Part shown: in pieces, positions 1 to 64,000 of the stretch | How the letters are laid out: each line of letters opens with the position of its first letter | Numbering within the stretch: position 1 is the first letter of the stretch | NCBI RefSeq assembly: GCF_024223415.1 | Contig: NZ_CP100502.1 | Length of the DNA: 64,000 bases | Source of the DNA: Escherichia coli | Lineage (GTDB): Bacteria > Pseudomonadota > Gammaproteobacteria > Enterobacterales > Enterobacteriaceae | Reading direction: 5' to 3' (one strand) | Notes under the pieces: model-generated | Seen by the model: the letters and a program-made list of their open reading frames with translations, nothing else | The model's database searches: none | What the model was told of the DNA's origin: nothing | Made by a program: the position numbers and the translations under genes

Positions 1-1077
1 GTGTATAAATACACGGCACAATCGCTCCGCCATAAGCGACAGCTTGTGGCAGGTCTGAAGAATACTCCATATAACGCAGTACACTGGAGTCAGTTAGCAC
101 CCGAAGAGCAGATCCGTTTCTGGGAAGACTATGAAGCGGGAAGGGCGACCACTTTCCTGGTTGAACCGGAAAGGAAGCGCACGAAGCGTCGTCGTGGTGA
201 GCACTCCACCAAACCCAAATGCGAAAATCCGTCCTGGTATCGTCCTGAGCGCTATAAGGCGCTGAGCGGGCAGCTCGGGCACGCCTACAACCGTCTGGTG
301 AAAAAGGACCCGGTGACCGGCGAGCAGAGCCTGCGCATGCACATGTCTCTGCATCCTTTTTACGTGCAGAAACGAACGTATGCCGGTCGCAAATATGCTT
401 TCCGTCCGGAAAAACAACGCCTCCTCGATGCCGTCTGGCCGGTTCTGGTCAGCTTCAGTGATGCGGGCACACATACCGTAGGCATGAGTGTTTCCCGTCT
501 GGCCAGAGAAATCAGCCCGAAAGACAGCAAGGGGAAGGTTATTCCGGAACTGGAAGTGACGGTCTCCCGCCTTTCCCGTTTGCTGGCCGAACAGGTACGT
601 TTTGGTGTGCTGGGTGTTTCAGATGAAACCCTGTGGGACCGTGAAACCCGCCAGCGTCTGCCACGCTACGTCTGGATAACACCGGCAGGCTGGCAGATGC
701 TGGGCGTCGACATGGTAAAACTTCACGAACAGCAGCAGAAACGACTGCGTGAAAGTGAAATCCGCCAGCAGCTCATTCGGGAAGGTGTTCTGCGTGAGGA
801 TGAAGATATCTCCGTACATGCGGCCAGAAAACGCTGGTATCTGCAGCGCAGTCAGGATGCGCTGAAACACCGTCGTGCGAAAGCAGCAGCCAGTAAGCGC
901 GCCAGACGCCTGAAGAAACTGCCTGCCGACCAGCAGATTCATGAGATGGCAGAGTATCTCAGGAAGCGTCTGCCTCCGGATGAAGCCTATTTTTGTTCCG
1001 ATGACCATCTGAAGCGAATGGCCATCAGGGAGTTGCGTCAGCTTGAACTGACGCTGGCTGCCCCGCCACCGCACTAA
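1..1077 (+). CDS. Replication initiation protein, RepA/RepZ family (I-complex/IncFII-like replicon); ORF runs from the window edge so the true 5' end is probably upstream
   Basis: 358-aa ORF opening at position 1 with GTG; Arg/Lys-rich C-terminal half typical of RepA1/RepZ initiators; followed by hairpin-rich non-coding DNA; neighbouring backbone (cib, nikAB, trbABC, pnd) is IncI1-like. Confidence 0.55.
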   Translation: MYKYTAQSLRHKRQLVAGLKNTPYNAVHWSQLAPEEQIRFWEDYEAGRATTFLVEPERKRTKRRRGEHSTKPKCENPSWYRPERYKALSGQLGHAYNRLVKKDPVTGEQSLRMHMSLHPFYVQKRTYAGRKYAFRPEKQRLLDAVWPVLVSFSDAGTHTVGMSVSRLAREISPKDSKGKVIPELEVTVSRLSRLLAEQVRFGVLGVSDETLWDRETRQRLPRYVWITPAGWQMLGVDMVKLHEQQQKRLRESEIRQQLIREGVLREDEDISVHAARKRWYLQRSQDALKHRRAKAAASKRARRLKKLPADQQIHEMAEYLRKRLPPDEAYFCSDDHLKRMAIRELRQLELTLAAPPPH

Positions 1078-1650
1078 ACAGCACCATTCCCTCAGCACTG
1101 AATCATCACCAGCCCCTCCGGGGCTTTCGGCGCTGGTTCCGCTCAGCCCAAAATCCGCAGTAATCACCTTAAATCCCCTCAGAGGGGCATATCTGCCCAT
1201 AAAACCACGCATCAGTCATCAGAACATGGCCACGTTGTTTCAGTTATCCACATAAATCCGCAAACAAAGAACTTTAAGAAGCTGCAAACCTGAAACAGCA
1301 AACCTGCAATATAGTCTTAACCCCATTATTTAATCCCCTGCGTTGCTTCGCCGCAGGGAAAATCTTTATCTCTGAGACCACTGTGAACAAATACAAAGAG
1401 GCCTTCGCTTGCAGCGGCCAAGGCCGCGCCGCTCAGAATCTAAAAGCACCTCCCACGCTGACGCGCGGGCCCCGAACCTCACCGTTCTGAAACCACAACA
1501 AAAAAACATCAGGAATAAAAACACCACACAAACGCAGCACCGTGCCCACCCCTCATAACTGAAAAGCGAGGCCGCCCCCGCCCAAAGGGCGGGAACAACA
1601 TCGCTTTTAATTATGAATGTTGTAACTACATTTTCATCGCTGTCAGTCTT
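1078..1650. other. Non-coding hairpin-rich region downstream of rep gene (candidate CIS/origin region)
   Basis: No convincing ORF; GC-rich stem-loops at about 1336-1358 (ccctgcg...cgcaggg) and 1577-1593 (cccgccc aaa gggcggg); position matches where I-complex replicons carry CIS/ori. Confidence 0.3.
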
Positions 1651-2099
1651 CTGGCTGGATGTTCTCAGTACACGCTCGTAAGCGGCCCTGACGGCCCGCT
1701 AACGCGGAGATACGCCCCGACTTCGGGTAAACCCTCGTCGGGACCACTCCGACCGCGCACAGAAACTGTCTCATGGCTGAAAGCGGGTATGGCTTAGCAG
1801 GGCTGGGGATGGGTAAGGTGAAATCTATCAATCAGTACCGGCTGACGCCGGGCTTCGGCGGTTTTACTCCGGTATCACATGTAACCACAGCGTGCCGCCT
1901 TCCATGCCGCTGGCGCGGCATATCCTGGACGTATAGGAAATTGAAAAACCAGACGATACCGCTGTCCACGCCTTATGCCACGTGAGCCTTTCTGCTTTTC
2001 CCTCCACTCCGGTGGTTTCTCTCTCTGCATGGTCGATTTTTATACCGTAACAGGCTGTTTTTTATACCTGCACCGATTCCCGGGCACACTTAGCCTGTG

Positions 2100-2900
2100 T
2101 CAGGCCGGCATATACCTCAGCAGACTGATATCCCGCGCGTTTTTCTTCAGCCCTGATACATTCAGCCCCGCAATGGCCCGGCGGTATACCATCCGGCCGC
2201 CACACAGCACGCATTCGAACGGGTCACGACTCAGGAACTGTTTCACCATTTGTGCATAGCACACTTTCGCCACTGGTTCCGGCTTATCCATCCCCAGAGC
2301 ACGGTACACCTGCGGCAGCTTCTCTCCACACACCCGGTTGGCAAGGAACCCGAAGTATCTCACCATCTTAAAAAACTTCTCCGGGATGTGCTGTTTCAGC
2401 CTCGCGACCAGCTCCCGCTGTGTCAGCGTTTCCGTCGCCGTTTCTCCCGTTTTGTGGTCCAGGTAACGGAAGCTCAGACTCGCTCCTCCGTTGTAATGCG
2501 CCAGCCGGGAAGCCGCTATTGGTGGCTTCTTCAGATAACGACCCAGGTAGCGTGCCGTATTCCGCCCTCCGGCTGTCTTCTTCGACATGTACACATGCCA
2601 GTATTTTCCGCCGGCTTTCAGCACCAGGCTTCTCCACTGTGATTCCGTCGTGATATGTGACAACGATTCCGGCATCGCCAGACCTTCTGACCACGCTTTC
2701 AGAAGCAGCTGCCGCATATTCCACATCCACCGCGAACGCATCGCGTCTTTCAGGAAGCTCAGCTTTTTCCAGTGTCCGTGTTTATTCAGACCTCCGCAGG
2801 TCACTGACACATGCACATGCGGATGCCAGTTGAGACGACGGCCATACGTATGGATGGCGCAGAAGATACCGGGTTCCAGACCCCGTTTCCGGGCTGCATA
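2100..2900 (-). pseudogene. tnpA: IS91-family (rolling-circle, ISCR-like) transposase, C-terminal segment of a gene split by the Tn2-bounded insertion
   Basis: Reading frame continues upstream of the listed ORF to the insertion point; contains HTYGRRLNWHPHVH (HUH) and ARYLGRY (tyrosine) motifs; joins in frame with the 14248-14660 segment across the target duplication. Confidence 0.8.
2896..2900. repeat. 5-bp target site duplication GCATA (left copy)
   Basis: Identical pentamer directly flanks the outer ends of the two Tn2-type terminal inverted repeats (2896-2900 and 14248-14252). Confidence 0.8.
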
Positions 2901-2965
2901 GGGGTCTGACGCTCAGTGGAACGAAAACTCACGTTAAGGGATTTTGGTCATGAGATTATCAAAAA
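2901..2965. mobile_element. Tn2/Tn3 IRR-end fragment (38-bp inverted repeat at 2901-2938 plus 27 bp of adjacent Tn2 sequence)
   Basis: GGGGTCTGACGCTCAGTGGAACGAAAACTCACGTTAAG followed by GGATTTTGGTCATGAGATTATCAAAAAGG, identical to the bla-proximal end at 9298-9362. Confidence 0.85.
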
Positions 2966-3003
2966 GGGGAGCCCGCAGAATTCGGAAAAAATCGTACGCT
3001 AAG
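2966..3003. repeat. 38-bp terminal inverted repeat of a Tn21-subgroup transposon (Tn1721/Tn501-like, contains GAATTC)
   Basis: GGGGAGCCCGCAGAATTCGGAAAAAATCGTACGCTAAG overlapping the tnpA stop codon, as in Tn21-family elements. Confidence 0.7.
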
Positions 3004-5965
3004 GTTTTCCGGGCATCCGTAAGGGCCGAAACTTCCCGTCTTCCAGTCTGCGGCTCTGCCGCCAGACGTAATCGCCGGTTAGGTTGATGTGCTCCCAGCC
3101 CAGCGGCGACAGGAATTGCAGCAGCTCGCCGTCCACCGGCTTGCCGGCCTCGACCAACCCCTGGGTGGCGCGTTCCAGGTACACCGTGTTCCACAGCACG
3201 ATAGCCGCCGTCACCAGGTTGAGGCCGCTGGCCCGGTAGCGCTGCTGCTCGAAGCTCCGATCCCTGATTTCCCCAAGGCGGTTGAAGAACACCGCCCTGG
3301 CCAGCGAGTTGCGCGCCTCACCTTTGTTCAGGCCGGCATGCACGCGGCGGCGCAGTTCAACACTTTGCAGCCAGTCCAGGATGAACAGCGTGCGCTCGAT
3401 CCGGCCCAGCTCGCGCAGGGCCACGGCCAGTCCGTTCTGGCGCGGGTAGCTGCCGAGCTTGCGCAGCATCAGCGAGGCGGTGACGGTGCCCTGCTTGATC
3501 GAGCTGGCCAGGCGCAGGATGTCGTCCCAGTGGGCACGCACGTGCTTGATGTTCAGGGTGCCGCCGATCAGCGGGCGCAACGTCGGGTAGGCTTGCACGC
3601 CCTGCGGCACGTACAGCTTGGTTTCGCCGAGGTCGCGGATGCGCGGCGCGAAGCGGAAGCCTAGCAGGTGCATCAGGGCAAAGACGTGATCGGTGAAGCC
3701 GGCCGTGTCGGTGTAGTGCTCCTCGATCCGCAGGTCGGACTCGTGGTACAGCAGGCCGTCGAGCACATAGGTGGAATCGCGGACGCCGACATTCACCACG
3801 CGGGTGCTGAACGGCGCGTACTGGTCGGAGATATGGGTATAGAACAGCCGTCCCGGCTCGCTACCGTACTTCGGGTTGACGTGCCCGGTGCTCTCGCCCC
3901 GGCCACCCGCGCGGAAGCGCTGGCCATCGGAGGATGAGGTCGTGCCGTCGCCCCAGTGGGCGGCAAAGGCGTGGCGATACTGGTGGTTGACCAGCTCGGC
4001 CAAGGCCGCCGAATAGGTTTCGTCGCGGATGTGCCAGGCTTGCAGCCAGGACAGCTTGGCGTAGGTCAGGCCGGGGCTCGACTCGGCCATCTTGGTCAGC
4101 CCGAGGTTGATCGCATCACCGAGGATTGCGGACAGCAGCAACGTCCTGTCTTTGGCCTCGGCCCCGTCCTTCAAGTGGGTGAAGTGGCGGCTGAAGCCCG
4201 TCCAGTCGTCCACGTCCATCAGCAGTTCGGTGATCTTGATGCGCGGCAGTAACTGGCTGGTTTGGTCGATCAGCGCCTGCGCCCGATCCGGCACCGCCGC
4301 ATCCAGCGGGGTGATTTTCAGCCCTGACTCGGTGAGGATGGCATCGGGCAGCTCGTTGTCCTTGGCCAGGCGGGTGACGGTGGCCAACTGCTCGTCCAGC
4401 AGCTGCAAACGCTCTTCCAGGTACTGGTCGCTGTTCGGGTTGATCGCCAGGGGCAGGGCCTGCTCGCGCTTGAGTGCGGCGAACTTCTCGGCCGGCAGCA
4501 GGTAGTCGTCGAAGTCGCGGAACTGCCGCGAGCCCTTGACCCAGATGTCGCCGGAGCGCAGGGCGTTCTTCAGCTCGGACAGGGCGCAGATTTCGTAGAA
4601 TTTCCGGTCGAGGCCTTCCGGGGTGATCACCAGCGGCTTCCAGCGCGGCTTGATGAAGGCCGTGGGTGCATCGGCCGGCACCTTGCGCAGGTTGTCGGCG
4701 TTCATCTCACGCAGGGTCTGCACGGCTGCCAGCACGCCTTGCGCGGCCGGCGCGGCGCGCAGTTCCAGCACCTCCAGCAAGGCCGGCGTGTAACGGCGCA
4801 GGGTGGCGAAGTTCTCGCCGACCAGGTGCAGGTGGTCGAAGCCTTCCGGCCGGGCCAGCAGCTCGGCCTCGCTGACGCTCTCGGTGAACTCGTCCCAGGG
4901 AATCACCGCCTCGATGGCGGCATAGGGGTCGCTGCCGCTTTCCTTCGCTTCCAGCAGCGCCTGGCCGATCCTGGAGTACAGGCGCACCTTGTCGTTGATC
5001 GCCTTGCCCTGCTTCTGGAACTGCTGCTGATGCTTGTGCTTCGCGCCGCTGAACAGCTTGACCAGGATGCGGTCATGCAGATCGACCAGCTCATCGATCA
5101 CGGTCGCGGTGCTCTCCAGCACCACGGCGGCCAGGGTCGCGTAGCGGCGCTGCGGCTCGAACTTACCGAGGTCTTTGGGCGTCATCTGCCCACCCTCGCG
5201 GGCCAGCTTGAGCAGGCGGTTCTGGTGGATGTGCCGGCCCAGGCCTTCGGGCAAGTCCACCAACTGAAATGTCTTCAGCCGCTCGATGTGTTCCAGCATG
5301 TGCCGAGAGTTGGGTTTCAGCGGTGCCTGGCGCAGCCAGGTCAACCAGGTGATGCTGCTGCCGGCCTTGAGCTTCAACAGCTCGTCCAGCTTGGCCCGAT
5401 GCGAGTCCGTGAGTGGTTCGACCAGGGCGCGGTAGACCCGCCGATTGGCTCGCGCAATGGCTTCCGAGCAGGCCCGGTCAATCACGCTCAGCGCCGGCAG
5501 GATGCGTCGTTTCTGCCGTAGGCTCTCCAGGGCCTGACCGGCCAGCAGCAAGCCTTTGTCGGTCTGCTGGGCCAGCTCGGTTAGCTCGCGCACCAGGGCG
5601 CGGAAGTCGGACAGGCCGAACGGGGCCAGTTGCAGGTAGGTGCGCAGTTCCTGGGCATGCTCGCGACGGGTCACGTCGCGCTCGCCGTACTTTGCCCAGC
5701 TCGCCGGCTCGGCCTGGACTTGCTTCGCCACCCACAGGATGACCGGCTCGGGCAGCTCGCTGTCGGTTCCCAGCGCGTAACCGGGGTAGCGCAGCAGGCA
5801 GAGCTGCACGGCGAAGCCGAGGCGGTTGGCGTCGCCGCGTCGCTGGCGGATCAGCGACAGGTCGGAGTCGTTGAAGGTGTAGTAGCGGATCAGGTCATCC
5901 TGGCTTTCCGGCAGCGCAAGCAGGGTGTCCCGCTCCGTGGCCGAGAGGATCAAGCGACGCGGCAT
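2999..5965 (-). CDS. tnpA: Tn3-family transposase, Tn21 subgroup
   Basis: 988-aa ORF, recognised as Tn21/Tn1721-type TnpA by recall; immediately upstream of tnpR and res. Confidence 0.9.
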
Positions 5966-5968
5966 GTG

Positions 5969-6529
5969 TCAGTCGTCCGTGCGGAGGTACTGGTAGAGGG
6001 TTTCCCGGCTGATGTTGAACTCGCGGGCAAGCTGCGCCTTGGGCTCGCCGGCCGTCGCTCGCTGCCGCAGGGTAGCAGCCTGCTCATCGGACAGGGCTTT
6101 CTTGCGGCCCCGGTACGCGCCACGCTGCTTGGCCAAGGCGATGCCCTCACGCTGCCGCTCGCGGATCAGGGCGCGCTCGAACTCAGCGAAGGCCCCCATC
6201 ACCGACAGCATCAGGTTGGCCATCGGCGAGTCCTCGCCAGTGAACACCAGGCCCTCCTTCAGGAACTCGATGCGCACGCCGCGCTGAGTCAGCTTCTGTA
6301 CCAAGCGACGCAGGTCATCGAGGTTGCGGGCCAGCCGATCCATGCTGTGCACCACCACTGTATCGCCTTCGCGGACGAAGCTCAGCAGCGCTTCGAGCTG
6401 GGGGCGCTGGGTGTCCTTGCCCGATGCCTTGTCGGTGAACACCTTGCTCACCTGGGTTTGTTCCAGCTGGCGTTCCGGGTTCTGGTCAAAGCTGCTGACC
6501 CGGACGTAGCCGATGCGGTGCCCCTGCAC
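5969..6529 (-). CDS. tnpR: Serine resolvase of Tn21-subgroup transposon
   Basis: 186-aa ORF beginning MQGHRIGYVRVSS with catalytic serine motif and C-terminal HTH. Confidence 0.9.
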   Translation of the reverse strand: MQGHRIGYVRVSSFDQNPERQLEQTQVSKVFTDKASGKDTQRPQLEALLSFVREGDTVVVHSMDRLARNLDDLRRLVQKLTQRGVRIEFLKEGLVFTGEDSPMANLMLSVMGAFAEFERALIRERQREGIALAKQRGAYRGRKKALSDEQAATLRQRATAGEPKAQLAREFNISRETLYQYLRTDD

Positions 6530-6704
6530 GATGTCTCCTTGGTTGAAGGCGGCTTAAGTGCACTTTCTGTTCCGTTGTGCCTCAAAGCCCATTTCTGTCA
6601 GGCTGAAATCTATAACCTTCGCGGGCATGTGTCAAAAAATGGGAAAGCAGACTCTATTCTGACGAAGCGGCGCGGCCCTGCCTGACATCAAGTTAGGGTA
6701 TGCC
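6530..6704. promoter_or_regulatory. res (resolution) site region of the Tn21-like transposon
   Basis: Position between tnpR start and tnpM, as in Tn21; subsites not mapped. Confidence 0.5.
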
Positions 6705-7055
6705 TCAACCTGACGGCGGCGAATCACAAGCGTCCGGTTTGACGCTGGTTTCGGTCGCAGTGCTGGCCCGCGCCTGGAAGCGCTGATAGCACTCCAGCCC
6801 GCAGAAATGCTCCACGTACTCGGCCCCTTCCGGCGTGAAGGCGGCATCGAGCGGGATTTCCTTGCAGCACACGCAGCAACTGGTGCTCGGTTCATTGGCG
6901 TTCATGGTGGTGTTCCTCCATTGGTTGACGAAGCCGACGAAGGCCGCCGCCGGCATCGGCCTGGCGAACAGGAAACCCTGCACCGTGTCGCAACCCGCCT
7001 GCCGCAACCACGCAAGGCAGTCGGGTGTTTCCACACCCTCGGCTACCACCTCCAT
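6705..7055 (-). CDS. tnpM: TnpM (urf2M) of Tn21, start codon abutting integron IRi
   Basis: 116-aa C-terminal part of listed ORF beginning [21 protein letters not shown]; start lies directly against IRi at 7056. Confidence 0.6.
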
Positions 7056-7080
7056 TGTCGTTTTCAGAAGACGGCTGCAC
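7056..7080. repeat. IRi, 25-bp inverted repeat marking the intI1 end of a class 1 integron
   Basis: TGTCGTTTTCAGAAGACGGCTGCAC. Confidence 0.8.
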
Positions 7081-7257
7081 TGAACGTCAGAAGCCGACTG
7101 CACTATAGCAGCGGAGGGGTTGGATCCATCAGGCAACGACGGGCTGCTGCCGGCCATCAGCGGACGCAGGGAGGACTTTCCGCAACCGGCCGTTCGATGC
7201 GGCACCGATGGCCTTCGCGCAGGGGTAGTGAATCCGCCAGGATTGACTTGCGCTGCC

Positions 7258-8271
7258 CTACCTCTCACTAGTGAGGGGCGGCAGCGCATCAAGCGGTGAG
7301 CGCACTCCGGCACCGCCAACTTTCAGCACATGCGTGTAAATCATCGTCGTAGAGACGTCGGAATGGCCGAGCAGATCCTGCACGGTTCGAATGTCGTAAC
7401 CGCTGCGGAGCAAGGCCGTCGCGAACGAGTGGCGGAGGGTGTGCGGTGTGGCGGGCTTCGTGATGCCTGCTTGTTCTACGGCACGTTTGAAGGCGCGCTG
7501 AAAGGTCTGGTCATACATGTGATGGCGACGCACGACACCGCTCCGTGGATCGGTCGAATGCGTGTGCTGCGCAAAAACCCAGAACCACGGCCAGGAATGC
7601 CCGGCGCGCGGATACTTCCGCTCAAGGGCGTCGGGAAGCGCAACGCCGCTGCGGCCCTCGGCCTGGTCCTTCAGCCACCATGCCCGTGCACGCGACAGCT
7701 GCTCGCGCAGGCTGGGTGCCAAGCTCTCGGGTAACATCAAGGCCCGATCCTTGGAGCCCTTGCCCTCCCGCACGATGATCGTGCCGTGATCGAAATCCAG
7801 ATCCTTGACCCGCAGTTGCAAACCCTCACTGATCCGCATGCCCGTTCCATACAGAAGCTGGGCGAACAAACGATGCTCGCCTTCCAGAAAACCGAGGATG
7901 CGAACCACTTCATCCGGGGTCAGCACCACCGGCAAGCGCCGCGACGGCCGAGGTCTTCCGATCTCCTGAAGCCAGGGCAGATCCGTGCACAGCACCTTGC
8001 CGTAGAAGAACAGCAAGGCCGCCAATGCCTGACGATGCGTGGAGACCGAAACCTTGCGCTCGTTCGCCAGCCAGGACAGAAATGCCTCGACTTCGCTGCT
8101 GCCCAAGGTTGCCGGGTGACGCACACCGTGGAAACGGATGAAGGCACGAACCCAGTGGACATAAGCCTGTTCGGTTCGTAAGCTGTAATGCAAGTAGCGT
8201 ATGCGCTCACGCAACTGGTCCAGAACCTTGACCGAACGCAGCGGTGGTAACGGCGCAGTGGCGGTTTTCAT
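7258..8271 (-). CDS. intI1: Class 1 integron integrase
   Basis: 337-aa ORF beginning [49 protein letters not shown]. Confidence 0.95.
8156..8184 (+). promoter_or_regulatory. Integron cassette promoter Pc, weak variant (-35 TGGACA, 17-bp spacer, -10 TAAGCT); P2 inactive (14-bp spacer between TTGTTA and TACAGT)
   Basis: Hexamers read directly inside the intI1 coding region; no GGG insertion between TTGTTA and TACAGT near 8290. Confidence 0.7.
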
Positions 8272-8289
8272 GGCTTGTTATGACTGTTT

Positions 8290-8410
8290 TTTTGTACAGT
8301 CTATGCCTCGGGCATCCAAGCAGCAAGCGCGTTACGCCGTGGGTCGATGTTTGATGTTATGGAGCAGCAACGATGTTACGCAGCAGGGCAGTCGCCCTAA
8401 AACAAAGTTA
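8290..8410. other. attI1 recombination site region
   Basis: Sequence ending CCCTAAAACAAAGTTA at the cassette boundary upstream of dfrA1. Confidence 0.6.
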
Positions 8411-8427
8411 ACCTCTGAGGAAGAATT

Positions 8428-8901
8428 GTGAAACTATCACTAATGGTAGCTATATCGAAGAATGGAGTTATCGGGAATGGCCCTGATATTCCATGGAGTG
8501 CCAAAGGTGAACAGCTCCTGTTTAAAGCTATTACCTATAACCAATGGCTGTTGGTTGGACGCAAGACTTTTGAATCAATGGGAGCATTACCCAACCGAAA
8601 GTATGCGGTCGTAACACGTTCAAGTTTTACATCTGACAATGAGAACGTAGTGATCTTTCCATCAATTAAAGATGCTTTAACCAACCTAAAGAAAATAACG
8701 GATCATGTCATTGTTTCAGGTGGTGGGGAGATATACAAAAGCCTGATCGATCAAGTAGATACACTACATATATCTACAATAGACATCGAGCCGGAAGGTG
8801 ATGTTTACTTTCCTGAAATCCCCAGCAATTTTAGGCCAGTTTTTACCCAAGACTTCGCCTCTAACATAAATTATAGTTACCAAATCTGGCAAAAGGGTTA
8901 A
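8428..8901 (+). CDS. dfrA1: Trimethoprim-resistant dihydrofolate reductase DfrA1 (gene cassette)
   Basis: 157-aa ORF with GTG start, [52 protein letters not shown]. Confidence 0.9.
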
Positions 8902-8993
8902 CAAGTGGCAGCAACGGATTCGCAAACCTGTCACGCCTTTTGTACCAAAAGCCGCGCCAGGTTTGCGATCCGCTGTGCCAGGCGTTAAACATC
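8902..8993. other. attC (59-be) of the dfrA1 cassette
   Basis: Between dfrA1 stop and aadA1 start, ending GTTAAAC core. Confidence 0.5.
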
Positions 8994-9297
8994 ATGAGGG
9001 AAGCGGTGATCGCCGAAGTATCGACTCAACTATCAGAGGTAGTTGGCGTCATCGAGCGCCATCTCGAACCGACGTTGCTGGCCGTACATTTGTACGGCTC
9101 CGCAGTGGATGGCGGCCTGAAGCCACACAGTGATATTGATTTGCTGGTTACGGTGACCGTAAGGCTTGATGAAACAACGCGGCGAGCTTTGATCAACGAC
9201 CTTTTGGAAACTTCGGCTTCCCCTGGAGAGAGCGAGATTCTCCGCGCTGTAGAAGTCACCATTGTTGTGCACGACGACATCATTCCGTGGCGTTATC
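8994..9297 (+). pseudogene. aadA1: aadA1 streptomycin/spectinomycin adenylyltransferase, 3'-truncated (about 101 of 263 codons) by Tn2 IRR
   Basis: Begins MREAVIAEVSTQLSEVVGVIERHLEPTLLAVHLYGSAVDGGLKPHSDIDLL; reading frame runs straight into the Tn2 inverted repeat at 9298. Confidence 0.85.
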
Positions 9298-9335
9298 GGG
9301 GTCTGACGCTCAGTGGAACGAAAACTCACGTTAAG
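9298..9335. repeat. Tn2/Tn3 38-bp terminal inverted repeat (IRR, bla end)
   Basis: GGGGTCTGACGCTCAGTGGAACGAAAACTCACGTTAAG. Confidence 0.9.
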
Positions 9336-9444
9336 GGATTTTGGTCATGAGATTATCAAAAAGGATCTTCACCTAGATCCTTTTAAATTAAAAATGAAGT
9401 TTTAAATCAATCTAAAGTATATATGAGTAAACTTGGTCTGACAG

Positions 9445-10317
<873 letters not shown>

Positions 10318-10487
10318 TCAATATTATTGAAGCATTTACCAGGGTTATTGTCTCATGAGCGGATACATATTTGAATGTATTTAGAAAAATAAACAAATAG
10401 GGGTTCCGCGCACATTTCCCCGAAAAGTGCCACCTGACGTCTAAGAAACCATTATTATCATGACATTAACCTATAAAAATAGGCGTA

Positions 10488-11208
<721 letters not shown>

Positions 11209-14200
11209 ATGCCCGTTGACTTTCTGACCACTGAGCAGACTGAAAGCTATGGCAGATTCACCGGTGAACCGGATGAGCTTCAGCTGGCACGATATTTTCA
11301 CCTTGATGAAGCAGACAAGGAATTTATCGGAAAAAGCAGAGGTGATCACAACCGTCTGGGCATTGCCCTGCAAATTGGATGTGTCCGTTTTCTGGGCACC
11401 TTCCTCACCGATATGAATCATATTCCTTCCGGCGTCCGGCATTTTACCGCCAGACAGCTCGGGATTCGTGATATCACCGTTCTTGCAGAATACGGTCAGA
11501 GGGAAAATACCCGCCGTGAGCATGCAGCGCTGATACGTCAGCACTATCAGTATCGTGAATTTGCCTGGCCCTGGACATTTCGCCTTACCCGTCTTTTATA
11601 TACCCGGAGCTGGATAAGCAACGAACGTCCTGGCCTGCTTTTCGATCTGGCGACAGGGTGGCTTATGCAACATCGTATTATTCTCCCCGGAGCCACTACG
11701 CTGACCCGGTTGATTTCAGAGGTAAGGGAAAAGGCGACGTTGCGCCTGTGGAACAAACTGGCACTGATACCGTCAGCCGAACAGCGTTCACAGCTGGAGA
11801 TGCTGCTGGGGCCAACTGATTGCAGCCGCCTGTCTTTACTGGAATCACTGAAAAAGGGCCCTGTGACCATCAGTGGTCCGGCGTTTAATGAAGCAATTGA
11901 ACGCTGGAAAACTCTGAACGATTTTGGCCTGCATGCTGAAAACCTGAGTACACTCCCGGCTGTGCGCCTGAAAAATCTCGCACGTTATGCTGGTATGACT
12001 TCGGTGTTCAATATTGCCAGGATGTCACCGCAGAAAAGGATGGCGGTTCTGGTTGCCTTTGTCCTTGCATGGGAAACGCTGGCGCTGGATGATGCATTGG
12101 ACGTTCTGGACGCCATGCTGGCCGTTATCATCCGTGACGCCAGAAAGATTGGGCAGAAAAAACGGCTCCGCTCGCTGAAGGATCTGGATAAATCTGCATT
12201 GGCGCTCGCCAGCGCATGTTCGTACCTGCTGAAAGAAGAAACACCGGACGAATCGATTCGTGCTGAGGTGTTCAGCTACATCCCAAGGCAAAAGCTGGCT
12301 GAAATCATCACGCTTGTCCGTGAAATTGCCCGGCCCTCAGACGATAATTTTCATGAAGAAATGGTGGAGCAGTACGGGCGCGTTCGTCGTTTCCTGCCCC
12401 ATCTGCTGAATACCGTTAAATTTTCATCCGCACCTGCCGGGGTTACCACTCTGAATGCCTGTGACTACCTCAGCCGGGAGTTCAGCTCACGGCGGCAGTT
12501 TTTTGACGACGCACCAACGGAAATTATCAGTCGGTCATGGAAACGGCTGGTGATTAACAAGGAAAAACATATCACCCGCAGGGGATACACGCTCTGCTTT
12601 CTCAGTAAACTGCAGGATAGTCTGAGGCGGAGGGATGTCTACGTTACCGGCAGTAACCGGTGGGGAGATCCTCGTGCAAGATTACTACAGGGTGCTGACT
12701 GGCAGGCAAACCGGATTAAGGTTTATCGTTCTTTGGGGCACCCGACAGACCCGCAGGAAGCAATAAAATCTCTGGGTCATCAGCTTGATAGTCGTTACAG
12801 ACAGGTTGCTGCACGTCTTTGCGAAAATGAGGCTGTCGAACTCGATGTTTCTGGCCCGAAGCCCCGGTTGACAATTTCTCCCCTCGCCAGTCTTGATGAG
12901 CCGGACAGTCTGAAACGACTGAGCAAAATGATCAGTGATCTACTCCCTCCGGTGGATTTAACGGAGTTGCTGCTCGAAATTAACGCCCATACCGGATTTG
13001 CTGATGAGTTTTTCCATGCTAGTGAAGCCAGTGCCAGAGTTGATGATCTGCCCGTCAGCATCAGCGCCGTGCTGATGGCTGAAGCCTGCAATATCGGTCT
13101 GGAACCACTGATCAGATCAAATGTTCCTGCACTGACCCGACACCGGCTGAACTGGACAAAAGCGAACTATCTGCGGGCTGAAACTATCACCAGCGCTAAT
13201 GCCAGACTGGTTGATTTTCAGGCAACGCTGCCACTGGCACAGATATGGGGTGGAGGAGAAGTGGCATCTGCAGATGGAATGCGCTTTGTTACGCCAGTCA
13301 GAACAATCAATGCCGGACCGAACCGCAAATACTTTGGTAATAACAGAGGGATCACCTGGTACAACTTTGTGTCCGATCAGTATTCCGGCTTTCATGGCAT
13401 CGTTATACCGGGGACGCTGAGGGACTCTATCTTTGTGCTGGAAGGTCTTCTGGAACAGGAGACCGGGCTGAATCCAACCGAAATTATGACCGATACAGCA
13501 GGTGCCAGCGAACTTGTCTTTGGCCTTTTCTGGCTGCTGGGATACCAGTTTTCTCCACGCCTGGCTGATGCCGGTGCTTCGGTTTTCTGGCGAATGGACC
13601 ATGATGCCGACTATGGCGTGCTGAATGATATTGCCAGAGGGCAATCAGATCCCCGAAAAATAGTCCTTCAGTGGGACGAAATGATCCGGACCGCTGGCTC
13701 CCTGAAGCTGGGCAAAGTACAGGTTTCAGTGCTGGTCCGTTCATTGCTGAAAAGTGAACGTCCTTCCGGACTGACTCAGGCAATCATTGAAGTGGGGCGC
13801 ATCAACAAAACGCTGTATCTGCTTAATTATATTGATGATGAAGATTACCGCCGGCGCATTCTGACCCAGCTTAATCGGGGAGAAAGTCGCCATGCCGTTG
13901 CCAGAGCCATCTGTCACGGTCAAAAAGGTGAGATAAGAAAACGATATACCGACGGTCAGGAAGATCAACTGGGCACACTGGGGCTGGTCACTAACGCCGT
14001 CGTGTTATGGAACACTATTTATATGCAGGCAGCCCTGGATCATCTCCGGGCGCAGGGTGAAACACTGAATGATGAAGATATCGCACGCCTCTCCCCGCTT
14101 TGCCACGGACATATCAATATGCTCGGCCATTATTCCTTCACGCTGGCAGAACTGGTGACCAAAGGACATCTGAGACCATTAAAAGAGGCGTCAGAGGCAG

Positions 14201-14214
14201 AAAACGTTGCTTAA
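11209..14214 (+). CDS. tnpA: Tn2/Tn3 transposase
   Basis: About 1001 aa from MPVDFLTTEQTESYGRFTGEPDEL; stop codon lies inside the terminal repeat. Confidence 0.95.
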   Translation: MPVDFLTTEQTESYGRFTGEPDELQLARYFHLDEADKEFIGKSRGDHNRLGIALQIGCVRFLGTFLTDMNHIPSGVRHFTARQLGIRDITVLAEYGQRENTRREHAALIRQHYQYREFAWPWTFRLTRLLYTRSWISNERPGLLFDLATGWLMQHRIILPGATTLTRLISEVREKATLRLWNKLALIPSAEQRSQLEMLLGPTDCSRLSLLESLKKGPVTISGPAFNEAIERWKTLNDFGLHAENLSTLPAVRLKNLARYAGMTSVFNIARMSPQKRMAVLVAFVLAWETLALDDALDVLDAMLAVIIRDARKIGQKKRLRSLKDLDKSALALASACSYLLKEETPDESIRAEVFSYIPRQKLAEIITLVREIARPSDDNFHEEMVEQYGRVRRFLPHLLNTVKFSSAPAGVTTLNACDYLSREFSSRRQFFDDAPTEIISRSWKRLVINKEKHITRRGYTLCFLSKLQDSLRRRDVYVTGSNRWGDPRARLLQGADWQANRIKVYRSLGHPTDPQEAIKSLGHQLDSRYRQVAARLCENEAVELDVSGPKPRLTISPLASLDEPDSLKRLSKMISDLLPPVDLTELLLEINAHTGFADEFFHASEASARVDDLPVSISAVLMAEACNIGLEPLIRSNVPALTRHRLNWTKANYLRAETITSANARLVDFQATLPLAQIWGGGEVASADGMRFVTPVRTINAGPNRKYFGNNRGITWYNFVSDQYSGFHGIVIPGTLRDSIFVLEGLLEQETGLNPTEIMTDTAGASELVFGLFWLLGYQFSPRLADAGASVFWRMDHDADYGVLNDIARGQSDPRKIVLQWDEMIRTAGSLKLGKVQVSVLVRSLLKSERPSGLTQAIIEVGRINKTLYLLNYIDDEDYRRRILTQLNRGESRHAVARAICHGQKGEIRKRYTDGQEDQLGTLGLVTNAVVLWNTIYMQAALDHLRAQGETLNDEDIARLSPLCHGHINMLGHYSFTLAELVTKGHLRPLKEASEAENVA

Positions 14215-14247
14215 CGTGAGTTTTCGTTCCACTGAGCGTCAGACCCC
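14210..14247. repeat. Tn2/Tn3 38-bp terminal inverted repeat (IRL, tnpA end)
   Basis: CTTAACGTGAGTTTTCGTTCCACTGAGCGTCAGACCCC. Confidence 0.9.
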
Positions 14248-14252
14248 GCATA
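14248..14252. repeat. 5-bp target site duplication GCATA (right copy)
   Basis: Matches 2896-2900. Confidence 0.8.
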
Positions 14253-14660
14253 CAGCAGATTCTCCACCGCCAGACGGCACACGTCATTCAGCAGCCAGCG
14301 GTTGCTTTCGAACACCGGCCACAGCGTGTCCGGCAGGGTGAAGACCAGGTGCACCCAGTCGCAGTCAGGAAGACGATTCAGCTGTGTCGCTATCCACAGG
14401 TCTGTGGCCTTTTTTCCGCAGGACGGGCAGGCACGGCTGCCACATGAGTTAGTGACGTATCTGACGTGGGGGCACTCAGGTTTATCGCAGTTGTATTCCT
14501 TCACACCCAGTATCCGCGTGCCGCAGGCCAGCATTTTTGTGACAGCCTCAACCTCGATATCGCGCAGGCCGCCCGCATCCAGGAAGGATGTCCAGCACTG
14601 GTTGGCTGTGAACAGGCGTTTCAGCGGTCGGGGCTGAAAATCACCACCACTTCGGGTCAT
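14248..14660 (-). pseudogene. tnpA: IS91-family transposase, N-terminal zinc-binding segment of the gene split by the Tn2-bounded insertion
   Basis: CPHVRYVTNSCGSRACPSCGKK zinc-ribbon-like motif; frame joins 2100-2900 across the target duplication. Confidence 0.75.
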
Positions 14661-14913
14661 CCGCCTTCATCTCCGCTTCAGTTTCGTATAAATCAAAACG
14701 ACGGCAGGTATGGCAGAACGTGACGTATTCGTACGGTGAATCCGGGTACATTTTGTGGAAGGTTTCCCAGAAACAGACCGTACAGGAGGGATGACCGGCG
14801 ATAAAGTCTGTAAATACAGACTGATAAGGGTGATTATTGGCCCTGGCGACGGCTTTCAGAACCTCTTTCACCATTCTGGTGTGGACTTTCTGGTGCTCCA
14901 GGTTGTGTGACAT
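14641..14913 (-). CDS. Cys/His-rich ORF upstream of and overlapping the IS91-family tnpA start in another frame (upstream accessory ORF or frameshifted N-terminus)
   Basis: 90-aa ORF with HPSCTVCFWETFHKMY...CHTCRRF; overlaps tnpA by 20 nt in a different frame. Confidence 0.35.
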   Translation of the reverse strand: MSHNLEHQKVHTRMVKEVLKAVARANNHPYQSVFTDFIAGHPSCTVCFWETFHKMYPDSPYEYVTFCHTCRRFDLYETEAEMKADDPKWW

Positions 14914-15127
14914 GGGAACTCATTCTGGATGGTTACTCTGAAAGCTCATATTCTGCCACACCACGATTTGCAGCCGCCAGGCTGCCGTGGTTCATGGTTA
15001 GGTTTTGCGATAGTATATTTACGAGCTGATTAAGGTTTGGCATAGTGTGGTTCGTAAGAAAAATTACTATTATGCCTTGTCCTTAGTCAGCTTTTTTGTT
15101 TTTTGTCGTGTACAGAGAGAAGCCCCC

Positions 15128-15943
15128 ATGAATAAATCGCTCATCATTTTCGGCATCGTCAACATAACCTCGGACAGTTTCTCCGATGGAGGCCGGTATC
15201 TGGCGCCAGACGCAGCCATTGCGCAGGCGCGTAAGCTGATGGCCGAGGGGGCAGATGTGATCGACCTCGGTCCGGCATCCAGCAATCCCGACGCCGCGCC
15301 TGTTTCGTCCGACACAGAAATCGCGCGTATCGCGCCGGTGCTGGACGCGCTCAAGGCAGATGGCATTCCCGTCTCGCTCGACAGTTATCAACCCGCGACG
15401 CAAGCCTATGCCTTGTCGCGTGGTGTGGCCTATCTCAATGATATTCGCGGTTTTCCAGACGCTGCGTTCTATCCGCAATTGGCGAAATCATCTGCCAAAC
15501 TCGTCGTTATGCATTCGGTGCAAGACGGGCAGGCAGATCGGCGCGAGGCACCCGCTGGCGACATCATGGATCACATTGCGGCGTTCTTTGACGCGCGCAT
15601 CGCGGCGCTGACGGGTGCCGGTATCAAACGCAACCGCCTTGTCCTTGATCCCGGCATGGGGTTTTTTCTGGGGGCTGCTCCCGAAACCTCGCTCTCGGTG
15701 CTGGCGCGGTTCGATGAATTGCGGCTGCGCTTCGATTTGCCGGTGCTTCTGTCTGTTTCGCGCAAATCCTTTCTGCGCGCGCTCACAGGCCGTGGTCCGG
15801 GGGATGTCGGGGCCGCGACACTCGCTGCAGAGCTTGCCGCCGCCGCAGGTGGAGCTGACTTCATCCGCACACACGAGCCGCGCCCCTTGCGCGACGGGCT
15901 GGCGGTATTGGCGGCGCTGAAAGAAACCGCAAGAATTCGTTAA
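15128..15943 (+). CDS. sul2: Sulfonamide-resistant dihydropteroate synthase Sul2
   Basis: 271 aa from MNKSLIIFGIVNITSDSFSDGGRYLAPDAAIAQARKLMAEGADVIDLG. Confidence 0.95.
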   Translation: MNKSLIIFGIVNITSDSFSDGGRYLAPDAAIAQARKLMAEGADVIDLGPASSNPDAAPVSSDTEIARIAPVLDALKADGIPVSLDSYQPATQAYALSRGVAYLNDIRGFPDAAFYPQLAKSSAKLVVMHSVQDGQADRREAPAGDIMDHIAAFFDARIAALTGAGIKRNRLVLDPGMGFFLGAAPETSLSVLARFDELRLRFDLPVLLSVSRKSFLRALTGRGPGDVGAATLAAELAAAAGGADFIRTHEPRPLRDGLAVLAALKETARIR

Positions 15944-16029
15944 CTGCACATTCGGGATATTTCTCTATATTCGCGGTTCAGCAGGCATGTCCCCTTTGAG
16001 GGCGACCCGACGACAGGATAATCGACCTT

Positions 16030-16275
16030 ATGGTGCGCAAATATTTCGGCACAGACGGTATTCGTGGCAAAGCCAACGAAGGCGCGATGACGGCGGAAAC
16101 CGCCTTGCGCGTCGGCATGGCGGCTGGCCGTGTCTTTCGTCGCGGTGACCACCGCCATCGTGTCGTGATCGGCAAGGATACGCGCCTGTCGGGCTATATG
16201 CTTGAACCCGCGCTCACAGCCGGTTTCACCTCGATGGGCATGGACGTATTCCTTTTTGGCCCGCTGCCGACAACG
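16030..16275 (+). pseudogene. glmM: Truncated phosphoglucosamine mutase fragment, the usual sul2-associated relic
   Basis: [36 protein letters not shown]... then loss of similarity. Confidence 0.8.
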
Positions 16276-16507
16276 TATAGGAAGAATAAACGCCCTTTTC
16301 ACCCAAGTCCAACAGCTTTGGACCGCAGTTGACTCTTTCGACACCCCTGCGATGCAACCCAATCCGGCTGACGGGGAGCCAGCAACGCTGAAAATTTACC
16401 CTCCTCTTTCCCACTAGCGGCTCCTTTTCCGACAACCAGCACGGCGGATCCCTGCCGCGGCGCTGTGAACGCAGCATTTTGATTGGTATCGTTGGCCTTC
16501 AGGCTCG

Positions 16508-17644
16508 TCAGTCAAACAGACCCAGGAGCAGCTCAGCCGGTGGCGCCCGGCTTTCGGGTAACGCCCTGGTCCCGCTGGTTTCGGCTTTGTGCTTCAGGTG
16601 ATCAAGGATCTGCTTGATCACTATAGGGTCTTCAATGCAGGCGATGACTTTCATGGCGCCGCCGCAGCCGCTGCAGGTCTCGATGTCGATATTGAAAACA
16701 CGCTTGAGCCGTTGCGCCCATGTCATCGACGCTCGCCGTTGTGCTGGTGTTGCCGGTTCATCAGCCACCCTGACCTTGTTGCCCCTGCCCCGTTTTGCCG
16801 GCGTGACCAACGCCCGGTGCCGACTGTTGGGTGCGAACACCCCGTGGAAGCGGGTTAGGTTGACTCTGGGCTTCGGTACCAGGGCGGCCAGCCTTGCAAT
16901 GAAATCCAATGGTTCGAAAATGACGTGCGTGGTGCCGTCCCGGTACGGCGTCTTGAGCTGGTAGCGCACGTTGCCGCCTCGTGTTAACGACAGCCGCTTC
17001 TCGGATACCGCCGGGCGGCTGATGTACCGGCACAGCCGTTCGAGCTTCTTGCGTTCATCGGCCCTGGCCGCCACGCCGGCGTGCAGGCTGGACCCGGCTA
17101 CCTTGCCAATCCCGTCACCGAACGGATCACCACTGGTCGGCAGAGTTTGCAAAGTGAACACCTTTCGCCCCGCCTGTGAACCGACAGCGATACGGTAAGT
17201 GATCGAGTGCCCCAGCAGGGGTGTCATCGGGTCGTCATCCACCGCATCCGAGGCCAGATAGCTGTTTTCGACATCCCGTTCCAGCAGGCCTTGCCGTTCC
17301 AGATAGCGACCCACCCGGTGGGCGATGGTGTGCGTCAGCTGGGTGAGCTCTGGGGTGGTCGGCGCCTTGACCCAGCGGAAACGCGCTGAGCCGTGGGATT
17401 GCTCGACATACACACCGTCGAGAAACAGCATGTGGAAGTGAACATTCAGATTGAGCGCCGATCCAAAACGCTGGATCAGGGTGACCGCGCCCGTCTTGGC
17501 CACTTGGTGGGTATGGCCCGCTTTCTTGACCAGGTGCGTGGCAATGACGCGGTAAACGATGCCCAGCACCCACCCCATGATCTCGGGCCGGCTGGCAAAC
17601 AGGAAACGCAGCTGAAACGGGAAGCTCAACACCCACTGACGCAT
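16508..17644 (-). CDS. IS91-family ISCR2-like transposase, probably lacking the N-terminal zinc-binding region
   Basis: 378-aa ORF with HFH (HUH) and YxxxY motifs and ISCR-type C-terminus IDIETCSGCGGAMKVIACIEDPIVIKQILDHL; adjacent to sul2 and truncated glmM. Confidence 0.7.
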   Translation of the reverse strand: MRQWVLSFPFQLRFLFASRPEIMGWVLGIVYRVIATHLVKKAGHTHQVAKTGAVTLIQRFGSALNLNVHFHMLFLDGVYVEQSHGSARFRWVKAPTTPELTQLTHTIAHRVGRYLERQGLLERDVENSYLASDAVDDDPMTPLLGHSITYRIAVGSQAGRKVFTLQTLPTSGDPFGDGIGKVAGSSLHAGVAARADERKKLERLCRYISRPAVSEKRLSLTRGGNVRYQLKTPYRDGTTHVIFEPLDFIARLAALVPKPRVNLTRFHGVFAPNSRHRALVTPAKRGRGNKVRVADEPATPAQRRASMTWAQRLKRVFNIDIETCSGCGGAMKVIACIEDPIVIKQILDHLKHKAETSGTRALPESRAPPAELLLGLFD

Positions 17645-17971
17645 GGGTTGTTCGTCCTGGACGGCGAACCCGGCAAAGCTCCTGTAACATTGCTTCTTCC
17701 TGTTTTGTTAGCGTGACTGTCACGCTAGCGCCTTCCTCTTTGAGTCGCGCGCGGCGCCGGGCCTGGCGAATACGGGCTTGTTCACGCTGTCGGTCATTCA
17801 TATTTTTCCTCCACGTGACTGTCACGTTGAATTAAACTGGGCATTACCCCTGCGGGGCCGTTCTGCCGTGCTGCGCATCGAGCCGCTACGCGTCTCGCCC
17901 CTTCGGGCGGCGGCCACTAATGCCTCCGGCCTGCGGCCTCCGCGCTTCGCTTGTGACGATATCTGAATCGT

Positions 17972-17988
17972 TATATACTGTGTATATA
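17972..17988. promoter_or_regulatory. Palindromic operator-like site TATATAC-N3-GTATATA upstream of the toxin-antitoxin operon
   Basis: Perfect 7-bp inverted arms about 25 bp upstream of the antitoxin start. Confidence 0.4.
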
Positions 17989-18010
17989 CGTAGTAATGAC
18001 GAGGTGATAA

Positions 18011-18280
18011 ATGGCACAGGTTAATATGAGTTTAAGAATCGACGCTGAACTGAAGGATGCTTTTATGGCCGCTGCAAAAAGCATGGACCGTAATGGCTCT
18101 CAGTTAATTCGGGATTTTATGCGCCAGACCGTTGAACGGCAGCATAATACCTGGTTCCGTGACCAGGTTGAGGCAGGACGTCAGCAACTCGAGCGCGGCG
18201 ATGTGCTTCCCCATGACATGGTCGAATCTTCCGCTGCTGCATGGCGGGATGAAATGAGCAGGAAGGTTGCCGGTAAATGA
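18011..18280 (+). CDS. Antitoxin, ParD/RelB-like (YacA-like of IncI plasmids)
   Basis: 89-aa ORF with ribbon-helix-helix-like N-terminus; 4-nt overlap with downstream toxin gene. Confidence 0.7.
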   Translation: MAQVNMSLRIDAELKDAFMAAAKSMDRNGSQLIRDFMRQTVERQHNTWFRDQVEAGRQQLERGDVLPHDMVESSAAAWRDEMSRKVAGK

Positions 18281-18558
18281 TGGAGATATTCTGGACCATG
18301 CTGGCCAGCCAGGACAGGAAGCGCATTCGTAAGTACATTGCGGAGCAGAACCTGATGGCCGCCATTGAACTGGACGAACGGATTGGTTATTCAGCCAGCA
18401 GCCTGGCCGGGCAGCCGTATAAAGGCCGCAACGGTCGTGTGGAAGGTACCCGGGAACTGGTTATTCACCCGCATTTTGTTCTGGTTTATGAGGTCGACAG
18501 CCAGTGGGGAAAAGTGTATATCCTGCGCGTGTTGCATACTGCACAGAAGTGGCCATAG
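18277..18558 (+). CDS. Toxin, RelE/ParE superfamily (YacB-like)
   Basis: 93-aa ORF translationally coupled to the antitoxin; typical RelE/ParE size and composition. Confidence 0.7.
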   Translation: MMEIFWTMLASQDRKRIRKYIAEQNLMAAIELDERIGYSASSLAGQPYKGRNGRVEGTRELVIHPHFVLVYEVDSQWGKVYILRVLHTAQKWP

Positions 18559-18597
18559 AGGGGCTGTCCGGATATAAGGAAAGGAGATGCAATAACC

Positions 18598-19446
18598 ATG
18601 AATAATGATGAGCTGGCCACCAGACGTGCGCAGGCGATTGCCGAAGACAGGTGTTTCTCGAAAGGACGTTTGCGCGATGAATTCAGAATGAAACCAGCCC
18701 CCGGTGCTGAGCCGGTTAAGTGGTATAAAAATAGTTATGGTGGCAGGTTCGCTGTATACCGAATTGCAGACTGTGTTCCGATGCGTGAGAAACGCCCTCT
18801 GACGAGTAAACAACAGCTGGCTGGCCAGCGGCTTTCCGTTTTATCCCGACTAAACAGCACCAGTGGCCGGATGGCACGGCAGGCATATGACTGGCTGAGT
18901 CTGGCACCACTCTTTCTGGATACTGAAACGACAGGACTGGATAATACCGCGGAAGCCCTGGAAATCGGCCTGACCGATGCGGCCGGTCAGGTGGTATTTG
19001 AAACCAGGCTGAAGCCCACGGTCGCCATCGGGGCGCAGGCCGCCGCCGTGCATGGTATCAGTGAGCAGGCTCTCTGCGGCGCACCATCATGGACAGATGT
19101 GGCGCGGCAACTGCGTCATGCAATCGGGGACCGACCAGTAATTATCTTTAATGCCCGGTTCGACATCCGCATTCTGAAACAGACTGCTGCCGCACATAGC
19201 GATCCGGCTGACTGGCTGGAAGAACTGACGGTATATTGTGCGATGGAGCTGGCTGCAGGATATTATGGGGCCACCAACCGCTATGGCACGATTTCACTGG
19301 CCTGTGCTGCCAGTCAGGCCGGACTGACCTGGGAAGGGCAGGCACACTCAGCGATCGCCGACGCACGGATGACGGCAGGGGTGGTAAACGCTATTGCTGC
19401 ATATCATCTGGAACTGCTGCAGGAACAGGCACGGCTGAAAATCTGA
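18598..19446 (+). CDS. DEDD-family 3'-5' exonuclease (DnaQ-like) with N-terminal extension
   Basis: Exo I motif FLDTETTGL; 282 aa; strong SD AAGGAGA. Confidence 0.75.
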   Translation: MNNDELATRRAQAIAEDRCFSKGRLRDEFRMKPAPGAEPVKWYKNSYGGRFAVYRIADCVPMREKRPLTSKQQLAGQRLSVLSRLNSTSGRMARQAYDWLSLAPLFLDTETTGLDNTAEALEIGLTDAAGQVVFETRLKPTVAIGAQAAAVHGISEQALCGAPSWTDVARQLRHAIGDRPVIIFNARFDIRILKQTAAAHSDPADWLEELTVYCAMELAAGYYGATNRYGTISLACAASQAGLTWEGQAHSAIADARMTAGVVNAIAAYHLELLQEQARLKI

Positions 19447-19517
19447 CCGCCTGGCCTGTATACCGCAATCATTTACGTTATCCAGACGTAAATCCGCCGC
19501 TTGTTGCTGTCAGCATG

Positions 19518-19549
19518 TTAATGCTAATGTATGTGTACATTAGCATTAA
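19518..19549. repeat. 32-bp perfect palindrome TTAATGCTAATGTAT-GTG-TACATTAGCATTAA (copy 1)
   Basis: Read directly; near-identical copy at 20069-20108. Confidence 0.8.
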
Positions 19550-19562
19550 TGAGGGATGATAT

Positions 19563-20036
19563 GTGAGAGACAAAACCAGGGAGGCCATGCGGCTTTTTTT
19601 AGGCGGCAGGTGCTACACGGCTGAAAAACTTGAAAAGGATTATCTGGCTGAAGTGGCTAATTACAGTAACGACCGCTGGGAAGCACCGCAACGTGCCTCA
19701 CGCCTGGCTGCCAGCGTAAAGCGTTACAAGACATCAGAAATGCTGCGCTTTATTTTTGCTACCATTGCCTACGATCCCGATCCAGATTTAACCCCGCTAA
19801 CTGTGAGACGTTTGTGCAAGGCATTGTTCGGCAGAACCGGAAGCCAGTGGCTGGTTGTTGAAGTTTTTGGGGAGAAGGGGCGTCAGCACCGCAGCGCGGA
19901 CAGCAATCCGGAGATGGTGGAAAAAATGGCTGCCAGATATCGTCATGCCGCCGAACTACACTGGTCCGCAACGCTGGCAGAAATTGAACGGGTAAAGCGG
20001 CTTTATCAGACGAAAATTAAGAAATCCAAAAAATAA
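19563..20036 (+). CDS. Hypothetical protein bracketed by two copies of a long palindrome
   Basis: 157-aa ORF (GTG, or ATG at 19587); no recognisable domain. Confidence 0.5.
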   Translation: MRDKTREAMRLFLGGRCYTAEKLEKDYLAEVANYSNDRWEAPQRASRLAASVKRYKTSEMLRFIFATIAYDPDPDLTPLTVRRLCKALFGRTGSQWLVVEVFGEKGRQHRSADSNPEMVEKMAARYRHAAELHWSATLAEIERVKRLYQTKIKKSKK

Positions 20037-20068
20037 GTGGGTTGACTGCCATTGTTGTTCTTCTCCTT

Positions 20069-20108
20069 CATCATTAATGTTAATGTATGCATACATTAGC
20101 ATTAATGA
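20069..20108. repeat. Near-perfect palindrome (copy 2) downstream of the 19563-20036 ORF
   Basis: TCATTAATGTTAATGTATGCATACATTAGCATTAATGATG. Confidence 0.8.
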
Positions 20109-20170
20109 TGGTGCGTTAAAGTATCACTGGTATAATCTGGTAAAGAACATATTGAGAATGAGAACTTATC

Positions 20171-20404
20171 ATGTCGTCACGCAACTCTGTACATGATTTT
20201 ATAATGCTGCTCCCGGCGCTGCTGTTGGTTGGGTGGTTAGTTTTGGTGATAATTCTCATGTTTAGGGATGATAAATGTGACAAAACTTACCGTGAAGGTT
20301 CGTTTCCCGAATTTATTTGTCTCCATTCTGATCGCTCGTCACTTCGAGAAACCGATTCTGAGAGACTCATTGTCAAATATACAGAAATAAAATCACAAAA
20401 ATAG
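20171..20404 (+). CDS. Small predicted membrane protein (uncertain)
   Basis: 77-aa ORF with hydrophobic N-terminal helix; AT-rich; weak SD. Confidence 0.3.
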   Translation: MSSRNSVHDFIMLLPALLLVGWLVLVIILMFRDDKCDKTYREGSFPEFICLHSDRSSLRETDSERLIVKYTEIKSQK

Positions 20405-20778
20405 GTAAAACCAATAATACTATAGCTAAAAAATAGTTACTTTTCTGTATCACCCTGTCTCTCTCTGCTTTTTCATGGCTACTGTCATATTTATGTCTGT
20501 TGCGCGGTTTTGTTACTTTTTCATGACCGAACCCGAAATTTTGCGCGTCAATAAGAGACGTTGTGTAAACTCAGTCCTTTTATCTGGCAGGTTAACCCCT
20601 ATCAATCTTAGGATGAAACCACGCCATCCTCTGTTTGCCTGGTTATTAATTTCATAAAGACGATTGTTTTCCTCTCGTAGTTTTGTCCACTCTAAACAAA
20701 GTGTTATATCATCCAGTTCTGTGATGTGTTTCACTTTTCCATTGACAGTTACAGTGTTTATTCCATTTCCTGTGAGCA

Positions 20779-21312
20779 TCATCTTATGCCTTTTTTATCT
20801 TCATTTGGGACCGTGCTTTTCTTCGGAGTATCACTATTCGTTAACTGCTGTTTATCAATAAAATTCCTGATGTTATCAAGTGCTTCCTTTGTTTTTAGAA
20901 TGCGCTTGATATCCATTTCATCCCGCCCGGTCATTCTTTTTCCGGACAAAAGACGCTCAAGAAGCTCCTGTTTCGCATCAGGAGAATCTTTGGCGAGATC
21001 CATCAGGTTAAGCAAATCTTCACGATCGAGAGGAAAGAAGTATTTTACAAAATACTTGAAAAGCGAAAGAAAGTAGTATGCTGTCCATGCAATACAGAAA
21101 CCGATTCTGAGAAACTCATTGTCAACTATACAGAAATACAGGTATACAATCAGGAGAATAGGTAAAATCCATAATACTATAGCTAAAAAAATATATACGG
21201 GGATCAGGCGTCTGTATGCCCGTTCATGTTTATTCAGGATGAATAAAATCTTCTCCGCTTCTGAATCACACATAACATTCTCTTCCCATTTTTTCTGATA
21301 CGTAATGTCCAC
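20779..21312 (-). CDS. Predicted two-helix membrane protein
   Basis: 177-aa AT-rich ORF; hydrophobic stretch LIPVYIFLAIVLWILPILLIVYLYFCIV; contains one copy of a roughly 90-bp direct repeat. Confidence 0.5.
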   Translation of the reverse strand: MDITYQKKWEENVMCDSEAEKILFILNKHERAYRRLIPVYIFLAIVLWILPILLIVYLYFCIVDNEFLRIGFCIAWTAYYFLSLFKYFVKYFFPLDREDLLNLMDLAKDSPDAKQELLERLLSGKRMTGRDEMDIKRILKTKEALDNIRNFIDKQQLTNSDTPKKSTVPNEDKKGIR

Positions 21313-21328
21313 CTGTTATCAGGAGTGT

Positions 21329-21931
21329 TTATTGCCCAGAAATATTCTCCTGCTGTGCCTGCGTCCTGAGCCACTTTTGTTCTAATGTCGCCAGTCTGCG
21401 ACCGGCACTCTGTGCTTCAGAGTCTGAGACCTGCCCTTTGGGGTGACCATCCAGGCCATAACGTGGGACGCCGGCGACAGCTGTCCGCTGCAGATATACG
21501 CGGCGGGATGTGATGCAGGACACTGCACAGAGCCATTCGTCCATGGTCAGTTCTGTCTCCGGGTGTTCTGCCAGAAATGCCGAAATATCATTGCTTATGC
21601 CAATTTTCAGGGGAATAAATCCACCACCTTCAGCACGAAGATGAGGAAACAGGGCCTTTATTTTTTCCACGCACTCGTGAGTATACTCACGGGTCCAGTG
21701 GGAGGGACGTGGAAAACGGTGTCTTTTCTTTTTCTTCTTCCTGGCTGGCGCTTCGGGGATATGTGTTTCGACGGCAGATGAATTTATTCCGGCGGGGGCT
21801 GATTCTGCCGTCTGTTCAGTAAATACAGGTGCGATAATATCTGTTTTTTCGGATAAGGACGGTGGCGAAAAAGTACGACGTTTTTTCACCACAATGACGG
21901 GAGTTTTCCTTTCTTCCTGATTTTTTCCCAT
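21329..21931 (-). CDS. FinO/ProQ-domain RNA-binding protein (FopA-like)
   Basis: 200-aa ORF; basic N-terminus; C-terminal region resembling the FinO fold (KIKALFPHLRAEGGGFIPLKIGISNDISAFLAEHPE). Confidence 0.55.
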   Translation of the reverse strand: MGKNQEERKTPVIVVKKRRTFSPPSLSEKTDIIAPVFTEQTAESAPAGINSSAVETHIPEAPARKKKKKRHRFPRPSHWTREYTHECVEKIKALFPHLRAEGGGFIPLKIGISNDISAFLAEHPETELTMDEWLCAVSCITSRRVYLQRTAVAGVPRYGLDGHPKGQVSDSEAQSAGRRLATLEQKWLRTQAQQENISGQ

Positions 21932-22287
21932 AAATACCTCGGCTGGCTGGTTTTACTCTTTAATAATATCACAATCCATAAATTAGTAAATTTCCCATCA
22001 GGTGATTTTTCATGGCTAATAAGTCCATTCTCTGAATATTTATACTCGAGGTAGTTACAGTTATGGCGTGACAGTCGAATTGATATTCTACTGAACCCTG
22101 ACAGAAACATGGTTGATATATTCTATCACTTTAATGTTGTCATGATATAAATAAAAACAATTCATTTGAAAGGATATCAGAAGAAGATATCGGGGCGCAC
22201 AGTTCATCTCTGCCTTTGTTTCATGGGGGGTTCTTTGTATATTTTACTTACTGTTTAAGCATGTACATAAGGAGTGCTTTCATTATG

Positions 22288-23631
22288 CCAATGATACTTG
22301 TAAAGAAGAATCCCCGGGGCAAAGTGATTCGGGAGCTTAGCAGTGAGGAAGAGACTGCAGTAAAGACGGTCTGTGGACTGAAAAGGCCAGCAACCATGGC
22401 ACAACATAACCTGGCCAATGATCTTCTCCGGGAAATGCGTGAGTATGATGCATGGTTACAGTGTGACTGTATTCCGGGAGATTCGCCGGCCATGAATTTT
22501 GCTGCTCTTAAAAACAATACGGGTACTCTTTATCTGTCCAGTTTTAATCATGAGCATGCACCTGAATGCCCCATGTATCGTCAGTTATCCGGAAATGAAG
22601 AGGAAACATCCTTCGGAGCAAGCCGGCATCCCGTTAGCACCCGTATAAATTACAGAAACTTTTTACCACCTGATGACAGTAATTCTGTTATCAGACTGCA
22701 GGCCCGCTCTGCTTACCATAATGGTGAGCGCTCCTCCGTTCGCAAGAAACGTCCGCGCCTTGGCCGTTTACTCCTGTCGCTTATTGAAGATGCAGGGCTG
22801 AATAAACTGGATTCCCTGGCTAATCCCCGTATCCGGACTAATTATCGTGAGTGTCTTGATGCCATACGGCAGGTTACACTACAGCAGGAGTATATTCGGG
22901 GAAGAGCCTTATCTGAAATTATCCATTTCCGGCCAGGAATGTCTGAAAGGTCTCAGGAGCGGTTAATGGAAACGCTGGAGAATTCAGAACGACACTGGCC
23001 TGCCAGAAGAAAGCATATGTTCTTTCAGATTTTTATGGCGCAGCACATCTGTCGTGATGCTGTGGAAATTCACTGGGCGAACGGTAATATTCAGGTCATC
23101 AGACCTGTGCGGGGGATCAGTATTAATGGTGAAGCGCAGGGCGGAATACGTCCCCCTTACTGGGTTATTCTTGCTTTTTGCCGGAGTGCCGATGGCAGAA
23201 TCATCTGCAGTGAAGGGTATGCTCATGCTCTTTATCAACTGACATGTCCGGTGCCTGTGGACAGCAAACTGGAACGAAACACGCTCACTGCTCTTCTGAA
23301 TGTGGCCAGCTGGCTTAAAAGAAAGCCAGGTACGCCGGAATTAAGTCTGGAAAGGCCCCTGTTTGATACAGAAGTTTATGTTAATGGTGAAAAGAAATAT
23401 GTACTGCCGGATTTCATTGTCACAGCAAGGGCTCCTGACGGAAAGACGGCCAGAGTGGTCATCGAAACGATGGGATATGAAGACAGTGATTACTGCGCGA
23501 GAAAATCCAGGCAGCATACCGGCATGAAGCAGATTGGTGTTCTGCATACCGATCCACCGAAATGGCTGGATAACGATCATCCCCCTTTTAAGAAACATAT
23601 GTACGGTGTTTTTATGCATCTCAGGTACTGA
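22288..23631 (+). CDS. Hypothetical 447-aa protein, Cys/His-rich N-terminus and possible PD-(D/E)xK-like C-terminal motif
   Basis: Start MPMILVKKNPRG with SD; CDCIPG...HEHAPEC; C-terminal LPDFIV...VVIETMGYEDSDYCARK. Confidence 0.6.
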   Translation, partial: PMILVKKNPRGKVIRELSSEEETAVKTVCGLKRPATMAQHNLANDLLREMREYDAWLQCDCIPGDSPAMNFAALKNNTGTLYLSSFNHEHAPECPMYRQLSGNEEETSFGASRHPVSTRINYRNFLPPDDSNSVIRLQARSAYHNGERSSVRKKRPRLGRLLLSLIEDAGLNKLDSLANPRIRTNYRECLDAIRQVTLQQEYIRGRALSEIIHFRPGMSERSQERLMETLENSERHWPARRKHMFFQIFMAQHICRDAVEIHWANGNIQVIRPVRGISINGEAQGGIRPPYWVILAFCRSADGRIICSEGYAHALYQLTCPVPVDSKLERNTLTALLNVASWLKRKPGTPELSLERPLFDTEVYVNGEKKYVLPDFIVTARAPDGKTARVVIETMGYEDSDYCARKSRQHTGMKQIGVLHTDPPKWLDNDHPPFKKHMYGVFMHLRY

Positions 23632-23807
23632 GATATTTTGTGGCTCAGTTCTGTAACTTTTCCCGTAACATTGTCTGTTGTTACGGGAAAGTCCGGTTTT
23701 TGTATTGCACCAGAGAATACCCAGACTGTGATGCTGCCACAGTGTCAGCAGGCTTTCTGAACGGTATAACACCACTTCATGTTAATGATAATTACTATCA
23801 TTAAATC

Positions 23808-23868
23808 TTGACATGCCATTTTCTCCTTAATAAATTAGTACTGTATATGTATCCATATACGTAAGCAG
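23808..23868 (+). promoter_or_regulatory. Colicin promoter (-35 TTGACA) with overlapping LexA/SOS operator
   Basis: TTGACA at 23808-23813; TACTGTATATGTATCCATATACGTAAGCAGT at 23838-23868. Confidence 0.6.
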
Positions 23869-23909
23869 TTAATTCATTTGTTTTCCTCAGAGGATGAAGG
23901 AGATACCGA

Positions 23910-25790
23910 ATGTCTGACCCTGTACGTATTACAAATCCCGGTGCAGAATCGCTGGGATATGATTCAGATGGCCATGAAATTATGGCCGTTGATATTTATG
24001 TAAACCCTCCACGTGTCGATGTCTTTCATGGTACCCCGCCTGCATGGAGTTCCTTCGGGAACAAAACCATCTGGGGTGGAAACGAGTGGGTCGATGATTC
24101 CCCAACCCGAAGTGATATCGAAAAAAGGGACAAGGAAATCACAGCGTACAAAAACACGCTCAGCGCGCAGCAGAAAGAGAATGAGAATAAGCGTACTGAA
24201 GCTGGAAAACGCCTTTCTGCGGCAATTGCTGCAAGGGAAAAAGATGAAAACACACTGAAAACACTCCGTGCCGGAAACGCAGATGCCGCTGATATTACAC
24301 GACAGGAGTTCAGACTCCTGCAGGCAGAGCTGAGAGAATACGGATTCCGTACTGAAATCGCCGGATATGATGCCCTCCGGCTGCATACAGAGAGCCGGAT
24401 GCTGTTTGCTGATGCTGATTCTCTTCGTATATCTCCCCGCGAGGCCAGGTCGTTAATCGAACAGGCTGAAAAACGGCAGAAGGATGCGCAGAACGCAGAC
24501 AAGAAGGCCGCTGATATGCTTGCTGAATACGAGCGCAGAAAAGGTATTCTGGACACGCGGTTGTCAGAGCTGGAAAAAAATGGCGGGGCAGCCCTTGCCG
24601 TTCTTGATGCACAACAGGCCCGTCTGCTCGGGCAGCAGACACGGAATGACAGGGCCATTTCAGAGGCCCGGAATAAACTCAGTTCGGTGACGGAATCGCT
24701 TAAGACGGCCCGTAATGCATTAACCAGAGCTGAACAACAGCTGACGCAACAGAAAAACACGCCTGACGGCAAAACGATAGTTTCCCCTGAAAAATTCCCG
24801 GGGCGTTCATCAACAAATCATTCTATTGTTGTGAGTGGTGATCCGAGGTTTGCCGGTACGATAAAAATCACAACCAGCGCGGTCATCGATAACCGTGCAA
24901 ACCTGAATTATCTTCTGACCCATTCCGGTCTGGACTATAAACGCAATATTCTGAATGACCGGAATCCGGTGGTGACAGAGGATGTGGAAGGTGACAAGAA
25001 AATTTATAATGCTGAAGTTGCTGAATGGGATAAGTTACGGCAACGATTGCTTGATGCCAGAAATAAAATCACCTCTGCTGAATCTGCGATAAATTCGGCG
25101 AGAAATAACGTCAGTGCCAGAACAAATGAACAAAAGCATGCAAATGACGCTCTTAATGCCCTGTTGAAGGAAAAAGAGAATATCCGTAGCCAGCTTGCTG
25201 ACATCAATCAGAAAATAGCTGAAGAGAAAAGAAAAAGGGATGAAATAAATATGGTAAAGGATGCCATAAAACTCACCTCTGATTTCTACAGAACGATATA
25301 TGATGAGTTCGGTAAACAAGCATCCGAACTTGCTAAGGAGCTGGCTTCTGTATCTCAAGGGAAACAGATTAAGAGTGTGGATGATGCACTGAACGCTTTT
25401 GATAAATTCCGTAATAATCTGAACAAGAAATATAACATACAAGATCGCATGGCCATTTCTAAAGCCCTGGAAGCTATTAATCAGGTCCATATGGCGGAGA
25501 ATTTTAAGCTGTTCAGTAAGGCATTTGGTTTTACCGGAAAAGTTATTGATCGTTATGATGTTGCTGTGGAGTTACAAAAGGCTGTAAAAACGGACAACTG
25601 GCGTCCATTTTTTGTAAAACTTGAATCACTGGCAGCAGGAAGAGCTGCTTCAGCAGTTACAGCATGGGCGTTTTCCGTCATGCTGGGAACCCCTGTAGGT
25701 ATTCTGGGTTTTGCAATTATTATGGCGGCTGTGAGTGCGCTTGTTAATGATAAGTTTATTGAGCAGGTCAATAAACTTATTGGTATCTGA
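23910..25790 (+). CDS. cib: Pore-forming colicin of the Ia/Ib group (immunity partner favours Ib)
   Basis: 626-aa ORF MSDPVRITNPGAESLGYDSDGHEIMAVDIYVNPPRVDVFHG...; hydrophobic channel domain at C-terminus. Confidence 0.9.
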   Translation: MSDPVRITNPGAESLGYDSDGHEIMAVDIYVNPPRVDVFHGTPPAWSSFGNKTIWGGNEWVDDSPTRSDIEKRDKEITAYKNTLSAQQKENENKRTEAGKRLSAAIAAREKDENTLKTLRAGNADAADITRQEFRLLQAELREYGFRTEIAGYDALRLHTESRMLFADADSLRISPREARSLIEQAEKRQKDAQNADKKAADMLAEYERRKGILDTRLSELEKNGGAALAVLDAQQARLLGQQTRNDRAISEARNKLSSVTESLKTARNALTRAEQQLTQQKNTPDGKTIVSPEKFPGRSSTNHSIVVSGDPRFAGTIKITTSAVIDNRANLNYLLTHSGLDYKRNILNDRNPVVTEDVEGDKKIYNAEVAEWDKLRQRLLDARNKITSAESAINSARNNVSARTNEQKHANDALNALLKEKENIRSQLADINQKIAEEKRKRDEINMVKDAIKLTSDFYRTIYDEFGKQASELAKELASVSQGKQIKSVDDALNAFDKFRNNLNKKYNIQDRMAISKALEAINQVHMAENFKLFSKAFGFTGKVIDRYDVAVELQKAVKTDNWRPFFVKLESLAAGRAASAVTAWAFSVMLGTPVGILGFAIIMAAVSALVNDKFIEQVNKLIGI

Positions 25791-25807
25791 CACATAATGA
25801 TGCCCTT

Positions 25808-26155
25808 TCATTTTCCTGAAAGGGCTTTGCAGAGTATAAAAATTAAGTAAATGGCAACCACAGGAACTGATATAACGAAACAGAATAATTCAAATATTGC
25901 AGTTAAGCTTCCGCCAACTGGATTTGTAAAGAAGTCTTTTTGCCAGAATTCTTTCCCTGTAAACCTTATTACCATTTTCTGTATTATCCTCATTGAAAAA
26001 GGAAAAGTAATGGCACTGATAATGCATCCGATGAACGCATAAAACATTCTTGCATTTTCCTGGTTATCTTTCCATCCCAGATAAAAAACTGTAAGAATAA
26101 TGAGGATTGGTATCAGGCTTTTCAGTAAATACTTTACAGATATATCCAGTTTCAT
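25808..26155 (-). CDS. imm: Colicin Ib-type immunity protein (inner membrane)
   Basis: 115-aa hydrophobic ORF convergent with the colicin gene. Confidence 0.8.
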   Translation of the reverse strand: MKLDISVKYLLKSLIPILIILTVFYLGWKDNQENARMFYAFIGCIISAITFPFSMRIIQKMVIRFTGKEFWQKDFFTNPVGGSLTAIFELFCFVISVPVVAIYLIFILCKALSGK

Positions 26156-26273
26156 CTGGTTTCTCCTTTATTGTTATCGTGTACCGGTGCGTGATAACAT
26201 AATCACAGCATGATAATAATAATCAATAACAATAAGCTGTGTCACGTTTACATCATGGAACGGAGGTGCTCCT

Positions 26274-26594
26274 GTGACCTTTGAGCAGAAAAAAGCTCGG
26301 GCCATTGCCCTGATGGACAGCAAAAAGATGTGGCGGAGCAATTATGCCCCTCCTCTTCTGCGTATTCTCTGGCGGCTGGGTATCCGGCTTCCGCCATTAC
26401 CCTTTATGCCGTTCTGGCAGGTCACGGTGCTGACGGGGGGCTTATGGGGCATTTCCTGGGGATGTGCAATGTGGTTTATCTACTGGGGGCCGTCAGGAAT
26501 GGTGGCAGGTGAGGCCATTATTATAAGTATCACGGGGGGGGGTTTTGTCCGGACTGTGCATGGCCTCTTTCCACTGGTGGCGCAGGAAAGTTAA
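26274..26594 (+). CDS. Small predicted membrane protein
   Basis: 106-aa ORF with two Trp-rich hydrophobic segments. Confidence 0.45.
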   Translation: MTFEQKKARAIALMDSKKMWRSNYAPPLLRILWRLGIRLPPLPFMPFWQVTVLTGGLWGISWGCAMWFIYWGPSGMVAGEAIIISITGGGFVRTVHGLFPLVAQES

Positions 26595-26641
26595 CCGGCT
26601 GCCACCATGGGATGATGTGTAAACCGTGCACAGGCGTGTTC

Positions 26642-27232
26642 TTACGGAGCGGCACTTTCATTTATCTGTACGCGAACCTCCATTCCTGCATCGTGACAGG
26701 CCTGCAGCCACTGCGCCACTTCCAGCGGATCGCCCTCCCGGCGTACCACCCTGCCTTCTTTATTCCATAACTGCAGACAGGTGCTGCCGTCTAGACGCAC
26801 CACAAAATCCCCACGGCAGGCCTGATACGTTATGCCGTTCAGTTGCACCGCCAGATCAGTGGCAGAAGTGCCATCTGCGGGCAGACCTGCTGCCGGGACC
26901 AGCGGCAGTACGACGACTTCTGCCGCACGCTGTTCTGCCCGGAGGCGGTCCTGTTCTGCCAGCAGCAGAGGCTGTGCCACGGCCCGGCCGGCGTCCGTCA
27001 GCTCTACTGCCAGCTGCAGGTTCGGAGCGCGCAGGGTACGCAGCCAGCCGGCATCCTCCAGACGACGGCAGGAGGCGCGCAGGTTTGGCCCGTAGACCGG
27101 GGCTTCCCCGCTTCGCTCCAGCACCCGTTCTATGTCCCGCGTCAGCACGGGTCCTGGCCGTTTTTCATCAAGGGCAGCCAGCACAATCAGCACTCTCCGC
27201 TGCAGTGGCGACGGTCGGCGGCTCTGGGTCAT
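26642..27232 (-). CDS. Hypothetical protein with winged-helix-like N-terminus; markedly GC-rich gene
   Basis: 196-aa ORF; noticeably more GC-rich than flanking DNA; start overlaps stop of upstream ORF. Confidence 0.55.
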   Translation of the reverse strand: MTQSRRPSPLQRRVLIVLAALDEKRPGPVLTRDIERVLERSGEAPVYGPNLRASCRRLEDAGWLRTLRAPNLQLAVELTDAGRAVAQPLLLAEQDRLRAEQRAAEVVVLPLVPAAGLPADGTSATDLAVQLNGITYQACRGDFVVRLDGSTCLQLWNKEGRVVRREGDPLEVAQWLQACHDAGMEVRVQINESAAP

Positions 27233-27489
27233 TACCTGTCATCCTCCGGCCAGATGAGGTTTCTGAGGCGCTGAAAGTCGGCGTCAATGAGCTCCTGTCT
27301 CTTTATGGCATTCATTGAGGCATAGCCATTTATGGCCAGTTCATGCCAGAAGATCAGCACGGCTCCGGCTTTGGCTGACTCGCAGAGATAAATCGCGCCC
27401 TGGCTGTCCAGATTGCATTCCCGGATGCGTCGTTCCGCAAACCGGGTCAGTTGTTCATAGCTGAGTGAAAACGTCATTTCCTGATCCAT
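27232..27489 (-). CDS. Hypothetical small protein, first gene of a two-gene operon
   Basis: 85-aa ORF translationally coupled to the downstream gene. Confidence 0.5.
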   Translation of the reverse strand: MDQEMTFSLSYEQLTRFAERRIRECNLDSQGAIYLCESAKAGAVLIFWHELAINGYASMNAIKRQELIDADFQRLRNLIWPEDDR

Positions 27490-27839
27490 CCTGCACGCTC
27501 CATCTGATAATATTCTGACAGGTAATAATCATATCCTGAATGATTTGTGTGCTCCTGATTTCTGATAATATCAGATATGGTTTTATCATCAATGATGAAA
27601 ATCATATCTGATATGATTTTATGTGTATTTTTTATTATCATATCATTTGCGTCTTTTCTGCCGCGCAGATCCGGTTTCCGGCGGTTCCGGAGATTTAAAT
27701 TCCATCGGTACTGACAGGGCGTTAAACACAGGTATTATCGAACGGTTCTGTTTTCTAATGCTAAGCTTCAAACCAGCTGCCCATGCCGTCAATACAGATG
27801 CACCGATGCGCTTGCGTGGCTTTTCAGGGAGATAAAGTT

Positions 27840-28841
27840 ATGGCCGATCCATTCAATCTGCAGACCGATGTGGTCAGGCAGCATACGGTTCCCCGTTTTT
27901 TACTGAAGCATTTCAGTACGCCGGGAAAGGGTAAGCGGCAGCGCTTATACGCCTTTGACAAGGCTGCCGGGCGCGCCTATGCCACCACGCCGGATGACGC
28001 GACCGTCCGCAACACGTTCTACAACCTCGATAATCACCCGGACCGTCTGAGTCTTGAACCACTGCTGGGGATTTACGAGCACCACGCGGCACCGGTAATT
28101 GCAGCCCTGCTGGCGCACAGGGATATTCGCAGGCTGACAGATGATGAACGCTACAGGCTGGCCGTGTTTGTTGCCGTGCAGCGCGCACGAACCTTCGGTG
28201 AACTGGAGCGTATCTCAGGCATGATTTCGGTGCTTACCGATAAGATGGAGGCCATCGGCTCGACTAAAGAGCAGGCCATGGAAACCCTGGGCCTGTCGTC
28301 CGGGGGCGATACCAAGGATATTTTTCTGCGGCAGCTCGTCCAGCAGGTGTCACATATTGATCTCCTGCTGAAAAAGGACTGGTACCTTCTGGAAACCAGG
28401 CCAGAACGTCCGTTTTACGTATCAGACAATCCCGTAGTGCTTAAGAACAGCAATGACTTCGGTCCGTACGGTAATCTTGGTCTGGCCGTTCGCGGGATAC
28501 AGATTTACCTCCCCCTGTCATCGACGCTGATGCTGGCCATGTATTGCCCCTCCATCCGTGAACAGATGGTTCGTCAAAAGCAGCATCTTCAACATCTGCT
28601 CGCCAGGGCGCCGCATCTTATCCCCCGTCACATTCGGCCTTTTGAAAGACTGGAACATATCCGGAGGTATACGGACTATCTTCTTATGCCGCTTACCCCG
28701 GAGCATGTCACGCATTACAATTCCCTGCAGGTGGAGTTCGCGGAGCAGTACGTGTTCTGCGGTGAAAAGGATTTCTCTCTGGTTGAGAGAATGCTGGCCG
28801 ATAGTGAACGCTACCGGACTGGCCCGCGGTTTACGTTTTAG
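27840..28841 (+). CDS. DUF4238-family protein, candidate single-gene anti-phage defence
   Basis: N-terminal HTVPRFLLKHF matching the DUF4238 signature; 333 aa from MADPFNLQT with SD GGGAG. Confidence 0.65.
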   Translation: MADPFNLQTDVVRQHTVPRFLLKHFSTPGKGKRQRLYAFDKAAGRAYATTPDDATVRNTFYNLDNHPDRLSLEPLLGIYEHHAAPVIAALLAHRDIRRLTDDERYRLAVFVAVQRARTFGELERISGMISVLTDKMEAIGSTKEQAMETLGLSSGGDTKDIFLRQLVQQVSHIDLLLKKDWYLLETRPERPFYVSDNPVVLKNSNDFGPYGNLGLAVRGIQIYLPLSSTLMLAMYCPSIREQMVRQKQHLQHLLARAPHLIPRHIRPFERLEHIRRYTDYLLMPLTPEHVTHYNSLQVEFAEQYVFCGEKDFSLVERMLADSERYRTGPRFTF

Positions 28842-29016
28842 TCCGAATTCCGGCCTCACCTGTGCCGGAAAATGACGGCGGGAGCCCCTGTTGTACAGAG
28901 GAGTTTTGCCGTGTTGCACCCACGCGAAAGCGGCAGTGGTCACAGGGACCACCGCCGTAAGGAGATGGTGAGTATCTGTTGACATTCACCATCAGTTCGT
29001 GTAGCGTTGCGGCTAC

Positions 29017-29361
29017 TTACTTTAGCAGAGTAAATCTTCGGCAAGTGGCGGTAACCACTTTACCGATACCCCAGAGTAGTCCGCGCTTTACTGGCGTGAC
29101 CCATAGTGCCGAAACCGCAAATTTCGACACTATAAAGGCCTTCAGCCAGGGCACTACAAACCAGACCACCGCAGCACAGAGACCCACATAGGCCATAAGA
29201 AGCAAAATACAGAGACAGGCGCTCCAGTATTGCTTCTGGCAAATATGGTCCCTGGTTCCGATAACCAGGCGTTTAACGGTGGAGAAAATCGTCCAAATAA
29301 AATGGATTTCAGTCTGGAATGGGAATAGAACCGTTCCCTCGGTGTCTAACAAGTTTTTCAT
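29017..29361 (-). CDS. Predicted small membrane protein
   Basis: 114-aa ORF with SD GGGAGG 7 nt upstream; two hydrophobic helices. Confidence 0.4.
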   Translation of the reverse strand: MKNLLDTEGTVLFPFQTEIHFIWTIFSTVKRLVIGTRDHICQKQYWSACLCILLLMAYVGLCAAVVWFVVPWLKAFIVSKFAVSALWVTPVKRGLLWGIGKVVTATCRRFTLLK

Positions 29362-29859
29362 AGAACCCTCCCGGGTAAGTATTTACAAAAGTAACTGTCT
29401 TGATTTTGGTCATCTCAATAACCTCGTTTTTAAGTCAAAAGGCACCCGGCGCCTCACACACGTGAACGCTGTTAATGCCGTACAGAATGTTTTATCTTTC
29501 AGCTCTGTTATGATGTGTTCATTCGCATCCTCCTGTTTGTCATACCGATTTTAAGCTCGTTCCGGGGGCTCCCCGGAAAAAAATCCAAAAAAATCCGGGC
29601 CGGAATGGTGATAACCAGTCTGGCGGGAAATAAACGGATCTTGTTGGGGTGGAGCGGGACGGAACAATACTATGAGAGTAATGTTAACAGAAATCACCGC
29701 CTTTGTCAAGGCGCACTTATCCATTAAAGCAACTATAGCATAGTAATACTGATGTCAATTTAGCAAAAAGTGCTATCCGTCGTTCTGCTGTATGTCTATT
29801 TTCCTTCACCTCCGGGCAACCTGGCGAATACATTTTTACTTTTTTTGCCCCCTGCCCCC

Positions 29860-30114
29860 TCAGAGTACCGAGACGAAGAGATGTGTGGCCACGCCCTGCC
29901 GGCGTCCGGTAAACGGCCCCTGCGCCGTACCCGCTGACAGCCGGCATTTTCGCCCGGAACGGGTGAAGGCTGACTTGAGCGATTTGGAGGCCTCCCGCAG
30001 CGCATCCTCAAGACCGGTGTTCAGACAGAGCCTCACCACCGCCCCTGAAGGGAGACGGGCAATCTCCGCGAAACTCTCTCCGCCGGTAACATAGCGGCTC
30101 TGTCGTCCTTTCAT
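29860..30114 (-). CDS. Small GC-rich ORF downstream of the 308-aa gene
   Basis: 84-aa ORF with SD AGGAGG. Confidence 0.35.
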   Translation of the reverse strand: MKGRQSRYVTGGESFAEIARLPSGAVVRLCLNTGLEDALREASKSLKSAFTRSGRKCRLSAGTAQGPFTGRRQGVATHLFVSVL

Positions 30115-30158
30115 TGTATCCTCCTGATGATGCAGTTGTGCCCGCAGATCCGGGTCCG

Positions 30159-31085
30159 TTACAGCAGGTTTTCTTCCACCACGTTGATCAGCGCCTGAGC
30201 GACATCCCCGAGCGGGGTGGGATTGTGATCTTCTTCCACACCGTTGGTGTAAAGGTGAAGCTCACACACCCCGTCCACAAAACGGAAGGCCTTGTCCCAC
30301 CTGTCGGGTTCGGCGCTGATCAGGGCGCTGTAGCCCGGATCGGCGGTAAAGAGGCGGTATTCAAGCTCCGGGAACGGGATGTTCCACATCTGGGTGGCGT
30401 AATTTTCCGGGAGGCTCAGTGTAACGCGCCATGCGCCGCGGGCGTAATTTTCCGGGCGGTAGATACGCACCGTGATGCCATCCCGCGTCCAGCTGTCGCC
30501 GGTGAGGGCAGGCAGTTTTTTCAGGGCGCGGATGGCCTCGATATCTTGGTAAAAGCGGTGTTTTTTTTCCCTCAGTTGCGAGTAGAAGATATTTTTCCAG
30601 GCCTGGTCGATGGTTTCCCTGTCCCGGCCGGCGATCTCGGCAAACAGGGAGAAGGTCAGGGAGATCCCGCGCGGGATATTTTTCCACCCCTTAAGCACCT
30701 GGTCGGCACGGACCTGCAGGAAGGGGGTGTTGTTCAGTACCAACCGGCGGAGCTCCTCTTCCGTCGAGATCCCCAGCAGCTTCTGGTATTCCTGATTCCA
30801 GCGGGTGATAAAATGGCTCTGGTAGCGCTGCTCCATGACCTTAGCGTCCAGATAACTGGCCAGCTCCTCATCCAGGGAGGCGATGAGCGGGTTCTTCAGG
30901 GCAAAGCTGTCGATGACGTCGCGGAAGCTGTCTTCCAGGAACTCACGCAGAAACGTCGCCTTTGGCTTACGGGCGTGGCTTGCCAGGTCGGTGATCACCC
31001 GGTCGGTGTCAGCGGGGATGTTCCGCAGGGTATACGTTACGCTCTCTCCACCGTCGTTTGTCATGTCATGTTCTTTTTCACTCAT
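30159..31085 (-). CDS. Hypothetical protein with ribbon-helix-helix-like N-terminus and uncharacterised C-terminal domain
   Basis: 308-aa ORF; N-terminal VTYTLRNIPADTDRVITDLASHARKPKATFLREFL. Confidence 0.55.
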   Translation of the reverse strand: MSEKEHDMTNDGGESVTYTLRNIPADTDRVITDLASHARKPKATFLREFLEDSFRDVIDSFALKNPLIASLDEELASYLDAKVMEQRYQSHFITRWNQEYQKLLGISTEEELRRLVLNNTPFLQVRADQVLKGWKNIPRGISLTFSLFAEIAGRDRETIDQAWKNIFYSQLREKKHRFYQDIEAIRALKKLPALTGDSWTRDGITVRIYRPENYARGAWRVTLSLPENYATQMWNIPFPELEYRLFTADPGYSALISAEPDRWDKAFRFVDGVCELHLYTNGVEEDHNPTPLGDVAQALINVVEENLL

Positions 31086-31616
31086 CCCGCGTACCTTTTC
31101 ATGTGAGGGGGCATTGCTGCAATACTTATACTCTATCCTGGTTTTGAGTGTCTTTAAATACTGCGAAGCATACGTTTTTATAATTCGTATGCTTCGCTGT
31201 CTGTTTTCTGTTCACTTCCTTTTCTGAGATCCGAAAACCCCAGGTCACGGATCTTCCTCTCCCCCCACACAACGCCACCTCCTGTAAGCACAATATGTAG
31301 TGCTGCATTCAGCTGCTGATGACACTATATGTTGTGTTATTTCCCTTGCCTGTGATGCGCCGTGCAGGGGCGGAAAACAGCGATATGATTATTTCCTCAT
31401 CGTGGTACACTTCCGGAAAGTTGTGATATTCCGGAAAGTCGGATCTGACGGAAACGGCTCTCCGGTAATTTAACTGCGTGGTTATATGGATGCTTGTTAT
31501 CATGGTGATGATGATAACGGCATGATGTTATCAGACGGCGTGACGGTAAGGGCAGTGATGATGGATGACGTTATCGCATGACCGTCCCTGCCCGGAAAAG
31601 AAAAAAGGAGTCACCC

Positions 31617-32030
31617 ATGTTTTTTATTGAGAATGAAGGTCAGGCTGTCGCCAGAACGGATTACTGGCAGTCTGTACAGGCGCAGGCCGGATATGTCTAC
31701 CTCAGCTGGAATGCCGGCGCAGCCAGGCTGCTTGTCCCGGATGCGGCAAAACATTTACTCAGGGAGATGCGGGGAGCTGAGTACGTCATCATCAGTAAGG
31801 GAACGCTCCATGGCCGCGATGCGCTGGAACTGGTATTTGAAGACGGCAGCGATGCGCCGTTCGTGATCCACATGCTGAGTGAGCAGTGCGATCGCCTGCT
31901 CCCCGAAAACAACCAGGGAGGGGGTTTTGTTGTCACCGTCTGGACGCGTGGCGGTAACCAGCTCCGTTATCCGGGAAAATACCGGGTTGTGGAAAACCTG
32001 CCCGACGTTTCCCCGTGGAGTGAACACTGA
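31617..32030 (+). CDS. Hypothetical protein co-transcribed with tyrosine recombinase
   Basis: 137 aa from MFFIENEGQ with SD AAGGAG; stop overlaps recombinase start. Confidence 0.5.
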   Translation: MFFIENEGQAVARTDYWQSVQAQAGYVYLSWNAGAARLLVPDAAKHLLREMRGAEYVIISKGTLHGRDALELVFEDGSDAPFVIHMLSEQCDRLLPENNQGGGFVVTVWTRGGNQLRYPGKYRVVENLPDVSPWSEH

Positions 32031-32031
32031 T

Positions 32032-32811
32032 ATGCAGCACCTGCCGGCACCGATCCACCATGCCCGGGATGCCGCTCAGCTTCCTGTTGCCATCGATTAT
32101 CCGGCAGCGCTGGCACTCCGCCAGATGTCGATGGTTCATGATGAACTGCCCAAATACCTGCTGGCCCCTGAAGTGAGCGCCCTGCTCCATTACGTCCCGG
32201 ATCTGCGCCGCAAGATGCTGCTGGCCACACTGTGGAACACCGGTGCGCGCATTAATGAAGCACTGGCGCTGACGCGGGGGGATTTTTCGCTCACGCCTCC
32301 GTATCCGTTTGTGCAGCTTGCGACCCTGAAACAACGGACCGAAAAAGCCGCCAGGACGGCAGGAAGAACGCCCGCCGGGCAGCAGACTCACCGGCTGGTT
32401 CCGCTCTCCGACTCCTGGTACGTCAGCCAGCTGCAGACGATGGTGGCCACACTGAAAATCCCCATGGAACGGCGTAATAAACGAACAGGCAGGACAGAGA
32501 AAGCGCGGATCTGGGAAGTGACGGACAGAACGGTCAGGACCTGGATTGGGGAGGCGGTTGCCGCCGCTGCCGCTGATGGAGTGACGTTCTCTGTCCCGGT
32601 CACGCCACATACGTTCCGCCATTCCTATGCGATGCATATGCTGTATGCCGGTATACCGCTGAAGGTCCTGCAGAGTCTGATGGGGCATAAGTCCATCAGC
32701 TCAACGGAGGTCTACACGAAGGTGTTTGCACTGGATGTGGCTGCACGGCACCGGGTGCAGTTTTCGATGCCTGAGTCCGATGCGGTGTCTATGCTCAAAA
32801 GAATTCCATAA
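32032..32811 (+). CDS. Tyrosine site-specific recombinase (XerC/D-like; probable multimer-resolution enzyme)
   Basis: 259 aa; C-terminal HTFRHSYAMHMLYAGIPLKVLQSLMGHKSISSTEVYTKV (R-H-R-Y motif region). Confidence 0.8.
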   Translation: MQHLPAPIHHARDAAQLPVAIDYPAALALRQMSMVHDELPKYLLAPEVSALLHYVPDLRRKMLLATLWNTGARINEALALTRGDFSLTPPYPFVQLATLKQRTEKAARTAGRTPAGQQTHRLVPLSDSWYVSQLQTMVATLKIPMERRNKRTGRTEKARIWEVTDRTVRTWIGEAVAAAAADGVTFSVPVTPHTFRHSYAMHMLYAGIPLKVLQSLMGHKSISSTEVYTKVFALDVAARHRVQFSMPESDAVSMLKRIP

Positions 32812-32990
32812 GCTCTGACTTTTTTAAATCCCTTTCGGATATCTCATGGATATATTATCGGTATTTCATATTCTGTTGACATGCAGGACCGGTATAGAGT
32901 AAAAAAACATCTATTGAGTACCTCTTGGATATCCGAAAGGTGTCTTATGGGGTCTTTATGGGTATTACATGTGGATTCTGGAGATACACT

Positions 32991-33635
32991 ATGCCTGTTA
33001 TTGCTAATACGCATCCCAAAGGTGGTGTGGGTAAGACAACTTCATCCGTAAACATTGTTGGTGAAATGAAGTCTGATACAGTTGATCTGGATACTCATAC
33101 CGGGCTTTCTATCATTCTGGGGCTGAGACCTGAAGGAAAAGAAATTTCCGTGAAAGTACCCAAAACAGTGGATGAGTTAATCGAAATTATGACTCCCTAC
33201 AAGAACAGCGATAAGACGTTACTTATTGACTGTGGGGGATTTGACTCAGATCTTACCCGTACTGCGATTGCCTTTGCAGACTGCGTTATTGTTCCTTCAA
33301 AAGACTCCCTGACTGAACGTATTGGTTTGATGCATTTTGATGGAGTACTGGACGAAATCAGCTCTATCATGGGGACCGATATAACTGCTCACCTGTATCT
33401 CTGTAAAGTTAATCCTAACAAGAAGAAATTCCCTAAGCTTGATGCAATCCTGCCATCGTTCAAACATCTGAAGCTGATGAAGAGCCGCATTTCTGCTCGT
33501 GCAGAATTTGAGGATGTCATTGAGACTGGGATGGGAATCACTGAGTCTGTTCATGGGCGCTATTCGGCAGGAGGTAAGGAAGTTATTGCCCTGATCGAAG
33601 AAATCAATCATCTGATTGAAAATAACAAACAGTAA
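32991..33635 (+). CDS. ParA/ParF-like partition ATPase (small type Ib ParA)
   Basis: Deviant Walker A KGGVGKTT; 214 aa. Confidence 0.8.
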   Translation: MPVIANTHPKGGVGKTTSSVNIVGEMKSDTVDLDTHTGLSIILGLRPEGKEISVKVPKTVDELIEIMTPYKNSDKTLLIDCGGFDSDLTRTAIAFADCVIVPSKDSLTERIGLMHFDGVLDEISSIMGTDITAHLYLCKVNPNKKKFPKLDAILPSFKHLKLMKSRISARAEFEDVIETGMGITESVHGRYSAGGKEVIALIEEINHLIENNKQ

Positions 33636-33721
33636 GGTGTGTCTATTGGGTATCCATATAGTATCCTTTGGGCTTTTAATGGATATCTTTTAAGTATCTA
33701 ACAAACATCCTGGGTTATCTC

Positions 33722-34030
33722 ATGAGCAAAGCGAAATTTAGTGCACAGGCTGAAAAACTGAAAAACCTGGTGGATTCTGCCAGATTACAAACTTCTTCTT
33801 CTGCCGTAACAGCAACAGCCCCGTCTCAGCCAAATGAAGGTGCAGAGGAAGTTTCAGGTCGTCCCGTGGCTGCCAGGACGAAGGCTAAGAATCTTAAGGC
33901 CATACCGCTGTCGTATTTTGAAGCTCATGCGGAACTTAAAGCGACCAGTAAAACATCTCTGGATTTTAGCTCATATATTATTGAGGCTATAAGAGAGAAG
34001 CTTGAACGTGATGGTGCAATAGGTCAATAA
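33722..34030 (+). CDS. ParG/ParB-like small centromere-binding protein
   Basis: 102-aa ORF downstream of ParA; flanked by GGATATC/GGTATC-type repeats. Confidence 0.55.
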   Translation: MSKAKFSAQAEKLKNLVDSARLQTSSSAVTATAPSQPNEGAEEVSGRPVAARTKAKNLKAIPLSYFEAHAELKATSKTSLDFSSYIIEAIREKLERDGAIGQ

Positions 34031-34139
34031 ACTATCGGATACCTTAAGGGTATCTGATGTGTGTCTTTTAAATGCGTTATGGGGATTCTTCACGTACCTA
34101 AAGAGTCCCCATTAGACATCTTTCTGTTTATGGTGACAT

Positions 34140-34440
34140 GATTCGTCACCGCTTTCCTTTCCTCTCAGTTTCACCATTTCATTCCTTTTCCCTTAACCTG
34201 AACCATGATGTCCACGATGTTTTTATATTGCATTTATGTATCACATATAACCTTCATAATGTTTTTGTATCTATGATTTCCTCTGGTCTTAAAGTTGTGT
34301 GTACAATGTACATGCAATTTATCGTGTTTTTATGTTACATTTGTCCTTTCAAAAAGACCGTTTTTTCATTATAATTGAATATACATTGCATGTATGAAGC
34401 ATGTTTGTTTTTTCTATTTGTTTATGAGCAACGGAGACTG
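34140..34440. promoter_or_regulatory. parC-like centromere/promoter region upstream of parM
   Basis: AT-rich with reiterated short motifs. Confidence 0.4.
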
Positions 34441-34443
34441 GTT

Positions 34444-35424
34444 ATGAAAATCTTTATTGATGATGGTTCTACCAACATTAAACTTGCCTGGTTGGAGGAT
34501 GGTGACGTGAAAACGTTAATCAGCCCTAACAGCTTTAAACCGGAATGGTCTTTTAGTTTACTGGATGATGCTGCTCCGGCTAATTACGAGATCGACGGCG
34601 AGAAGTTTTCATTTGATCCATTAAGTGCTGATGCTGTCGTAACGACTGAAACACGCTATCAGTACAGTGATGTGAATGTTGTGGCCATTCAGCATGCGCT
34701 ACAGCAGACCGGCCTGAAAGCGCAGCCTGTTGATGTCATCGTCACATTGCCGATCTCTGAATACCTTGACGCCAACAATCAGAAAAATAAGCAAAACATT
34801 GAAAGAAAGAAAAAAAATGTGATGCGTGAAGTACGGGTGCAGGGGAGTGATGCATTTGTTATTCGCAGTGTTTCCGTTCTTCCTGAAAGTATTCCCGCTG
34901 GTTTCAGTGTTCTTGCGGGGCTTGAGGATGATGAATCCCTTTTGATCGTAGATCTCGGTGGTACAACTCTTGATGTGTCGCATGTTCGTAGCAAAATGAC
35001 AGGGATTACAAAAACCTGGTGTGATCCGAATATCGGCGTGTCCCTGATTACATCCGGGGTTAAGGAACAGATGGCTGTACATGCTAATACAAGAGTGAGC
35101 TCATTCCAGGCTGACAATATCATTGTGCACCGTAATGAACCTGACTACCTTTCCCGTCGCATTTATAATGCTGAACAGCGTGAGTCTATCATTAATGTTA
35201 TCAATGAACGGCAGAAGTTGCTTATTAAACGAGTTAATGATGTCATCAGCCGTTTCACCGACTATACACATGTAATGTGTGTTGGTGGTGGGGCTGAAAT
35301 TGTGGCCGAGGCTGTGAAGAACCTGACTAAGGTTCCTGATGAGCGCTTTTATCTGAGCTCATCCCCGCAGTTTGATTTAGTCATGGGAATGATAAAAATG
35401 AAAGGTGGTGTGACTAATGAGTGA
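34444..35424 (+). CDS. parM: ParM/StbA actin-like segregation ATPase
   Basis: MKIFIDDGSTNIKLAW...DLGGTTLDV, close similarity to R1 ParM. Confidence 0.9.
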   Translation: MKIFIDDGSTNIKLAWLEDGDVKTLISPNSFKPEWSFSLLDDAAPANYEIDGEKFSFDPLSADAVVTTETRYQYSDVNVVAIQHALQQTGLKAQPVDVIVTLPISEYLDANNQKNKQNIERKKKNVMREVRVQGSDAFVIRSVSVLPESIPAGFSVLAGLEDDESLLIVDLGGTTLDVSHVRSKMTGITKTWCDPNIGVSLITSGVKEQMAVHANTRVSSFQADNIIVHRNEPDYLSRRIYNAEQRESIINVINERQKLLIKRVNDVISRFTDYTHVMCVGGGAEIVAEAVKNLTKVPDERFYLSSSPQFDLVMGMIKMKGGVTNE

Positions 35425-35833
35425 TGAAAATAAATCCAGACGCTGCTCATTTGAACTTTTCCCGGATGAACGGACAGGAGATAAGATAGCAGATGAGCTC
35501 ATTGCAAATGAAAAACTGAAGGAGCGGGGACGTTTCATGCGCGCGATGTTAGTTACTGGTGCGGCGTTTGCAGCTATAGATAAACGTCTTCCTTTGCTGA
35601 TATCGGAGTTACTGACAGAAAATACGACTCTGGATGATATTAATAAGGTGATTTCCAGCGTAATACCAGGTGCTTTTTCGGTTGAAAAGAAATTGCTTGA
35701 ATTACTGGAAAAACAATCTGGTCTCCATACGTCTGTGGATTGCAGTACTCCTCTTACAGAGCAGAGTCTGTCGAGAAATGACGGTGAAGACCAGACCAGA
35801 AGAAACGCTGAAAATATGTTCGGAGATGACTGA
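35417..35833 (+). CDS. parR: ParR/StbB centromere-binding adaptor
   Basis: 138-aa ORF overlapping parM stop; resembles R1 ParR. Confidence 0.8.
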   Translation: MSDENKSRRCSFELFPDERTGDKIADELIANEKLKERGRFMRAMLVTGAAFAAIDKRLPLLISELLTENTTLDDINKVISSVIPGAFSVEKKLLELLEKQSGLHTSVDCSTPLTEQSLSRNDGEDQTRRNAENMFGDD

Positions 35834-35834
35834 A

Positions 35835-37109
35835 CTAACCCAGCCTGGCCAGGGGAATATCTCGCCATTTAGTTGTATAACACTGACTCAACATTTCCCG
35901 TTTCATTTGCCATTCAGGGGCGGTTCCTCGCCCCGCAAACCACACTTTCCCTTTTCCCGACTGGTTCAGTTCATCGAGTGTTTTCATTAACTTTTCACTG
36001 TTTTTACGGGGCTGGATTTCATCAAATAATCCCGGCTGCGCTATACCCGATGGTGTGAAATCAGCCAGCATGACACCTGCCTTCATATAGCGGTACCCTT
36101 CACGCCAGACATGGTTTAAGGCTCTGCATGCGGCGGCAATAATGTCCCGGCTGTCCTGTGTGGGCAATGGAAGCTTTTCCACAGCGGCATTGCTGTAACA
36201 GGGTTCTTTTACTGCAAAGGGTGATGTCCGTACAAATGTCGTCACCTGCCGGCAATACTGACGCTCCCCACGTAGTTTCTCTGCGGCCCGCTCTGCATAC
36301 TGAACAACAGCCTGGTGCATGGCATCTTTGTCTGTGATTCGTTCACCAAAACTGCGACTACAGACAATCTGCTGTTTTGCCGGTGGTGCTTCTTCCAGGG
36401 ATATGCAGGACTCGCCGTTGAGTTCGCGTACCGTACGCTCAAGAATGACGCTGAAGTTTTTCCGGATGAATGCCGTGTTAGCCTGCGCCAGCTGCAGTGC
36501 TGTGTTAATACCCAGCGCATTCAGCTTTTCCGTCAGTCTGTGTCCTACTCCCCAGACCTCACCAACTGGCTGCAGCCCCAGTAGCTTCAAGATCCGATTA
36601 CGGTTTTCTGCCGTCAGCGCGACCACTCCGGAAAACTGTGGCCATTGCTTTGTTGCCCACTGTGCACTTTTAGCCAGCGTTTTTGTAGGCGCAATGCCCA
36701 CCCCCATGGTGAGTCCTGTCCAGCTCTTTACCTGTTTCCTGAGCTGATGACCAAAAAACTCCGGAGAGATGCAATGATTTATCCCCCGCAAATCAATGAA
36801 CATTTCATCAATTGAGTAGGGCTCAACTGCGGGAGAAAGCGACTCCAGAACAGCCATAACCCGTTGGCTCATGCTGTGGTACAGCGCATAATTGCTGGAA
36901 AATACATGTATTTTCTTCTCCAGGCGCATTTGTCTCACCTGAAACCAGGGCTGCCCCATTCTGATGCCAAGGGCTTTTGCCTCCGGGCTGCGCGCGATCA
37001 CACAGCCATCGTTATTGCTGAGTACGATGACCGGTTCGTTGCGAAGGTCCGGGCGGAAAACTTTTTCACATGAGGCGTAGAAACTGTTGATATCAGCCAG
37101 TGCAAACAT
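35835..37109 (-). CDS. impB: Error-prone polymerase subunit, UmuC homologue
   Basis: 424-aa Y-family polymerase ORF (MFALADINSFYASCE). Confidence 0.9.
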   Translation of the reverse strand: MFALADINSFYASCEKVFRPDLRNEPVIVLSNNDGCVIARSPEAKALGIRMGQPWFQVRQMRLEKKIHVFSSNYALYHSMSQRVMAVLESLSPAVEPYSIDEMFIDLRGINHCISPEFFGHQLRKQVKSWTGLTMGVGIAPTKTLAKSAQWATKQWPQFSGVVALTAENRNRILKLLGLQPVGEVWGVGHRLTEKLNALGINTALQLAQANTAFIRKNFSVILERTVRELNGESCISLEEAPPAKQQIVCSRSFGERITDKDAMHQAVVQYAERAAEKLRGERQYCRQVTTFVRTSPFAVKEPCYSNAAVEKLPLPTQDSRDIIAAACRALNHVWREGYRYMKAGVMLADFTPSGIAQPGLFDEIQPRKNSEKLMKTLDELNQSGKGKVWFAGRGTAPEWQMKREMLSQCYTTKWRDIPLARLG

Positions 37110-37546
37110 CAGCGTAACTCCCGCGTCCTGTGTATCACGTGAGTGACAACACCAAAAATACAGATGTTTTCCGGATACAGTGTGCGGAACTCCGGGCTGT
37201 CTGAAACCGGCTCCAGTGCCGGGCGTGGGCGCAACAGCAGTCGTTTGACGGTGAACTCACCGTCGATCTCAGCGATAACGATGTCCCCGTGTTGTGGTTT
37301 TTCGGCCCTGTCCACTACCAGCAGATCACCATTCTGCACGCCAGCCTGGTTCATCGATTCACCGCTGGCGCGCAGAAAGAAGGTGGCTGCAGGTCTGCTG
37401 ATGCAATAGCTGTTCAGATCCAGTTCCTGCTCAGCATAATCAGTGGCAGGCGAAGGAAAACCGGCCTGGCAACGATCGGCAAACAACGGTCGCACGTAAC
37501 TGTCATCGCCTGAAGGGTCAGCCGGACGGTGATAAACGGTACTCAT
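37109..37546 (-). CDS. impA: UmuD homologue
   Basis: 145-aa ORF with LexA-like self-cleavage domain. Confidence 0.85.
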   Translation of the reverse strand: MSTVYHRPADPSGDDSYVRPLFADRCQAGFPSPATDYAEQELDLNSYCISRPAATFFLRASGESMNQAGVQNGDLLVVDRAEKPQHGDIVIAEIDGEFTVKRLLLRPRPALEPVSDSPEFRTLYPENICIFGVVTHVIHRTRELR

Positions 37547-37791
37547 GCTGCAGGCAGCCAGCTGTCGTCCTGCCAGATTTCTTCCAGCAGAGACAGGATA
37601 CGTTCTTTATCCTTGTCGTTGCGGGCTCCTGTGACAGATACAGACGGGGCGCTGCCCTGGTCTATACGCAGCCAGATTTCCGGGTAGTGTGGTTTCAGAC
37701 GTTGTTCGATTTCATTCTGTAGCGCCTGAAGTGTGCCTGATTTGAGGTTTTTTGTGCTCTGGCGGTCGAAAAGAATTTCAATGCGGATCAT
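37543..37791 (-). CDS. impC: ImpC, small first gene of the impCAB operon
   Basis: 82-aa ORF upstream of and overlapping impA. Confidence 0.75.
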   Translation of the reverse strand: MIRIEILFDRQSTKNLKSGTLQALQNEIEQRLKPHYPEIWLRIDQGSAPSVSVTGARNDKDKERILSLLEEIWQDDSWLPAA

Positions 37792-37814
37792 GTTCTCATC
37801 TCCCTTTTCTTTTG

Positions 37815-37830
37815 CTGTATGTATATACAG
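37815..37830. promoter_or_regulatory. LexA box (CTGT-N8-ACAG) in the impCAB promoter
   Basis: CTGTATGTATATACAG just upstream of impC. Confidence 0.8.
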
Positions 37831-38184
37831 TATTCTAATAACTGAATCCGCACACAGTCAAATGTCATTGTTGTGACTAAAAAACGCTCAATTCTCTGAG
37901 TGTGTGGCTGTATGCCTGCTGTGGGCTGCTGTGTCCAGCTTATCCACAGCATTTTGTGCACGGTTCTGTGGACAAAATACCTGGTTACCCAGGCCGTGCC
38001 GGCACGTTAACCGGGCTGCATCCGATGCAAGTGTGTCGCTGTCGCCGGCCTCCTCACCCGGTCACGTTTCGTCGTTCCTCCTCCACGCGCTGCGGCTTCG
38101 GGGCCGCACCTGCATTCGTATGCGGTCGCCCGGTAACAGGTGCGGCACGGCCTGATGGAGGCCGCATGTGAGAGGAGAATTCCC

Positions 38185-39111
38185 ATGCCAAACTGGTGCT
38201 CGAATCGTATGTATTTTTCTGGTGAACCGGCACAGATCGCTGAGATTAAACGACTGGCCAGCGGTGCAGTTACACCGCTTTATCGCCGCGCCACAAATGA
38301 AGGTATTCAGCTGTTTCTGGCCGGAAGTGCCGGACTTCTGCAGATCACTGAAAATATCCGCTCTGAACAGTGCCCCGGAGTGACGGCTGCCGGACGTGGT
38401 GCTGTATCGACGGAAAATATCGCGTTCACCCGCTGGCTGACACACCTGCAGAACGGTGTACTGCTGGATGAGCAAAACTGCCTGATGCTGCATGAACTCT
38501 GGCTGCAGAGCGGTACTGGACAGCGTCGCTGGGAAGGATTACCGGATGATGTCAGGGAAACCATCACTGTGCATTTCACCGCAAAAAGAGGTGACTGGTG
38601 TGACATCTGGGGTAGCGAGGATGTATCGGTGTGGTGGAACCGTCTGTGTGACAACGTAGTGCCGGAAAAAACCATGCCGTTTGACCTGCTGACGGTTCTG
38701 CCGACCCGCCTGGATGTTGAAGTGAATGGCTTTAATGGTGGTGTTCTGAACGGTGTTCCTTCTGCATATCACTGGTATACAGAACGGTATGGCGTGAAGT
38801 GGCCTTGTGGGTATGACCTGAATATCAGTAGTCAGGGAGACAACTGCATTCAGGTGGATTTCGACACGCCGTGGTGTCAGCCGGAAAGCGACGTTGTTGC
38901 AGCATTAAGCCGCCGTTTCGGCTGCACGCTGGAGCACTGGTACGCCGAACAGGGCTGCAATTTCTGTGGCTGGCAGTTGTATGAGCGCGGAGAGCTCGTT
39001 GATGTGCTCTGGGGGGAACTGGAATGGTCTTCCCCGACAGATGACGATGAGCTGCCGGAAGTCACCGGACCTGCGTGGATAGTCGACAAGGTGGCGCATT
39101 ACGGGGGATGA
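38185..39111 (+). CDS. Hypothetical leading-region protein
   Basis: 308 aa from MPNWCSNRMYF with SD GAGGAG. Confidence 0.55.
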   Translation: MPNWCSNRMYFSGEPAQIAEIKRLASGAVTPLYRRATNEGIQLFLAGSAGLLQITENIRSEQCPGVTAAGRGAVSTENIAFTRWLTHLQNGVLLDEQNCLMLHELWLQSGTGQRRWEGLPDDVRETITVHFTAKRGDWCDIWGSEDVSVWWNRLCDNVVPEKTMPFDLLTVLPTRLDVEVNGFNGGVLNGVPSAYHWYTERYGVKWPCGYDLNISSQGDNCIQVDFDTPWCQPESDVVAALSRRFGCTLEHWYAEQGCNFCGWQLYERGELVDVLWGELEWSSPTDDDELPEVTGPAWIVDKVAHYGG

Positions 39112-39495
39112 AGTATGACGGAGACGGGCGGGCAACCGCCCGTTTCTTTTCCGACAAAGGATGTCGCCGTGCTCCTCTGTTTACTGCGCCGGCTGATGCG
39201 GCGCGGCATAAACGCTGCCTGTGGTCAGTGTCCCGCGTCCGGCGGGCACGGGACGGGCGCTTTTACCGCTCCCGGCTGGCGTCGGTGACAGTGTACGCCA
39301 GCCTGTCGCCCTTTTCTGATGAACGCCCTTCAAGCCGCTTTCGCGGCATATTCTCGCCGTCAAAAAGACGACGGCTGCGATATTCCACGGTCGGCCTGAC
39401 CCGTTACCGGACGCGGTGAACAGCCCACAGGCAGCGGGGAACGGGCACCACAGGGGTGCCCTCCCGGTGCCCTCTGAGAAAGAAGGAGTGTTGTT

Positions 39496-40179
39496 ATGTC
39501 CCGTTTTGTCCTCGGTAACTGCATTGATGTTATGGCGCGTATTCCTGATAACGGCATTGATTTCATACTGACTGACCCGCCATACCTCGTCGGTTTTCGT
39601 GACCGACAGGGGCGTACCATCGCCGGCGATAAAACCGATGAATGGCTGCAACCAGCCTGTAATGAAATGTATCGCGTACTCAAAAAAGATGCGCTGATGG
39701 TCAGCTTCTACGGCTGGAACCGCGTCGATCGCTTTATGGCCGCCTGGAAAAATGCGGGATTCAGTGTGGTTGGGCACCTGGTCTTCACCAAAAACTACAC
39801 ATCGAAGGCCGCATATGTGGGTTATCGCCACGAATGCGCCTACGTTCTGGCAAAAGGCCGTCCGGCGCTGCCTCAGAAGCCATTACCCGACGTGCTGGGC
39901 TGGAAATATTCAGGCAATCGTCATCACCCGACGGAAAAGCCTGTTACCAGCCTGCAACCACTGATTGAGAGCTTCACACATCCGAACGCGATTGTGCTGG
40001 ACCCGTTTGCAGGCAGCGGCTCAACCTGCGTGGCTGCCCTTCAGTCCGGACGCCGGTATATCGGTATCGAGCTGCTTGAGCAGTATCACCGTGCCGGACA
40101 GCAACGTCTGGCTGCCGTACAGCGGGCCATGCAGCAGGGGGCCGCAAATGATGACTGGTTTATGCCGGAGGCTGCGTAA
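39496..40179 (+). CDS. Orphan DNA methyltransferase (N6-adenine/N4-cytosine type, DPPY motif)
   Basis: 227-aa ORF; DPPY motif and FAGSGST AdoMet-binding motif. Confidence 0.85.
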   Translation: MSRFVLGNCIDVMARIPDNGIDFILTDPPYLVGFRDRQGRTIAGDKTDEWLQPACNEMYRVLKKDALMVSFYGWNRVDRFMAAWKNAGFSVVGHLVFTKNYTSKAAYVGYRHECAYVLAKGRPALPQKPLPDVLGWKYSGNRHHPTEKPVTSLQPLIESFTHPNAIVLDPFAGSGSTCVAALQSGRRYIGIELLEQYHRAGQQRLAAVQRAMQQGAANDDWFMPEAA

Positions 40180-40401
40180 ATGAACTATGCCGGACATGAA
40201 AAACTTCGCGCCGAAGTGGCGGAGGTGGCCAATGCCATGTGCGACCTGCGTACAACCATGAATGAGATGGAGCGGCGGTACAGCTTTAATGCTGACACCC
40301 TGCCGGAACGTCTGGTGCGTCAGACGTTGTTTCGCGCAAACCGCCTCCTGATGGAGGCATATACCGAAATTCTGGAACTGGATTCCTGCTTCAAAGATTG
40401 A
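40180..40401 (+). CDS. Hypothetical small protein
   Basis: 73-aa ORF starting at the methylase stop. Confidence 0.45.
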   Translation: MNYAGHEKLRAEVAEVANAMCDLRTTMNEMERRYSFNADTLPERLVRQTLFRANRLLMEAYTEILELDSCFKD

Positions 40402-40412
40402 GGGGAGAGAGT

Positions 40413-40847
40413 ATGTACGGAACATGCGAAATACTCTGCCGGGAGCTGGCAGCAAAGTATCCGGCAGACACGCCACTGATGCTGGTTGTCTGGTCCCCTG
40501 AAGAGATTCAGGCCCTCGCTGACGGAATGGATATTTCCCTGTCCGATCATGAAATCAGGACCGTCCTGGCGCGCCTGGAGGACATCCCGGAAGACCAGCG
40601 GATTGAGTCCGGTATTTCTTCCGGCGTGGCGATGGAGATTATCAGCAACGTGAGAGAAAACCGCCAGGTGACCGTCCCTGCTGAACTGCTGGCGTCCCTG
40701 ATTCAGACCGCTGAACAGGCACTGTGGAAACGTGAATGGGCCGCCCGTGATAACGGCCTTGCCGTCCCGGAATGTGTTACCCGCCGTCAGGCAGTGATTA
40801 ATCAGGCCCGCACCCTGCTGAAAAACAACACACACGAAAACAACTGA
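40413..40847 (+). CDS. Hypothetical leading-region protein
   Basis: 144 aa from MYGTCEIL with SD. Confidence 0.5.
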
Positions 40848-40897
40848 TGTTATCGCCGCCTGCCCTGCGGGCGGCGATACAGGGAGAACGCTTAATC

Positions 40898-41668
40898 ATG
40901 AACAAAACGCTGAATGCACTGGTTTGTCGTCACGCCCGTAACCTGCTGCTGGCGCAGGGCTGGCCGGAAGAGACGGATGTTGACCAGCGAAATCCGAACT
41001 ATCCGGGCTGGATCAGCATTTACGTGCGGCTGGATGCGCCCCGGCTGGCGACGTTACTTATCAACCGTCACGGCGGCGTACTGCCGCCGCTCCTGGCCTC
41101 CGCCATTCAGAGACTGACCGGAACCGGGGCGGAACTGGTACTGTCCGGCAGTCAGTGGCAGTCGCTGCCGGTACTTCCGGCAGACGGAACGCAGGTGTCT
41201 TTCCCGTATGCCGGAGAATGGCTGACCGAAGACGAAATCAGGGCTGTTCTTGATGCGGTGCACGATGCGGTACGAAGCATCTGTTACCAGGTGGCAGAAG
41301 ATGCGCGGCGTATCCGTGCGGCGCTGACCACCACCGGTCAGACGTTGCTGACCCGCCAGACGCGCCGCTTTCGCCTGGTCGTGAAGGAAAGCGATCACCC
41401 CTGCTGGCTCGATGAAGATGACGAAAACCTGCCCGTGGTGCTCGATGCCATCGTGAACCGGGGAGCACGTTTTTCGTCGGTGGAAATGTACCTGGTCAGC
41501 GATTGTATTGAGCATATCCTGTCCTGTGGGCTGGCCTGCGATGTGCTGCGTATACCCGATGAACCGCCCCGCCGCTGGTTTGACCGTGGTGTTCTGCGGG
41601 AGGTGGTCCGGGAAGCCCGGACCGAAATCCGCAGCATGGCGGATGCCCTGGCAAAAATCCGGAAATGA
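40898..41668 (+). CDS. Hypothetical leading-region protein
   Basis: 256 aa from [10 protein letters not shown] with SD AGGGAGAA. Confidence 0.5.
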
Positions 41669-41726
41669 TGACACTGGCGGGGTAAATCCCCGCCTTTTTC
41701 CTGCCGGTCCCCGGACAGAGCACAAA

Positions 41727-42058
41727 GGAAGTCGCCGCCGGCTCCGCTTTACCCGGCCATGCGGGGCATGGCCTTGTGGGTTTTCAGTTATGTGGCCACC
41801 GTGTCGTGTGCGGGCTGTGCCGTGCCTCCATCTTAGCCGGGCTGGCAGGGATGCAAGGGTACGCTTCGCCGCTGCGGTCACCCGGTCCCTCCTTCCCGTC
41901 TGCCGTGATTTTCCGGTCGTTCACCCGCTCAGATTTCGCGGTCTCACCCTCCAACTCCCGCCAGCCGTGTGCGTCAGGCTGCGGCTTCCCTTGCGCCCTG
42001 TGCATCCCCGCCTTATCGCCCGGCTTTTATGGAGGCACGGCACCGCCCGGTGTCGCGG
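41727..42058. repeat. Leading-region GC-rich repeat, family B copy 1 (Frpo/ssi-like single-strand promoter candidate)
   Basis: About 330 bp nearly identical to 48711-49040; directly upstream of klcA/ardB-like gene. Confidence 0.7.
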
Positions 42059-42085
42059 AATATGTGAACAACGGAGGAATACATC

Positions 42086-42511
42086 ATGCAATATGCGAAA
42101 CCTGTCACTCTGAATGTTGAAGAGTGCGACCGTCTGTTTTTTCTGCCTTACCTGTTTGGCCAGGATTTTCTGTATGTCGAAGCGTCTGTGTACGCGCTGG
42201 CGAAAAAAATGATGCCGGAATATGAAGGCGGATTCTGGCACTTCATCCGCCTGCCGGACGGTGGCGGCTACATGATGCCGGATGGCGACCGTTTCCACAT
42301 AGTGAACGGTGCAAACTGGTTTGACCGTACCGTGAGTGCTGATGCCTGCGGCATCATTCTGACTTCCCTTGTGATTAACCGCCAGTTGTGGCTGTACCAC
42401 GACAGCGGTGATGCAGGACTGACCCAGCTTTACCGGATGCGCGATGCGCAGTTGTGGCGTCACATCGAATTTCACCCTGAATGCAACGCGATTTACGCGG
42501 CTCTGGACTGA
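42086..42511 (+). CDS. klcA: Antirestriction protein, KlcA/ArdB family
   Basis: 141 aa; [17 protein letters not shown] and C-terminal NAIYAALD motifs recalled from KlcA. Confidence 0.75.
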
Positions 42512-42557
42512 TTAACGGACGGGGCGGCAATGCCGCCCCTGTAAAGGAGACGAGAAA

Positions 42558-42980
42558 ATGTACTGTACTGTTAAAGAAATTATCCGCGAAGTGCTGGATA
42601 CAGACGTGCCGGACAGTGAATGCGTTTTTGCCGTGGTGCTGACCCGTGGGGATGTGCGTCACATAGCCCAGGACTGGAACCTGTCAGACGATGAGCTGGA
42701 AACCGTCATGCAGCGGCTGGACGATGCCTTTGAGCATGGTGCGGATGTCAGCGTTGTTCACGACGTTGTTCGTGAACTGATGGAAGAAAAGCGCGCCAGC
42801 CGTCATGTGACAGTCCCGGCGATGATGCTGGAAAAAGTGATGGCGCTGGCAGGCAGTGAAATGAAGCGCCTGTATGCCGTCGGAAGTGAGAACGGGGGCG
42901 ACGGTGACGCATTCGTCAGGGAGGAACGCGAAGCAATGGACGTTGTGTTACAGGCGCTGGACGGGGAGACGATGTCATGA
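42558..42980 (+). CDS. Hypothetical acidic leading-region protein
   Basis: 140-aa ORF with SD AAGGAGA. Confidence 0.5.
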   Translation: MYCTVKEIIREVLDTDVPDSECVFAVVLTRGDVRHIAQDWNLSDDELETVMQRLDDAFEHGADVSVVHDVVRELMEEKRASRHVTVPAMMLEKVMALAGSEMKRLYAVGSENGGDGDAFVREEREAMDVVLQALDGETMS

Positions 42981-43168
42981 ATATCAGCACAGAAACCCGC
43001 GAAATTCTGCGTAATTACAGGGCCGTGATTAATGCGCGGCGTCGTGAAATGGGGCAGAAACCGCTCACCACCGCGCAGATTGTTGATGAAATCTGCGATT
43101 TTGTGGCGAATCAGCAGGCGGTTTTCCTGGGCGGTCACTACATCTTACAGGGCAGCAGAAACAGGTGA
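42977..43168 (+). CDS. Hypothetical small protein
   Basis: 63-aa ORF overlapping upstream stop. Confidence 0.4.
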   Translation: MNISTETREILRNYRAVINARRREMGQKPLTTAQIVDEICDFVANQQAVFLGGHYILQGSRNR

Positions 43169-43404
43169 TACAGGGGCAGGCGGTGGAGGCCGCCTGTCAG
43201 CCCGCGCGAAAACCCCTGGCAGGCTGACGCCTGCCGGAAGGGAAGCGGGCCACGCTGGCGCGTCGCCCGTTACCCTTCCCGTCTGTGATGTGTCTGACTC
43301 AGGAGTGTTTCTTTCTTATGTTATGGAACTGTTCCTGATGTTGTTGTTCCTTTATCTGCTGCTCTGATTCTGACTACTGCAGTGTTGTTCTGTCTGCCGG
43401 GCGC

Positions 43405-43920
43405 ACCTTCGGCTCCCGGCTGCCTGGCGGCATCCGGTCGTCAGGCCCGACTCCGACAGGCAGCTGCTGGCGCACCCGCCAGTCTCCGCCGAACCCGCTG
43501 GCGCGGTTTCGGGCTGTCGCTACGGTCCGATGCGTGAAAACCCGGGCTTGCAGCGACCGTTCCGGTCGCGCCGCCTCTGTCGCGCCGTGACCTGCGCTCC
43601 CTGCACACCTGACGGTGTGTGAGGAAACTGCGCCTGATGGCGCAGCAGTCCTCCCTCCTGCCGCCACCTCTGCGGCCTGTTTCCCGCTGTGGACTTTCCG
43701 GGGGGCAGACGTAACCCCCTCCCGTTCCATCTGTCCAGGGTGAGATGCACCGGCCACAAAATTTTTAGCCATGAACCCGGCAAAAAATTTTGCGTCCGCC
43801 CCCGGACAGCTGTCCCGTGAGGCGGTAAACGGGCCCCCATCGGAAAGGTCCACTGCGGGGAGAAACCCCTGTGAAGTGGACGGCAGGAGGAGCTTTCGCT
43901 CCTCTGAAGGGGCACATGAA
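43405..43920. repeat. Leading-region GC-rich repeat, family A copy 1 (Frpo/ssi-like)
   Basis: About 515 bp highly similar to 49739-50255 and, in part, 52815-53150; directly upstream of ssb. Confidence 0.7.
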
Positions 43921-43973
43921 CGTCCCGTCTCCGGTATCCGGTTTATCTCACATCTTTCAGTCAGGAGGTTCTT

Positions 43974-44501
43974 ATGAGTGCACGTGGTATCAACAAGGTC
44001 ATCCTCGTCGGGCGTCTGGGCAATGATCCGGAGGTCCGTTACATCCCCAACGGTGGCGCAGTGGCAAACCTGCAGGTGGCCACGTCAGAAAGCTGGCGCG
44101 ACAAACAGACGGGGGAGATGCGGGAGCAGACGGAATGGCACCGTGTTGTGCTGTTCGGCAAGCTCGCGGAAGTGGCAGGTGAATATCTGCGCAAGGGCGC
44201 GCAGGTCTACATCGAGGGGCAACTCCGTACCCGTAGCTGGGACGACAACGGCATCACCCGCTACATCACTGAAATTCTTGTTAAGACCACGGGCACCATG
44301 CAGATGCTGGGGAGTGCACCACAGCAGAACGCTCAGGCGCAACCGAAGCCTCAGCAGAATGGGCAGCCACAGAGTGCTGACGCGACGAAAAAAGGTGGCG
44401 CGAAAACGAAAGGCCGTGGACGTAAGGCCGCGCAGCCCGAGCCTCAGCCGCAAACGCCGGAGGGGGAGGATTACGGGTTTTCAGACGACATCCCGTTCTG
44501 A
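43974..44501 (+). CDS. ssb: Plasmid single-stranded DNA-binding protein
   Basis: 175 aa; OB-fold N-terminus, Gln/Pro-rich linker, acidic tail DDIPF. Confidence 0.95.
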
Positions 44502-44516
44502 TCGGGCTGACTGTGA

Positions 44517-44792
<276 letters not shown>

Positions 44793-44850
44793 GAGAGGTG
44801 CCGGACGCGCGAACGTCCGGCAGGACATAAGCAATTATAAGGGGATGATT

Positions 44851-46809
44851 ATGCCTGTAACGAAGTGTGAACCAGAAACCACCCGCAAAGCAAGCCGTAA
44901 ATCTGCAAAAACGCAGGAAACTGCCCTGTCTGCCCTGCTGGCGCAGACGGAGGAAGTGAGCGTGCCGCTGGCCTCACTGATTAAATCACCGCTGAATGTG
45001 CGCACGGTGCCGTATTCTGTGGAGTCCGTCAGCGAACTGGCTGGGTCCATTAAGGGCGTTGGCCTGTTGCAGAATCTGGTCGTGCATACCCTGCCTGGTG
45101 ACCGTTACGGTGTCGCCGCAGGTGGTCGCCGACTGGCTGCACTCAACATGCTGGCAGAGCGCAACATCCTTCCGGCTGACTGGCCTGTCCGTGTGAAGGT
45201 CATCCCGCAGGAACTGGCGACTGCCGCATCGATGACCGAGAACGGTCATCGTCGGGATATGCACCCTGCCGAACAGATTGCCGGATTCCGCGCATTGGCG
45301 CAGGAAGGCAAAACACCTGCACAGACTGGCGACCTGCTGGGCTATTCACCCCGCCACGTTCAGCGAATGCTGAAACTGGCAGACCTTGCGCCTGTCATCC
45401 TCGATGCGCTGGCAGAGGACCGCATCACCACCGAGCACTGTCAGGCGCTGGCGCTGGAGAGCGACACCGCGCGTCAGGTGCAGGTGTTTGAAGCGGCCTG
45501 CCAGTCAGGATGGGGCGGTAAACCGGATGTGCGGGTTATCCGCAACCTGATTACGGAAAGTGAAGTGGCAGTGAAGGACAACACTAAATTCCGCTTTGTG
45601 GGGGCTGATGCCTTCTCGCCAGACGAATTGCGCACCGATTTGTTCAGCGATGACGGGGACGGTTATGTCGACCGCGTGGCGCTCGATGCCGCCCTGCTGG
45701 AAAAACTCCAGGCTGTTGCAGAGTTCCTTCGGGAAGCCGAAGGCTGGGAATGGTGCGCCGGGCGCATGGAGCCTGTCGGTGAGTGCCGTGAGGATGCCGG
45801 AACATACCGCTGTCTGCCGGAGCCGGAAGCGGTGCTGACGGAGGCGGAAGACGAACGCCTGAACGAACTGATGACGCGTTACGACGCGCTGGAAAACCAG
45901 TGTGAGGAATCCGACCTGCTGGAAGCAGAAATGAAGCTGATGCGCTGCATGGCGAAGGTCAGAGCGTGGACGCCGGAGATACGTGCCGGAAGCGGTGTGG
46001 TGGTGTCCTGGCGTTATGGCAACGTATGTGTCCAGCGTGGTGTGCAGTTGCGCAGTGAAGATGACGCGACTGACGACGCTGACCGCACGGAACAGGTGCA
46101 GGAGAAAGCGTCAGTGGAGGAAATCAGCCTGCCGTTGCTGACGAAAATGTCCTCAGAGCGCACGCTGGCAGTCCAGGCGGCACTCATGCAGCAGCCGGAC
46201 AAATCTCTGGCACTGCTGGCATGGACGCTCTGCCTGAATGTGTTTGGCAGCGGGGCGTACAGTAAACCAGCACAAATCAGCCTGGAATGTGAACATTATT
46301 CGCTGACCAGCGATGCGCCATCGGGGAAGGAAGGTGCCGCATTCATGGCGCTGATGGCAGAAAAATCCCGTCTTGCAGCCCTGCTGCCGGAGGGATGGTC
46401 ACGGGACATGACGACATTCCTGTCCCTCAGTCAGGAGGTGCTGTTATCCCTGCTCAGTTTCTGCACCGCATGCAGCCTTAACGGTGTCCAGACCCGTGAG
46501 TGTGGTCACACGTCACGCAGTCCGCTTGACTCGCTGGAAAGCGCTATCGGATTCCACATGCGCGACTGGTGGCAGCCGACAAAAGCAAACTTCTTCGGAC
46601 ACCTGAAAAAGCCGCAGATTATCGCAGCCCTGAATGAGGCCGGACTGTCCGGTGCCGCACGGGACGCGGAGAAGATGAAGAAAGGTGATGCGGCTGAACA
46701 TGCAGAGCACCATATGAAAGACAACCGCTGGGTTCCAGGCTGGATGTGTGCACCACATCCACAGACAGATGCCACTGAACGCACCGATAACCTGGCTGAT
46801 GCCGCCTGA
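44851..46809 (+). CDS. ParB-like nuclease-domain protein of the leading region
   Basis: 652 aa from MPVTKCEP; N-terminal ParB/Srx-like region. Confidence 0.75.
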   Translation: MPVTKCEPETTRKASRKSAKTQETALSALLAQTEEVSVPLASLIKSPLNVRTVPYSVESVSELAGSIKGVGLLQNLVVHTLPGDRYGVAAGGRRLAALNMLAERNILPADWPVRVKVIPQELATAASMTENGHRRDMHPAEQIAGFRALAQEGKTPAQTGDLLGYSPRHVQRMLKLADLAPVILDALAEDRITTEHCQALALESDTARQVQVFEAACQSGWGGKPDVRVIRNLITESEVAVKDNTKFRFVGADAFSPDELRTDLFSDDGDGYVDRVALDAALLEKLQAVAEFLREAEGWEWCAGRMEPVGECREDAGTYRCLPEPEAVLTEAEDERLNELMTRYDALENQCEESDLLEAEMKLMRCMAKVRAWTPEIRAGSGVVVSWRYGNVCVQRGVQLRSEDDATDDADRTEQVQEKASVEEISLPLLTKMSSERTLAVQAALMQQPDKSLALLAWTLCLNVFGSGAYSKPAQISLECEHYSLTSDAPSGKEGAAFMALMAEKSRLAALLPEGWSRDMTTFLSLSQEVLLSLLSFCTACSLNGVQTRECGHTSRSPLDSLESAIGFHMRDWWQPTKANFFGHLKKPQIIAALNEAGLSGAARDAEKMKKGDAAEHAEHHMKDNRWVPGWMCAPHPQTDATERTDNLADAA

Positions 46810-46863
46810 TGAACAACCACACCGCCCCGCCGGAGACGGGGCGGCAGCAAGGGAGATACCGTG

Positions 46864-47298
46864 ATGAAAACTGAACTGACCCTGAATGCCCTGCAGTCCA
46901 TGAACGCACAGGAATATGAAGATATCCGTGCTGCGGGAAGCGATATGCGCCGTAATCTCACTCACGAGGTGATGCGTGAAGTGGACGCACCGGCTAACTG
47001 GATGATGAATGGCGAGTATGGCAGTGAGTTCGGGGGCTTTTTCCCCGTCCAGGTTCGTTTCACGCCAGCCCACGAACGTTTCCACCTGGCATTATGTTCG
47101 CCGGGAGACGTCTCTCAGCTCTGGATGCTGGTTCTGGTGAATTGTGGTGGACAGCCTTTCGCCGTCGTTCAGGTGCAACATATCTTCACGCCTGTCGCTA
47201 TCAGTCACACGCTGGCGCTTGCCGCGACACTTGATGCGCAGGGGTACAGTGTTAACGACATCATCCATATCCTGATGGCAGAAGGAGGTCAGGCATGA
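46864..47298 (+). CDS. psiB: Plasmid SOS inhibition protein PsiB
   Basis: 144 aa [32 protein letters not shown]. Confidence 0.9.
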
Positions 47299-48014
47299 GC
47301 GCACGTTCACGGGCACTGATCCCCCTCAGCGCAGAGCAACAGGCCGCCATGCAGGCTGTGGCTGTCACCGAACAACGTCGTCGTCAGGGACGCACACTTT
47401 CAGCATGGCCTTATGCCAGCGCTTTCTTTCGCTGCCTGAATGGCAGTCGCCGGATTTCGCTGACCGATCTCCGCTTTTTTGCTCCTGCGCTGACGAAGGA
47501 GGAATTTCATGGCAACCGTCTCCTGTGGCTGGCTGCCGTGGATAAACTGATTGAAAGTTTTGGTGAAGTCTGTGTTCTTCCCCTGCCATCCGATGCGGGG
47601 CATCGTCTGTTCCCGTCCGTTCCTTTTCGTGAAGGTGAGCGGCGTCGTCAGAAAACCACGCTGACAGAGCAGAAATACAGCCGCCAGCGGGAACGTGAGG
47701 CAGAACGACGGGAACTGGAATACCAGACATGTTTTGCTCAGGCGCAGATTGACCTTGCGTTTCATACTCCCGCCACGGTCGGAAGCTGGTTGTCCCGCTG
47801 GTCTGGTGTTGTTGAGGAGCATGATCTGGAAACGATTTTCTGGGGGTGGTGCGGGCGTTTTCCATCACTGTCATCATTTGACCGGTTTTTCTGGCAGGAG
47901 GAACCACTCTGGCGGCTGATTTTTGAAGCCGGTGAGGCCGGTCGTGGTGCACCGGTACAGGTACGTGCACTTGAGCAGTGGATGATCCCGAACAAGCTGG
48001 AGAACGCAATATGA
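47295..48014 (+). CDS. psiA: PsiA
   Basis: 239-aa ORF overlapping psiB stop. Confidence 0.85.
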
Positions 48015-48607
48015 TGAAATCAGACGAACAATATCAGGTTCCCGTGTGGATGCGACCTCTGTTGCCGTTGCTCTGCAATACCGGTGGTAATGATCCGGAG
48101 GAACTGCTGAATGATACAGAAACCACCGCCAGTGCGAATATTGTCCGTTATGTACTGATAGTTGCAGTGCGGTCGCAGATTGATCTGCTGCAGCTACTGT
48201 ACAGGAAAGGACTGTTGCGCACAGAGATACCAGGTGGCTTTTCACCGGAAGAAGCGCAGGAACTCCTGGATAATCTGGTGCGCAGCCATATCAGCAAGGC
48301 GTTGTCGGGTGAGCGAATGGCAGCCCGTGACAGAAATGCCGATCTGACCTGGATTCGCCAGCAACTGGTCGATGCCGCCTGGTTTGTCCGTGCCACACTG
48401 GAAGCGCATGGGATGGGCGTCGGAAATGAGAGTCCCTCTGCTCCGCCGGAGACAATGCCGGACATACAGACACGGGAACTGGTTATGTTGATCAAGCGAC
48501 TGGCATCATCGCTGAAAGCGGTGAAACCCGACAGTAGCGTGGTGCGTGAAGCGCAGGACTGGCTGTGCGACAGAAAACTTGTGGATATCACAGATATTCT
48601 CCGGTGA
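48011..48607 (+). CDS. Hypothetical leading-region protein
   Basis: 198-aa ORF overlapping psiA stop. Confidence 0.5.
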   Translation: MMKSDEQYQVPVWMRPLLPLLCNTGGNDPEELLNDTETTASANIVRYVLIVAVRSQIDLLQLLYRKGLLRTEIPGGFSPEEAQELLDNLVRSHISKALSGERMAARDRNADLTWIRQQLVDAAWFVRATLEAHGMGVGNESPSAPPETMPDIQTRELVMLIKRLASSLKAVKPDSSVVREAQDWLCDRKLVDITDILR

Positions 48608-48710
48608 ACCAGACATGTATATTTTACGCAGGGACACGCCGATCATGATCGTTTCATATCAGGGGTGGTCTGGAGGTCATGCGGCGTGTCCTCTGCACTC
48701 GCCGGAATAA

Positions 48711-49040
48711 GGAAGTCGCCGGCGGCTCCGCTTTTACCCGGCCATGCGGGGCATGGCCTTGTGGGTTTTCAGCTCTGTGGCCTCAGCGTCGTGTGCGGGC
48801 TGTGCCGTGCCTCCATCTTAGCCGGGCTGGCAGGGATGCAAGGGTACGCTTCGCCGCTGCGGTCACCCGGTCCCTCCTTCCCGTCTGCCGTGATTTTCCG
48901 GTCGTTCACCCGCTCAGATTTCGCGGTCTCACCCTCCAACTCCCGCCAGCCGTGTGCGTCAGGCTGCGGCTTCCCTTGCGCCCTGTGCATCCCCGCCTTA
49001 TCGCCCGGCTTTTATGGAGGCACGGCACCGCCCGGTGTCG
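48711..49040. repeat. Leading-region repeat, family B copy 2 (Frpo/ssi-like)
   Basis: Nearly identical to 41727-42058; directly upstream of ardA. Confidence 0.7.
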
Positions 49041-49069
49041 CAGAACATGTGACTATGGAGGATTCGGGA

Positions 49070-49570
49070 ATGTCTGTTGTTGCACCTGCTGTATACGTTG
49101 GAACCTGGCACAAATACAACTGTGGAAGCATCGCTGGCCGCTGGTTTGACCTGGCCACGTTTGATGATGAACGCGACTTTTTCGCCGCCTGCCGCTCTCT
49201 TCACCAGGATGAAGCCGATCCTGAACTGATGTTTCAGGATTATGAGGGATTCCCGGGGAATATGGCCTCAGAATGCCATATCAACTGGGCCTATGTTGAA
49301 GGCTTCCGCCAGGCGCGGGATGAAGGCTGCGAAGAGGCTTATCGTCTCTGGGTGGATGATACCGGTGAGACGGATTTTGACACCTTCCGCGATGCCTGGT
49401 GGGGCGAGGCTGACAGTGAGGAGGCTTTTGCGGTTGAGTTCGCCAGTGATACCGGCCTGCTGGCTGACGTGCCGGAGACGGTGGCGCTCTATTTTGACTA
49501 TGAGGCGTATGCGCGGGATTTATTCCTGGACTCCTTCACCTTTATTGACGGTCATGTGTTCCGTCGGTGA
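49070..49570 (+). CDS. ardA: Antirestriction protein ArdA (DNA mimic)
   Basis: 166-aa highly acidic protein [28 protein letters not shown]. Confidence 0.9.
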
Positions 49571-49738
49571 TTTACTCCCCCGCTCCGGCGGGGGTATGGC
49601 CTGCCAGGCCGCCGGAAAACCCTGGCAGGCTTACGCCTGCCTGAAATGCAGGAGGGCCGCGCCTGCGGCGCTGCCCTTCCTGCCCGTCATGGTGTGAGGC
49701 ATTTTTCTGTTATGTCGTTTCTGTTGTTCTGATTTCCG

Positions 49739-50255
49739 GAGGCGGGGACACCTTCGGCTCCCGGCTGCCTGGCGGCATCCGGTCGTCAGGCCCGACTCCG
49801 ACAGGCAGCTGCTGGCGCACCCGCCAGTCTCCGCCGAACCCGCTGGCGCGGTTTCGGGCTGCCGCTACGGTCCGATGTCTGAAAAACCAGGCTTGCAGCG
49901 ACCGTTCCGGTCGCGCCGCCCCTGTCGCGCCGGAAACGGCGCTCCCTGCACACCTTACGGTGTGTAAGGCAACTGCGCCTGATGGCGCAGTCAACCCTTC
50001 CGCCGCCACCCCTGCGGCCTGTTTCCCGCTGTGGACTTTCCGGGGGCTGGAGTAACCACATCCCGTTTCAGCAGTCCAGGGGAAGATATACCGTCCACAA
50101 AATTTTTAGCCATAAACCCGGCAAAAAATTTTGCGTCCGCCCCCGGACAGCTGCCCCGTGACGTGGTGACGGACGCCCCATCGGAAAGGTCCACTGCGGG
50201 GAGAAACCCCGAAGAAGTGGACGGCAGAAGGGGCTTTCGCCCCTCCGGGGAGCAA
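49739..50255. repeat. Leading-region repeat, family A copy 2 (Frpo/ssi-like)
   Basis: Highly similar to 43405-43920. Confidence 0.7.
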
Positions 50256-50298
50256 CCGGTCGGCCCGGCGACCTGATTCAGCAGAAGGAGATGTTTTC

Positions 50299-50733
50299 AT
50301 GACAGTCAGCAGCACGATTTCCGTTTTTTGCCGCGACGGGGTGTTCCGTACCGTTTACTGCCACCTGCACGGGGAGCCGACCTGGAACGGTCGCATCCTG
50401 CATACTCACTATGCCACCGGTCAGCAGGCCGAAGCCCTGGTTGAACACGGTGATATCCGTTGCCTCGGTCCCCGTTGTGACAAACCCGCCGGGCATACGC
50501 TTCAGAACCCGGTGGACGGTGTGACGGCTTATTACGGACGTGACAGTGGTTTCCGGATGGACAGTGAGGCGCGTGAGTACCGTTCTTTCAGGGAGGCTAT
50601 TGCCACTGAAAGCACTGAAGAGGTGCGCTTCCATTATGTGTTCATCGACGGCTACTGGAAGGTGATGTACCGCACGCCGGAAGGCTGGAAGATGAAAGCG
50701 CTCGCGCTGGCACTGCGTCGCTGTCCGAAATGA
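50299..50733 (+). CDS. Hypothetical protein directly downstream of a family A repeat
   Basis: 144-aa ORF with SD AGGAGA. Confidence 0.55.
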   Translation: MTVSSTISVFCRDGVFRTVYCHLHGEPTWNGRILHTHYATGQQAEALVEHGDIRCLGPRCDKPAGHTLQNPVDGVTAYYGRDSGFRMDSEAREYRSFREAIATESTEEVRFHYVFIDGYWKVMYRTPEGWKMKALALALRRCPK

Positions 50734-50824
50734 AAAAAAGGCAGGGCGATAAACCCTGCCTCTCTCCGCCGTTACTTCCCCGCCAGGAAGAGCGGCAGTC
50801 ATCAACAACATAAGGAGTAATATT

Positions 50825-51091
50825 GTGAGACCATCAATTATCTTCGCAACCGCCGAGTATGTAAAGCGTCTGCGTGAAGAGTGCCTGCGGGAGAATAAAC
50901 CCCTGCACCGCCATACCCGCTTCAGACGTCAGGAGCTGGCACAGGATGAGATTAACCCGGACGTCCTGGCGATGAGCGGCCATATCGCCAGACGCTGCAG
51001 TGAGCAGAAGCGGGTGCGTATCCCCGCTATGAAAGTCAGCGAATGGGGCCACCTGCTCCGCGCGCTTGAAATTGAGCGGGTCTGCCACTGA
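50825..51091 (+). CDS. Hypothetical small basic protein
   Basis: 88-aa ORF, GTG start, SD AAGGAG. Confidence 0.45.
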   Translation: MRPSIIFATAEYVKRLREECLRENKPLHRHTRFRRQELAQDEINPDVLAMSGHIARRCSEQKRVRIPAMKVSEWGHLLRALEIERVCH

Positions 51092-51155
51092 TTAACCCTT
51101 GCCGTCTGCCTGTGCAGGCGGCAGGATACGTTCAGACATCTCACCAGGAGGAACC

Positions 51156-52097
51156 GTGAGTAAGAAGAAAAACACCACAACGCCCACGCCGCATGATGCC
51201 GCGTTCCGGTCGTTCCTGGCGAATCCCGACGTCGCCAGAGATTTTCTGGAACTGCATCTTCCTGCGGAGTACCGGCAGTTGTGCGACCTGTCCACGCTGA
51301 AGCTGGAACCCGCCACCTTTGTTGAGCCGGACCTGCATCAGTACGCCAGCGATATCCTCTGGAGCGTGAAAACCACCGGGGGTGAAGATGGTTATGTTTA
51401 TACGCTCATCGAGCACCAGAGCACCGAAAATCTGTACATGCCTTTTCGCATGTTACGCTACAGTGTGGCGGCGATGCAGAGACATCTGGAGCAGCACAAA
51501 ACGTTGCCACTGGTCATTCCGGTGCTGTTCTATCACGGTGAGCGCAGCCCGTACCCGTACAGCATGAACTGGCTGGACTGTTTTGAGAATCCGGCGCTTG
51601 CGGCTAAAATATACACAAAGCCGTTTCCGCTGGTTGATATCACTGTCGTTGATGACAATGAAATCATGAACCATCGCCGGATGGCCGCACTGACGCTGCT
51701 GATGAAGCATATCCGTCAGCGGGATATGCTGATGTGTCTGGACAACCTGGTCAGAGCACTGCAGGACATCCAGGATGAAGAGCAGATTACAGTTCTTTTC
51801 AACTATCTGCTTAATGGCAGCGAACATGTAACGGTTGAATTTTTGCAGACGCTGGCGCAGCGACTGCCGCAGCACGAGGACAGCATTATGACACTGGCAG
51901 AACGTCTTAAGCAGGAAGGTATCCAGCAAGGTATCCAGCAGGGTATCCAGCAGGGTATCCAGCAGGGAGTTCAGCAGGGGGCGCTTCAAAAAGCACGGGA
52001 AATCGCCCGGGAGCTCCGGAACGCGGGAATGCCGGCAGCACAAATCTGTCAGCTGACCGGACTTTCTGAAGCTGAACTGAAGAACATCACTCACTGA
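51156..52097 (+). CDS. Rpn-family (YhgA-like) recombination-promoting nuclease
   Basis: 313 aa from GTG; PD-(D/E)xK-type N-terminal region, C-terminal QQGIQQG repeat. Confidence 0.75.
   Translation: MSKKKNTTTPTPHDAAFRSFLANPDVARDFLELHLPAEYRQLCDLSTLKLEPATFVEPDLHQYASDILWSVKTTGGEDGYVYTLIEHQSTENLYMPFRMLRYSVAAMQRHLEQHKTLPLVIPVLFYHGERSPYPYSMNWLDCFENPALAAKIYTKPFPLVDITVVDDNEIMNHRRMAALTLLMKHIRQRDMLMCLDNLVRALQDIQDEEQITVLFNYLLNGSEHVTVEFLQTLAQRLPQHEDSIMTLAERLKQEGIQQGIQQGIQQGIQQGVQQGALQKAREIARELRNAGMPAAQICQLTGLSEAELKNITH
51918..51977 (+). repeat. Five tandem 12-bp repeats (GGTATCCAGCAG-like) encoding (QQGI)n within the Rpn gene
   Basis: Read directly. Confidence 0.85.
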
Positions 52098-52158
52098 TGA
52101 GAGCCAAAAGGCCCGGCAAAATGCCGGGCCTTTTGCCAGCAGGAGCAGAGAAAACAGT

Positions 52159-52329
52159 ATGACGATTGCAGAACGTCTTATACAGAAAGGTTTTGAAAAA
52201 GGTGCTCTTGAAGTGGCGCGGGAAATAGCCTGCCGGCTTCGGGATATGGGCTGGACGCCGGAACGGATTCAGGAGGCCACGGGACTTTCCGGTGAAGAAC
52301 TGAAAAAACTGTTTCCTGATGAGCAGTAG
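52159..52329 (+). CDS. Small ORF resembling the C-terminal domain of the adjacent Rpn protein (RpnS-like)
   Basis: 56-aa MTIAERLIQKGFEKGALEVAREIACRLRDMGWTPERIQEATGLSGEELKKLFPDEQ; parallels Rpn C-terminus; SD AGGAGCAGAG. Confidence 0.5.
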   Translation: MTIAERLIQKGFEKGALEVAREIACRLRDMGWTPERIQEATGLSGEELKKLFPDEQ

Positions 52330-52359
52330 CCTGGCATTCTGCCAGGCTGTGAACCACGC

Positions 52360-52611
52360 TCACACATCCTCTGCCGTTTCCCCCAGTTCATTTTCCAGAC
52401 GCCTGATGATATCTGCCTTGCGCATCCCCTGCATGTGAGGCAGCAGGTCACGGACTGAAAGTGCCTGGGTGGTCCTCCAGACGGTGACATCCACCTGTTC
52501 CGCATTTTCCCAGGCGTGCCATGTTCTCTGTGTCACGCCAAATTCTCTGGCCGCTTTTTCGCGTGACCAGAGCATGCTTTTTCGCCAGATTCGCAGTTCC
52601 CAGCCGGTCAT
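52360..52611 (-). CDS. Small helix-turn-helix regulator (XRE-like)
   Basis: 83-aa ORF with HTH-like segment. Confidence 0.5.
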   Translation of the reverse strand: MTGWELRIWRKSMLWSREKAAREFGVTQRTWHAWENAEQVDVTVWRTTQALSVRDLLPHMQGMRKADIIRRLENELGETAEDV

Positions 52612-52814
52612 AAAACACCTTTGAAAAAGTGAAAAAACTTCACTTTATTTTATCACCATAACCACCAAATCAGCGCGAAAAATAAGTGTGAAAAAGTGAA
52701 GGAATTTCACTTTTTTTGATTGTAGGTGTCGTGCTGTTTTCTCTGTTTTCACCTGTGCGGGAGTGGTGTGCCAGTGACCACCACATGCCATTGTTGCGCC
52801 GTCGTTTTTCTTCA

Positions 52815-53150
52815 GTCGCGCCGGATGCGGCGCTCCCTGCACACCTTACGGTGTGTAAGGCCACTGCGCCTGATGGCGCAGCTGTCTCTGCCTGTCTGCC
52901 GCCGCACTGCGGCCTGTTCTCCGCAGATGGACTTTCCGGGGGTACATACACGACCACATCCCGTTTCAGTCGTCCAGGGGAGAGATGTACCAGCCACAAA
53001 ACTTTTTGCCGCAGGCGTCAAAAACTTTTGCGTCTGCCCCCGGACAACTGCCCCGTGACGTGGTGAGCGTCCCCCGTCGGAAAGGTCCACTGCGGGGAAA
53101 TCCCCGAAGACCCGGACGGCAGAAGGAGCTTCGCTCCTCCGGGAAATGAC
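52815..53150. repeat. Leading-region repeat, family A copy 3 (partial)
   Basis: Aligns with the distal two-thirds of the family A repeats. Confidence 0.65.
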
Positions 53151-53187
53151 CTGGCTGACCCGGCAGTCGTGACGATGAGGAGACAAT

Positions 53188-54039
53188 GTGATGAATCAGA
53201 CTTTACCCACTGCTGACCTGAATACTGCCGGCACGACAGATGTTATTCCGTCTGTGGCCATCGACCGCATCATCGCGCAGCGTAACGAAGGTATTGCACT
53301 GTTCATGCAGGCGATGGAATGCCTGGCGACAGCGCGCAGGATTCTGCTTGATGCGTCAGGTGATATTTTTCTTTACGGTTTTGAAGACTGCGTGACCGAC
53401 TCCGTTCGGTGCATGGATAAACCGGAAGAAGCGAAAAGGAATATCACCCGTCTTGCCGACCGGAAAATCTGGGACCGCCTGATGACGGATACGGGGATGT
53501 ACACCTTCATGAGTTCATGTCAGCGTGATGAGTGGAACAGCCAGCTGATGAGCGACACCTGTCCTGAAATCACCCTGGACAATGTACTGGCAACTTTTCG
53601 CCATCTGAATGCCAGTAAGATGCAGACATTTGAACAGGGACTGATTGATGTCTACCGGAAATTGTCATGGGATTACAGAACCAATAATCCCTGCCGTCTG
53701 GGCAAGAGAATCATTATTGAAAACCTGCTGTACCGCTGGAGTAACGGGCGTGTTACGCTGGACTGCAGCGGACGGGAGGCACTGGATGACCTGGTACGTC
53801 CGTTTTATCTGCTGGAGGGGCGCAACGTTCCTGACTTCCGGAGCAGCATCGGGGCGCAGTACGGTGAATTTATCGGGAACGGCGACAATGTCGGTAAGCT
53901 GTTAGAAGGGGAATATTTTACGGTGCGTGGCTACCAGAAAGGGACCGTACACATTGTCTTTAAGCGTCCTGACCTTGTTGAAAAACTGAATGATATTATT
54001 GCACGGCATTATCCTGGTTCATTGCCGCCACGAGTCTGA
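53188..54039 (+). CDS. Hypothetical protein directly downstream of the partial family A repeat
   Basis: 283-aa ORF with SD GAGGAG. Confidence 0.55.
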   Translation: MMNQTLPTADLNTAGTTDVIPSVAIDRIIAQRNEGIALFMQAMECLATARRILLDASGDIFLYGFEDCVTDSVRCMDKPEEAKRNITRLADRKIWDRLMTDTGMYTFMSSCQRDEWNSQLMSDTCPEITLDNVLATFRHLNASKMQTFEQGLIDVYRKLSWDYRTNNPCRLGKRIIIENLLYRWSNGRVTLDCSGREALDDLVRPFYLLEGRNVPDFRSSIGAQYGEFIGNGDNVGKLLEGEYFTVRGYQKGTVHIVFKRPDLVEKLNDIIARHYPGSLPPRV

Positions 54040-54123
54040 TTAAACAGAAAAGCCCTGGTATTTATGCCGGGGCTTTTTTTCTGTAATCATCATAATATCA
54101 GAACATGATGTGACATTGTCACA

Positions 54124-54465
54124 TCAATTGTTGTTCATATCGATGCCATCTTTCCTGGCTGAATCTGTCTTTTTAGATGCTGTTTTAGAGGAAGAACGGC
54201 GGGATGGCTTTTTCGATTCTGCTTCCCGAATAATGTCACGAAGTGCCTTCTCTCCTACTTCATACCCTGCATTTTTGAGCGTATCACGAACATCTGCCAG
54301 TGTATAACCCTTTGTCCTTACCAGAACAATAATGTCATCACGAATGGCATCAAGAAAATCACGCAATGTTTTCCGTTGAGCGGTGAGATCTGGCAATTCC
54401 GATAAAGCAGCTTTTGCCAGCTGGATGTCATCATCTGAGTAAAATTTTTTAGAAGCCATTGGCAC
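54124..54465 (-). CDS. Hypothetical protein transcribed divergently from nikA next to oriT
   Basis: 113-aa ORF with Lys/Ser-rich C-terminal tail. Confidence 0.45.
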   Translation of the reverse strand: MPMASKKFYSDDDIQLAKAALSELPDLTAQRKTLRDFLDAIRDDIIVLVRTKGYTLADVRDTLKNAGYEVGEKALRDIIREAESKKPSRRSSSKTASKKTDSARKDGIDMNNN

Positions 54466-54559
54466 TTTCTCTCCGTTTCATGTTGAAGTCTGATTTTATC
54501 ATCAAAAACTGACTCCTGGCAGGGCTGCGCCCTGCCTCTGCCGTCTGCATAAGACTATG

Positions 54560-54692
54560 ATGCACAAAAATAACAGGCTATAATGGCCTGAAAAACGGGA
54601 CAGGATGTGCAATTGTAATACCGTCACACGCGACGCTATTACAATTGCCATCTGGTCAGGGCTTCGCCCCGACACCCCGTAAGGAGCCTGAA
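54560..54692. other. Putative origin of transfer (oriT)
   Basis: Immediately upstream of nikA; inverted repeat GCAATTGTAATAC ... TATTACAATTGC around 54609-54658. Confidence 0.5.
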
Positions 54693-55025
54693 GTGAGTGA
54701 TAGTGCGGTAAGAAAGAAAAGTGAGGTACGGCAAAAGACAGTTGTCAGGACACTCAGATTCTCTCCTGTTGAGGATGAAACCATCAGGAAAAAAGCTGAA
54801 GATTCCGGACTTACTGTATCTGCTTACATCCGAAATGCAGCACTGAATAAGCGAATTAACTCCCGTACAGATGATGCTTTTCTGAAGGAGTTAATGAGAC
54901 TGGGAAGGATGCAGAAGCATCTGTTTGTTCAGGGAAAAAGAACCGGTGACAAGGAATACGCAGAAGTGCTTGTTGCCATAACCGAACTTACAAATACATT
55001 GCGTAAACAGTTAATGGAAGGTTGA
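54693..55025 (+). CDS. nikA: Relaxosome accessory protein NikA (ribbon-helix-helix)
   Basis: 110 aa from GTG, MSDSAVRKKSEVRQKTVVRTLRFSPVEDETIRKK. Confidence 0.85.
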   Translation: MSDSAVRKKSEVRQKTVVRTLRFSPVEDETIRKKAEDSGLTVSAYIRNAALNKRINSRTDDAFLKELMRLGRMQKHLFVQGKRTGDKEYAEVLVAITELTNTLRKQLMEG

Positions 55026-55035
55026 GGATTCTCCG

Positions 55036-57735
55036 GTGAATGCAGTCATTCCGAAAAAGAGAAGGGACGGCAAGTCTTCGTTCGAAGACCTGGTATCCTA
55101 CGTCTCTGTCCGGGATGACATGACCGATGAGGAACTGGATTTATCTTCTTCTTCGCAGGCTGAACAACCGCACCGAAGCCGTTTCAGTCGCCTTGTTGAT
55201 TATGCGACACGTCTTCGAAATGAGTCATTCGTGGCGCTGGTTGATGTCATGAAGGACGGCTGCGAATGGGTCAACTTTTATGGTGTCACCTGCTTTCATA
55301 ACTGTACTTCTCTTGAAACTGCCGCTGCAGATATGGAGTACATTGCCCGGCAGGCACACTATGCAAAAGATGACACTGATCCTGTTTTTCACTACATCCT
55401 TTCCTGGCAGTCACATGAAAGCCCGCGTCCGGAACAGATTTATGACAGTGTACGTCATACGCTGAAATCACTCGGCCTTGCCGACCATCAGTATGTCTCT
55501 GCCGTGCATACTGATACAGATAATCTGCACGTCCATGTGGCTGTTAACCGGGTACACCCTGAAACGGGTTATCTGAACCGGTTATCCTGGAGTCAGGAAA
55601 AACTCAGTCGTGCCTGCCGTGAGCTTGAACTGAAGCATGGTTTTGCTCCGGATAACGGTTGCTGGGTCCATGCACCGGGAAATCGTATCGTTCGCAAAAC
55701 CGCCGTTGAACGTGATCGCCAGAACGCGTGGACACGCGGGAAAAAACAAACTTTTCGCGAGTATGTCGCGCAGACAGCGGTCGCTGGTTTACGCAGTGAA
55801 CCTGTAAATGACTGGTTATCCCTGCATCGTCGTCTTGCGGAAGATGGTCTGTACCTGTCTCAGATGGACGGAAAATTTCTGGTGATGGATGGCTGGGATC
55901 GCAACAGGGAAGGTGTACAGCTTGACTCGTTTGGTCCCTCCTGGTGTGCAGAAAAACTCATGAAAAAAATGGGTGACTACACGCCAGTACCAAAAGACAT
56001 TTTCAGCCAGGTGGAAGCACCAGGACGCTATAATCCGGACTTCATTGCCGCTGATGTTCGCCCGGAAAAAATCGCTGAAACAGAAAGTCTGCAGCAGTAT
56101 GCCTGTCGTCATCTTGGAGAACGTCTGCCGGAAATGGCACGGGAAGGACGGCTGGAAAACTGCCAGGCTATTCACCGCACACTGGCTGAAGCGGGATTAT
56201 GGATGCGTGTTCAGCATGGTCACCTGGTTATCTGTGACGGTTATGATCATAACCAGACTCCCGTTCGTGCTGACAGCGTATGGTCGCTGCTGACGCTCGA
56301 CAATGTGAATCAACTCGATGGTGGCTGGCAGCCTGTACCAACAGATATTTTCCGCCAGGTTACGCCAACAGAACGCTTCCGTGGTCGTCGTATGGAGAGC
56401 TGTCCTGCGACCGATAAAGAATGGCACCGTATGCGTACAGGCACGGGGCCGCAGGGGGCTATCAAACGCGAACTGTTTTCTGACAAAGAAAGTCTGTGGG
56501 GATACAGCATCAGCCATTGTAGCCCTCAGATTGAAGAAATGATCACACAGGGTGAGTTTACCTGGCAGCGTTGTCATGAGCTGTTTGCACAACAGGGACT
56601 GATGCTACAGAAACAACATCACGGGCTTGTTGTCGTTGATGCCTTTAATCATGAGCAAACGCCGGTGAAGGCCAGCAGCATTCATCCTGATCTGACACTG
56701 GGGCGTGCAGAGCCACAGGCCGGACCTTTTGTGAGTGCCCCAGCAGATTTGTTTGACAGGGTGCAACCTGAAAGTCGCTATAACCCGGAGCTGGCTGTCA
56801 GTGACAGGTACGGGGTCAGCAGTAAACGTGACCCAATGCTGCGCCGGCAGCGACGTGAAGCCAGAGCTGAGGCCCGTGCTGACCTGCGTGCCCGCTATCT
56901 GGCATGGCGTGAACAATGGCGTAAACCAGATCTGCGTTATGGGGAACGTTGTCGGGAAATTCATCAGGCATGCCGTCTGCGGAAGTCACACATTCGTGCG
57001 CAGTACGATGATCCGGCATTACGTAAGCTGCATTATCACATTGCAGAAGTTCAGCGAATGCAGGCATTGATCAGGCTGAAAGAAGACATCAGGGATGAGC
57101 GACAGAAACTTATTGCTGATGGGAAATGGTATCCACCCTCTTACCGTCAGTGGGTCGAAATTCAGGCTGCTCAGGGAGACAGGGCTGCTGTATCGCAGCT
57201 GAGAGGCTGGGATTATCGCGATCGCCGTAAAGACAGGTCACGCACAACGACGACAGACCGCTGTGTCGTGCTTTGTGAACCGGGCGGAACGCCGGTATAC
57301 GGTAATACCGGTGATCTCGAGGCCCGTCTGCAGAAGAACGGGAGTGTTCGTTTCCGTGACCGTCGGACGGGAGAGTTTGTCTGTACGGATTATGGTGACA
57401 GGGTTGTTTTCCGTAATCACCATGACCGCAATGCGCTGGCAGATAAACTGGATTTGATTGCACCGGTATTATTCGGGCGTGATCCACGCATGGGTTTTGA
57501 ACCAGAAGGAAACGACAAACAATTTAACCAGGTCTTTGCTGAAATGGTTGCCTGGCATAATGTGACAGGCCGTACCGGTCACGAAGACTACAGGATTACG
57601 CGACCGGACGTGGATCATCACCGTGAAGGAAGTGAACGCTACTACCGCGATTATATCGCGGCGAACAGCAACAATGACGCATCACTGCCTCCGCCGGAGC
57701 AGGATAAACGCTGGGAACCGCCTTCTCCAGGTTAA
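55036..57735 (+). CDS. nikB: Relaxase NikB
   Basis: 899-aa ORF with relaxase histidine motif HVHVAVNRVHPETG. Confidence 0.9.
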   Translation: MNAVIPKKRRDGKSSFEDLVSYVSVRDDMTDEELDLSSSSQAEQPHRSRFSRLVDYATRLRNESFVALVDVMKDGCEWVNFYGVTCFHNCTSLETAAADMEYIARQAHYAKDDTDPVFHYILSWQSHESPRPEQIYDSVRHTLKSLGLADHQYVSAVHTDTDNLHVHVAVNRVHPETGYLNRLSWSQEKLSRACRELELKHGFAPDNGCWVHAPGNRIVRKTAVERDRQNAWTRGKKQTFREYVAQTAVAGLRSEPVNDWLSLHRRLAEDGLYLSQMDGKFLVMDGWDRNREGVQLDSFGPSWCAEKLMKKMGDYTPVPKDIFSQVEAPGRYNPDFIAADVRPEKIAETESLQQYACRHLGERLPEMAREGRLENCQAIHRTLAEAGLWMRVQHGHLVICDGYDHNQTPVRADSVWSLLTLDNVNQLDGGWQPVPTDIFRQVTPTERFRGRRMESCPATDKEWHRMRTGTGPQGAIKRELFSDKESLWGYSISHCSPQIEEMITQGEFTWQRCHELFAQQGLMLQKQHHGLVVVDAFNHEQTPVKASSIHPDLTLGRAEPQAGPFVSAPADLFDRVQPESRYNPELAVSDRYGVSSKRDPMLRRQRREARAEARADLRARYLAWREQWRKPDLRYGERCREIHQACRLRKSHIRAQYDDPALRKLHYHIAEVQRMQALIRLKEDIRDERQKLIADGKWYPPSYRQWVEIQAAQGDRAAVSQLRGWDYRDRRKDRSRTTTTDRCVVLCEPGGTPVYGNTGDLEARLQKNGSVRFRDRRTGEFVCTDYGDRVVFRNHHDRNALADKLDLIAPVLFGRDPRMGFEPEGNDKQFNQVFAEMVAWHNVTGRTGHEDYRITRPDVDHHREGSERYYRDYIAANSNNDASLPPPEQDKRWEPPSPG

Positions 57736-57771
57736 AAAAAAGGCCGCGCCAGAATCCGGCGCGGCCACTGT

Positions 57772-60063
57772 TCAGTACATTCCGTCCCAGTCCGGACGGT
57801 TGGTTTTTTTATGATGAAACCCGTTTACAGGACGCCCTGTCGGGTGGTTATTGTCCTGTGGAAGCGTTAACAGGTTTATACCTGCTCTTTCTGCTCTCAC
57901 TGATATCTGATTTTCCTCTTTTGTTTCAGGTAGTTCTGGTCTGTTCAGCGTGATATAGCGAATTCGTCGCTCTTCCCGTGTGGTCGTTTTAAGCGTATTC
58001 ACCGCTGTTTCCCACAAGGCACTTTCACGTGCGTTGATATCTGTGTCGTACTCTTCCAGCATTGCCATAGCCGCCTGACGTCCTGCAATGCGTTGCTGGA
58101 ATGTATCCACGATCGTGTGCGGCTCTGTGCGAATTTTTCGTCTTTTTCTGGAGGGTTTTGCAGTCAGGACGCCAATGATGGCACTGACATTTTCCGGTGA
58201 CGGTATTCGACGTTGAGTAGTACGGGGAACAAGACGGCGGAGACGGTCCAGGCGTGGCGCATCCACGCTGATATACCTGTTTATAACAACGGGATCGCTG
58301 CTGCAGCTTTTCTCATCGTCAGGGATGAAGAATGATGCTGATGGTACGGTTTCTCCCCGGAAAATAGAAAAGAACTCGCCAGGATGAAGTTCAATCAACT
58401 CCTGAACATTTATCTTGCTTTCCATCAGGATGCTGATTTGTGGGCTGTCAATCCATGATTCACCAAATATGCCGTCCTGACGCTGCAGGTTGTTCATTCT
58501 CGCCCTGGCTTCTTCACCGGCGGCGCTTTTCAGCGTTCTGGCCGTACTACCCTCGCTGACAATCCTGCCGGCAAATTTTGTCCCCGTGTTCTGCATCAGT
58601 GTTGCAGTATTCGTGGCTGTTGTCTGTCCTTCTATACGTTCCTGGTCCTGTGCCATCAAAATCAGAGCAAAATCCAGTGAACGCACCTGAGTGGCTTCCA
58701 CAGCAATACGGTCCGTATAGTATGCCCCCACTTCATCAAGGAAACACAGATAAGGGAAACGCCCCTTATATTTTTTGACTTCCAGTGCATCGGAATCAGT
58801 TCCTTCGAGGCGGTAGCCCAAATCACGGGCGAGAATCATACTTTTCTGGGTGATAAACATTCGTCCAAGAGCAGACGTTGTATGCGCTGATGTATCCAGA
58901 GCGGGGATCATTACCATCAGAATCCTGTCGCTGTGAATGCTGTCACGGATATCGATATCACCGGAATCTTCAGCAAAAATATCCCCGAATGCTTCCGTGA
59001 ATGTGCTGAAAGTTTCAGAAAACTGCCCGGAGAGATAAGCATGTTGTTTTCTGGGTTCTTCCGTCCAGGCTGATGGTGTCCTGACCAGCGACAGGTCGAA
59101 ACCGGGAACGTCCTGAAGGTAGTTACGTAACGGTGCGATAGCTTCTTCCGGCCACTGATCATCGAGGCCACGACAGTAAAGTTTGGCCATCCCTTCGAGA
59201 GTCATATGTTCACGGAGCATCTGCAGCGACATTGTTTTGCCTTCGCGCACACACCAGAATTTAGTACCAAATACTAGTGCCTTATTCATGGCAATGGCCC
59301 GGGACTGCCACTCGCCCCCCTGGACGTTCTGGGGCAGCATTGACTGCATTGTCTCCGCTGTGAATGCCTCAGTGCTGTAACAGAAGGGATTCCAGGTATT
59401 TGACTGAGGACGCGTTTTTTCACCACTCAGAATGATTTCACTGCGGGATTTTCCTCCGTTCATGAAGTTAATGACTTCCACATCGTCTTCACGTCCAAAG
59501 CGTCTGGCCAGATACCAGATCGTTCTTGCCGTATCATTCTGTGCCTTGCCATCGACAAGGGTGAATCCTCTTGCCCAGCAAAGTGGGTTAATCGCCCAGG
59601 CAAAGATGGTTTCCGTTTTACCGCCACCGGTGGTGGCGAAAAACATTATATGGCGGGTCAGATCGTCCATACTCAGCCATAACTCCCTGCCAATATCCCT
59701 GACGCGTTGATAACCAACATAGAATATGCCGCTGGCCGGTGATTCCAGAATGACCTCATACTGGAACAGGGTTGGCCAGAAGCTGAAAAGACTTCTTTTA
59801 ATCATTCTGTCCTGTGACGGGTCAGCACATTCCAGCGTCATGGGCATACGAAGAGGGCAGCGCCATCGCTGCAGACTAAATACCAGCATTGTTATCAGTG
59901 TGAACAACAGACATGCCGGTAATGCAAGTGGCCAGATAAAACTGGCCACAAGACTTGCCACCAGGCAAAAGCCATAGATATTGAGACTCTGGAGTGCATT
60001 CCAGACAGGATTTCCCCAGGCTGTACGGTGTAAAAGCTCGGGGTTAACGCGATGTTCACTCAT
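57772..60063 (-). CDS. trbC: Conjugation protein TrbC (Walker A ATPase)
   Basis: 763-aa ORF; N-terminal membrane helices; FATTGGGKTE. Confidence 0.8.
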   Translation of the reverse strand: MSEHRVNPELLHRTAWGNPVWNALQSLNIYGFCLVASLVASFIWPLALPACLLFTLITMLVFSLQRWRCPLRMPMTLECADPSQDRMIKRSLFSFWPTLFQYEVILESPASGIFYVGYQRVRDIGRELWLSMDDLTRHIMFFATTGGGKTETIFAWAINPLCWARGFTLVDGKAQNDTARTIWYLARRFGREDDVEVINFMNGGKSRSEIILSGEKTRPQSNTWNPFCYSTEAFTAETMQSMLPQNVQGGEWQSRAIAMNKALVFGTKFWCVREGKTMSLQMLREHMTLEGMAKLYCRGLDDQWPEEAIAPLRNYLQDVPGFDLSLVRTPSAWTEEPRKQHAYLSGQFSETFSTFTEAFGDIFAEDSGDIDIRDSIHSDRILMVMIPALDTSAHTTSALGRMFITQKSMILARDLGYRLEGTDSDALEVKKYKGRFPYLCFLDEVGAYYTDRIAVEATQVRSLDFALILMAQDQERIEGQTTATNTATLMQNTGTKFAGRIVSEGSTARTLKSAAGEEARARMNNLQRQDGIFGESWIDSPQISILMESKINVQELIELHPGEFFSIFRGETVPSASFFIPDDEKSCSSDPVVINRYISVDAPRLDRLRRLVPRTTQRRIPSPENVSAIIGVLTAKPSRKRRKIRTEPHTIVDTFQQRIAGRQAAMAMLEEYDTDINARESALWETAVNTLKTTTREERRIRYITLNRPELPETKEENQISVRAERAGINLLTLPQDNNHPTGRPVNGFHHKKTNRPDWDGMY

Positions 60064-61126
60064 GGCCAGACTCGCTGTCGGTGGTTTTCAGGAATAAATT
60101 AAGCGTGCCAGTTTCCTGCAGAATTCCTGTAGGCAGATGCCAGCCGGTGTCGGACAGCACCCATGGGGTACCGGCAAATCCGAACTTACGGAAGGCGACA
60201 TTGTTAACATCAATCGCAGCTCTGGCTGCTTTCAGGCATGTTTCATCTGCAGGCGTTGTTTCTTCTGATGGCGTCATCATTCCGTTATCTGCGGAATACA
60301 GTCGGTGCCAGCCGGCAGCACGTTTCTGAGCATCTTTTTCACACAGCAGTGGTGCCACACGGTCGGTGGATTCCTCTCCACCAATAACTGAAACCGGGTA
60401 GATAACGACATTGAAGTCGCTGGCCAGGCGTTTTAAGGCCGGCTCCAGAAGTCTGCAGTTAGGACAGGCAGGATCGAGAAATGCGAACAGGGTTCGTTCA
60501 TGACCGGATGACAGGTTGATGGTAAACATGCCCCGATCGGCGTTCCGCTTCAGAACAGTAGCCAGATTATGTCGCGCAGCTGCGGCTTCCGGATTTTTGC
60601 TTGTGATTGTTTTCTCCGGGACCTGGACGTCTTTTTTCGGGGGAACCGGGAGTTGAATGCCTTCATTTAATGGCACAGTGTGATTCAGGTGAGGGGGTAG
60701 CAGTCGTGGCTCACCTGCTGTCTGTACTGCTTCGGGCGTTGTATCATCCCAGAATACACGATCAACATAGCGGAACAGAGAGAAGCCAATCGTTGCCATT
60801 ACGAACAGCACAACGCTGGCGATTATGCCACGGAACAAAGGTGTTCTGCTGAAGCGGCGTTCCATCAGATATTCAAGGCGCAGGCAGGAATCAATAGCTG
60901 TAAGTATCTGGTCAGCGTTATGCTCCTGTTTATCAATCAGGACGGTTTCTCTGTTACGGGTGCCCATGGCGTCAAAGGCTATATGAATCAGTTGATTATT
61001 TCGTGTTACCAGCCCTGACAGGGCATCCCGTGGAAGGACGGCAATAATTTCTGTCCTGCCATCCGGCCAGATTGCCTGCACGGAAATATGTTTTGCAATG
61101 CGTGTTGCAAAGTACTCGATTGTCAT
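60056..61126 (-). CDS. trbB: Conjugation protein TrbB, thioredoxin-fold disulfide isomerase-like
   Basis: 356-aa ORF with CPNC motif. Confidence 0.8.
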   Translation of the reverse strand: MTIEYFATRIAKHISVQAIWPDGRTEIIAVLPRDALSGLVTRNNQLIHIAFDAMGTRNRETVLIDKQEHNADQILTAIDSCLRLEYLMERRFSRTPLFRGIIASVVLFVMATIGFSLFRYVDRVFWDDTTPEAVQTAGEPRLLPPHLNHTVPLNEGIQLPVPPKKDVQVPEKTITSKNPEAAAARHNLATVLKRNADRGMFTINLSSGHERTLFAFLDPACPNCRLLEPALKRLASDFNVVIYPVSVIGGEESTDRVAPLLCEKDAQKRAAGWHRLYSADNGMMTPSEETTPADETCLKAARAAIDVNNVAFRKFGFAGTPWVLSDTGWHLPTGILQETGTLNLFLKTTDSESGHE

Positions 61127-61144
61127 TTTCAGTTCTCCGGATAA

Positions 61145-62353
61145 TCAGAATTCGTTGTCTGTAGCAGGTGTGCGGGGCAGGATGTCGTCGGTGAGGGACC
61201 AGTTGGTCAGGATGCGGCGTTTCCGGTCGCGATCTGGTTGTGGTTCATCCCAGATAAGACCGAGACTGAGCATATCCCGCCGTAAGCCTTCCACCGCTTC
61301 ATCAACACAGGGTTCAGGGCAGGGAAGACCAAAACGCATGGCTTCGGCCTCTGCACGTGCAACGGCCACCACGCCAGCGCCTTCAATAAATCCTTTCGTG
61401 GTATTGGCGCGGTGTAATGCATAAAACAGCGTCCTGTCCACGCCTTTCAGCCAAATCCAGTTGGGTGGCGTAAGCCGCAGGTCATGTGCATACAGCCAGA
61501 CCAGCCCACTGCGGACGTAGCGATGTTGTTTCAGCCATTGCTGTGCTCCGTTGCTTTTAATCACTCTCTGGAAAGCTGATTTGGCCAGTGAATAAACAGG
61601 GGTACAGAATTTCCCACTGTCCCGTTTGCTTTTAATTCTGCATGAGAGGTTCAGTGTATCCATGAGCTTTAATGCTGCCTTACGATCATCCAGGAAATAC
61701 TGAAGACCAAATATGGCAAAGAGCGCTTTTTCATGTGGTGCCATGTCTTTCCAGGACGTTAAAGGTTTACCCAACTGGGCCATGAAACATCGTCTTGCAG
61801 CTGCAACATCGAGCTGCATATTGGTGATGAGAGTATGCTGCTCGACAAATGCTTCCGGGGTGAGAGCAACCCGCCGTTCAGGTCGTTTGCCACCATGAAA
61901 GAGTTTTTCCGGATCACCATCTGCCAGTACAGGGGCGATAGCAGGGGACAACGAAGCAAAGATGTGTGGCAGTCGGGTAATATCTACTGGTCTGCGGGTG
62001 AAACGACTTTGTCCCGGATGTTGATACCACTCCCACAAACACCAGAGTGTCACAGGTAAGAGGTACATCCACAGAATACCTATGGTCTGCTCCATGACAT
62101 TAACCCACTGGCTATAGCTTATGTTGGCGGCGTTGTTACCGGTCATGGCAAGCAGGTTGTATCGTGGTGCTGCATAGTTATGAAATGGTCCCCAGTCAAC
62201 CAGTCCCCATAAGGTATGAAGAATCAGGCAGCTGGCGTAAACCACTTCCGGCAAGAATAACCATATAACGAATAGCAGCAGGATAAGAAGGACACCAACA
62301 GCGCCCCATATCTGCATAGGATCTTCTGCGACAGGCTGTCGATTGTAAGACAT
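61145..62353 (-). CDS. trbA: Conjugation protein TrbA
   Basis: 402-aa ORF with N-terminal membrane segment. Confidence 0.75.
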   Translation of the reverse strand: MSYNRQPVAEDPMQIWGAVGVLLILLLFVIWLFLPEVVYASCLILHTLWGLVDWGPFHNYAAPRYNLLAMTGNNAANISYSQWVNVMEQTIGILWMYLLPVTLWCLWEWYQHPGQSRFTRRPVDITRLPHIFASLSPAIAPVLADGDPEKLFHGGKRPERRVALTPEAFVEQHTLITNMQLDVAAARRCFMAQLGKPLTSWKDMAPHEKALFAIFGLQYFLDDRKAALKLMDTLNLSCRIKSKRDSGKFCTPVYSLAKSAFQRVIKSNGAQQWLKQHRYVRSGLVWLYAHDLRLTPPNWIWLKGVDRTLFYALHRANTTKGFIEGAGVVAVARAEAEAMRFGLPCPEPCVDEAVEGLRRDMLSLGLIWDEPQPDRDRKRRILTNWSLTDDILPRTPATDNEF

Positions 62354-62644
62354 GACAAAGTCTCCATTTCTGGAATTTAAATCAAACGGAAAGGTTAAAA
62401 ATTTATTTGCAGGCGATAAGAGCTAACCAGAGGAATTAGCCGTGCGATAAAAGGATTGTTGCAGATACGAAAGTCGTTAGAATAGCTGCGGGCGCTTGAG
62501 GCTGTATGCCGAAAGCGTTTTGTGGACGGTATACAGCAGAAAGCCCCTGGAGATTTTTTTATCAATCAACCAAGGGCTCTACTGTAATGCCTAGACAACA
62601 TTATAGTAGCCCGATAACCGCCGTAAGGCAATGGAGGGGCTATG

Positions 62645-62797
62645 ATGCCACAGCGAACGTTTTTAATGATGTTAATCGTCATCTGTGTGACGATTCTGTG
62701 TTTTGTCTGGATGGTGAGGGATTCGCTTTGCGGACTCCGGCTCCAGCAGGGAAACACAGTGCTTGTGGCAACGTTAGCCTACGAAGTTAAACGTTAA
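62645..62797 (+). CDS. pndA: Hok-family toxin PndA (type I toxin-antitoxin); overlapping pndC-like frame and antisense RNA expected upstream
   Basis: 50-aa MPQRTFLMMLIVICVTILCFVWMVRDSLCGLRLQQGNTVLVATLAYEVKR; below the size cutoff of the ORF track. Confidence 0.85.
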   Translation: MPQRTFLMMLIVICVTILCFVWMVRDSLCGLRLQQGNTVLVATLAYEVKR

Positions 62798-62868
62798 CGG
62801 GCAACACGGCGGCAGGTTTTCTGCCGCCGCTTTGTTGCGAAGGCTGACCTCATTGCGCCCTTTCTTCT

Positions 62869-63120
62869 TCAATGAAGCGTATCCGGTATTGTTTCATTTT
62901 CCCTGAAGCCGATTAGCTCCAGCCGAATGCCTTTGCCATCGGGGGCCACGTTCTGCATTTCGCAGATACCACGTCGGGTCATGAGTGTGAAGGCTGTCAT
63001 TGCCAGCATGGCTAACGCGTTTTCCTCGCTTCCGCTGCGTTTCTCGAGAGCATCGGCAATTTCTTCTATGCTCCCCACCTGAAAGCAAGAGTCGAATTCT
63101 TTACTCCACTTTTCTGACAT
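62869..63120 (-). CDS. Hypothetical small protein
   Basis: 83-aa ORF. Confidence 0.4.
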   Translation of the reverse strand: MSEKWSKEFDSCFQVGSIEEIADALEKRSGSEENALAMLAMTAFTLMTRRGICEMQNVAPDGKGIRLELIGFRENETIPDTLH

Positions 63121-63606
63121 CGGATTTTCTCTCTGTATTTATGGGTAGTTATCGAACTGAATGTGCCAGTTTTTTCAGGAGACGGCAAAGTTGAGATGAT
63201 TGGTTCTGATTCAGAGCATGAGTTTCCTCGGTGTGACGGGCATGTCGGGCGGATTTTGAGAAACAACAGATGTAAAAAAACCGACTGGTGAGGTCGGTTT
63301 TTTTACTGTTCCGTTACAGAGTGGGTGGCCCTGACCGGAGGAAATCTCTTTTCAACTAACGTTCTTATAATAGCGAGCTGTTCATTTGATAGCAACCATC
63401 CTTATAATCCGCAGGTTAGCTCTGTCTGGCGACACTTCTGCCGTGATATCCATCGGGACTATGGATGCAAGATTTTAAGTCCTGGCTGAACAAACAGGTG
63501 GTGCTGTGTTCAGTGCTCTGGCAGGAGGAAGTCTCTTTTCAACTAACACTGAAAGTGCCGTTGTGACAGGCAATGTAAGAGTAAGCAACGGTGATTTCCT
63601 CCAGTG

Positions 63607-63714
63607 ATGGAGAAGCGGATGATTAATCTGTTAATCATCGTTCTCAGGGCAGTAGTTGCCGTTGCAAACGCGCTGATTGCTGTTCTGGAACTGATCCGGG
63701 AACTTGTCGACTGA
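63607..63714 (+). CDS. Candidate small hydrophobic peptide
   Basis: MEKRMINLLIIVLRAVVAVANALIAVLELIRELVD; followed by a hairpin at about 63735-63762; not in ORF track (<60 aa). Confidence 0.3.
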   Translation: MEKRMINLLIIVLRAVVAVANALIAVLELIRELVD

Positions 63715-63778
63715 TAAGCCTGGAAACGTAACTAAGGGCAGGGAGTTACCGCTTCCTGCCCTTTAACAAAAAGAGATC

Positions 63779-63955
63779 TCACGTTAAAAATTTGTACCCT
63801 TCTTTAACTTCCAGTGCCTGCTCCTTTGACTCAAACATCAGTCTTGTTTTCCCGGGAACGCCCCATGAAATGTATTCAACATCTATCCACCATTTTCCAT
63901 ATTCTTTATATGGCCCGGATATTACTTTTTTGACAAAGGCGTCTACCAGATTCAT
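63779..63955 (-). CDS. Candidate small protein convergent with the hydrophobic peptide ORF
   Basis: 58-aa MNLVDAFVKKVISGPYKEYGKWWIDVEYISWGVPGKTRLMFESKEQALEVKEGYKFLT with SD AAGGA; not in ORF track. Confidence 0.3.
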   Translation of the reverse strand: MNLVDAFVKKVISGPYKEYGKWWIDVEYISWGVPGKTRLMFESKEQALEVKEGYKFLT

Positions 63956-64000
63956 TATTTTTTCCTTTTTGTGTTGAAAATAATTAATGCCAGAGCACAG

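Follow-up and report, generated by a model that had tools for sequence, protein, structure and literature searches.

A predicted DNA methyltransferase gene with no restriction partner on a conjugative plasmid raises the question of when, in which cell and on which form of DNA its product would act. The gene considered here occupies positions 39496..40179 (+) of a 64-kb stretch of DNA, referred to as the window. The original prediction placed it at the start of the leading region and proposed that its product could pre-protect incoming plasmid DNA from restriction in the recipient. Comparison with annotated plasmids showed that the window makes up the first 64 kb of a conjugative plasmid of the IncI1/I-gamma group. 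Positions 1-25000 are 100% identical to pF1005-1, beginning at base 1 of the pF1005-1 record, and positions 36000-63333 match ColIb-P9 and RCS58_p collinearly (98-99.7% identity).

The gene, an orthologue of the M.EcoGIX gene known on related plasmids as yfbB, runs from an ATG to a TAA stop and encodes 227 aa; a Shine-Dalgarno sequence, AAGGAG, lies at 39483..39488 (+), 7 nt 5' of the ATG. Direct reading of the sequence placed the catalytic motif IV, DPPY, at aa 27-30 (39574..39585, +) and the AdoMet-binding motif I, FAGSGST, at aa 171-177 (40006..40026, +). The latter aligns with motif I of CcrM and of other beta-class enzymes, and the order of the two, IV being N-terminal to I, is that of the beta permutation. 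In motif IV, DPPY rather than SPPY is a pointer to methylation of adenine at N6 and not N4. The protein matched Pfam PF01555 (N6_N4_Mtase) with E=1.7e-40 (aa 21-201 on profile positions 1-219 of 221). It also matched NCBIfam NF010253/PRK13699 ("DNA methyltransferase") end to end, residues 1-227 falling on profile positions 1-226, with 500.2 bits for a cut-off of 244. Matches among PDB sequences comprised CcrM, RsrI, MboIIA, PvuII and a DpnA-named enzyme, the alignment with these relatives being confined to the N-terminal ~30 aa and to aa ~139-208. The motifs and family matches are evidently far beyond chance, and they identify the product as a beta-class N6-adenine DNA methyltransferase; the reading frame and the two motifs from which the original prediction started were thus borne out by the sequence itself and by both family models.

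Comparison of individual plasmids assigns the window gene, on sequence grounds, to the ColIb-P9/R64-type allele (yfbB) of the plasmid methyltransferase M.EcoGIX. Its protein does not differ from the ColIb-P9 methylase WP_000086178.1 (100% identity) or from that of RCS58_p, and the label "yfbB: putative methylase" stands on 99.6%-identical IncI plasmids. M.EcoGIX of pESBL, the IncI1 plasmid of E. coli O104:H4 (NC_018659, 54782-55465), is likewise 227 aa long and shares 214 of the 227 residues with the window protein (94%, no gaps); the flanking genes, the upstream hairpin, and the distance and orientation to nikA/oriT are all the same in pESBL and in the window. We take the reference gene to be M.EcoGIX because published coordinates and cloning primers agree: Yamaichi et al. 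list pESBL 54782-55465 as M.EcoGIX (PMC4288162), and the primers with which Fomenkov et al. cloned it (PMC7736820) fit the window ORF at its first and last codons. The M.EcoGIX gene is the single methylase gene of pESBL-EA11. The identities to M.EcoGIX given by Yamaichi et al. are 94% for R64 YfbB, the same figure as for the window methylase, and 91% for the F homologue (PMC4288162). Eleven of the 13 substitutions between the window methylase and M.EcoGIX lie within aa 75-128, between the catalytic and the AdoMet-binding parts; this segment would hold target recognition, and the preference of the window allele could differ. The gene is intact, and its codon differences from the pESBL allele, 43 synonymous and 13 non-synonymous, show it to be under purifying selection.

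The surroundings of the gene hold no enzyme that would make it half of a restriction-modification pair. Upstream, impC-impA-impB (35835-37791, -) are followed by a DUF1281 gene (38140-39111) and a gap of 384 nt. An annotated "hypothetical protein" at 39108-39419 was rejected as a genuine upstream gene: the ORF has no family match, indels of 1 nt break its frame, and its annotation varies from plasmid to plasmid. In a Pfam search the neighbours of the methylase were the DUF1281 protein, a 73-aa ORF, a DUF1380 protein, a 273-aa ORF and a KlcA/ArdB-type protein, and the methylase lacks the adjacent cognate endonuclease gene that a type II restriction-modification system would have. Nor is any restriction enzyme annotated in near-identical plasmids over window positions 1-40.5 kb and 36-63 kb. 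Since an endonuclease is neither adjacent nor annotated in these plasmids over the window, the gene had been called an orphan with good reason.

With the genes downstream of it, the methylase forms a compact transcription unit, in which it comes first. The ATG of the 73-aa ORF (40180..40401, +; Hp9 of pESBL) directly follows the methylase stop, the gene for the 149-aa DUF1380 protein (40398..40847, +; PF07128, 9.2e-54) overlaps the preceding stop, and the 273-aa ORF (40847..41668, +; YchA/Hp11 of pESBL) is the last of the four, all of which abut or overlap. Eight nt past its stop lies an intrinsic-terminator-like hairpin, GGCGGGG-TAAAT-CCCCGCC followed by a T-run (41676..41704, +), which is the likely end of the operon. 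As the ORFs abut or overlap, a terminator follows and no duplex promoter was found, we treat the upstream hairpin described below, the four genes and the terminator as one unit. Searches of Pfam and NCBIfam gave no match for the 73-aa ORF, and searches of Pfam, NCBIfam and PDB sequences gave none for the 273-aa ORF. Both are conserved in place, the arrangement of the former being the same in ColIb-P9, pESBL and F and the position of the latter being kept in pESBL and F; indeed the whole module, from the hairpin through the methylase, the 73-aa ORF, DUF1380, a protein of ~260-270 aa and klcA on to ssb and psiB, is common to pESBL and F. In the window the operon is followed by the KlcA/ArdB-type antirestriction gene (42086), ssb (43974), ardA (about 49071) and further small genes, and then by nikA (ATG about 54693) and nikB (55036). 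A DUF1380 gene and a small ORF lie between klcA and ssb, and DUF905, parB-like, psiB and psiA genes follow ssb in that order.

The order in which these genes reach the recipient depends on the origin of transfer, whose core was located at 54596..54648 (-), just upstream of nikA. The (-) strand there reads ...TTGCACATCCTG/TCCCG... (+ coordinates 54596-54609), providing a nick-region motif, CACATCCTG/TCCCG, with a 17-bp inverted repeat beside it at 54610-54648. We take this motif to be the IncI1/IncP nick-region consensus, YATCCTG/Y. The slash marks the presumed position of the nick. The placement of oriT is supported by the annotation of nikA and nikB in ColIb-P9 and pESBL, and the repeats in the window fit the description of the R64-type oriT, in which 17-bp and 8-bp repeats lie directly upstream of nikA (PMC3817090). 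Because the nick motif sits on the (-) strand next to nikA, the transferred strand is predicted to be the (-) strand, entering toward falling coordinates. The nick and the methylase ATG are 15,104 nt (about 15.1 kb) apart. The gene lies on the (+) strand and points toward oriT, and all genes from the methylase to ardA are co-oriented with it; the leading-region genes being on the (+) strand, the entering (-) strand would therefore be their template. This orientation, which makes genes transcribable from the transferred strand, has been described as a rule for leading-region anti-defence genes and methylases, and the most strongly enriched leading-region families include orphan methylases (Samuel et al., PMC11541004). 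With oriT on one side and the maintenance region on the other, and with the transferred strand serving as its template, the methylase belongs to the leading region; it does not, as had been supposed, stand at its start, which it does only in window coordinates. The gene heads the most oriT-distal of six early operons and is the last, not the first, to enter.

The transferred strand was folded as DNA in windows of 300 nt, by the same method as in PMC12672017, where -75 kcal/mol was the threshold for a hairpin. Six regions fell below -79 kcal/mol, the background being -50.6 +/- 12.5. One lies directly upstream of the methylase (39180..39479, -) with a minimum of -91.7 kcal/mol, which passes the published threshold. 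The others lie upstream of klcA (41760-42059, -79.8 kcal/mol), ssb (43600-43899, -99.2 kcal/mol), ardA (48740-49039, -84.3 kcal/mol), an ORF at 50299 (49740-50039, -93.4 kcal/mol) and a DUF4942 gene (52840-53139, -92.4 kcal/mol). Folded as single-stranded DNA, the 401 nt from 39100 to 39500 gave -109.4 kcal/mol (z = -6.6 against shuffled sequences), and the core of the methylase hairpin is an imperfect 30-nt inverted repeat in which 39213-39242 pair with 39407-39436.

The six elements fall into two repeat families and one unique element. By blastn, 43383-43904, 49722-50245 and 52812-53143 are 80-89% alike, and 41725-42078 and 48709-49062 are 96.6% alike; the methylase hairpin gave no blastn match to the other five, and in a multiple alignment it showed only scattered short matches to the klcA and ardA elements. 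This grouping matches the scheme published for pESBL, in which a large hairpin stands upstream of each of six operons, with start sites determined by 5'-RACE: class 1 corresponds to ssi1-3/Frpo, class 2 precedes klcA and ardA, and class 3, unlike all others, precedes M.EcoGIX, classes 2 and 3 being conserved in F (PMC12672017). The methylase hairpin of the window would thus correspond to the class 3 single-strand promoter of M.EcoGIX, and its activity is predicted from that correspondence.

Conservation of the element agrees with such a role. Over 300 nt the hairpin is 96.7% identical to that of pESBL and 96.3% to that of F, and for the coding sequence next to it the DNA identities are lower, 90.2% and 93.1%, respectively; that the hairpin exceeds the coding sequence in identity points to selection on the DNA itself. 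Across 11 plasmids 96.8% of the predicted pairs are kept, in copies that are all >92% identical; within the same set, support from covariation was weak, amounting to one clean compensatory change, from A-T to G-C, and one register-shifted pair. A 421-bp stretch that spans the hairpin region and reaches 25 bases into the methylase gene was found at >90% identity in at least 5000 PLSDB records. A search by eye of the non-template arm and the inner branches of the methylase hairpin did not reveal convincing -35/-10 boxes: a -35/-10 candidate, GGGACA-18-TATGCC, was weak or not conserved, and TTGACG at the apical loop was discarded as a -35 box, there being no -10 box at 16-18 nt. F-type copies of the hairpin have TTCCTG where others have TTTATG. 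Across 39000-42100, no duplex sigma-70-like promoter was found, for 1.1 expected.

What such an enzyme would do in the cell can be taken from work on the 94%-identical orthologue, on which single-strand specificity, the preference for SAY, induction in the recipient and protection against restriction were all established; by analogy, the window allele is inferred to behave as M.EcoGIX. M.EcoGIX is a promiscuous m6A enzyme with SAY as its sequence context; only one strand is modified, at ~40% of sites; in vitro it methylates single-stranded DNA and not double-stranded DNA, and in its native host both plasmid and chromosome are unmodified, with no SAY marks (PMC7736820). It was first described as being without a conventional recognition sequence. 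In the same study, pESBL with the gene knocked out transferred up to 1000-fold less well when the recipient had EcoGIII or EcoRI and about 9-fold less well when it was a K. pneumoniae strain; the knockout had no effect with non-restricting recipients or with donors carrying the cognate methylase (PMC4288162). Inversion of oriT in pESBL abolishes the protection, and donor DNA is unmodified (PMC7736820). Because of these last two observations, the enzyme would be made in the recipient and act there on the entering strand. In RNA-seq of a 2025 study, the six leading-region operons of pESBL were induced up to ~500-fold at 15 min after mating (PMC12672017). We consider it very probable that the window gene serves plasmid establishment by countering restriction, and that it does so in the recipient cell.

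The course of events may be pictured as follows. The (-) strand would enter 5'-first from a nick at about 54600, as oriT motif and literature suggest, and ~15 kb later 39180-39479 would enter and fold into a large imperfect hairpin. This hairpin would serve the host RNA polymerase as a promoter only while single-stranded; for the element of pESBL, 96.7% identical, promoter activity has been demonstrated. A burst of transcription of the methylase, the 73-aa ORF, DUF1380 and the 273-aa ORF would follow in the recipient, as it does for the orthologue. The methylase, with AdoMet, would then place m6A on the entering single strand with very loose specificity and a preference for SAY, again as shown for the orthologue, and it may work together with DNA polymerase I during synthesis of the complementary strand, a published model for which one study has provided co-purification and fusion proteins (PMC7736820). 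The new duplex would be hemimethylated at many sites and partly resistant to the restriction enzymes of the recipient, in keeping with the genetics of the orthologue. Conversion of the hairpin to duplex would, in the published model, abolish the promoter, leaving the gene silent and established cells without a methylation signature; such silencing is consistent with the sequence here, since no duplex promoter was found upstream.

A conventional orphan methylase would work otherwise, modifying the duplex plasmid in the donor at a defined motif and thereby protecting the DNA before it arrives. Many orphan type II methylases behave in this way, the window enzyme has all catalytic motifs, and ecoGIXM transcription has been detected in the native host of M.EcoGIX. 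We nevertheless find such a role scarcely credible here: the orthologue leaves duplex substrates unmethylated in vitro, its native strain shows no modification of plasmid or host, and inversion of oriT, which leaves expression in the donor untouched, still abolishes protection (PMC7736820); nor does the window offer a duplex sigma-70-like promoter upstream of the gene. Of the original prediction of pre-protection, then, the anti-restriction role stands, on experiments with the orthologue (PMC4288162, PMC7736820), and methylation ahead of transfer falls. With it falls the proposal that lack of a plasmid-dependent methylation motif would refute the function: the native orthologue gives no SAY marks at steady state, and a blank steady-state methylome would wrongly reject a function that leaves no mark in established cells.

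The main role might also lie in plasmid DNA metabolism, as marking of the transferred strand for synthesis of its complement, strand discrimination or repair, or interference with competing polymerase I-dependent replicons and single-stranded DNA phages. M.EcoGIX does lower the copy number of ColE1 and p15A replicons in a polA-dependent manner and suppress replication of M13 (PMC7736820), and the gene is dispensable for transfer into non-restricting E. coli (PMC4288162). These effects were, however, seen under artificial constitutive expression, whereas from the native plasmid the gene is expressed only during the first minutes after entry (PMC12672017), and protection from restriction is the only phenotype in the native context (PMC4288162). 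We therefore regard a main role of this kind as very unlikely and retain anti-restriction in the recipient as the preferred reading.

How protection is brought about is less straightforward, in that the target adenines of CTGCAG (CAG) and of GAATTC (GAA, AAT) are not in SAY context. The published SAY specificity does not obviously explain the published protection against EcoGIII and EcoRI, a mismatch between SAY and protected sites that the literature on M.EcoGIX does not address. The phenotype could accordingly be due, in part or wholly, to the co-transcribed downstream genes, or to non-catalytic coating or occlusion of the strand together with polymerase I. The methylase leads a tightly packed operon of four whose other members are without known function, the published knockout is a cassette replacement of this first gene, and we found no complementation or catalytic-mutant test in conjugation in the M.EcoGIX literature. 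Set against this, EcoGIII and EcoRI are both blocked when adenine is methylated, and methylation is the simplest link to the two; no protection defect is seen with donors that carry the cognate methylase (PMC4288162); and non-SAY sites may be modified at levels that SMRT sequencing missed. The change of DPPY to APPA inactivates M.EcoGIX (PMC7736820), and catalysis was required for all other phenotypes tested, namely Mrr sensitivity, copy number and inhibition of M13. On balance, an origin of the phenotype in the downstream genes or in a non-catalytic action seems unlikely. Since SAY covers no adenine of either protected site and we found no mating test of a catalytic or non-polar mutant, we do see a small but real chance that SAY methylation alone is insufficient, and that specificity on the entering strand is much broader than SMRT sequencing showed, has been shifted in this allele by the 11 substitutions in aa 75-128, or is complemented by operon partners that target or extend the activity or are themselves anti-restriction factors.

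Methylation of the entering strand in the recipient thus remains the reading that we favour. The gene, its family, the activity on single-stranded DNA, the class of promoter and the protective role have all been published, and the window adds another copy of a known system, not new biology. The practical interest lies in the spread of resistance: this methylase family is among the commonest in the leading regions of IncI and IncF resistance plasmids, and the enzyme is one reason why restriction only weakly limits the spread of such plasmids. The useful outcome for this locus is a corrected picture, that of a gene in the last operon to enter, acting in the recipient and invisible in steady-state methylomes.

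The system can be set beside several others. One outside the IncI group is that of F, whose leading-region methylase WP_000085939.1 (YfeA in PMC4288162) shares 216 of 227 residues with the window methylase and diverges from it in the N-terminal 21 residues. The F plasmid has the same operon and hairpin (96.3%), likewise as its most oriT-distal early operon, and the F methylase transcript rises in transconjugants (PMC12672017), although the transfer system of F is MOBF/MPF_F and that of IncI1 is MOBP/MPF_I. M.BceJIII of the Burkholderia cenocepacia plasmid pBCA072 comes from a distant host and plasmid and is likened to M.EcoGIX by published behaviour, not by sequence: it too recognises SAY, is single-strand-specific and modifies one strand only (PMC7736820). 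Enzymes of the CcrM/RsrI/YhdJ type have the same fold family and motif order, CcrM (3.6e-16) and RsrI being the best PDB matches; unlike the window methylase they have 283-366 aa, are sequence-specific and act on duplex DNA, and the NCBIfam CcrM and PRK11524 models matched the window protein weakly, far below their cut-offs. DpnA of Streptococcus pneumoniae, a distant sequence relative of the window methylase (a DpnA-named beta-class enzyme is among the PDB matches), is a competence-induced single-stranded DNA methylase that protects incoming DNA once it is duplex (PMC3573125). It differs from M.EcoGIX in being encoded by the recipient, within a restriction-modification locus, in being specific for GATC and in serving transformation rather than conjugation. 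The logic of the two is nevertheless alike, a methylase that accepts single-stranded DNA being induced upon entry of foreign single-stranded DNA, and by this likeness DpnA can be regarded as the closest functional analogue outside plasmids.

The methylase gene (39496-40179) is directly abutted by three uncharacterised ORFs, encoding a 73-aa product, a DUF1380 protein and a 273-aa product (40180-41668), the whole forming one operon. All three are kept in pESBL and F; an NCBIfam search returned no match for any of them, nor did a PDB sequence search for which the 273-aa ORF was the sole query. A second DUF1380 paralogue is found at 42558-42980, within the klcA operon.

On the other side, flanked by the imp operon and by the hairpin of the methylase, lies a DUF1281/Api92-like gene (38140-39111, + strand, as the methylase) whose product carries a C-terminal ferredoxin-like domain. 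Upstream of this gene, the scan of the transferred strand (T-strand) showed no more than weak folding (-70 to -73 kcal/mol at 37860-38199). The stop of the DUF1281 gene overlaps, as ATGA, the start of a "hypothetical protein" ORF (39108-39419, + strand) that is annotated in ColIb-P9, pESBL and F. The whole of the latter ORF falls within the single-strand promoter hairpin upstream of the methylase, its product is rich in arginine, and a family search with it found no match. Comparison from plasmid to plasmid showed that it is hit by 1-nt indels and that its annotated length varies (228, 306 or 312 nt), the annotation being absent in some cases. It is thus probably a spurious gene call. The ATGA overlap is probably a coincidence.

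With regard to the published SAY context of M.EcoGIX, the pESBL orthologue of the methylase, about 28% of the T-strand adenines qualify. Protection has been shown against two systems, EcoGIII and EcoRI (PMC4288162), whose sites, CTGCAG and GAATTC, occur 46 and 12 times, respectively, in the whole window. However, the adenine whose methylation blocks EcoGIII/PstI has the context CAG, and those whose methylation blocks EcoRI have the contexts GAA and AAT, all of which lie outside the published SAY preference.

Near the replicon, a resistance mosaic (2999-17000), read off pF1005-1 at 100% identity, comprises the transposases of TnAs1 and Tn3, a class 1 integron carrying dfrA1 and an aadA cassette, and both blaTEM-1 and sul2. 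The umuC/impB-like gene (35835-37109) is uninterrupted in the window, whereas in two otherwise near-identical plasmids it is split, by an IS66-family element in RCS58_p and by an IS21 element in pF1005-1.

The T-strand fold scan also revealed a seventh strongly folding segment (45200-45499; -80 kcal/mol), internal to a parB-like gene (44761-46809), with no operon directly downstream; it is absent from the set of six published hairpins. The dispersed repeats form two families, every copy of which coincides with a stretch where the T-strand folds strongly, immediately preceding an operon. The two-copy family (41725-42078 and 48709-49062, upstream of klcA and ardA) corresponds to the published class 2 single-strand promoters, while the three-copy family (43383-43904, 49722-50245 and 52812-53143, upstream of ssb, the ORF at 50299 and the DUF4942 gene, respectively) corresponds to class 1 (ssi/Frpo) of the same scheme (PMC12672017).

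Follow-up and report, generated by a model that had tools for sequence, protein, structure and literature searches.

Five uncharacterised small genes beside an orphan adenine methylase and klcA in the leading region of an IncI1 plasmid

In plasmid pESBL, the operons encoding the M.EcoGIX methylase and KlcA are silent in established cells and are strongly but transiently transcribed in the new recipient, from single-stranded DNA (ssDNA) hairpin promoters whose transcription precedes complementary-strand synthesis (PMC12672017). Induction of the two operons was documented by RNA-seq and 5' RACE in pESBL and by RNA-seq in F. The same study mapped the transcription start of the pESBL class 3 promoter by 5' RACE and described both the class 2 promoters, including 5' RACE and the duplication before ardA, and the elements ssi1-3 (PMC12672017). 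M.EcoGIX (yfbB) has a known anti-restriction function (PMC4288162, PMC7736820).

Five protein families found in such regions were placed among the 14 largest leading-region families and listed as uncharacterised by Samuel et al. 2024 (PMC11541004), where they appear in the 'Top 100 leading region families' (Supplementary Table 1) as families 6 (YffA), 7 (DUF1380/YfcB/YubF), 10 (YchA/YfdA/YubG), 11 (YfcA) and 14 (YcjA/YfeC/YubJ). They have 3145-4048 members, a median ORF position of 15-20 from oriT and uniform T-strand orientation ('strand 1', FDR 0; PMC11541004). The secondary labels 'methyltransferase', 'ArdA' and 'KlcA' in that table belong to a minority of members or derive from UniProt, and a few members of families 10 and 14 have anti-CRISPR or anti-restriction matches (PMC11541004); these anti-defence-labelled members are probably fused or mis-called ORFs. 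By TnSeq in pESBL, the corresponding genes Hp9-Hp13 scored 'non-essential 1.00' for both maintenance and transfer to E. coli K-12 (PMC4288162 Table 2).

Here we describe one IncI1 copy of the same families within a 64,000-nucleotide stretch of Escherichia coli DNA (the window). The first-pass annotation had treated its five small ORFs as unknown; they are in fact already catalogued in the literature as uncharacterised genes, two of them with a Pfam DUF, and the finding in the window repeats what the field already lists.

Organization of the locus into two operons

The window contains the leading region of an IncI1 (ColIb-P9/R64/pESBL-type) plasmid. Its locus showed 99.6% identity to ColIb-P9 and other IncI1 plasmids, was collinear with pESBL 54300-59768 at 93.5% identity and had the same gene order as the F plasmid, where the module lies at NC_002483 54850-57837. 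NikA/NikB relaxase genes were found at 54645-57735, and the five ORFs and their operon partners all lie on the plus strand, directed to oriT. The minus strand is the T strand, because the relaxase (55036-57735) is located downstream of the ORFs.

The five ORFs were recovered on the plus strand with exactly the endpoints given by the first-pass annotation, which had also correctly recognised the leading-region context and the location between an orphan methylase and ssb, the ORFs lying among M.EcoGIX/YfbB, KlcA/ArdB and ssb. Each of the five ATGs is preceded by a purine-rich Shine-Dalgarno sequence, and the reported tight packing was borne out by gaps of 0, 11, 50 and 46 nt and one ATGA overlap. 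Rather than the single run that had been described, the ORFs form two clusters in two operons, split by a terminator (41676-41700), a hairpin-forming spacer of 417 nt and klcA. The features of the locus are as follows.

39210..39436 (limits approximate, from dot-bracket), minus strand: T-strand hairpin upstream of the methylase, orthologue of the pESBL 'class 3' ssDNA promoter
39496..40179, plus strand: yfbB, M.EcoGIX-type orphan adenine methylase (NCBIfam NF010253, E 7e-151), first gene of operon A
40180..40401, plus strand: yfcA (pESBL Hp9, F YubE family), 73 aa, ribosome-binding site GGAGG
40413..40847, plus strand: yfcB (Hp10, YubF/YcgB), DUF1380, 144 aa, ribosome-binding site GGGGAGAGAG
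40848..40881, plus strand: GC-rich intercistronic hairpin just 5' of the yfdA ribosome-binding site, RNA fold -25 kcal/mol
40898..41668, plus strand: yfdA (Hp11, YchA/YubG/NgrC), 256 aa, alpha/beta protein, ribosome-binding site GGGAGAA
41676..41700, plus strand: intrinsic terminator closing operon A, GGCGGGGTAAATCCCCGCC then TTTTT
41813..42049, minus strand: T-strand hairpin upstream of klcA, 'class 2' ssDNA promoter (minus-strand fold)
42086..42511, plus strand: klcA/ardB (yfeB), anti-restriction gene annotated 'antirestriction protein', first gene of operon B
42521..42539, plus strand: GC hairpin in the klcA-yfeC gap, GGGGCGGCAATGCCGCCCC, fold -18 kcal/mol, identical in F
42558..42980, plus strand: yfeC (Hp12, YcjA/YcgC/YubJ), diverged DUF1380 paralogue, 140 aa, ribosome-binding site AAGGAGA
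42977..43168, plus strand: yffA (Hp13), 63 aa, basic (net +3), ribosome-binding site GGGGAGA
43383..43904, minus strand: ssi/Frpo-type 'class 1' ssDNA promoter region before ssb, where the next operon starts

Operon A consists of the hairpin promoter, the M.EcoGIX methylase, yfcA, yfcB, yfdA and the terminator. The methylase protein is 94% identical to pESBL M.EcoGIX, the yfcA ATG immediately adjoins the methylase TAA, and yfcB and yfdA start 11 nt and 50 nt past the preceding stops. A hairpin at the position of 40848..40881 is also present in F and at two further loci (L011 and L012) despite differing sequence, and the terminator structure is likewise found in F. Operon B consists of the hairpin promoter, klcA, yfeC and yffA; klcA matched the anti-restriction family phrog_10132 (E 1e-18), yfeC starts 46 nt past the klcA stop, and the yffA start overlaps the yfeC stop.

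Both operons showed the features of Frpo/ssi-type promoters, namely leading-region location, the T strand as template and a large, stable T-strand hairpin upstream, and no sigma-70 consensus promoter was found in 39000-44100, against 1.7 expected. The minus-strand DNA fold of 39112-39495 reached -109 kcal/mol (z -7.0 versus shuffles) and that of 41669-42085 had a z of -4.5, with no shuffle as stable in either case, while the fold of 43169-43973 before ssb had a z of -13.3. The hairpin segments upstream of the methylase and klcA are 97.4% and 96.2% identical to their pESBL counterparts. A second copy of the klcA hairpin lies at 48709-49062 upstream of ardA (355 bp, 96.6% identity), and the class 1 region is repeated at 49722-50245 (89% identity) and 52812-53139 (80%). 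By analogy with pESBL, through the 93.5% collinear identity, both operons of the window plasmid would be induced early after entry, and operon anatomy suggests that the small ORFs belong to the induced transcripts.

The five ORFs, named yfcA, yfcB, yfdA, yfeC and yffA in R64, carry CDS annotation in ColIb-P9, R64-type, F and pESBL records. Their pESBL orthologues (Hp9, Hp10, Hp11/YchA, Hp12 and Hp13; Yamaichi et al. 2015) are 92-98% identical at the amino acid level and their F orthologues 75-98% (98% for yffA), and gene order and spacing are identical in the window, pESBL and F. The lowest value belongs to yfcA, which is atypically diverged from F (75% identity, dS 0.83 versus 0.10-0.26 in neighbours), and allelic replacement is therefore suggested. 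The module was found in 3816 of 5426 complete E. coli genomes (~70%). In a Salmonella plasmid (L012), KlcA is present without yfeC/yffA and the methylase operon without yfcA, and these genes are therefore accessory.

Coding status and family assignment

All five ORFs encode proteins and are authentic genes of the IncI1/IncF leading region. When their codons were compared with those of the F orthologues, dN/dS was 0.16 for yfcA, 0.33 for yfcB, 0.23 for yfdA, 0.20 for yfeC and 0.07 for yffA, alongside 0.12 for the methylase, 0.15 for klcA and 0.24 for ssb. Eighteen homologues agree in M1 and in their N-termini, and the longer, 273-aa version of yfdA starting at 40847 was therefore rejected.

The first-pass annotation had seen no recognisable domain in these ORFs, which did not hold for two of them. 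The yfcB product is a DUF1380 protein (Pfam PF07128, E 9.1e-54, model positions 1-137 of 137) with a net charge of -8, and yfeC is a more distant member (E 2e-4, residues 1-99 only) that shares 29% identity with yfcB over 116 aa (BLASTP, E 2e-10) and is strongly acidic (net -17, pI 4.4). In the DUF1380 alignment, 17 of 21 members matched Pfam at E<=1e-3, and the invariant positions are hydrophobic residues and E47 only. Family names, too, were available for yfcA and yfdA. RefSeq calls yfcA a 'YubE family protein' in a 99.5%-identical plasmid, and a precomputed PF27407:YubE label is attached to the 73-aa orthologue in L011 and to yfcA-yfcB read-through proteins; yfcA had no Pfam profile match in a Pfam release lacking the PF27407 model. 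A low-confidence model of a fused yfcA-(G4S)5-yfcB construct (mean pLDDT 47, pTM 0.31) predicts two long helices for yfcA and was left out of the fold search. For yffA, no family match above threshold was obtained in Pfam, NCBIfam, PHROGs or PADLOC, and an attempt to relate it to yfcA yielded no alignment.

YfdA, a 'YubG family protein' in RefSeq, belongs by full-length homology to the YchA/YubG family, for which Pfam yielded no model, as phmmer and Foldseek matches named YchA, YubG or NgrC extended from 92% down to ~20% identity. Distant homologues (24-30% identity) are again located between umuDC/DUF1281 and KlcA or ArdA. A 156-aa protein beside these distant homologues aligned to the DUF1380 N-terminal module with an hhalign probability of 42% (E 2.6e-4), and by this profile comparison it may share that module. 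Only M1, W22, A142, R153 and E164 are invariant in YfdA. Its AlphaFold model is confident (pLDDT 91), and Foldseek against AFDB50 retrieved matches from its own family only; no structural relative outside that family was found in the fold searches.

Searches of the five proteins against function-bearing databases were otherwise empty. PDB sequence and profile searches gave nothing (top match a de novo designed protein, E 1e-3), NCBIfam, PADLOC and Rfam gave nothing relevant, and PADLOC returned no match at E<=0.1 for the five ORFs, only the methylase matching its MTase_II models. No conserved catalytic motif or catalytic family match was detected with Pfam, NCBIfam, PHROGs or PADLOC, and neither these nor the PDB sequence and fold searches placed any of the ORFs in a known family outside defence, the finding that would have spoken against the first-pass suggestion. 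PHROGs matches were confined to 'unknown function' families. They do not show phage origin, since tblastn of yfcB, yfdA and yffA against 50,697 phage records returned no match. This absence from phage records contrasts with many anti-defence families, which are common to plasmids and phages.

The secondary labels of the published families found no support in Pfam, BLASTP or fold searches of the window ORFs. The ArdA (PF07275) label of family 10 was rejected for yfdA, in which neither the ArdA profile nor a DNA-mimic fold was found, and the KlcA/ArdB (PF03230) label of family 14 was rejected for yfeC, which matched DUF1380 only and aligned to the adjacent KlcA at E 4.8 (BLASTP). The N6/N4 methyltransferase name on many yfcB/yfeC database entries was also discarded, as only 39496-40179 matched methylase models; yfcA, yfcB and yfeC had no match to such models in NCBIfam, PADLOC or Pfam.

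Candidate functions in the recipient cell

We propose that the five products are transiently expressed, non-enzymatic binders, made with the methylase and KlcA, that neutralise recipient factors, a reading whose chances we judge to be even. These small, mostly acidic proteins would be produced in one burst with the methylase and KlcA and would occupy or neutralise factors of the recipient. The likeliest such factors are proteins of defence or DNA surveillance that are absent from laboratory K-12 or not relied on by it. Dispensability in K-12 would follow because K-12 lacks the targets or does not rely on them; TnSeq neutrality is equally compatible with the absence of an important function. 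The non-enzymatic character is supported by the few invariant residues, the lack of a catalytic family match and the net charges of yfeC and yfcB. The first-pass annotation had noted that anti-defence genes tend to cluster in this position, and such enrichment in leading regions is indeed reported (PMC11541004); anti-defence activity was found for none of the five. No homology of the five to any defence system was found, PADLOC being empty for them. In the literature, TnSeq (PMC4288162) provides the only functional data, and we found no published assay that ties one of these proteins to a defence system.

Alternatively, the five may be non-defence establishment factors that act on recipient physiology or plasmid DNA processing in the manner of PsiB and the ParB-like HerB/YfjB, for example in complementary-strand synthesis, SOS/stress damping or metabolic reprogramming. 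We regard this alternative as unlikely, while it retains appreciable weight. SSB, PsiB, PsiA and HerB, none of them a defence inhibitor, arrive in the same early burst (PMC13370423, PMC12672017), HerB was itself an 'uncharacterised leading-region protein' until 2026, and the searches detected no resemblance of the five to anti-defence proteins. However, both immediate operon partners, the methylase and KlcA, are anti-restriction proteins, a DNA-binding or nucleotide-binding motif is absent from the five, and acidic proteins fit protein or DNA-mimic binding better than DNA binding. In addition, a general establishment function ought to be evident in K-12, yet TnSeq revealed neither a transfer cost nor a maintenance cost in that host.

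A further alternative, which we consider improbable, is that the five are accessory subunits or regulators of their neighbours with no host targets of their own, such that yfcA/yfcB/yfdA would modulate or direct the single-strand methylase M.EcoGIX, while yfeC/yffA would help KlcA. Gene starts that abut, closely adjoin or overlap the preceding stops, and an order fixed in IncI1, F and pESBL, are in keeping with it. Each operon has its own DUF1380 paralogue, co-transcribed with the methylase in the first and lying directly 3' of KlcA in the second, and the overlapping yfeC and yffA encode products of complementary charge (-17 and +3). Yet M.EcoGIX, when cloned by itself, is active in trans and methylates SAY sites in vivo (PMC7736820), and deletion of the methylase alone gives a restriction phenotype (PMC4288162). 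YfdA-like genes also occur in leading regions that have neither the methylase nor a recognisable DUF1380 gene (L005, L007 and L009), KlcA stands alone in L012, and some E. coli plasmids (H71 and H72) carry the KlcA operon but lack the methylase operon.

That some or all of the five are chance ORFs or remnants in DNA conserved for another reason is refuted for practical purposes by the substitution pattern (dN/dS 0.07-0.33 in all five, with many synonymous changes), and is further opposed by a ribosome-binding site before every ORF, by YfdA homologues that retain length and N-terminus down to 24% identity and fold confidently, and by the prevalence of the module among E. coli genomes, even though the region is GC-rich and rich in overlapping chance ORFs, the five are dispensable in TnSeq, and the hairpin-overlapping ORFs 39108-39419 and 41508-42113 carry protein annotation despite dN/dS of 0.4-0.8 (39108-39419 in ColIb-P9 and pESBL; 'DUF1472' in pN17EC0616-2).

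Returning to the proposed binders, we think it possible, though rather doubtful, that they include at least one inhibitor of a novel type, directed against an immune or DNA-surveillance protein of the recipient. Foremost would be YfdA/YubG, whose confident predicted fold gave no structural match beyond its own family, and the acidic DUF1380 pair. A more specific version concerns Mrr. When M.EcoGIX was cloned on its own, the sensitivity of plasmids to EcoKMrr, a methyl-dependent Type IV enzyme, rose 10- to 10,000-fold (PMC7736820). Natural plasmids nevertheless bring the methylase into Mrr-positive E. coli, so the co-transcribed genes could supply an antidote, with yfcA-yfcB-yfdA shielding promiscuously m6A-marked incoming DNA from Type IV restriction; we hold this version to be a long shot. 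The K-12 recipient CAG18439, of MG1655 background, is presumably Mrr-positive. Against the Mrr version, transposon insertions in Hp9-Hp11 left transfer into CAG18439 unreduced (PMC4288162).

About 70% of complete E. coli genomes include a plasmid that carries the module, and its expression would fall, by analogy with pESBL, in the first minutes after an antibiotic-resistance plasmid reaches a new cell. Its neighbours, the methylase, KlcA, ArdA, PsiB and HerB, have each proved to manipulate the recipient. Identifying the targets of the five would close the widest gap still left in the account of IncI/IncF establishment and could bring to light novel inhibitors of bacterial immunity or further steps at which plasmid spread might be blocked.

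Comparison with known systems

The locus resembles the acr-aca operons of phages and plasmids in its runs of small, fast-evolving, unannotated and tightly spaced ORFs, which in those operons sometimes have a small basic protein last. It differs in that yffA has no HTH family match, that shut-off is here accounted for by the promoter hairpin becoming duplex DNA, with no repressor, and that no Acr similarity is reported for the five families (PMC11541004). To date, our literature search for DUF1380 and the yfc/yfd/yfe/yub gene names has found no functional study.

[quoted passage not shown] The five share no homology with them, and HerB has CTP-binding and HTH domains whereas the five have no recognisable motif. 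KlcA/ArdB and ArdA share with the five a common island and common early expression from single-strand promoters, and are small, acidic and non-enzymatic, properties that the five, most of them acidic, are proposed to share.

Leading-region location and coding status of the five ORFs

A sequence search with bases 38000-45000 matched thousands of enterobacterial conjugative plasmids, the top matches (99.6%) being IncI1 plasmids, ColIb-P9 (NC_002122) among them. Annotated gene order was impCAB, DUF1281 (yfaB), methylase (yfbB), yfcA, yfcB, yfdA, antirestriction (yfeB = klcA/ardB), yfeC, yffA, ssb, DUF905, ParB-like, psiB, psiA and ardA, and since a MOBP relaxase and NikA/MobA lie downstream, this is a plasmid leading region whose genes are directed to oriT and have the minus strand, i.e. 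the transferred strand, as template.

39496-40179, plus strand, methylase yfbB (M.EcoGIX type)
40180-40401, plus strand, yfcA
40413-40847, plus strand, yfcB
40848-40881, GC-rich hairpin in the yfcB-yfdA spacer, just 5' of the next ribosome-binding site
40898-41668, plus strand, yfdA
41676-41700, canonical intrinsic terminator ending unit A, present in F too
42086-42511, plus strand, klcA
42521-42539, GC-rich hairpin in the klcA-yfeC spacer, just 5' of the next ribosome-binding site
42558-42980, plus strand, yfeC
42977-43168, plus strand, yffA
54645-55025, NikA/MobA
55036-57735, MOBP relaxase

The F plasmid carries the same module with equal spacing, and pESBL-EA11 is collinear with 39014-44520 (93.5% nucleotide identity; proteins 92-98% identical). 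For the whole module 39496-43168, methylase and klcA included, the count was 3816 of 5426 complete E. coli genomes, and at least 80% of it was present in 3126, plasmid-borne almost without exception. The ParB-like ORF (44761-46809) is a homologue of F YfjB, lately renamed HerB, a CTP-binding reprogrammer of host transcription (PMC13370423); its annotated ColIb-P9 orthologue is slightly shorter, so the true start may lie downstream of 44761.

All five ORFs were found where the first-pass annotation had placed them, each preceded by the Shine-Dalgarno sequence it had claimed and packed as tightly as described, with every start abutting, closely following or overlapping the preceding stop. dN/dS values against F (yfcA 0.16, yfcB 0.33, yfdA 0.23, yfeC 0.20, yffA 0.07; known genes methylase 0.12, klcA 0.15, ssb 0.24) indicated that all five are real genes on which purifying selection acts. 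In contrast, dN/dS was 0.4-0.8 for two ORFs overlapping intergenic hairpins, where very few substitutions were available. Such hairpin-overlapping, Arg/Pro-rich ORFs (39108-39419 and 41508-42113, plus strand; 41784-42005, minus strand) are named 'hypothetical protein' or 'DUF1472 domain-containing protein' in some records, at least one of which annotates the DUF1472 ORF and leaves yfdA unannotated. They are probably translated hairpin DNA and not genes, in which case DUF1472 would be a doubtful family.

yfcA shares 75% amino acid identity with its F orthologue (dS 0.83) in comparison to 92-98% for its neighbours (dS 0.10-0.26), and its plasmid matches form two identity groups (~95-100% and ~78%), which suggests two old alleles swapped by recombination. 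A 273-aa reading of yfdA (40847-41668), whose ATG overlaps the yfcB stop (TGATG), is used by many database entries (P0004, 2206 members) and was disfavoured, as the N-termini of homologues fit the 40898 start.

Protein families and the YfdA model

The first-pass annotation recognised no domain in these ORFs, which held for yfdA and yffA, neither of which was assigned a family by Pfam search. yfcB is a complete DUF1380 protein (Pfam, E 9e-54), and yfeC, which matched DUF1380 weakly over its N-terminal 99 residues (E 2e-4) and yfcB at 29% identity (BLASTP, E 2e-10), is by these alignments a diverged paralogue with a strongly acidic composition (net charge -17). Conserved DUF1380 positions are hydrophobic in the main, plus an R-x-V-T-V-P-A-x-x-L motif. 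yfcA had no match in the Pfam release searched, which lacks the PF27407 model, and is assigned to PF27407 'YubE' by precomputed labels and RefSeq naming. Database names for yfdA are YchA, YubG and NgrC. NCBIfam and PADLOC searches of the five ORFs and the methylase matched the methylase alone, PHROGs returned only 'unknown function' families, and yfcB, yfdA and yffA were absent from 50,697 phage genomes by tblastn. By Pfam, BLASTP and fold searches, none of the five belongs to the ArdA, KlcA or methyltransferase families named in database labels.

Exhaustive search for YfdA yielded only 180 representatives, from Enterobacterales without exception where hosts were named. The structure prediction and homology check proposed earlier gave a confident AlphaFold2 model (18-sequence alignment; pLDDT 91.4, pTM 0.84), predicted to be alpha/beta with two long helices, and Foldseek against AFDB50 returned its own family alone, so the fold offers no functional lead. 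Invariant residues in that alignment, including W22, A142, R153 and E164, give no hint of a catalytic site. A linked yfcA-yfcB chain gave an unusable model (pLDDT 47).

Two units behind probable single-stranded-DNA promoters

The five ORFs do not form the one run previously described; the terminator separates unit A (methylase-yfcA-yfcB-yfdA) from unit B (klcA-yfeC-yffA). No sigma-70 consensus promoter was matched on either strand of 39000-44100 (5.1 kb; 1.7 expected), which fits a region silent as duplex DNA. Minus-strand folding gave very large hairpins upstream of the methylase (z -7.0), klcA (z -4.5) and ssb (z -13.3); the klcA-upstream region is repeated before ardA (48709-49062, 96.6% identity) and the ssb-upstream region at 49722-50245 (89%) and 52812-53139 (80%), making six single-stranded-DNA promoter sites as in pESBL. 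In that plasmid, 5' RACE located the transcription starts of a class 3 promoter in front of M.EcoGIX, of class 2 promoters in front of klcA and ardA, and of class 1 promoters (ssi1-3/Frpo) in front of the rest; their operons were induced up to ~500-fold 15 min after mating, and the M.EcoGIX and KlcA operons of F are likewise induced (PMC12672017). The layout in the window agrees exactly, and its methylase and klcA hairpins share 96-97% identity with their pESBL counterparts. Judging by the terminator and the gene spacing, we infer that the five small ORFs belong to the induced operons. A role in mRNA processing or stability, or in translational coupling, is possible for the two spacer hairpins; the position of that at 40848-40881 is retained in F and two comparison loci (L011, L012), with differing sequences.

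Functional readings and comparison with known systems

KlcA/ArdB is an anti-restriction protein. The methylase shields incoming DNA from Type II restriction, single strands being methylated at SAY (PMC4288162, PMC7736820). The families of yfcA, yfcB, yfdA, yfeC and yffA rank 11, 7, 10, 14 and 6 among the top 100 leading-region families of Samuel et al., with 3145-4048 members each, 15-20 ORFs from oriT, T-strand oriented, labelled uncharacterised and with essentially no anti-CRISPR or anti-restriction sequence or structure matches (PMC11541004). The suggested anti-defence role is partly supported, by the leading-region setting and the anti-restriction neighbours. The only functional data on them are pESBL TnSeq scores, where Hp9, Hp10, Hp11/YchA, Hp12 and Hp13 each received 'non-essential 1.00', whether maintenance or transfer into a K-12 recipient was scored (PMC4288162).

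The best-supported account, which holds about half of our belief, is that all five proteins would be made from the incoming single strand in one transient burst with the two anti-restriction functions, and would be non-enzymatic binders of recipient factors of no importance in K-12. Establishment functions outside defence, PsiB- or HerB-like, are a less likely reading. It is more doubtful still that the ORFs assist the methylase or KlcA as accessory partners, because both proteins work alone and the contexts are separable. YfdA homologues at 24-30% identity occur in other leading regions without the methylase, flanked by umuDC or DUF1281 and KlcA or ArdA, and a Salmonella plasmid (L012) has methylase-DUF1380-YfdA and KlcA without yfcA, yfeC and yffA; YfdA is thus independent of the methylase, and KlcA of yfeC/yffA. 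A locus with a 65%-identical yfcB (L011) retains YubE-DUF1380-YfdA-KlcA order. Directly upstream of distant YfdA homologues is encoded a 156-aa protein (comparison loci L007:6443-6913 and L005:3608-4078) whose C-terminal ~50 residues align with the DUF1380 N-terminal module (T-x3-L-x3-L-x2-Y-P...V-x-W...L-x-D-x-E-I; hhalign probability 42%, E 2.6e-4), and a DUF1380-like-plus-YfdA pair may be older than the methylase linkage.

M.EcoGIX alone makes plasmids 10- to 10,000-fold more sensitive to the Type IV enzyme Mrr (PMC7736820). Speculatively, genes co-transcribed with it could counter methyl-dependent restriction. Against this stands the neutral TnSeq result for a K-12 recipient that we take to be Mrr-positive. 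That the five ORFs are non-functional is scarcely credible.

E. coli STEC299 (NZ_CP022279.1) has a type I-F CRISPR array in its chromosome, beside cas6f/csy3, and one spacer of this array (L015:1501-1534) is identical to yfcB 40566-40598, so a natural host has been immunised against this leading-region gene.

The five ORFs are not new: their orthologues are Hp9-Hp13 in pESBL and YubE/F/G/J in F, and they belong to already-published 'uncharacterised' top leading-region families. To these our analysis adds the two-operon anatomy of this window, the yfcB/yfeC DUF1380 paralogy, substitution-rate proof of coding status for all five, a confident YfdA model whose Foldseek relatives in AFDB50 are its own family, and a chromosomal CRISPR spacer matching yfcB.

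Follow-up and report, generated by a model that had tools for sequence, protein, structure and literature searches.

Five repeats in the leading region of an IncI1-type plasmid are very probably hairpin promoters used on single-stranded DNA

The window (the whole 64-kb stretch of DNA analysed here) comes from a plasmid of IncI1 type, with ColIb-P9 and pESBL as close relatives, and carries five copies of two GC-rich repeat families. The sequence-only reading had placed these copies correctly to within about 10 bp, as judged by self-comparison and alignment. In family B, an ungapped stretch of 300 nt (41748-42047 and 48733-49032) has 98% identity between the copies, and alignment extends the similarity to about 41727-42062 and 48711-49046. 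In family A, the identity between positions 43398-43904 and 49743-50245 is 85-94%, with a third copy beginning at 52812. Repeats of 300-500 nt at such identity are far beyond chance. Every copy precedes a plus-strand gene, as had been noted; gene names were taken from a 99.7%-identical RefSeq record. A gene for an HTH regulator also lies nearby (52360-52611). The features are:

37989-38154, minus strand: hairpin H1, upstream of a DUF1281 gene (38209); shares a 38-nt promoter core with B1 and B2
39150-39445, minus strand: large hairpin H2, directly upstream of an ssDNA methylase gene (39496) and inside an annotated hypothetical ORF (fold, conservation)
41676-41694, plus strand: predicted intrinsic terminator-like stem with T-run, ending the upstream operon just before B1
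41727-42062, minus strand: B1, class 2 (ssp2-type) hairpin upstream of the klcA/ardB-like gene (98% repeat, fold, pESBL and F identity)
42086-42511, plus strand: KlcA/ArdB-like antirestriction gene, the first after B1 (ORF; 'antirestriction protein' in the RefSeq record)
43398-43576, no strand: 180-bp extension upstream of ssi3, shared only with 49743-49921
43577-43907, minus strand: A1 (ssi3), class 1, Frpo homologue before the ssb-psiB-psiA operon (ColIb-P9 identity, fold, covariation)
43974-44501, plus strand: ssb, downstream of A1 (ORF, RefSeq record)
48711-49046, minus strand: B2, second class 2 (ssp2-type) hairpin, upstream of ardA (repeat, alignment, promoter mimic)
49070-49570, plus strand: antirestriction gene ardA, downstream of B2 (ORF, RefSeq record)
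49743-49921, no strand: second copy of the 180-bp extension, upstream of ssi2 (repeat with 43398-43576)
49922-50247, minus strand: A2 (ssi2), class 1 (ColIb-P9 identity)
50299-50733, plus strand: 144-aa ORF with no assigned function, the first after ssi2 (ORF, RefSeq record)
52813-53141, minus strand: A3 (ssi1), class 1, complete unit (ColIb-P9 identity)
53191-54039, plus strand: DUF4942 gene, the first after ssi1 (ORF, RefSeq record)
54574-54665, minus strand: oriT core with nick motif CACATCCTG/T (motif match, neighbouring nikA/nikB)

Family A had been described as a repeat of about 515 bp. It is indeed repeated, but not as a single unit: it is a composite of an ssi unit of about 330 nt, present in all three copies, and an upstream extension of about 180 bp, present in the first two only. 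The third copy, which had been called partial, is in fact complete. The spacing of 20-45 bp to the start codons likewise held for family B (about 24 bp), but was not uniform across the families, the family A gaps being about 40-66 bp. The 180-bp extension recurs at 95-99% identity in at least 5000 plasmid records and folds weakly on either strand (z about -3); it is a conserved module outside the published ssi unit. The six-frame ORFs inside the repeats are probably spurious, as had been supposed. Their extents vary from copy to copy, none of ten ORFs (nine in the repeats and the annotated ORF at 39108-39419) matched an NCBIfam family, and public records place differing 'hypothetical proteins', on differing strands, over the same repeat DNA. 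Rfam covariance models gave no match within 41.7-53.2 kb; the only matches in the window (sok, attI leader and AgrB) lie outside that interval.

Comparison with reference elements identifies both families. Over their full units, A3 is 100% identical to ColIb-P9 ssi1 (AJ238399:1459-1787, 329 nt), A2 is 99.1% identical to ssi2 (AJ238399:4353-4678, 326 nt) and A1 is 99.7% identical to ssi3 (AJ238399:11381-11711, 331 nt). The match to F ssiD is weaker and confined to the core (74-76%). By this sequence identity, family A is ssi1, ssi2 and ssi3 of ColIb-P9, homologous to the F element Frpo (class 1, ssp1). Family B shares about 95-97% identity with the class 2 copies of pESBL and about 96-98% with ssp2, the F copy, at 7-18 differences in about 328 columns; for B1, identity to the elements upstream of klcA in pESBL and F is about 95-98%, and B2 and the element upstream of ardA in pESBL are about 97% identical (11 differences in 328). 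On sequence grounds, then, family B is the 'class 2' single-strand promoter of pESBL and ssp2 of F. The two paralogous B copies look homogenised within one plasmid.

The strand that enters the recipient can be read from oriT. The nick motif has a single exact match in the 64 kb, on the minus strand at 54601-54609, with the nick between 54601 and 54600 and nikA/nikB directly to the right. A nick on the minus strand makes this the transferred strand, entering toward lower coordinates. The AJ238399 coordinates of ssi1 and ssi2 equal their distances from window position 54600 (exactly 1459 and 4353). The class 1 elements lie in the leading region, 1.5-11 kb from the nick, their downstream genes are all on the plus strand, and their orientation fits a transferred strand that serves as template of the downstream gene.

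All five copies form an imperfect hairpin of about 230 nt on the minus strand (z -5.8 to -10), and in each of them the minus-strand fold is 12-16 kcal/mol more stable than the plus-strand fold. The extremes are A1, at z -10, and B1, whose minus-strand DNA fold reaches -91 kcal/mol (z -5.8), 13 kcal/mol more stable than the plus strand. The class 1 structure is also supported by covariation, in a small sample of nine sequences that form essentially two clades: 31 of the 85 consensus pairs carry double (compensatory) changes, against 4-10 with slid partners, and pairing covers 94.4% of cells (45-54% when the partners are slid). Neither the pairing nor the double changes were reached in any of 500 shuffles. 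An inverted repeat covaries whichever strand folds, and our assignment of the strand rests on the energy difference and on the wobble pairs. G·T cells far outnumber A·C cells (79 vs 12), which marks the minus strand as the one selected for folding. The family B hairpin is kept in seven sequences, including a homologue of 82% identity, with double changes at ten pairs.

The sequence-only reading had suggested aligning the copies and folding the transferred strand to look for a hairpin with a -35/-10 mimic. Family B shows one in both copies:

41830-41856, minus strand: B1 promoter mimic, non-template arm; -35 TTGCAT (41856-41851), 15-nt spacer, -10 TAAGAT (41835-41830)
48841-48836 and 48820-48815, minus strand: B2 promoter mimic, -35 TTGCAT and -10 TAAGAT, the same hairpin reading

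In B1 the -35 is wholly paired, and the centre of the -10 (AAG) falls in a 3-nt internal mismatch that leaves A-11 unpaired; an internal mismatch within the -10 is kept in all family B variants. The 15-nt spacer is shorter than the sigma-70 optimum, with 19 nt between the corresponding hexamers on the template arm. Duplex DNA at the same site reads GTGCAT-19-TTTTAT: the -35 loses its first T, the -10 loses A-11 and the spacer becomes 19 nt. The B1 transcription start is predicted near 42036-42039 (plus-strand coordinates). In family A, alignment and fold turned out as expected but a -10 could not be assigned. The stem of ten members contains a paired, conserved T(G/T/A)GACA-like hexamer, for which -35 would be the best reading, and a conserved small internal loop about 17-22 nt further on; the spacing of TA-containing hexamers differs between lineages, and none is a convincing or consistent -10.

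Two further hairpins lie upstream of the repeats. The promoter core of H1, TTGCAT-15-TAACGT, is exact in F and pESBL, and H1 itself occurs in 4818 plasmid records. We regard H1 as a candidate ssDNA promoter that may correspond to the published 'class 3'. H2 folds strongly (-108 kcal/mol, z -7.7, over 39120-39500), and occurs in at least 5000 records; pESBL and F carry it at 97% identity, the F version having an indel that breaks the reading frame. The H2 hairpin contains no recognisable -35/-10, and its fold shows no strand asymmetry.

Repeated copies upstream of genes, with an HTH regulator gene near (52360-52611), could instead be duplex promoter/operator cassettes, through which one plasmid repressor would co-control several leading-region genes. 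A parallel would be the conserved upstream (CUP) repeats known from IncN plasmids (pKM101/R46), in which a repeated element precedes several leading-region anti-restriction genes (ardA/ardB-type); descriptions of CUP are of duplex promoter/regulatory repeats rather than long hairpins. We consider this explanation very unlikely. For none of the five genes does promoter prediction place a consensus duplex sigma-70 promoter upstream on the plus strand, and the terminator-like stem lies just ahead of B1. The family B boxes are degraded, at 19-nt spacing, in the duplex form. The excess of G·T over A·C and the energy bias between the strands would be meaningless for duplex DNA. Moreover, induction in pESBL is transient and is prolonged when conversion from single- to double-stranded DNA is delayed (PMC12672017).

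Alternatively, the hairpins may serve replication only, as priming or pause sites for the complementary strand, with gene expression driven from elsewhere. The name 'ssi' goes back to the discovery of these elements as single-strand initiation sites, and Frpo RNA primes DNA synthesis. In a 2026 preprint (bioRxiv 10.64898/2026.01.09.698686), ssp1 transcripts act as primers and speed local conversion in vivo, and F ssp2 is a UvrD-resolved roadblock to complementary-strand synthesis, which it stalls with no need for transcription. These roles are not exclusive, as the single-strand promoter reading already covers both priming and roadblock. Against a purely replicative role, 5' RACE starts of all six pESBL operons match the predicted hairpin promoters (PMC12672017), and putting Frpo in front of an anti-CRISPR gene rescues transfer only if it lies in the leading region and has the T-strand orientation. 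We therefore give this alternative as little credence as the duplex cassettes. Less probable still is that these long inverted repeats, multicopy and with homogenised-looking B paralogues, lack a function of their own, as selfish or neutral palindromes (MITE/REP-like) or as remnants of segmental duplication, given their 90-100% conservation in at least 5000 plasmid records, the compensatory changes that keep the stem between IncI and IncF lineages, and the experimentally shown function of their orthologues.

The evidence thus strongly favours the reading of all five repeats as hairpin ssDNA promoters of the leading region of this IncI1 plasmid, which we hold with high confidence. The Frpo/ssi-type interpretation had been proposed from the sequence, and both the repeats and their promoter reading are already in the literature. 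A role as ssDNA promoters was suggested for ssi1-3 in 1999, and the pESBL study counts them as class 1 (PMC12672017). The same study (December 2025) described two similar hairpins upstream of klcA and ardA in pESBL as the new 'class 2', and found six pESBL operons induced in transconjugants by RNA-seq. In F, deletion of Frpo1/2 abolishes early expression (PMC9849209).

Transcription from single-stranded DNA, start sites, early induction and priming are carried over here from these near-identical elements, which reside on orthologous, not identical, plasmids. By this analogy, the minus strand would enter the recipient 5'-first from the nick at 54600 during conjugation, and each element, while single-stranded, would fold into its imperfect stem-loop of about 230 nt. 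Of the two hairpin arms, one would be the template and the other would provide the non-template strand of a sigma-70 promoter. Host RNA polymerase would then initiate within the stem, leave the hairpin at its base and go on to transcribe the gene downstream, which is klcA/ardB, the ssb-psiB-psiA operon, ardA, the 144-aa ORF or the DUF4942 gene. Anti-restriction, SOS-inhibition and ssDNA-binding functions could in this way be made ahead of the complementary strand. Synthesis of that strand would turn the hairpin into ordinary duplex, and since what then faces the template arm cannot be used as a promoter, expression would switch off. Family A transcripts may also prime complementary-strand synthesis, and both family B copies may act as roadblocks. 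The anti-defence genes would thereby come on in the new host at a time when the plasmid there is still single-stranded.

The closest known system for family A is ColIb-P9 (Bates et al. 1999; AJ238399 per Samuel et al. 2024), in which the order of the ssi elements from oriT is the same and ssi1 and ssi2 lie at the same distances from the nick. The window differs in being about 688 bp shorter between ssi2 and ssi3, and the ssi unit as published for ColIb-P9 excludes the 180-bp extension beside ssi2 and ssi3. Frpo1 and Frpo2 of F (ssiD; ssp1a/ssp1b), for which ssDNA transcription has been demonstrated in vitro and in vivo, are homologous hairpins of the same architecture and position, one of them before ssb, and their structure is conserved with class 1 here through the 31 compensatory pair changes. 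Compared with the elements described here, their arms are only about 65-75% identical, their small 3' accessory hairpins differ in sequence, and F has two class 1 copies where this plasmid has three.

Samuel et al. 2024 (supplementary file 4) list further candidates, found in the metagenome of an insect gut. Candidate Frpo' 4 is an 82%-identical homologue of family B, and Frpo* 1 and Frpo* 3 share the TTG...CCCGGCTA...GGCACGGC core; all three are predicted elements with divergent arms on an unrelated conjugative element. The nearest relatives of family B are class 2 of pESBL and ssp2 of F. F carries one copy, for which alone the roadblock has been demonstrated, and IncI1 plasmids carry two; like family B, these elements occupy the same sites upstream of klcA/ardB and ardA and form the same -35/-10-mimic hairpin.

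The five repeats between 41727 and 53150 belong to two families of hairpin elements that publications on ssi1-3 and on class 2 have already described, family A since 1999 and family B since December 2025. Identity with ssi1-3 and with class 2 supports the proposal, made from the sequence alone, that they are Frpo/ssi-type promoters acting as hairpins in the transferred single strand (ssDNA promoters). That proposal had also placed the repeats directly upstream of genes. The repeats, their two families and their gene positions are all confirmed, and a plus-strand start follows each copy.

Hairpin elements of the leading region
37989-38154, minus strand: H1, an additional hairpin upstream of the DUF1281 gene, with a weaker fold than the others
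39150-39445, minus strand: H2, an additional hairpin directly upstream of the ssDNA methylase gene
41727-42062, minus strand: B1, family B, before the klcA/ardB-like gene; start at 42086
43577-43907, minus strand: A1, family A, ssi3 at 99.7% identity; start at 43974
48711-49046, minus strand: B2, family B, before ardA; start at 49070
49922-50247, minus strand: A2, family A, ssi2 at 99.1% identity; start at 50299
52813-53141, minus strand: A3, family A, ssi1 at 100% of 329 nt; start at 53191

A 13.5-kb query across the repeats matched more than 5000 enterobacterial plasmid records, and the best matches, at 99.7% identity, were to IncI1-type plasmids (IncI-gamma/K1, MOBP, MPF_I). The plus-strand gene order, taken from an annotated neighbour record, runs from a DUF1281 gene through a DNA methylase and a KlcA/ArdB-like antirestriction gene to ssb, a ParB-like gene, psiB and psiA, continues with ardA, several small ORFs, an Rpn nuclease gene and a DUF4942 gene, and ends with nikA and nikB. 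The order is that of the classical IncI1 leading region.

The RP4/R64-type nick motif, which we take to be YATCCTG/Y (nick at the slash), occurs without mismatch only once in the 64 kb, on the minus strand at 54601-54609, within inverted-repeat-rich sequence upstream of nikA. The leading-region entry of ColIb-P9 (AJ238399), with reference sequences in minus-strand orientation, places ssi1 at 1459 and ssi2 at 4353, and the distances of the two copies in the window from 54600 are exactly 1459 and 4353. The motif and these distances identify the minus strand, which also serves as template for all leading-region genes, as the transferred one. The third element, ssi3, lies at 10693 in the window as against 11381 in ColIb-P9, and since ssi1 and ssi2 are unshifted, the plasmid in the window is about 688 bp shorter than ColIb-P9 between ssi2 and ssi3 (43907-49922).

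Similarity within family A covers 43398-43904 and 49743-50245, and the third copy starts at 52812. The sequence-only reading had described a repeat of about 515 bp with a partial third copy. The repetition is real, but the 515 bp are a composite of a unit of about 330 nt and an extension of about 180 bp present in the first two copies only, and A3 is not partial, being identical to ssi1 over 329 nt. Samuel et al. 2024 (supplementary file 4) supplied the ssi1-3 reference sequences. By sequence comparison, family A represents the IncI1 homologues of F Frpo. A role as ssDNA promoters was proposed for the ssi elements in 1999; in pESBL they are treated as class 1 (PMC12672017).

The two family B copies are 98% identical, gap-free, over 300 nt (41748-42047 and 48733-49032), and by alignment extend to about 41727-42062 and 48711-49046. 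They match, at about 95-98%, the sequences that precede klcA and ardA in pESBL and the klcA homologue in F, and the candidate 'Frpo' 4' of Samuel et al. 2024 at 82% identity. In pESBL, according to PMC12672017 (NAR, December 2025), six operons are induced up to about 500-fold within 15 min post-transfer, and a large hairpin precedes each; three of the hairpins are ssi1-3, those 5' of klcA and ardA are alike and form the new 'class 2', and starts mapped by 5' RACE agree with predictions. The F copy of family B has since been named ssp2 (bioRxiv 10.64898/2026.01.09.698686, January 2026). In that study complementary-strand synthesis stalled with its mapped 3' end where the ssp2 stem ends; UvrD was shown to resolve the stall, and the delay to boost expression from downstream ssDNA promoters. 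Two ssp2 copies in series would impose a two-stage block to complementary-strand synthesis in IncI1 plasmids. Between the paralogous copies of a single plasmid there are 7 and 10 differences, against 11-16 between orthologous copies of the window and pESBL. That paralogues differ less than orthologues suggests gene conversion between the family B copies of one plasmid.

Folding as DNA gave long imperfect hairpins for the minus strand of both B1 (-91 kcal/mol, z -5.8) and the ssi3 core (-113 kcal/mol, z -10), and the minus-strand fold is favoured over that of the plus strand by 12-16 kcal/mol in each of the five copies. An alignment of nine class 1 sequences (three from the window, pESBL, two from F, pO157, a Klebsiella IncF plasmid and an ssi1 variant) yielded a consensus structure of 85 pairs. 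Compensatory double changes were seen in 31 of the 85, against 4-10 when partners were slid by 1-3 columns; 94.4% of cells were paired, against 45-54% in the slid versions, and none of 500 shuffles matched the observed values. Because an inverted repeat covaries on either strand, we counted G·T and A·C cells for strand choice, and the ratio of 79 to 12 points to the minus strand as the one selected to pair. Family B is too highly conserved for strong covariation; its hairpin persists across seven sequences, among them an IncK2 variant and the homologue at 82% identity, and shows ten double changes. Scanning the whole window for folds, independently of homology, recovered A1, A2, A3, B2, oriT and hok/sok, with an extra peak at 39201-39440; this coarse scan missed B1 and H1 owing to window phase. 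Rfam, at the gathering threshold, had no match in the region of the repeats. Elsewhere, Rfam matches (attI/aminoglycoside leader, sok antitoxin RNA, AgrB) and a fold-scan peak mark 8361-8432, 8801-9120, 62490-62647 and 63272-63359; the attI/aminoglycoside leader match corresponds to a class 1 integron, near which the peak at 8801-9120 lies.

The hairpin with a -35/-10 mimic that had been anticipated from the sequence is found in family B, as TTGCAT, 15 nt and TAAGAT on the non-template arm; in family A no -10 could be assigned with confidence. In family B the -35 is fully paired, and the centre of the -10, A-11 included, falls in a 3-nt internal mismatch; every variant examined has some mismatch within the -10. 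The template arm is not the exact complement of the non-template arm. The duplex instead reads GTGCAT, 19 nt, TTTTAT: the -35 has lost its first T, the -10 its critical A-11, and the spacing is wrong. From the geometry of the boxes, transcription should start near 42036-42039 and 49021-49024. A consensus scan of the plus strand upstream of the five genes predicted no duplex sigma-70 promoter. Selfish palindromes, sites serving replication only, and promoter cassettes acting in the duplex were all considered as explanations of the repeats and rejected. Just before B1, an intrinsic terminator-like stem (GGCGGGG...CCCCGCC then TTTTT; 41676-41694, plus strand) sets the klcA unit apart from the methylase operon.

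Ten family A members from five lineages share one layout: an AT-rich tip, an unpaired bulge of 8-10 nt on the non-template arm, a paired T(G/T/A)GACA-like hexamer (TTGGAT or TTGCGC in the Salmonella candidates) and a small conserved internal loop 17-22 nt past the hexamer. This layout would fit an UP element, a -35 and a pre-melted -10, although the -10 hexamer is inconsistent between lineages, and a TTGACA/TATAAT consensus scan of the non-template arm found no consistent box pair. The likeliest -35 is TGGACA, without a firm -10. Two other candidates were rejected: TTGTGG, beside the AT-rich tip, lacks a -10 at a spacing of 16-18 nt, and GGGACA-18-CAAAAT, in the opposite orientation on the 5' arm, is not kept in F.

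The boxes of H1 (TTGCAT-15-TAACGT) lie inside a 38-nt core patterned identically to B1 and B2, TTGCAT-N6-CAGCCCGGYTAANNT-N3-GGCACGGC. Common to these three hairpins only, the core occurs exactly three times in the 64-kb window, always on the minus strand, where chance would predict none. Local alignment of B1 with H1 gave a z of 9.7; alignment found no likeness of either to H2 or family A. The core of H1 is exact in F and pESBL, and its presence in both H1 and family B argues that class 2 and H1 are relatives rather than unrelated classes, regardless of whether H1 is the published class 3. The stretch containing H2 (39120-39500) folds at -108 kcal/mol (z -7.7), and H2 was found in at least 5000 records. 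It lies within an annotated hypothetical ORF (39108-39419) whose frame is broken in F by a 1-nt indel, and tests of H2 for strand asymmetry and promoter boxes revealed no asymmetry and no recognisable boxes or mimic. H2 may form another structural barrier before the ssDNA methylase gene, or act there at the RNA level.

Six promoters are counted in PMC12672017, so one of H1 and H2 is its 'class 3'; a literature search for the position of ssp3 or class 3 found none. We lean towards H1 on account of its boxes and its truly intergenic position; if it is not the published class 3 promoter, it would be a relative of class 2 not reported before. Only one of these two conserved hairpins can be class 3; the other would be an unreported element. 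We regard it as possible, if rather doubtful, that the leading region carries single-strand elements beyond the six already described in pESBL.

The extension flanks ssi3 (43398-43576) and ssi2 (49743-49921) but not ssi1. It folds weakly on either strand. At least 5000 plasmid records contain it at 95-99% identity; some of them are IncF plasmids, in which identity of the neighbouring hairpins drops to about 70%. Since it is more conserved between IncI and IncF than the hairpins themselves, the extension may be a functional module. Public records often label it a hypothetical protein, and 'hypothetical proteins' on different strands run across the extension and the ssi3/Frpo2 hairpin in three records (L001, 14306-14587; pESBL, 8468-8839; L003, 9808-10164). 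These conflicting entries are probably annotation artefacts on non-coding DNA. The ORFs inside the repeats had been judged spurious; of ten ORFs scanned against NCBIfam, nine from within the repeats plus the annotated one at 39108-39419, none matched a family. Between the HTH regulator gene and ssi1, two copies of a short AT-rich stem-loop (AAAGTGAA...TTCACTTT; 52612-52653 and 52679-52720) coincide with a fold-scan peak and may be operator or terminator sites.

These elements place the expression of genes for anti-restriction, SOS inhibition and ssDNA binding in the first minutes that a resistance plasmid spends in a new host, and this early timing makes them relevant to how such plasmids evade host defences. 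The residual novelty (the extra hairpin, the core shared by class 2 and H1, and the extension) will interest chiefly conjugation specialists. No new kind of element is involved, and the value of the analysis is confirmation: a reading from sequence alone recovered both the ssi family of 1999 and the class of 2025, to which strand-specific folding, compensatory changes and an explanation of the hairpin-only family B promoter add sequence-level support. The layout of this leading region is the same in pESBL-EA11 and F.

Follow-up and report, generated by a model that had tools for sequence, protein, structure and literature searches.

The open reading frame at positions 44851-46809, on the plus strand of the 64,000-nucleotide stretch of Escherichia coli DNA analyzed here (the window), is confirmed as a gene, and sequence comparison identifies it as the IncI orthologue of F YfjB/HerB, also called YubM, ParB2 in pED208 and YfhA in IncI1/IncI-gamma plasmids (ColIb-P9, pESBL, p1ESBL). 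Its product is an already described and widespread plasmid protein, which probably works like HerB of F, namely, as a CTP-binding, ParB-like clamp of the host chromosome that acts transiently after plasmid entry. It is not a partition ParB, and its assignment as a nuclease is not supported.

The gene, its operon, and its relatives

The carrier is an IncI-gamma/K1 conjugative plasmid. The gene, herB, lies in its leading region, downstream of a predicted single-stranded DNA (ssDNA) promoter and oriented toward oriT, as in the HerB family, with nikA/nikB and an oriT-type inverted repeat located about 7.8 kb downstream. The earlier note on this DNA had placed the gene between ssb and psiB, which is correct, with a DUF905 gene also in between, giving the operon order ssb, DUF905, herB, psiB, psiA:

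43398-43904, minus strand: predicted class-1 single-strand promoter (ssi3/Frpo2-type) upstream of ssb; the minus strand is the transferred template, with a predicted long hairpin
43974-44501, plus strand: ssb, first gene of the operon (Pfam SSB, E = 7.6e-37)
44559-44792, plus strand: DUF905 gene (yfjA in F, ykfF in IncI), 77 aa, directly 5' of herB, a PGAP CDS (Pfam DUF905, E = 1.4e-34)
44851-46809, plus strand: herB/yfhA/yfjB/yubM/parB2, encoding the 652-aa ParB-like leading-region protein (ORF and PGAP CDS)
46864-47298, plus strand: psiB, directly 3' of herB (Pfam PsiB, E = 8.7e-57)
47295-48014, plus strand: psiA (Pfam PsiA, E = 1.4e-41)

The start codon at 44851 is preferred because a Shine-Dalgarno-like AAGGGG lies 7 nt 5' of this ATG, because PGAP made the same choice (CDS WP_021265661.1 in the sequence-identical plasmid pSE08-00436-2), and because the studied F protein is 652 aa long. 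An alternative in-frame ATG at 44761, which gives the 682-aa form used by some databases and overlaps the DUF905 gene, was dismissed on these grounds. Antisense ORFs across herB, which carry no annotation in the record of the identical plasmid, were regarded as fortuitous products of the GC-rich DNA. No Rfam family was found within 38000-56000.

The alignment with F YfjB is gapless and full length, with 606 of 652 residues identical (93%), and the 46 substitutions cluster within the first 23 residues, which are disordered, and within D3, the third of four domains. The dN/dS ratio against the F copy is 0.16 for the whole gene and stays under 0.2 in every one of the domains D1-D4, which indicates a real, constrained gene. 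The family definition in the HerB preprint calls for coverage of at least 80% of each of D1-D4, and all four are covered in the IncI copy; the CTP motifs (Box II with R94, Box III with E130) and the helix-turn-helix residues R168, R172, and K175 are the same as in F HerB, and all residues mutated in the preprint are kept. At least 5000 PLSDB plasmids carry the gene, as do 3402 of the 5426 complete E. coli genomes (63%). Full-length, four-domain relatives comprise more than 100 cluster representatives at 27-57% identity, 72 of which were aligned; distant homologues have no adjacent ParA and stand beside leading-region or antirestriction genes, including ArdC. A phage origin was dismissed, since the phage collection yielded only five distant matches, the best with 30% identity over 98% of the query on an unannotated fecal contig.

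The minus strand of the putative promoter has a predicted ssDNA fold of -110 kcal/mol (z = -10.5), and the region can be partly aligned with the F region 5' of ssb; further copies of this repeat family occur at 49743-50245 and, partially, at 52812-53075. On the plus strand, no sigma-70-like site was found from ssb to psiA, where the sigma-70/terminator scan did not exceed shuffled expectation. The claim that the gene belongs to an early-expressed leading region agrees with this Frpo/ssi-type promoter and with published expression: production of F YfjB is early, transient after transfer, Frpo2-dependent, and undetectable in donors (PMC9849209), and the leading-region operons of an IncI plasmid (pESBL), including the ssb-psiB region, are induced (PMC12672017).

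Domain architecture and relation to known CTP switches

The domain mapping called for in the earlier note gave a ParB module followed by a large C-terminal part:

44920-45258, plus strand: D1, ParB N-terminal CTP-binding domain (aa 24-136); Pfam ParB_N; resembles ParB, Noc, and KorB with bound CTP/CDP in PDB searches by sequence and by fold
45259-45555, plus strand: D2, helix-turn-helix domain; Pfam HTH_ParB, model pLDDT above 90
45562-46101, plus strand: D3, mixed alpha/beta domain without known relatives (aa 238-417)
46102-46758, plus strand: D4, helical domain (aa 418-636); no Pfam match, high-confidence model except loops

Pfam placed ParB_N at residues 43-131 (29.6 bits, cut-off of 26.3) and HTH_ParB at residues 136-222 (32.7 bits, cut-off of 22.6) and gave no match for residues 238-652 (about 415 aa). 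The ParB/Srx-like N terminus and the size far beyond that of a partition ParB, both pointed out previously, are borne out. The AlphaFold2 monomer model (pLDDT of 88.4) has D1-D4 boundaries equal to those of the HerB preprint. No solved fold matched the C-terminal half in the PDB fold search, and a search of the PDB by sequence and fold for a solved HerB structure returned only ParB, Noc, and KorB, each matching D1-D2 alone. Box II of D1 reads G91-G-R-R94-L-A-A97 and Box III E130-N131, and G91, R94, E130, and N131 are invariant among the 72 aligned relatives, as are W627 and P629 in D4. Substitutions at the equivalents of R168, R172, and K175 in D2 of F HerB strongly reduced focus formation, and D4 of F HerB forms a domain-swapped dimer core and confers nucleoid association, according to cryo-EM and truncations (PMC13370423).

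The closest system is F HerB itself, which shares the sequence, the four domains, the place in a ssb-DUF905-X-psiB-psiA operon, and the type of ssDNA promoter. The backbones differ, being MOBP/MPF_I in IncI and MOBF/MPF_F in F, and so do the deletion phenotypes, with a host-specific increase in transfer for IncI and a higher acquisition cost with unchanged transfer for F. Canonical ParB (Spo0J; Thermus thermophilus 1vz0, Myxococcus xanthus 7bnk, Caulobacter crescentus 6t1f) has in common with the IncI protein the CTP fold plus helix-turn-helix and the GxxR and ENxxR motifs (phmmer to 1vz0, E = 7.8e-17; Foldseek to canonical ParB, E of about 1e-10); in contrast, the IncI protein lacks a ParA partner, parS, and the Q/E dyad, its C-terminal half is larger and unlike that of ParB, and the reported target of the HerB family is the host chromosome rather than its own replicon. 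KorB (RK2), VirB (Shigella), and BisD (ICEclc), a described class of CTP switches (PMC12704722), likewise combine a ParB-fold CTP domain with a helix-turn-helix, regulate genes, and reside on mobile elements. They lack D3-D4, however, and load at defined sites to regulate their own element, whereas HerB has no known motif and its reported targets are host loci. The KorB structures 8qa8 and 8qa9 match D1-D2, but phmmer to KorB is marginal (E = 0.11), and the protein does not qualify as a KorB repressor. The best NCBIfam matches, the PRTRC-system ParB (TIGR03734) and the 'plasmid partitioning protein' PRK13832, are similarly long (555-578 aa) with an N-terminal ParB module, yet the score for TIGR03734 was 69.3 bits against a cut-off of 278.6, over profile positions 6-170 of 555 only, which places the protein outside that family, and PRK13832 gave 39 bits against a cut-off of 640, with only the first 170 or so profile positions aligned.

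One feature of the D1 pocket goes beyond what has been reported for HerB. As judged from alignment with the wild-type, Q52A, and E93A chains of M. xanthus ParB, N49 corresponds to Q52 and G92 to E93, so that the canonical dyad of partition ParB, formed by Q (QPR motif) and E (GERR), is replaced in the IncI protein; none of the 72 sampled family members has both dyad residues together. In M. xanthus ParB, loss of Q52 or E93 abolishes CTP hydrolysis, locks the closed DNA-bound state, and allows parS-free closure.

Published function and alternative readings

According to the earlier note, the role of the protein was not established, a view overtaken by a July 2026 preprint that renames F YfjB as HerB and assigns it a function (PMC13370423) and by deletion phenotypes described for IncI (PMC10104558), F, and pED208. 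The combination that the note had named as fatal to its proposal, namely, a deletion without phenotype and a protein without catalytic residues, was not encountered, as phenotypes have been published and the protein retains its nucleotide-binding residues. The preprint reports a crystal structure with CTPγS and Mg2+ and a new dimerizing C-terminal domain; in the crystal, D1D2 with CTPγS was monomeric, in which it differs from closed ParB clamps. In ChIP-seq, F HerB gave peaks on the chromosome, with no parS site, and no signal on F, and in real F transconjugants 20 ChIP loci were found, 4 of them in prophages and others at regulatory RNAs or stress loci. Host transcription was reprogrammed and the cost of plasmid acquisition lowered; ΔherB in F had a small effect on this cost (approximately 10%, in a laboratory strain) and caused a competition defect, while conjugation frequency and plasmid positioning were as before (PMC13370423). 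This functional model comes from one unreviewed preprint, in which most omics data derive from ectopic expression (PMC13370423). On the other hand, a 2023 study found that knockout of IncI yfhA raised transfer in one host strain and had no effect in another and that loss-of-function mutations in yfhA were repeatedly selected in one host (PMC10104558); these results fit poorly with a simple model in which the protein helps establishment. The pED208 homologue, ParB2, is itself translocated through the T4SS, and its deletion left the SOS response and transfer unchanged.

Three other readings of the protein have to be weighed against the HerB-like clamp. Under the PGAP name 'ParB/RepB/Spo0J family partition protein', carried by the records that hold herB, it would be a partition ParB that binds a plasmid centromere together with ParA. 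ParB_N and HTH_ParB are indeed present, but NCBIfam TIGR00180 (parB_part) scored a marginal 57.8 bits, just under its cut-off of 58.45, and the C-terminal 415 aa bear no relation to the dimerization domains of ParB. No parS-type site, repeated palindrome, or operator-like repeat was detected near herB in a short inverted-repeat scan, and the operon has an upstream ssDNA promoter rather than a double-stranded DNA promoter consensus. The lack of a ParA partner had been recorded before and stands: no ParA gene adjoins herB, and two separate partition modules of the plasmid lie 9-12 kb upstream:

32925-33635: ParA-like ATPase, a partition module with its own small partner, 11 kb from herB
34375-35833: ParM/StbA plus StbB, the second partition module

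Together with the undetectable level of the F orthologue in donors, the unaffected plasmid positioning, and the missing ChIP signal on F, by which a partition role is already largely refuted for F, this leaves the partition reading very improbable. The ParB/Srx fold includes some nucleases, and the domain was formerly called 'ParB-like nuclease domain' in Pfam. Under the nuclease label of the earlier note, the protein would be an enzyme cutting recipient DNA, for example, for anti-defense or DNA processing, as could be pictured for a gene surrounded by ardA, klcA, and a DNA methylase. The label is not supported, since the D1 pocket carries the invariant NTP-binding residues of the CTP-binding ParB clade, the structures that match best are those of ParB, Noc, and KorB with bound CTP or CDP, no nuclease-specific profile matched, and PADLOC gave no significant match. 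The F orthologue holds CTPγS-Mg2+ in the crystal, and HerB-producing cells show an intact nucleoid with foci (PMC13370423). The text of the preprint makes no mention of a nuclease, so that this activity is disfavored rather than excluded; we attach hardly any weight to it.

It is also conceivable, though in our judgment unlikely, that the main role is one of conflict, in which the protein would act as a KorB/VirB-like, CTP-dependent silencer or anti-silencer at particular loci of the host, a prophage, or a plasmid, or in anti-defense, and the broad changes in the transcriptome would be secondary to overexpression. Such a role could accommodate several observations: (i) herB shares its location and its expression with anti-restriction and anti-SOS genes, and distant homologues adjoin ArdC; (ii) the effect of IncI knockouts is strain specific, with loss selected in one host; (iii) the 20 transconjugant ChIP loci include prophages, regulatory RNAs, and stress loci; (iv) the pED208 homologue travels through the T4SS; and (v) D1-D2 are structurally KorB-like. 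Against it, deletion in pED208 affected neither the SOS response nor transfer, no countered defense system is known and PADLOC returned nothing significant, and in a laboratory strain ΔherB in F measurably raises the acquisition cost and impairs competition.

A working model for the IncI protein

For the preferred reading, that of a HerB-like clamp, we propose the following course of events. During conjugation, the minus strand of the leading region would enter the recipient as ssDNA, and the ssi3/Frpo2-type hairpin 5' of ssb would serve as a single-strand promoter for transient transcription of ssb-DUF905-herB-psiB-psiA. The product would dimerize through D4 and expose two flexible arms, each made up of D1 (CTP) and D2 (helix-turn-helix), as shown for F and as suggested here by residue conservation. 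In its CTP-bound form it would, by analogy with F, bind not the plasmid but the chromosome of the recipient, assembling at numerous positions that show no parS-like motif, and host transcription and metabolism may be altered so that the transient cost of acquisition is lowered, as the single F preprint would predict for the IncI copy.

The literature on HerB reports no specific DNA target, loading mechanism, or CTP hydrolysis rate. Given the dyad replacement, we tentatively suggest that proteins of the HerB family may be CTP switches that by nature hydrolyze CTP poorly, a possibility that we rate below even chances. If true, it would account for the lack of a parS motif, the broad ChIP peaks, and the foci lasting for hours, and HerB would load itself onto host DNA and stay clamped there for long periods. 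Since some strains show increased transfer when the function is lost, the IncI clamp may possibly be a host-dependent liability.

To conclude, herB is among the commonest plasmid genes of Enterobacteriaceae and is still annotated throughout as a 'partition protein'; recent work points to action on the recipient chromosome in the first hours after conjugation, which would make the protein relevant to the establishment of resistance plasmids.

Identity and conservation of the herB product

The 652-aa protein encoded between ssb and psiB can be assigned, by all of the sequence-level evidence, to the HerB/YfjB/YfhA family, and as such it is an already known protein. The earlier note had called its role not established, a statement that is out of date given that the F-plasmid homologue YfjB has been studied and renamed HerB (bioRxiv preprint, 7 July 2026, PMC13370423). 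Alignment with the F protein encoded between DUF905 and psiB, which is YfjB (UniRef name YubM), gave 606 identical residues out of 652 (93%) with zero gaps; the two genes share 92.5% nucleotide identity with a dN/dS of 0.16, and each of the four domains, D1 to D4, is constrained relative to F (dN/dS 0.09 to 0.17). The pED208 homologue has been named ParB2, and the IncI gene, part of the "ssi3 operon," has been named yfhA or "parB-like" (PMC10104558 and its preprint). At 90 to 100% nucleotide identity, herB is present in at least 5000 PLSDB plasmids; it is carried by 3402 of 5426 complete E. coli genomes, where 4755 of the 4817 matched places are plasmid-borne.

Pfam recognized ParB_N (residues 43-131) and HTH_ParB (residues 136-222), while no Pfam family matched residues 238-652. 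The AlphaFold2 model of the full protein (mean pLDDT 88.4) was divided as follows.

Segments of the herB product in the AlphaFold2 model
Before D1: disordered N-terminus
About residues 24-136: D1
Residues 137-235: D2
Residues 238-413: D3
Residues 414-425: low-confidence linker
Residues 427-636: D4, helical

Foldseek searches against the PDB matched D1-D2 only, to CTP/CDP-bound ParB (M. xanthus, B. subtilis, and C. crescentus), Noc, Spo0J, and KorB, and returned nothing for the rest of the model, in agreement with phmmer against the PDB. The ParB-like N-terminal architecture recognized in the earlier note is borne out by both domain matches and fold, whereas the "nuclease" label attached to it found no support in the present analysis and derives solely from an old domain name.

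Among 1.84 billion cluster representatives searched, 1184 matched at E <= 1e-30, more than 100 of them full-length (600 to 770 aa, 27 to 57% identity, entire query covered), and residues G91, R94, E130, N131, Q209, D263, W627, and P629 are invariant across a 72-sequence family alignment. Two distant homologues occur in comparable surroundings, one (39% identity) adjoining DUF932, SLT, and TraM in a leading region of the F type and the other (31% identity) near ArdC; no adjacent ParA was found at either. Matches also occur among phage sequences: phrog_7783, a PHROG of unknown function, matches the full-length protein (E = 4.8e-255), a homologue with 30% identity (98% query coverage) is encoded at 9357-11288 of MT836029.1, a "Bacteriophage sp." contig of 13.7 kb from human faeces, and cyanophage matches are confined to the N-terminal ~57%.

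The leading-region locus and its single-strand promoters

The locus order is ssb, DUF905, herB, psiB, psiA; about 7.8 kb downstream of herB come nikA/nikB and an oriT-type inverted repeat of 17 bp (54609-54648), which place herB in the leading region, oriented toward oriT.

Features of the herB locus and of the partition modules
32925-33635: ParA-like ATPase, with a 102-aa partner
34375-35424: ParM/StbA
35417-35833: StbB
43398-43904 (507 nt): class-1 ssi/Frpo element, predicted to fold on the - strand, just upstream of ssb
43974-44501: ssb, upstream of the DUF905 gene
44559-44792: DUF905 gene, between ssb and herB
44851-46809, +: herB ORF, ATG at 44851, 652 aa
46864-47298: psiB, downstream of herB
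47295-48014: psiA, after psiB

The ORF thus stands as the earlier note had placed it, with DUF905 as a further neighbour. An alternative in-frame ATG at 44761 would give a 682-aa form, which is used in many database entries and in published IncI knockout and complementation constructs; its extension (44761-44850) shares 32 nt with the 3' end of the DUF905 gene. We favour 44851, since a Shine-Dalgarno-like AAGGGG lies 7 nt 5' of it. PGAP chose the same start in pSE08-00436-2, a conjugative Salmonella plasmid (IncI-gamma/K1, MOBP, MPF_I) whose record is 100% identical. Perfect GC-rich hairpins occupy the short gaps between herB and psiB (46820-46846) and between ssb and DUF905 (about 44517-44545), with no + strand T-run 3' of either, and could be mRNA-stabilising, attenuating, or ssDNA structures.

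Since the genes lie on the + strand and are directed toward oriT, the - strand must be the transferred template. As ssDNA, the - strand of 43398-43904 is predicted to fold into a long hairpin (-110 kcal/mol, z = -10.5), and its core can be aligned with the sequence that precedes ssb in F; the element is the class-1 ssDNA promoter (ssi or Frpo). No sigma-70 consensus was found on the + strand from ssb through psiA, and no Rfam family matched within 38000-56000. The early expression proposed in the earlier note agrees with this upstream hairpin and with published work: YfjB-sfGFP is visible in transconjugants before ss-to-ds conversion and absent from donors, and early leading-protein production needs Frpo1/Frpo2, yfjB lying downstream of Frpo2 (PMC9849209); in IncI1 pESBL, strong induction within 15 min was seen for six leading-region operons, that of ssb and psiB among them, with transcription start sites mapping to ssDNA promoters (PMC12672017).

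Copies of the 507-nt element at 49743-50245 (repeat) and 52812-53075 (partial), upstream of ORF 50299-50733 and further toward oriT, are consistent with ssi2 and ssi1 of IncI plasmids. A 300-nt direct repeat (41748-42047 and 48733-49032, 98% identical) has its first copy just upstream of a klcA-like antirestriction gene (42086-42511), while its second copy precedes ardA (49070-49570). The - strand of the repeat has an ssDNA fold of z = -6.3, and the repeat is the counterpart of the ssDNA promoters that were termed "class 2" in IncI1 pESBL. Within the leading region, flanked by ssDNA-promoter copies, lies a gene for an Rpn-family recombination-promoting nuclease/putative transposase with a QQGI tandem peptide repeat (51099-52097). 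A gene annotated "DNA methylase" (39496-40179) at the region's distal end, identically annotated in F at the same relative position, may be the M.EcoGIX-type methyltransferase of pESBL. Unrelated to herB are near-perfect palindromes at 19518-19549 and 20069-20110, ~550 bp apart in a lower-GC stretch, with the common motif TTAATGCTAATGTA.

The probable HerB mechanism and a host-conflict alternative

F HerB is reported to be a homodimer. A 2.6-Å D1D2 crystal structure shows CTPγS-Mg2+ held by Box I, Box II (G91-A97), and Box III (E130), and in 3.6-Å cryo-EM the D4 domains form a domain-swapped dimer that makes up a V-shaped core (PMC13370423). In transconjugants it forms nucleoid-associated foci that need D4, the helix-turn-helix residues R168/R172/K175, R94, and E130; ChIP-seq gave 156 chromosomal peaks when HerB was expressed ectopically and 20 peaks in real transconjugants, with neither a consensus motif nor signal on F, and ~870 host genes were altered in expression, with metabolic consequences (PMC13370423). 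Deletion of herB left conjugation frequency unchanged and raised acquisition cost by ~10%, and the deletion plasmid was outcompeted in serial conjugation-competition (PMC13370423). The window protein is identical to F HerB at every residue named in that study, and the mechanism is therefore assigned to it by orthology. What was observed here for the window copy itself is its identity, its domain structure and motifs, and the promoter upstream of its operon; by extension from the F protein, it would bind DNA and reprogram the host.

A host-conflict or anti-defence-type role seems improbable to us beside this assignment, and we keep it under consideration because of three lines of evidence: (i) IncI-gamma ESBL plasmids repeatedly acquired loss-of-function mutations in yfhA during experimental evolution, and plasmids with yfhA knocked out transferred at a higher rate in one clinical host, with no such increase in another (PMC10104558 and its preprint); (ii) transfer and the SOS response were unaffected by deletion of pED208 parB2, and the T4SS translocated Cre-ParB2; (iii) the HerB functional model is founded largely on ectopic expression.

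ParB-type relatives and the CTP hydrolysis dyad

The plasmid's true partition genes form two side-by-side partition/stability modules (32925-35833) away from herB, which has no adjacent ParA, an orphan status that the earlier note had seen correctly. Identity as a partition ParB was rejected on a TIGR00180 score marginally under the cut-off, the lack of ParA and parS, a different C-terminal half, and a missing catalytic dyad; PRTRC ParB was rejected because the score, 69 bits, falls short of the cut-off of 279. The closest functional resemblance is to the regulatory ParB-fold CTP switches KorB, VirB, and BisD, unlike which HerB would target host DNA, with no known site.

In M. xanthus ParB, CTP hydrolysis is catalysed by Q52 and E93; when either is mutated, ParB still binds CTP but is locked in its closed state on DNA, and its ring can close without parS (bioRxiv 10.1101/2021.05.05.442810). 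Alignment with three M. xanthus chains (wild type 7bnk, Q52A 7bnr, and E93A 7o0n) placed N49 and G92 of the window protein at these positions; the N and G pair occurs in 45 of 72 family members and the Q and E pair in none of the 72. PMC13370423 reports no CTP hydrolysis measurement for HerB, and the replaced dyad is not discussed in the literature consulted. The substitution suggests that HerB family members may be clamps that close by themselves and hydrolyse CTP slowly, although the CTPγS crystal form of F HerB is monomeric (PMC13370423), a counterpoint to easy clamp closure. A clamp of this kind would be in keeping with the breadth of the ChIP peaks, the persistence of the foci, and the absence of a parS motif.
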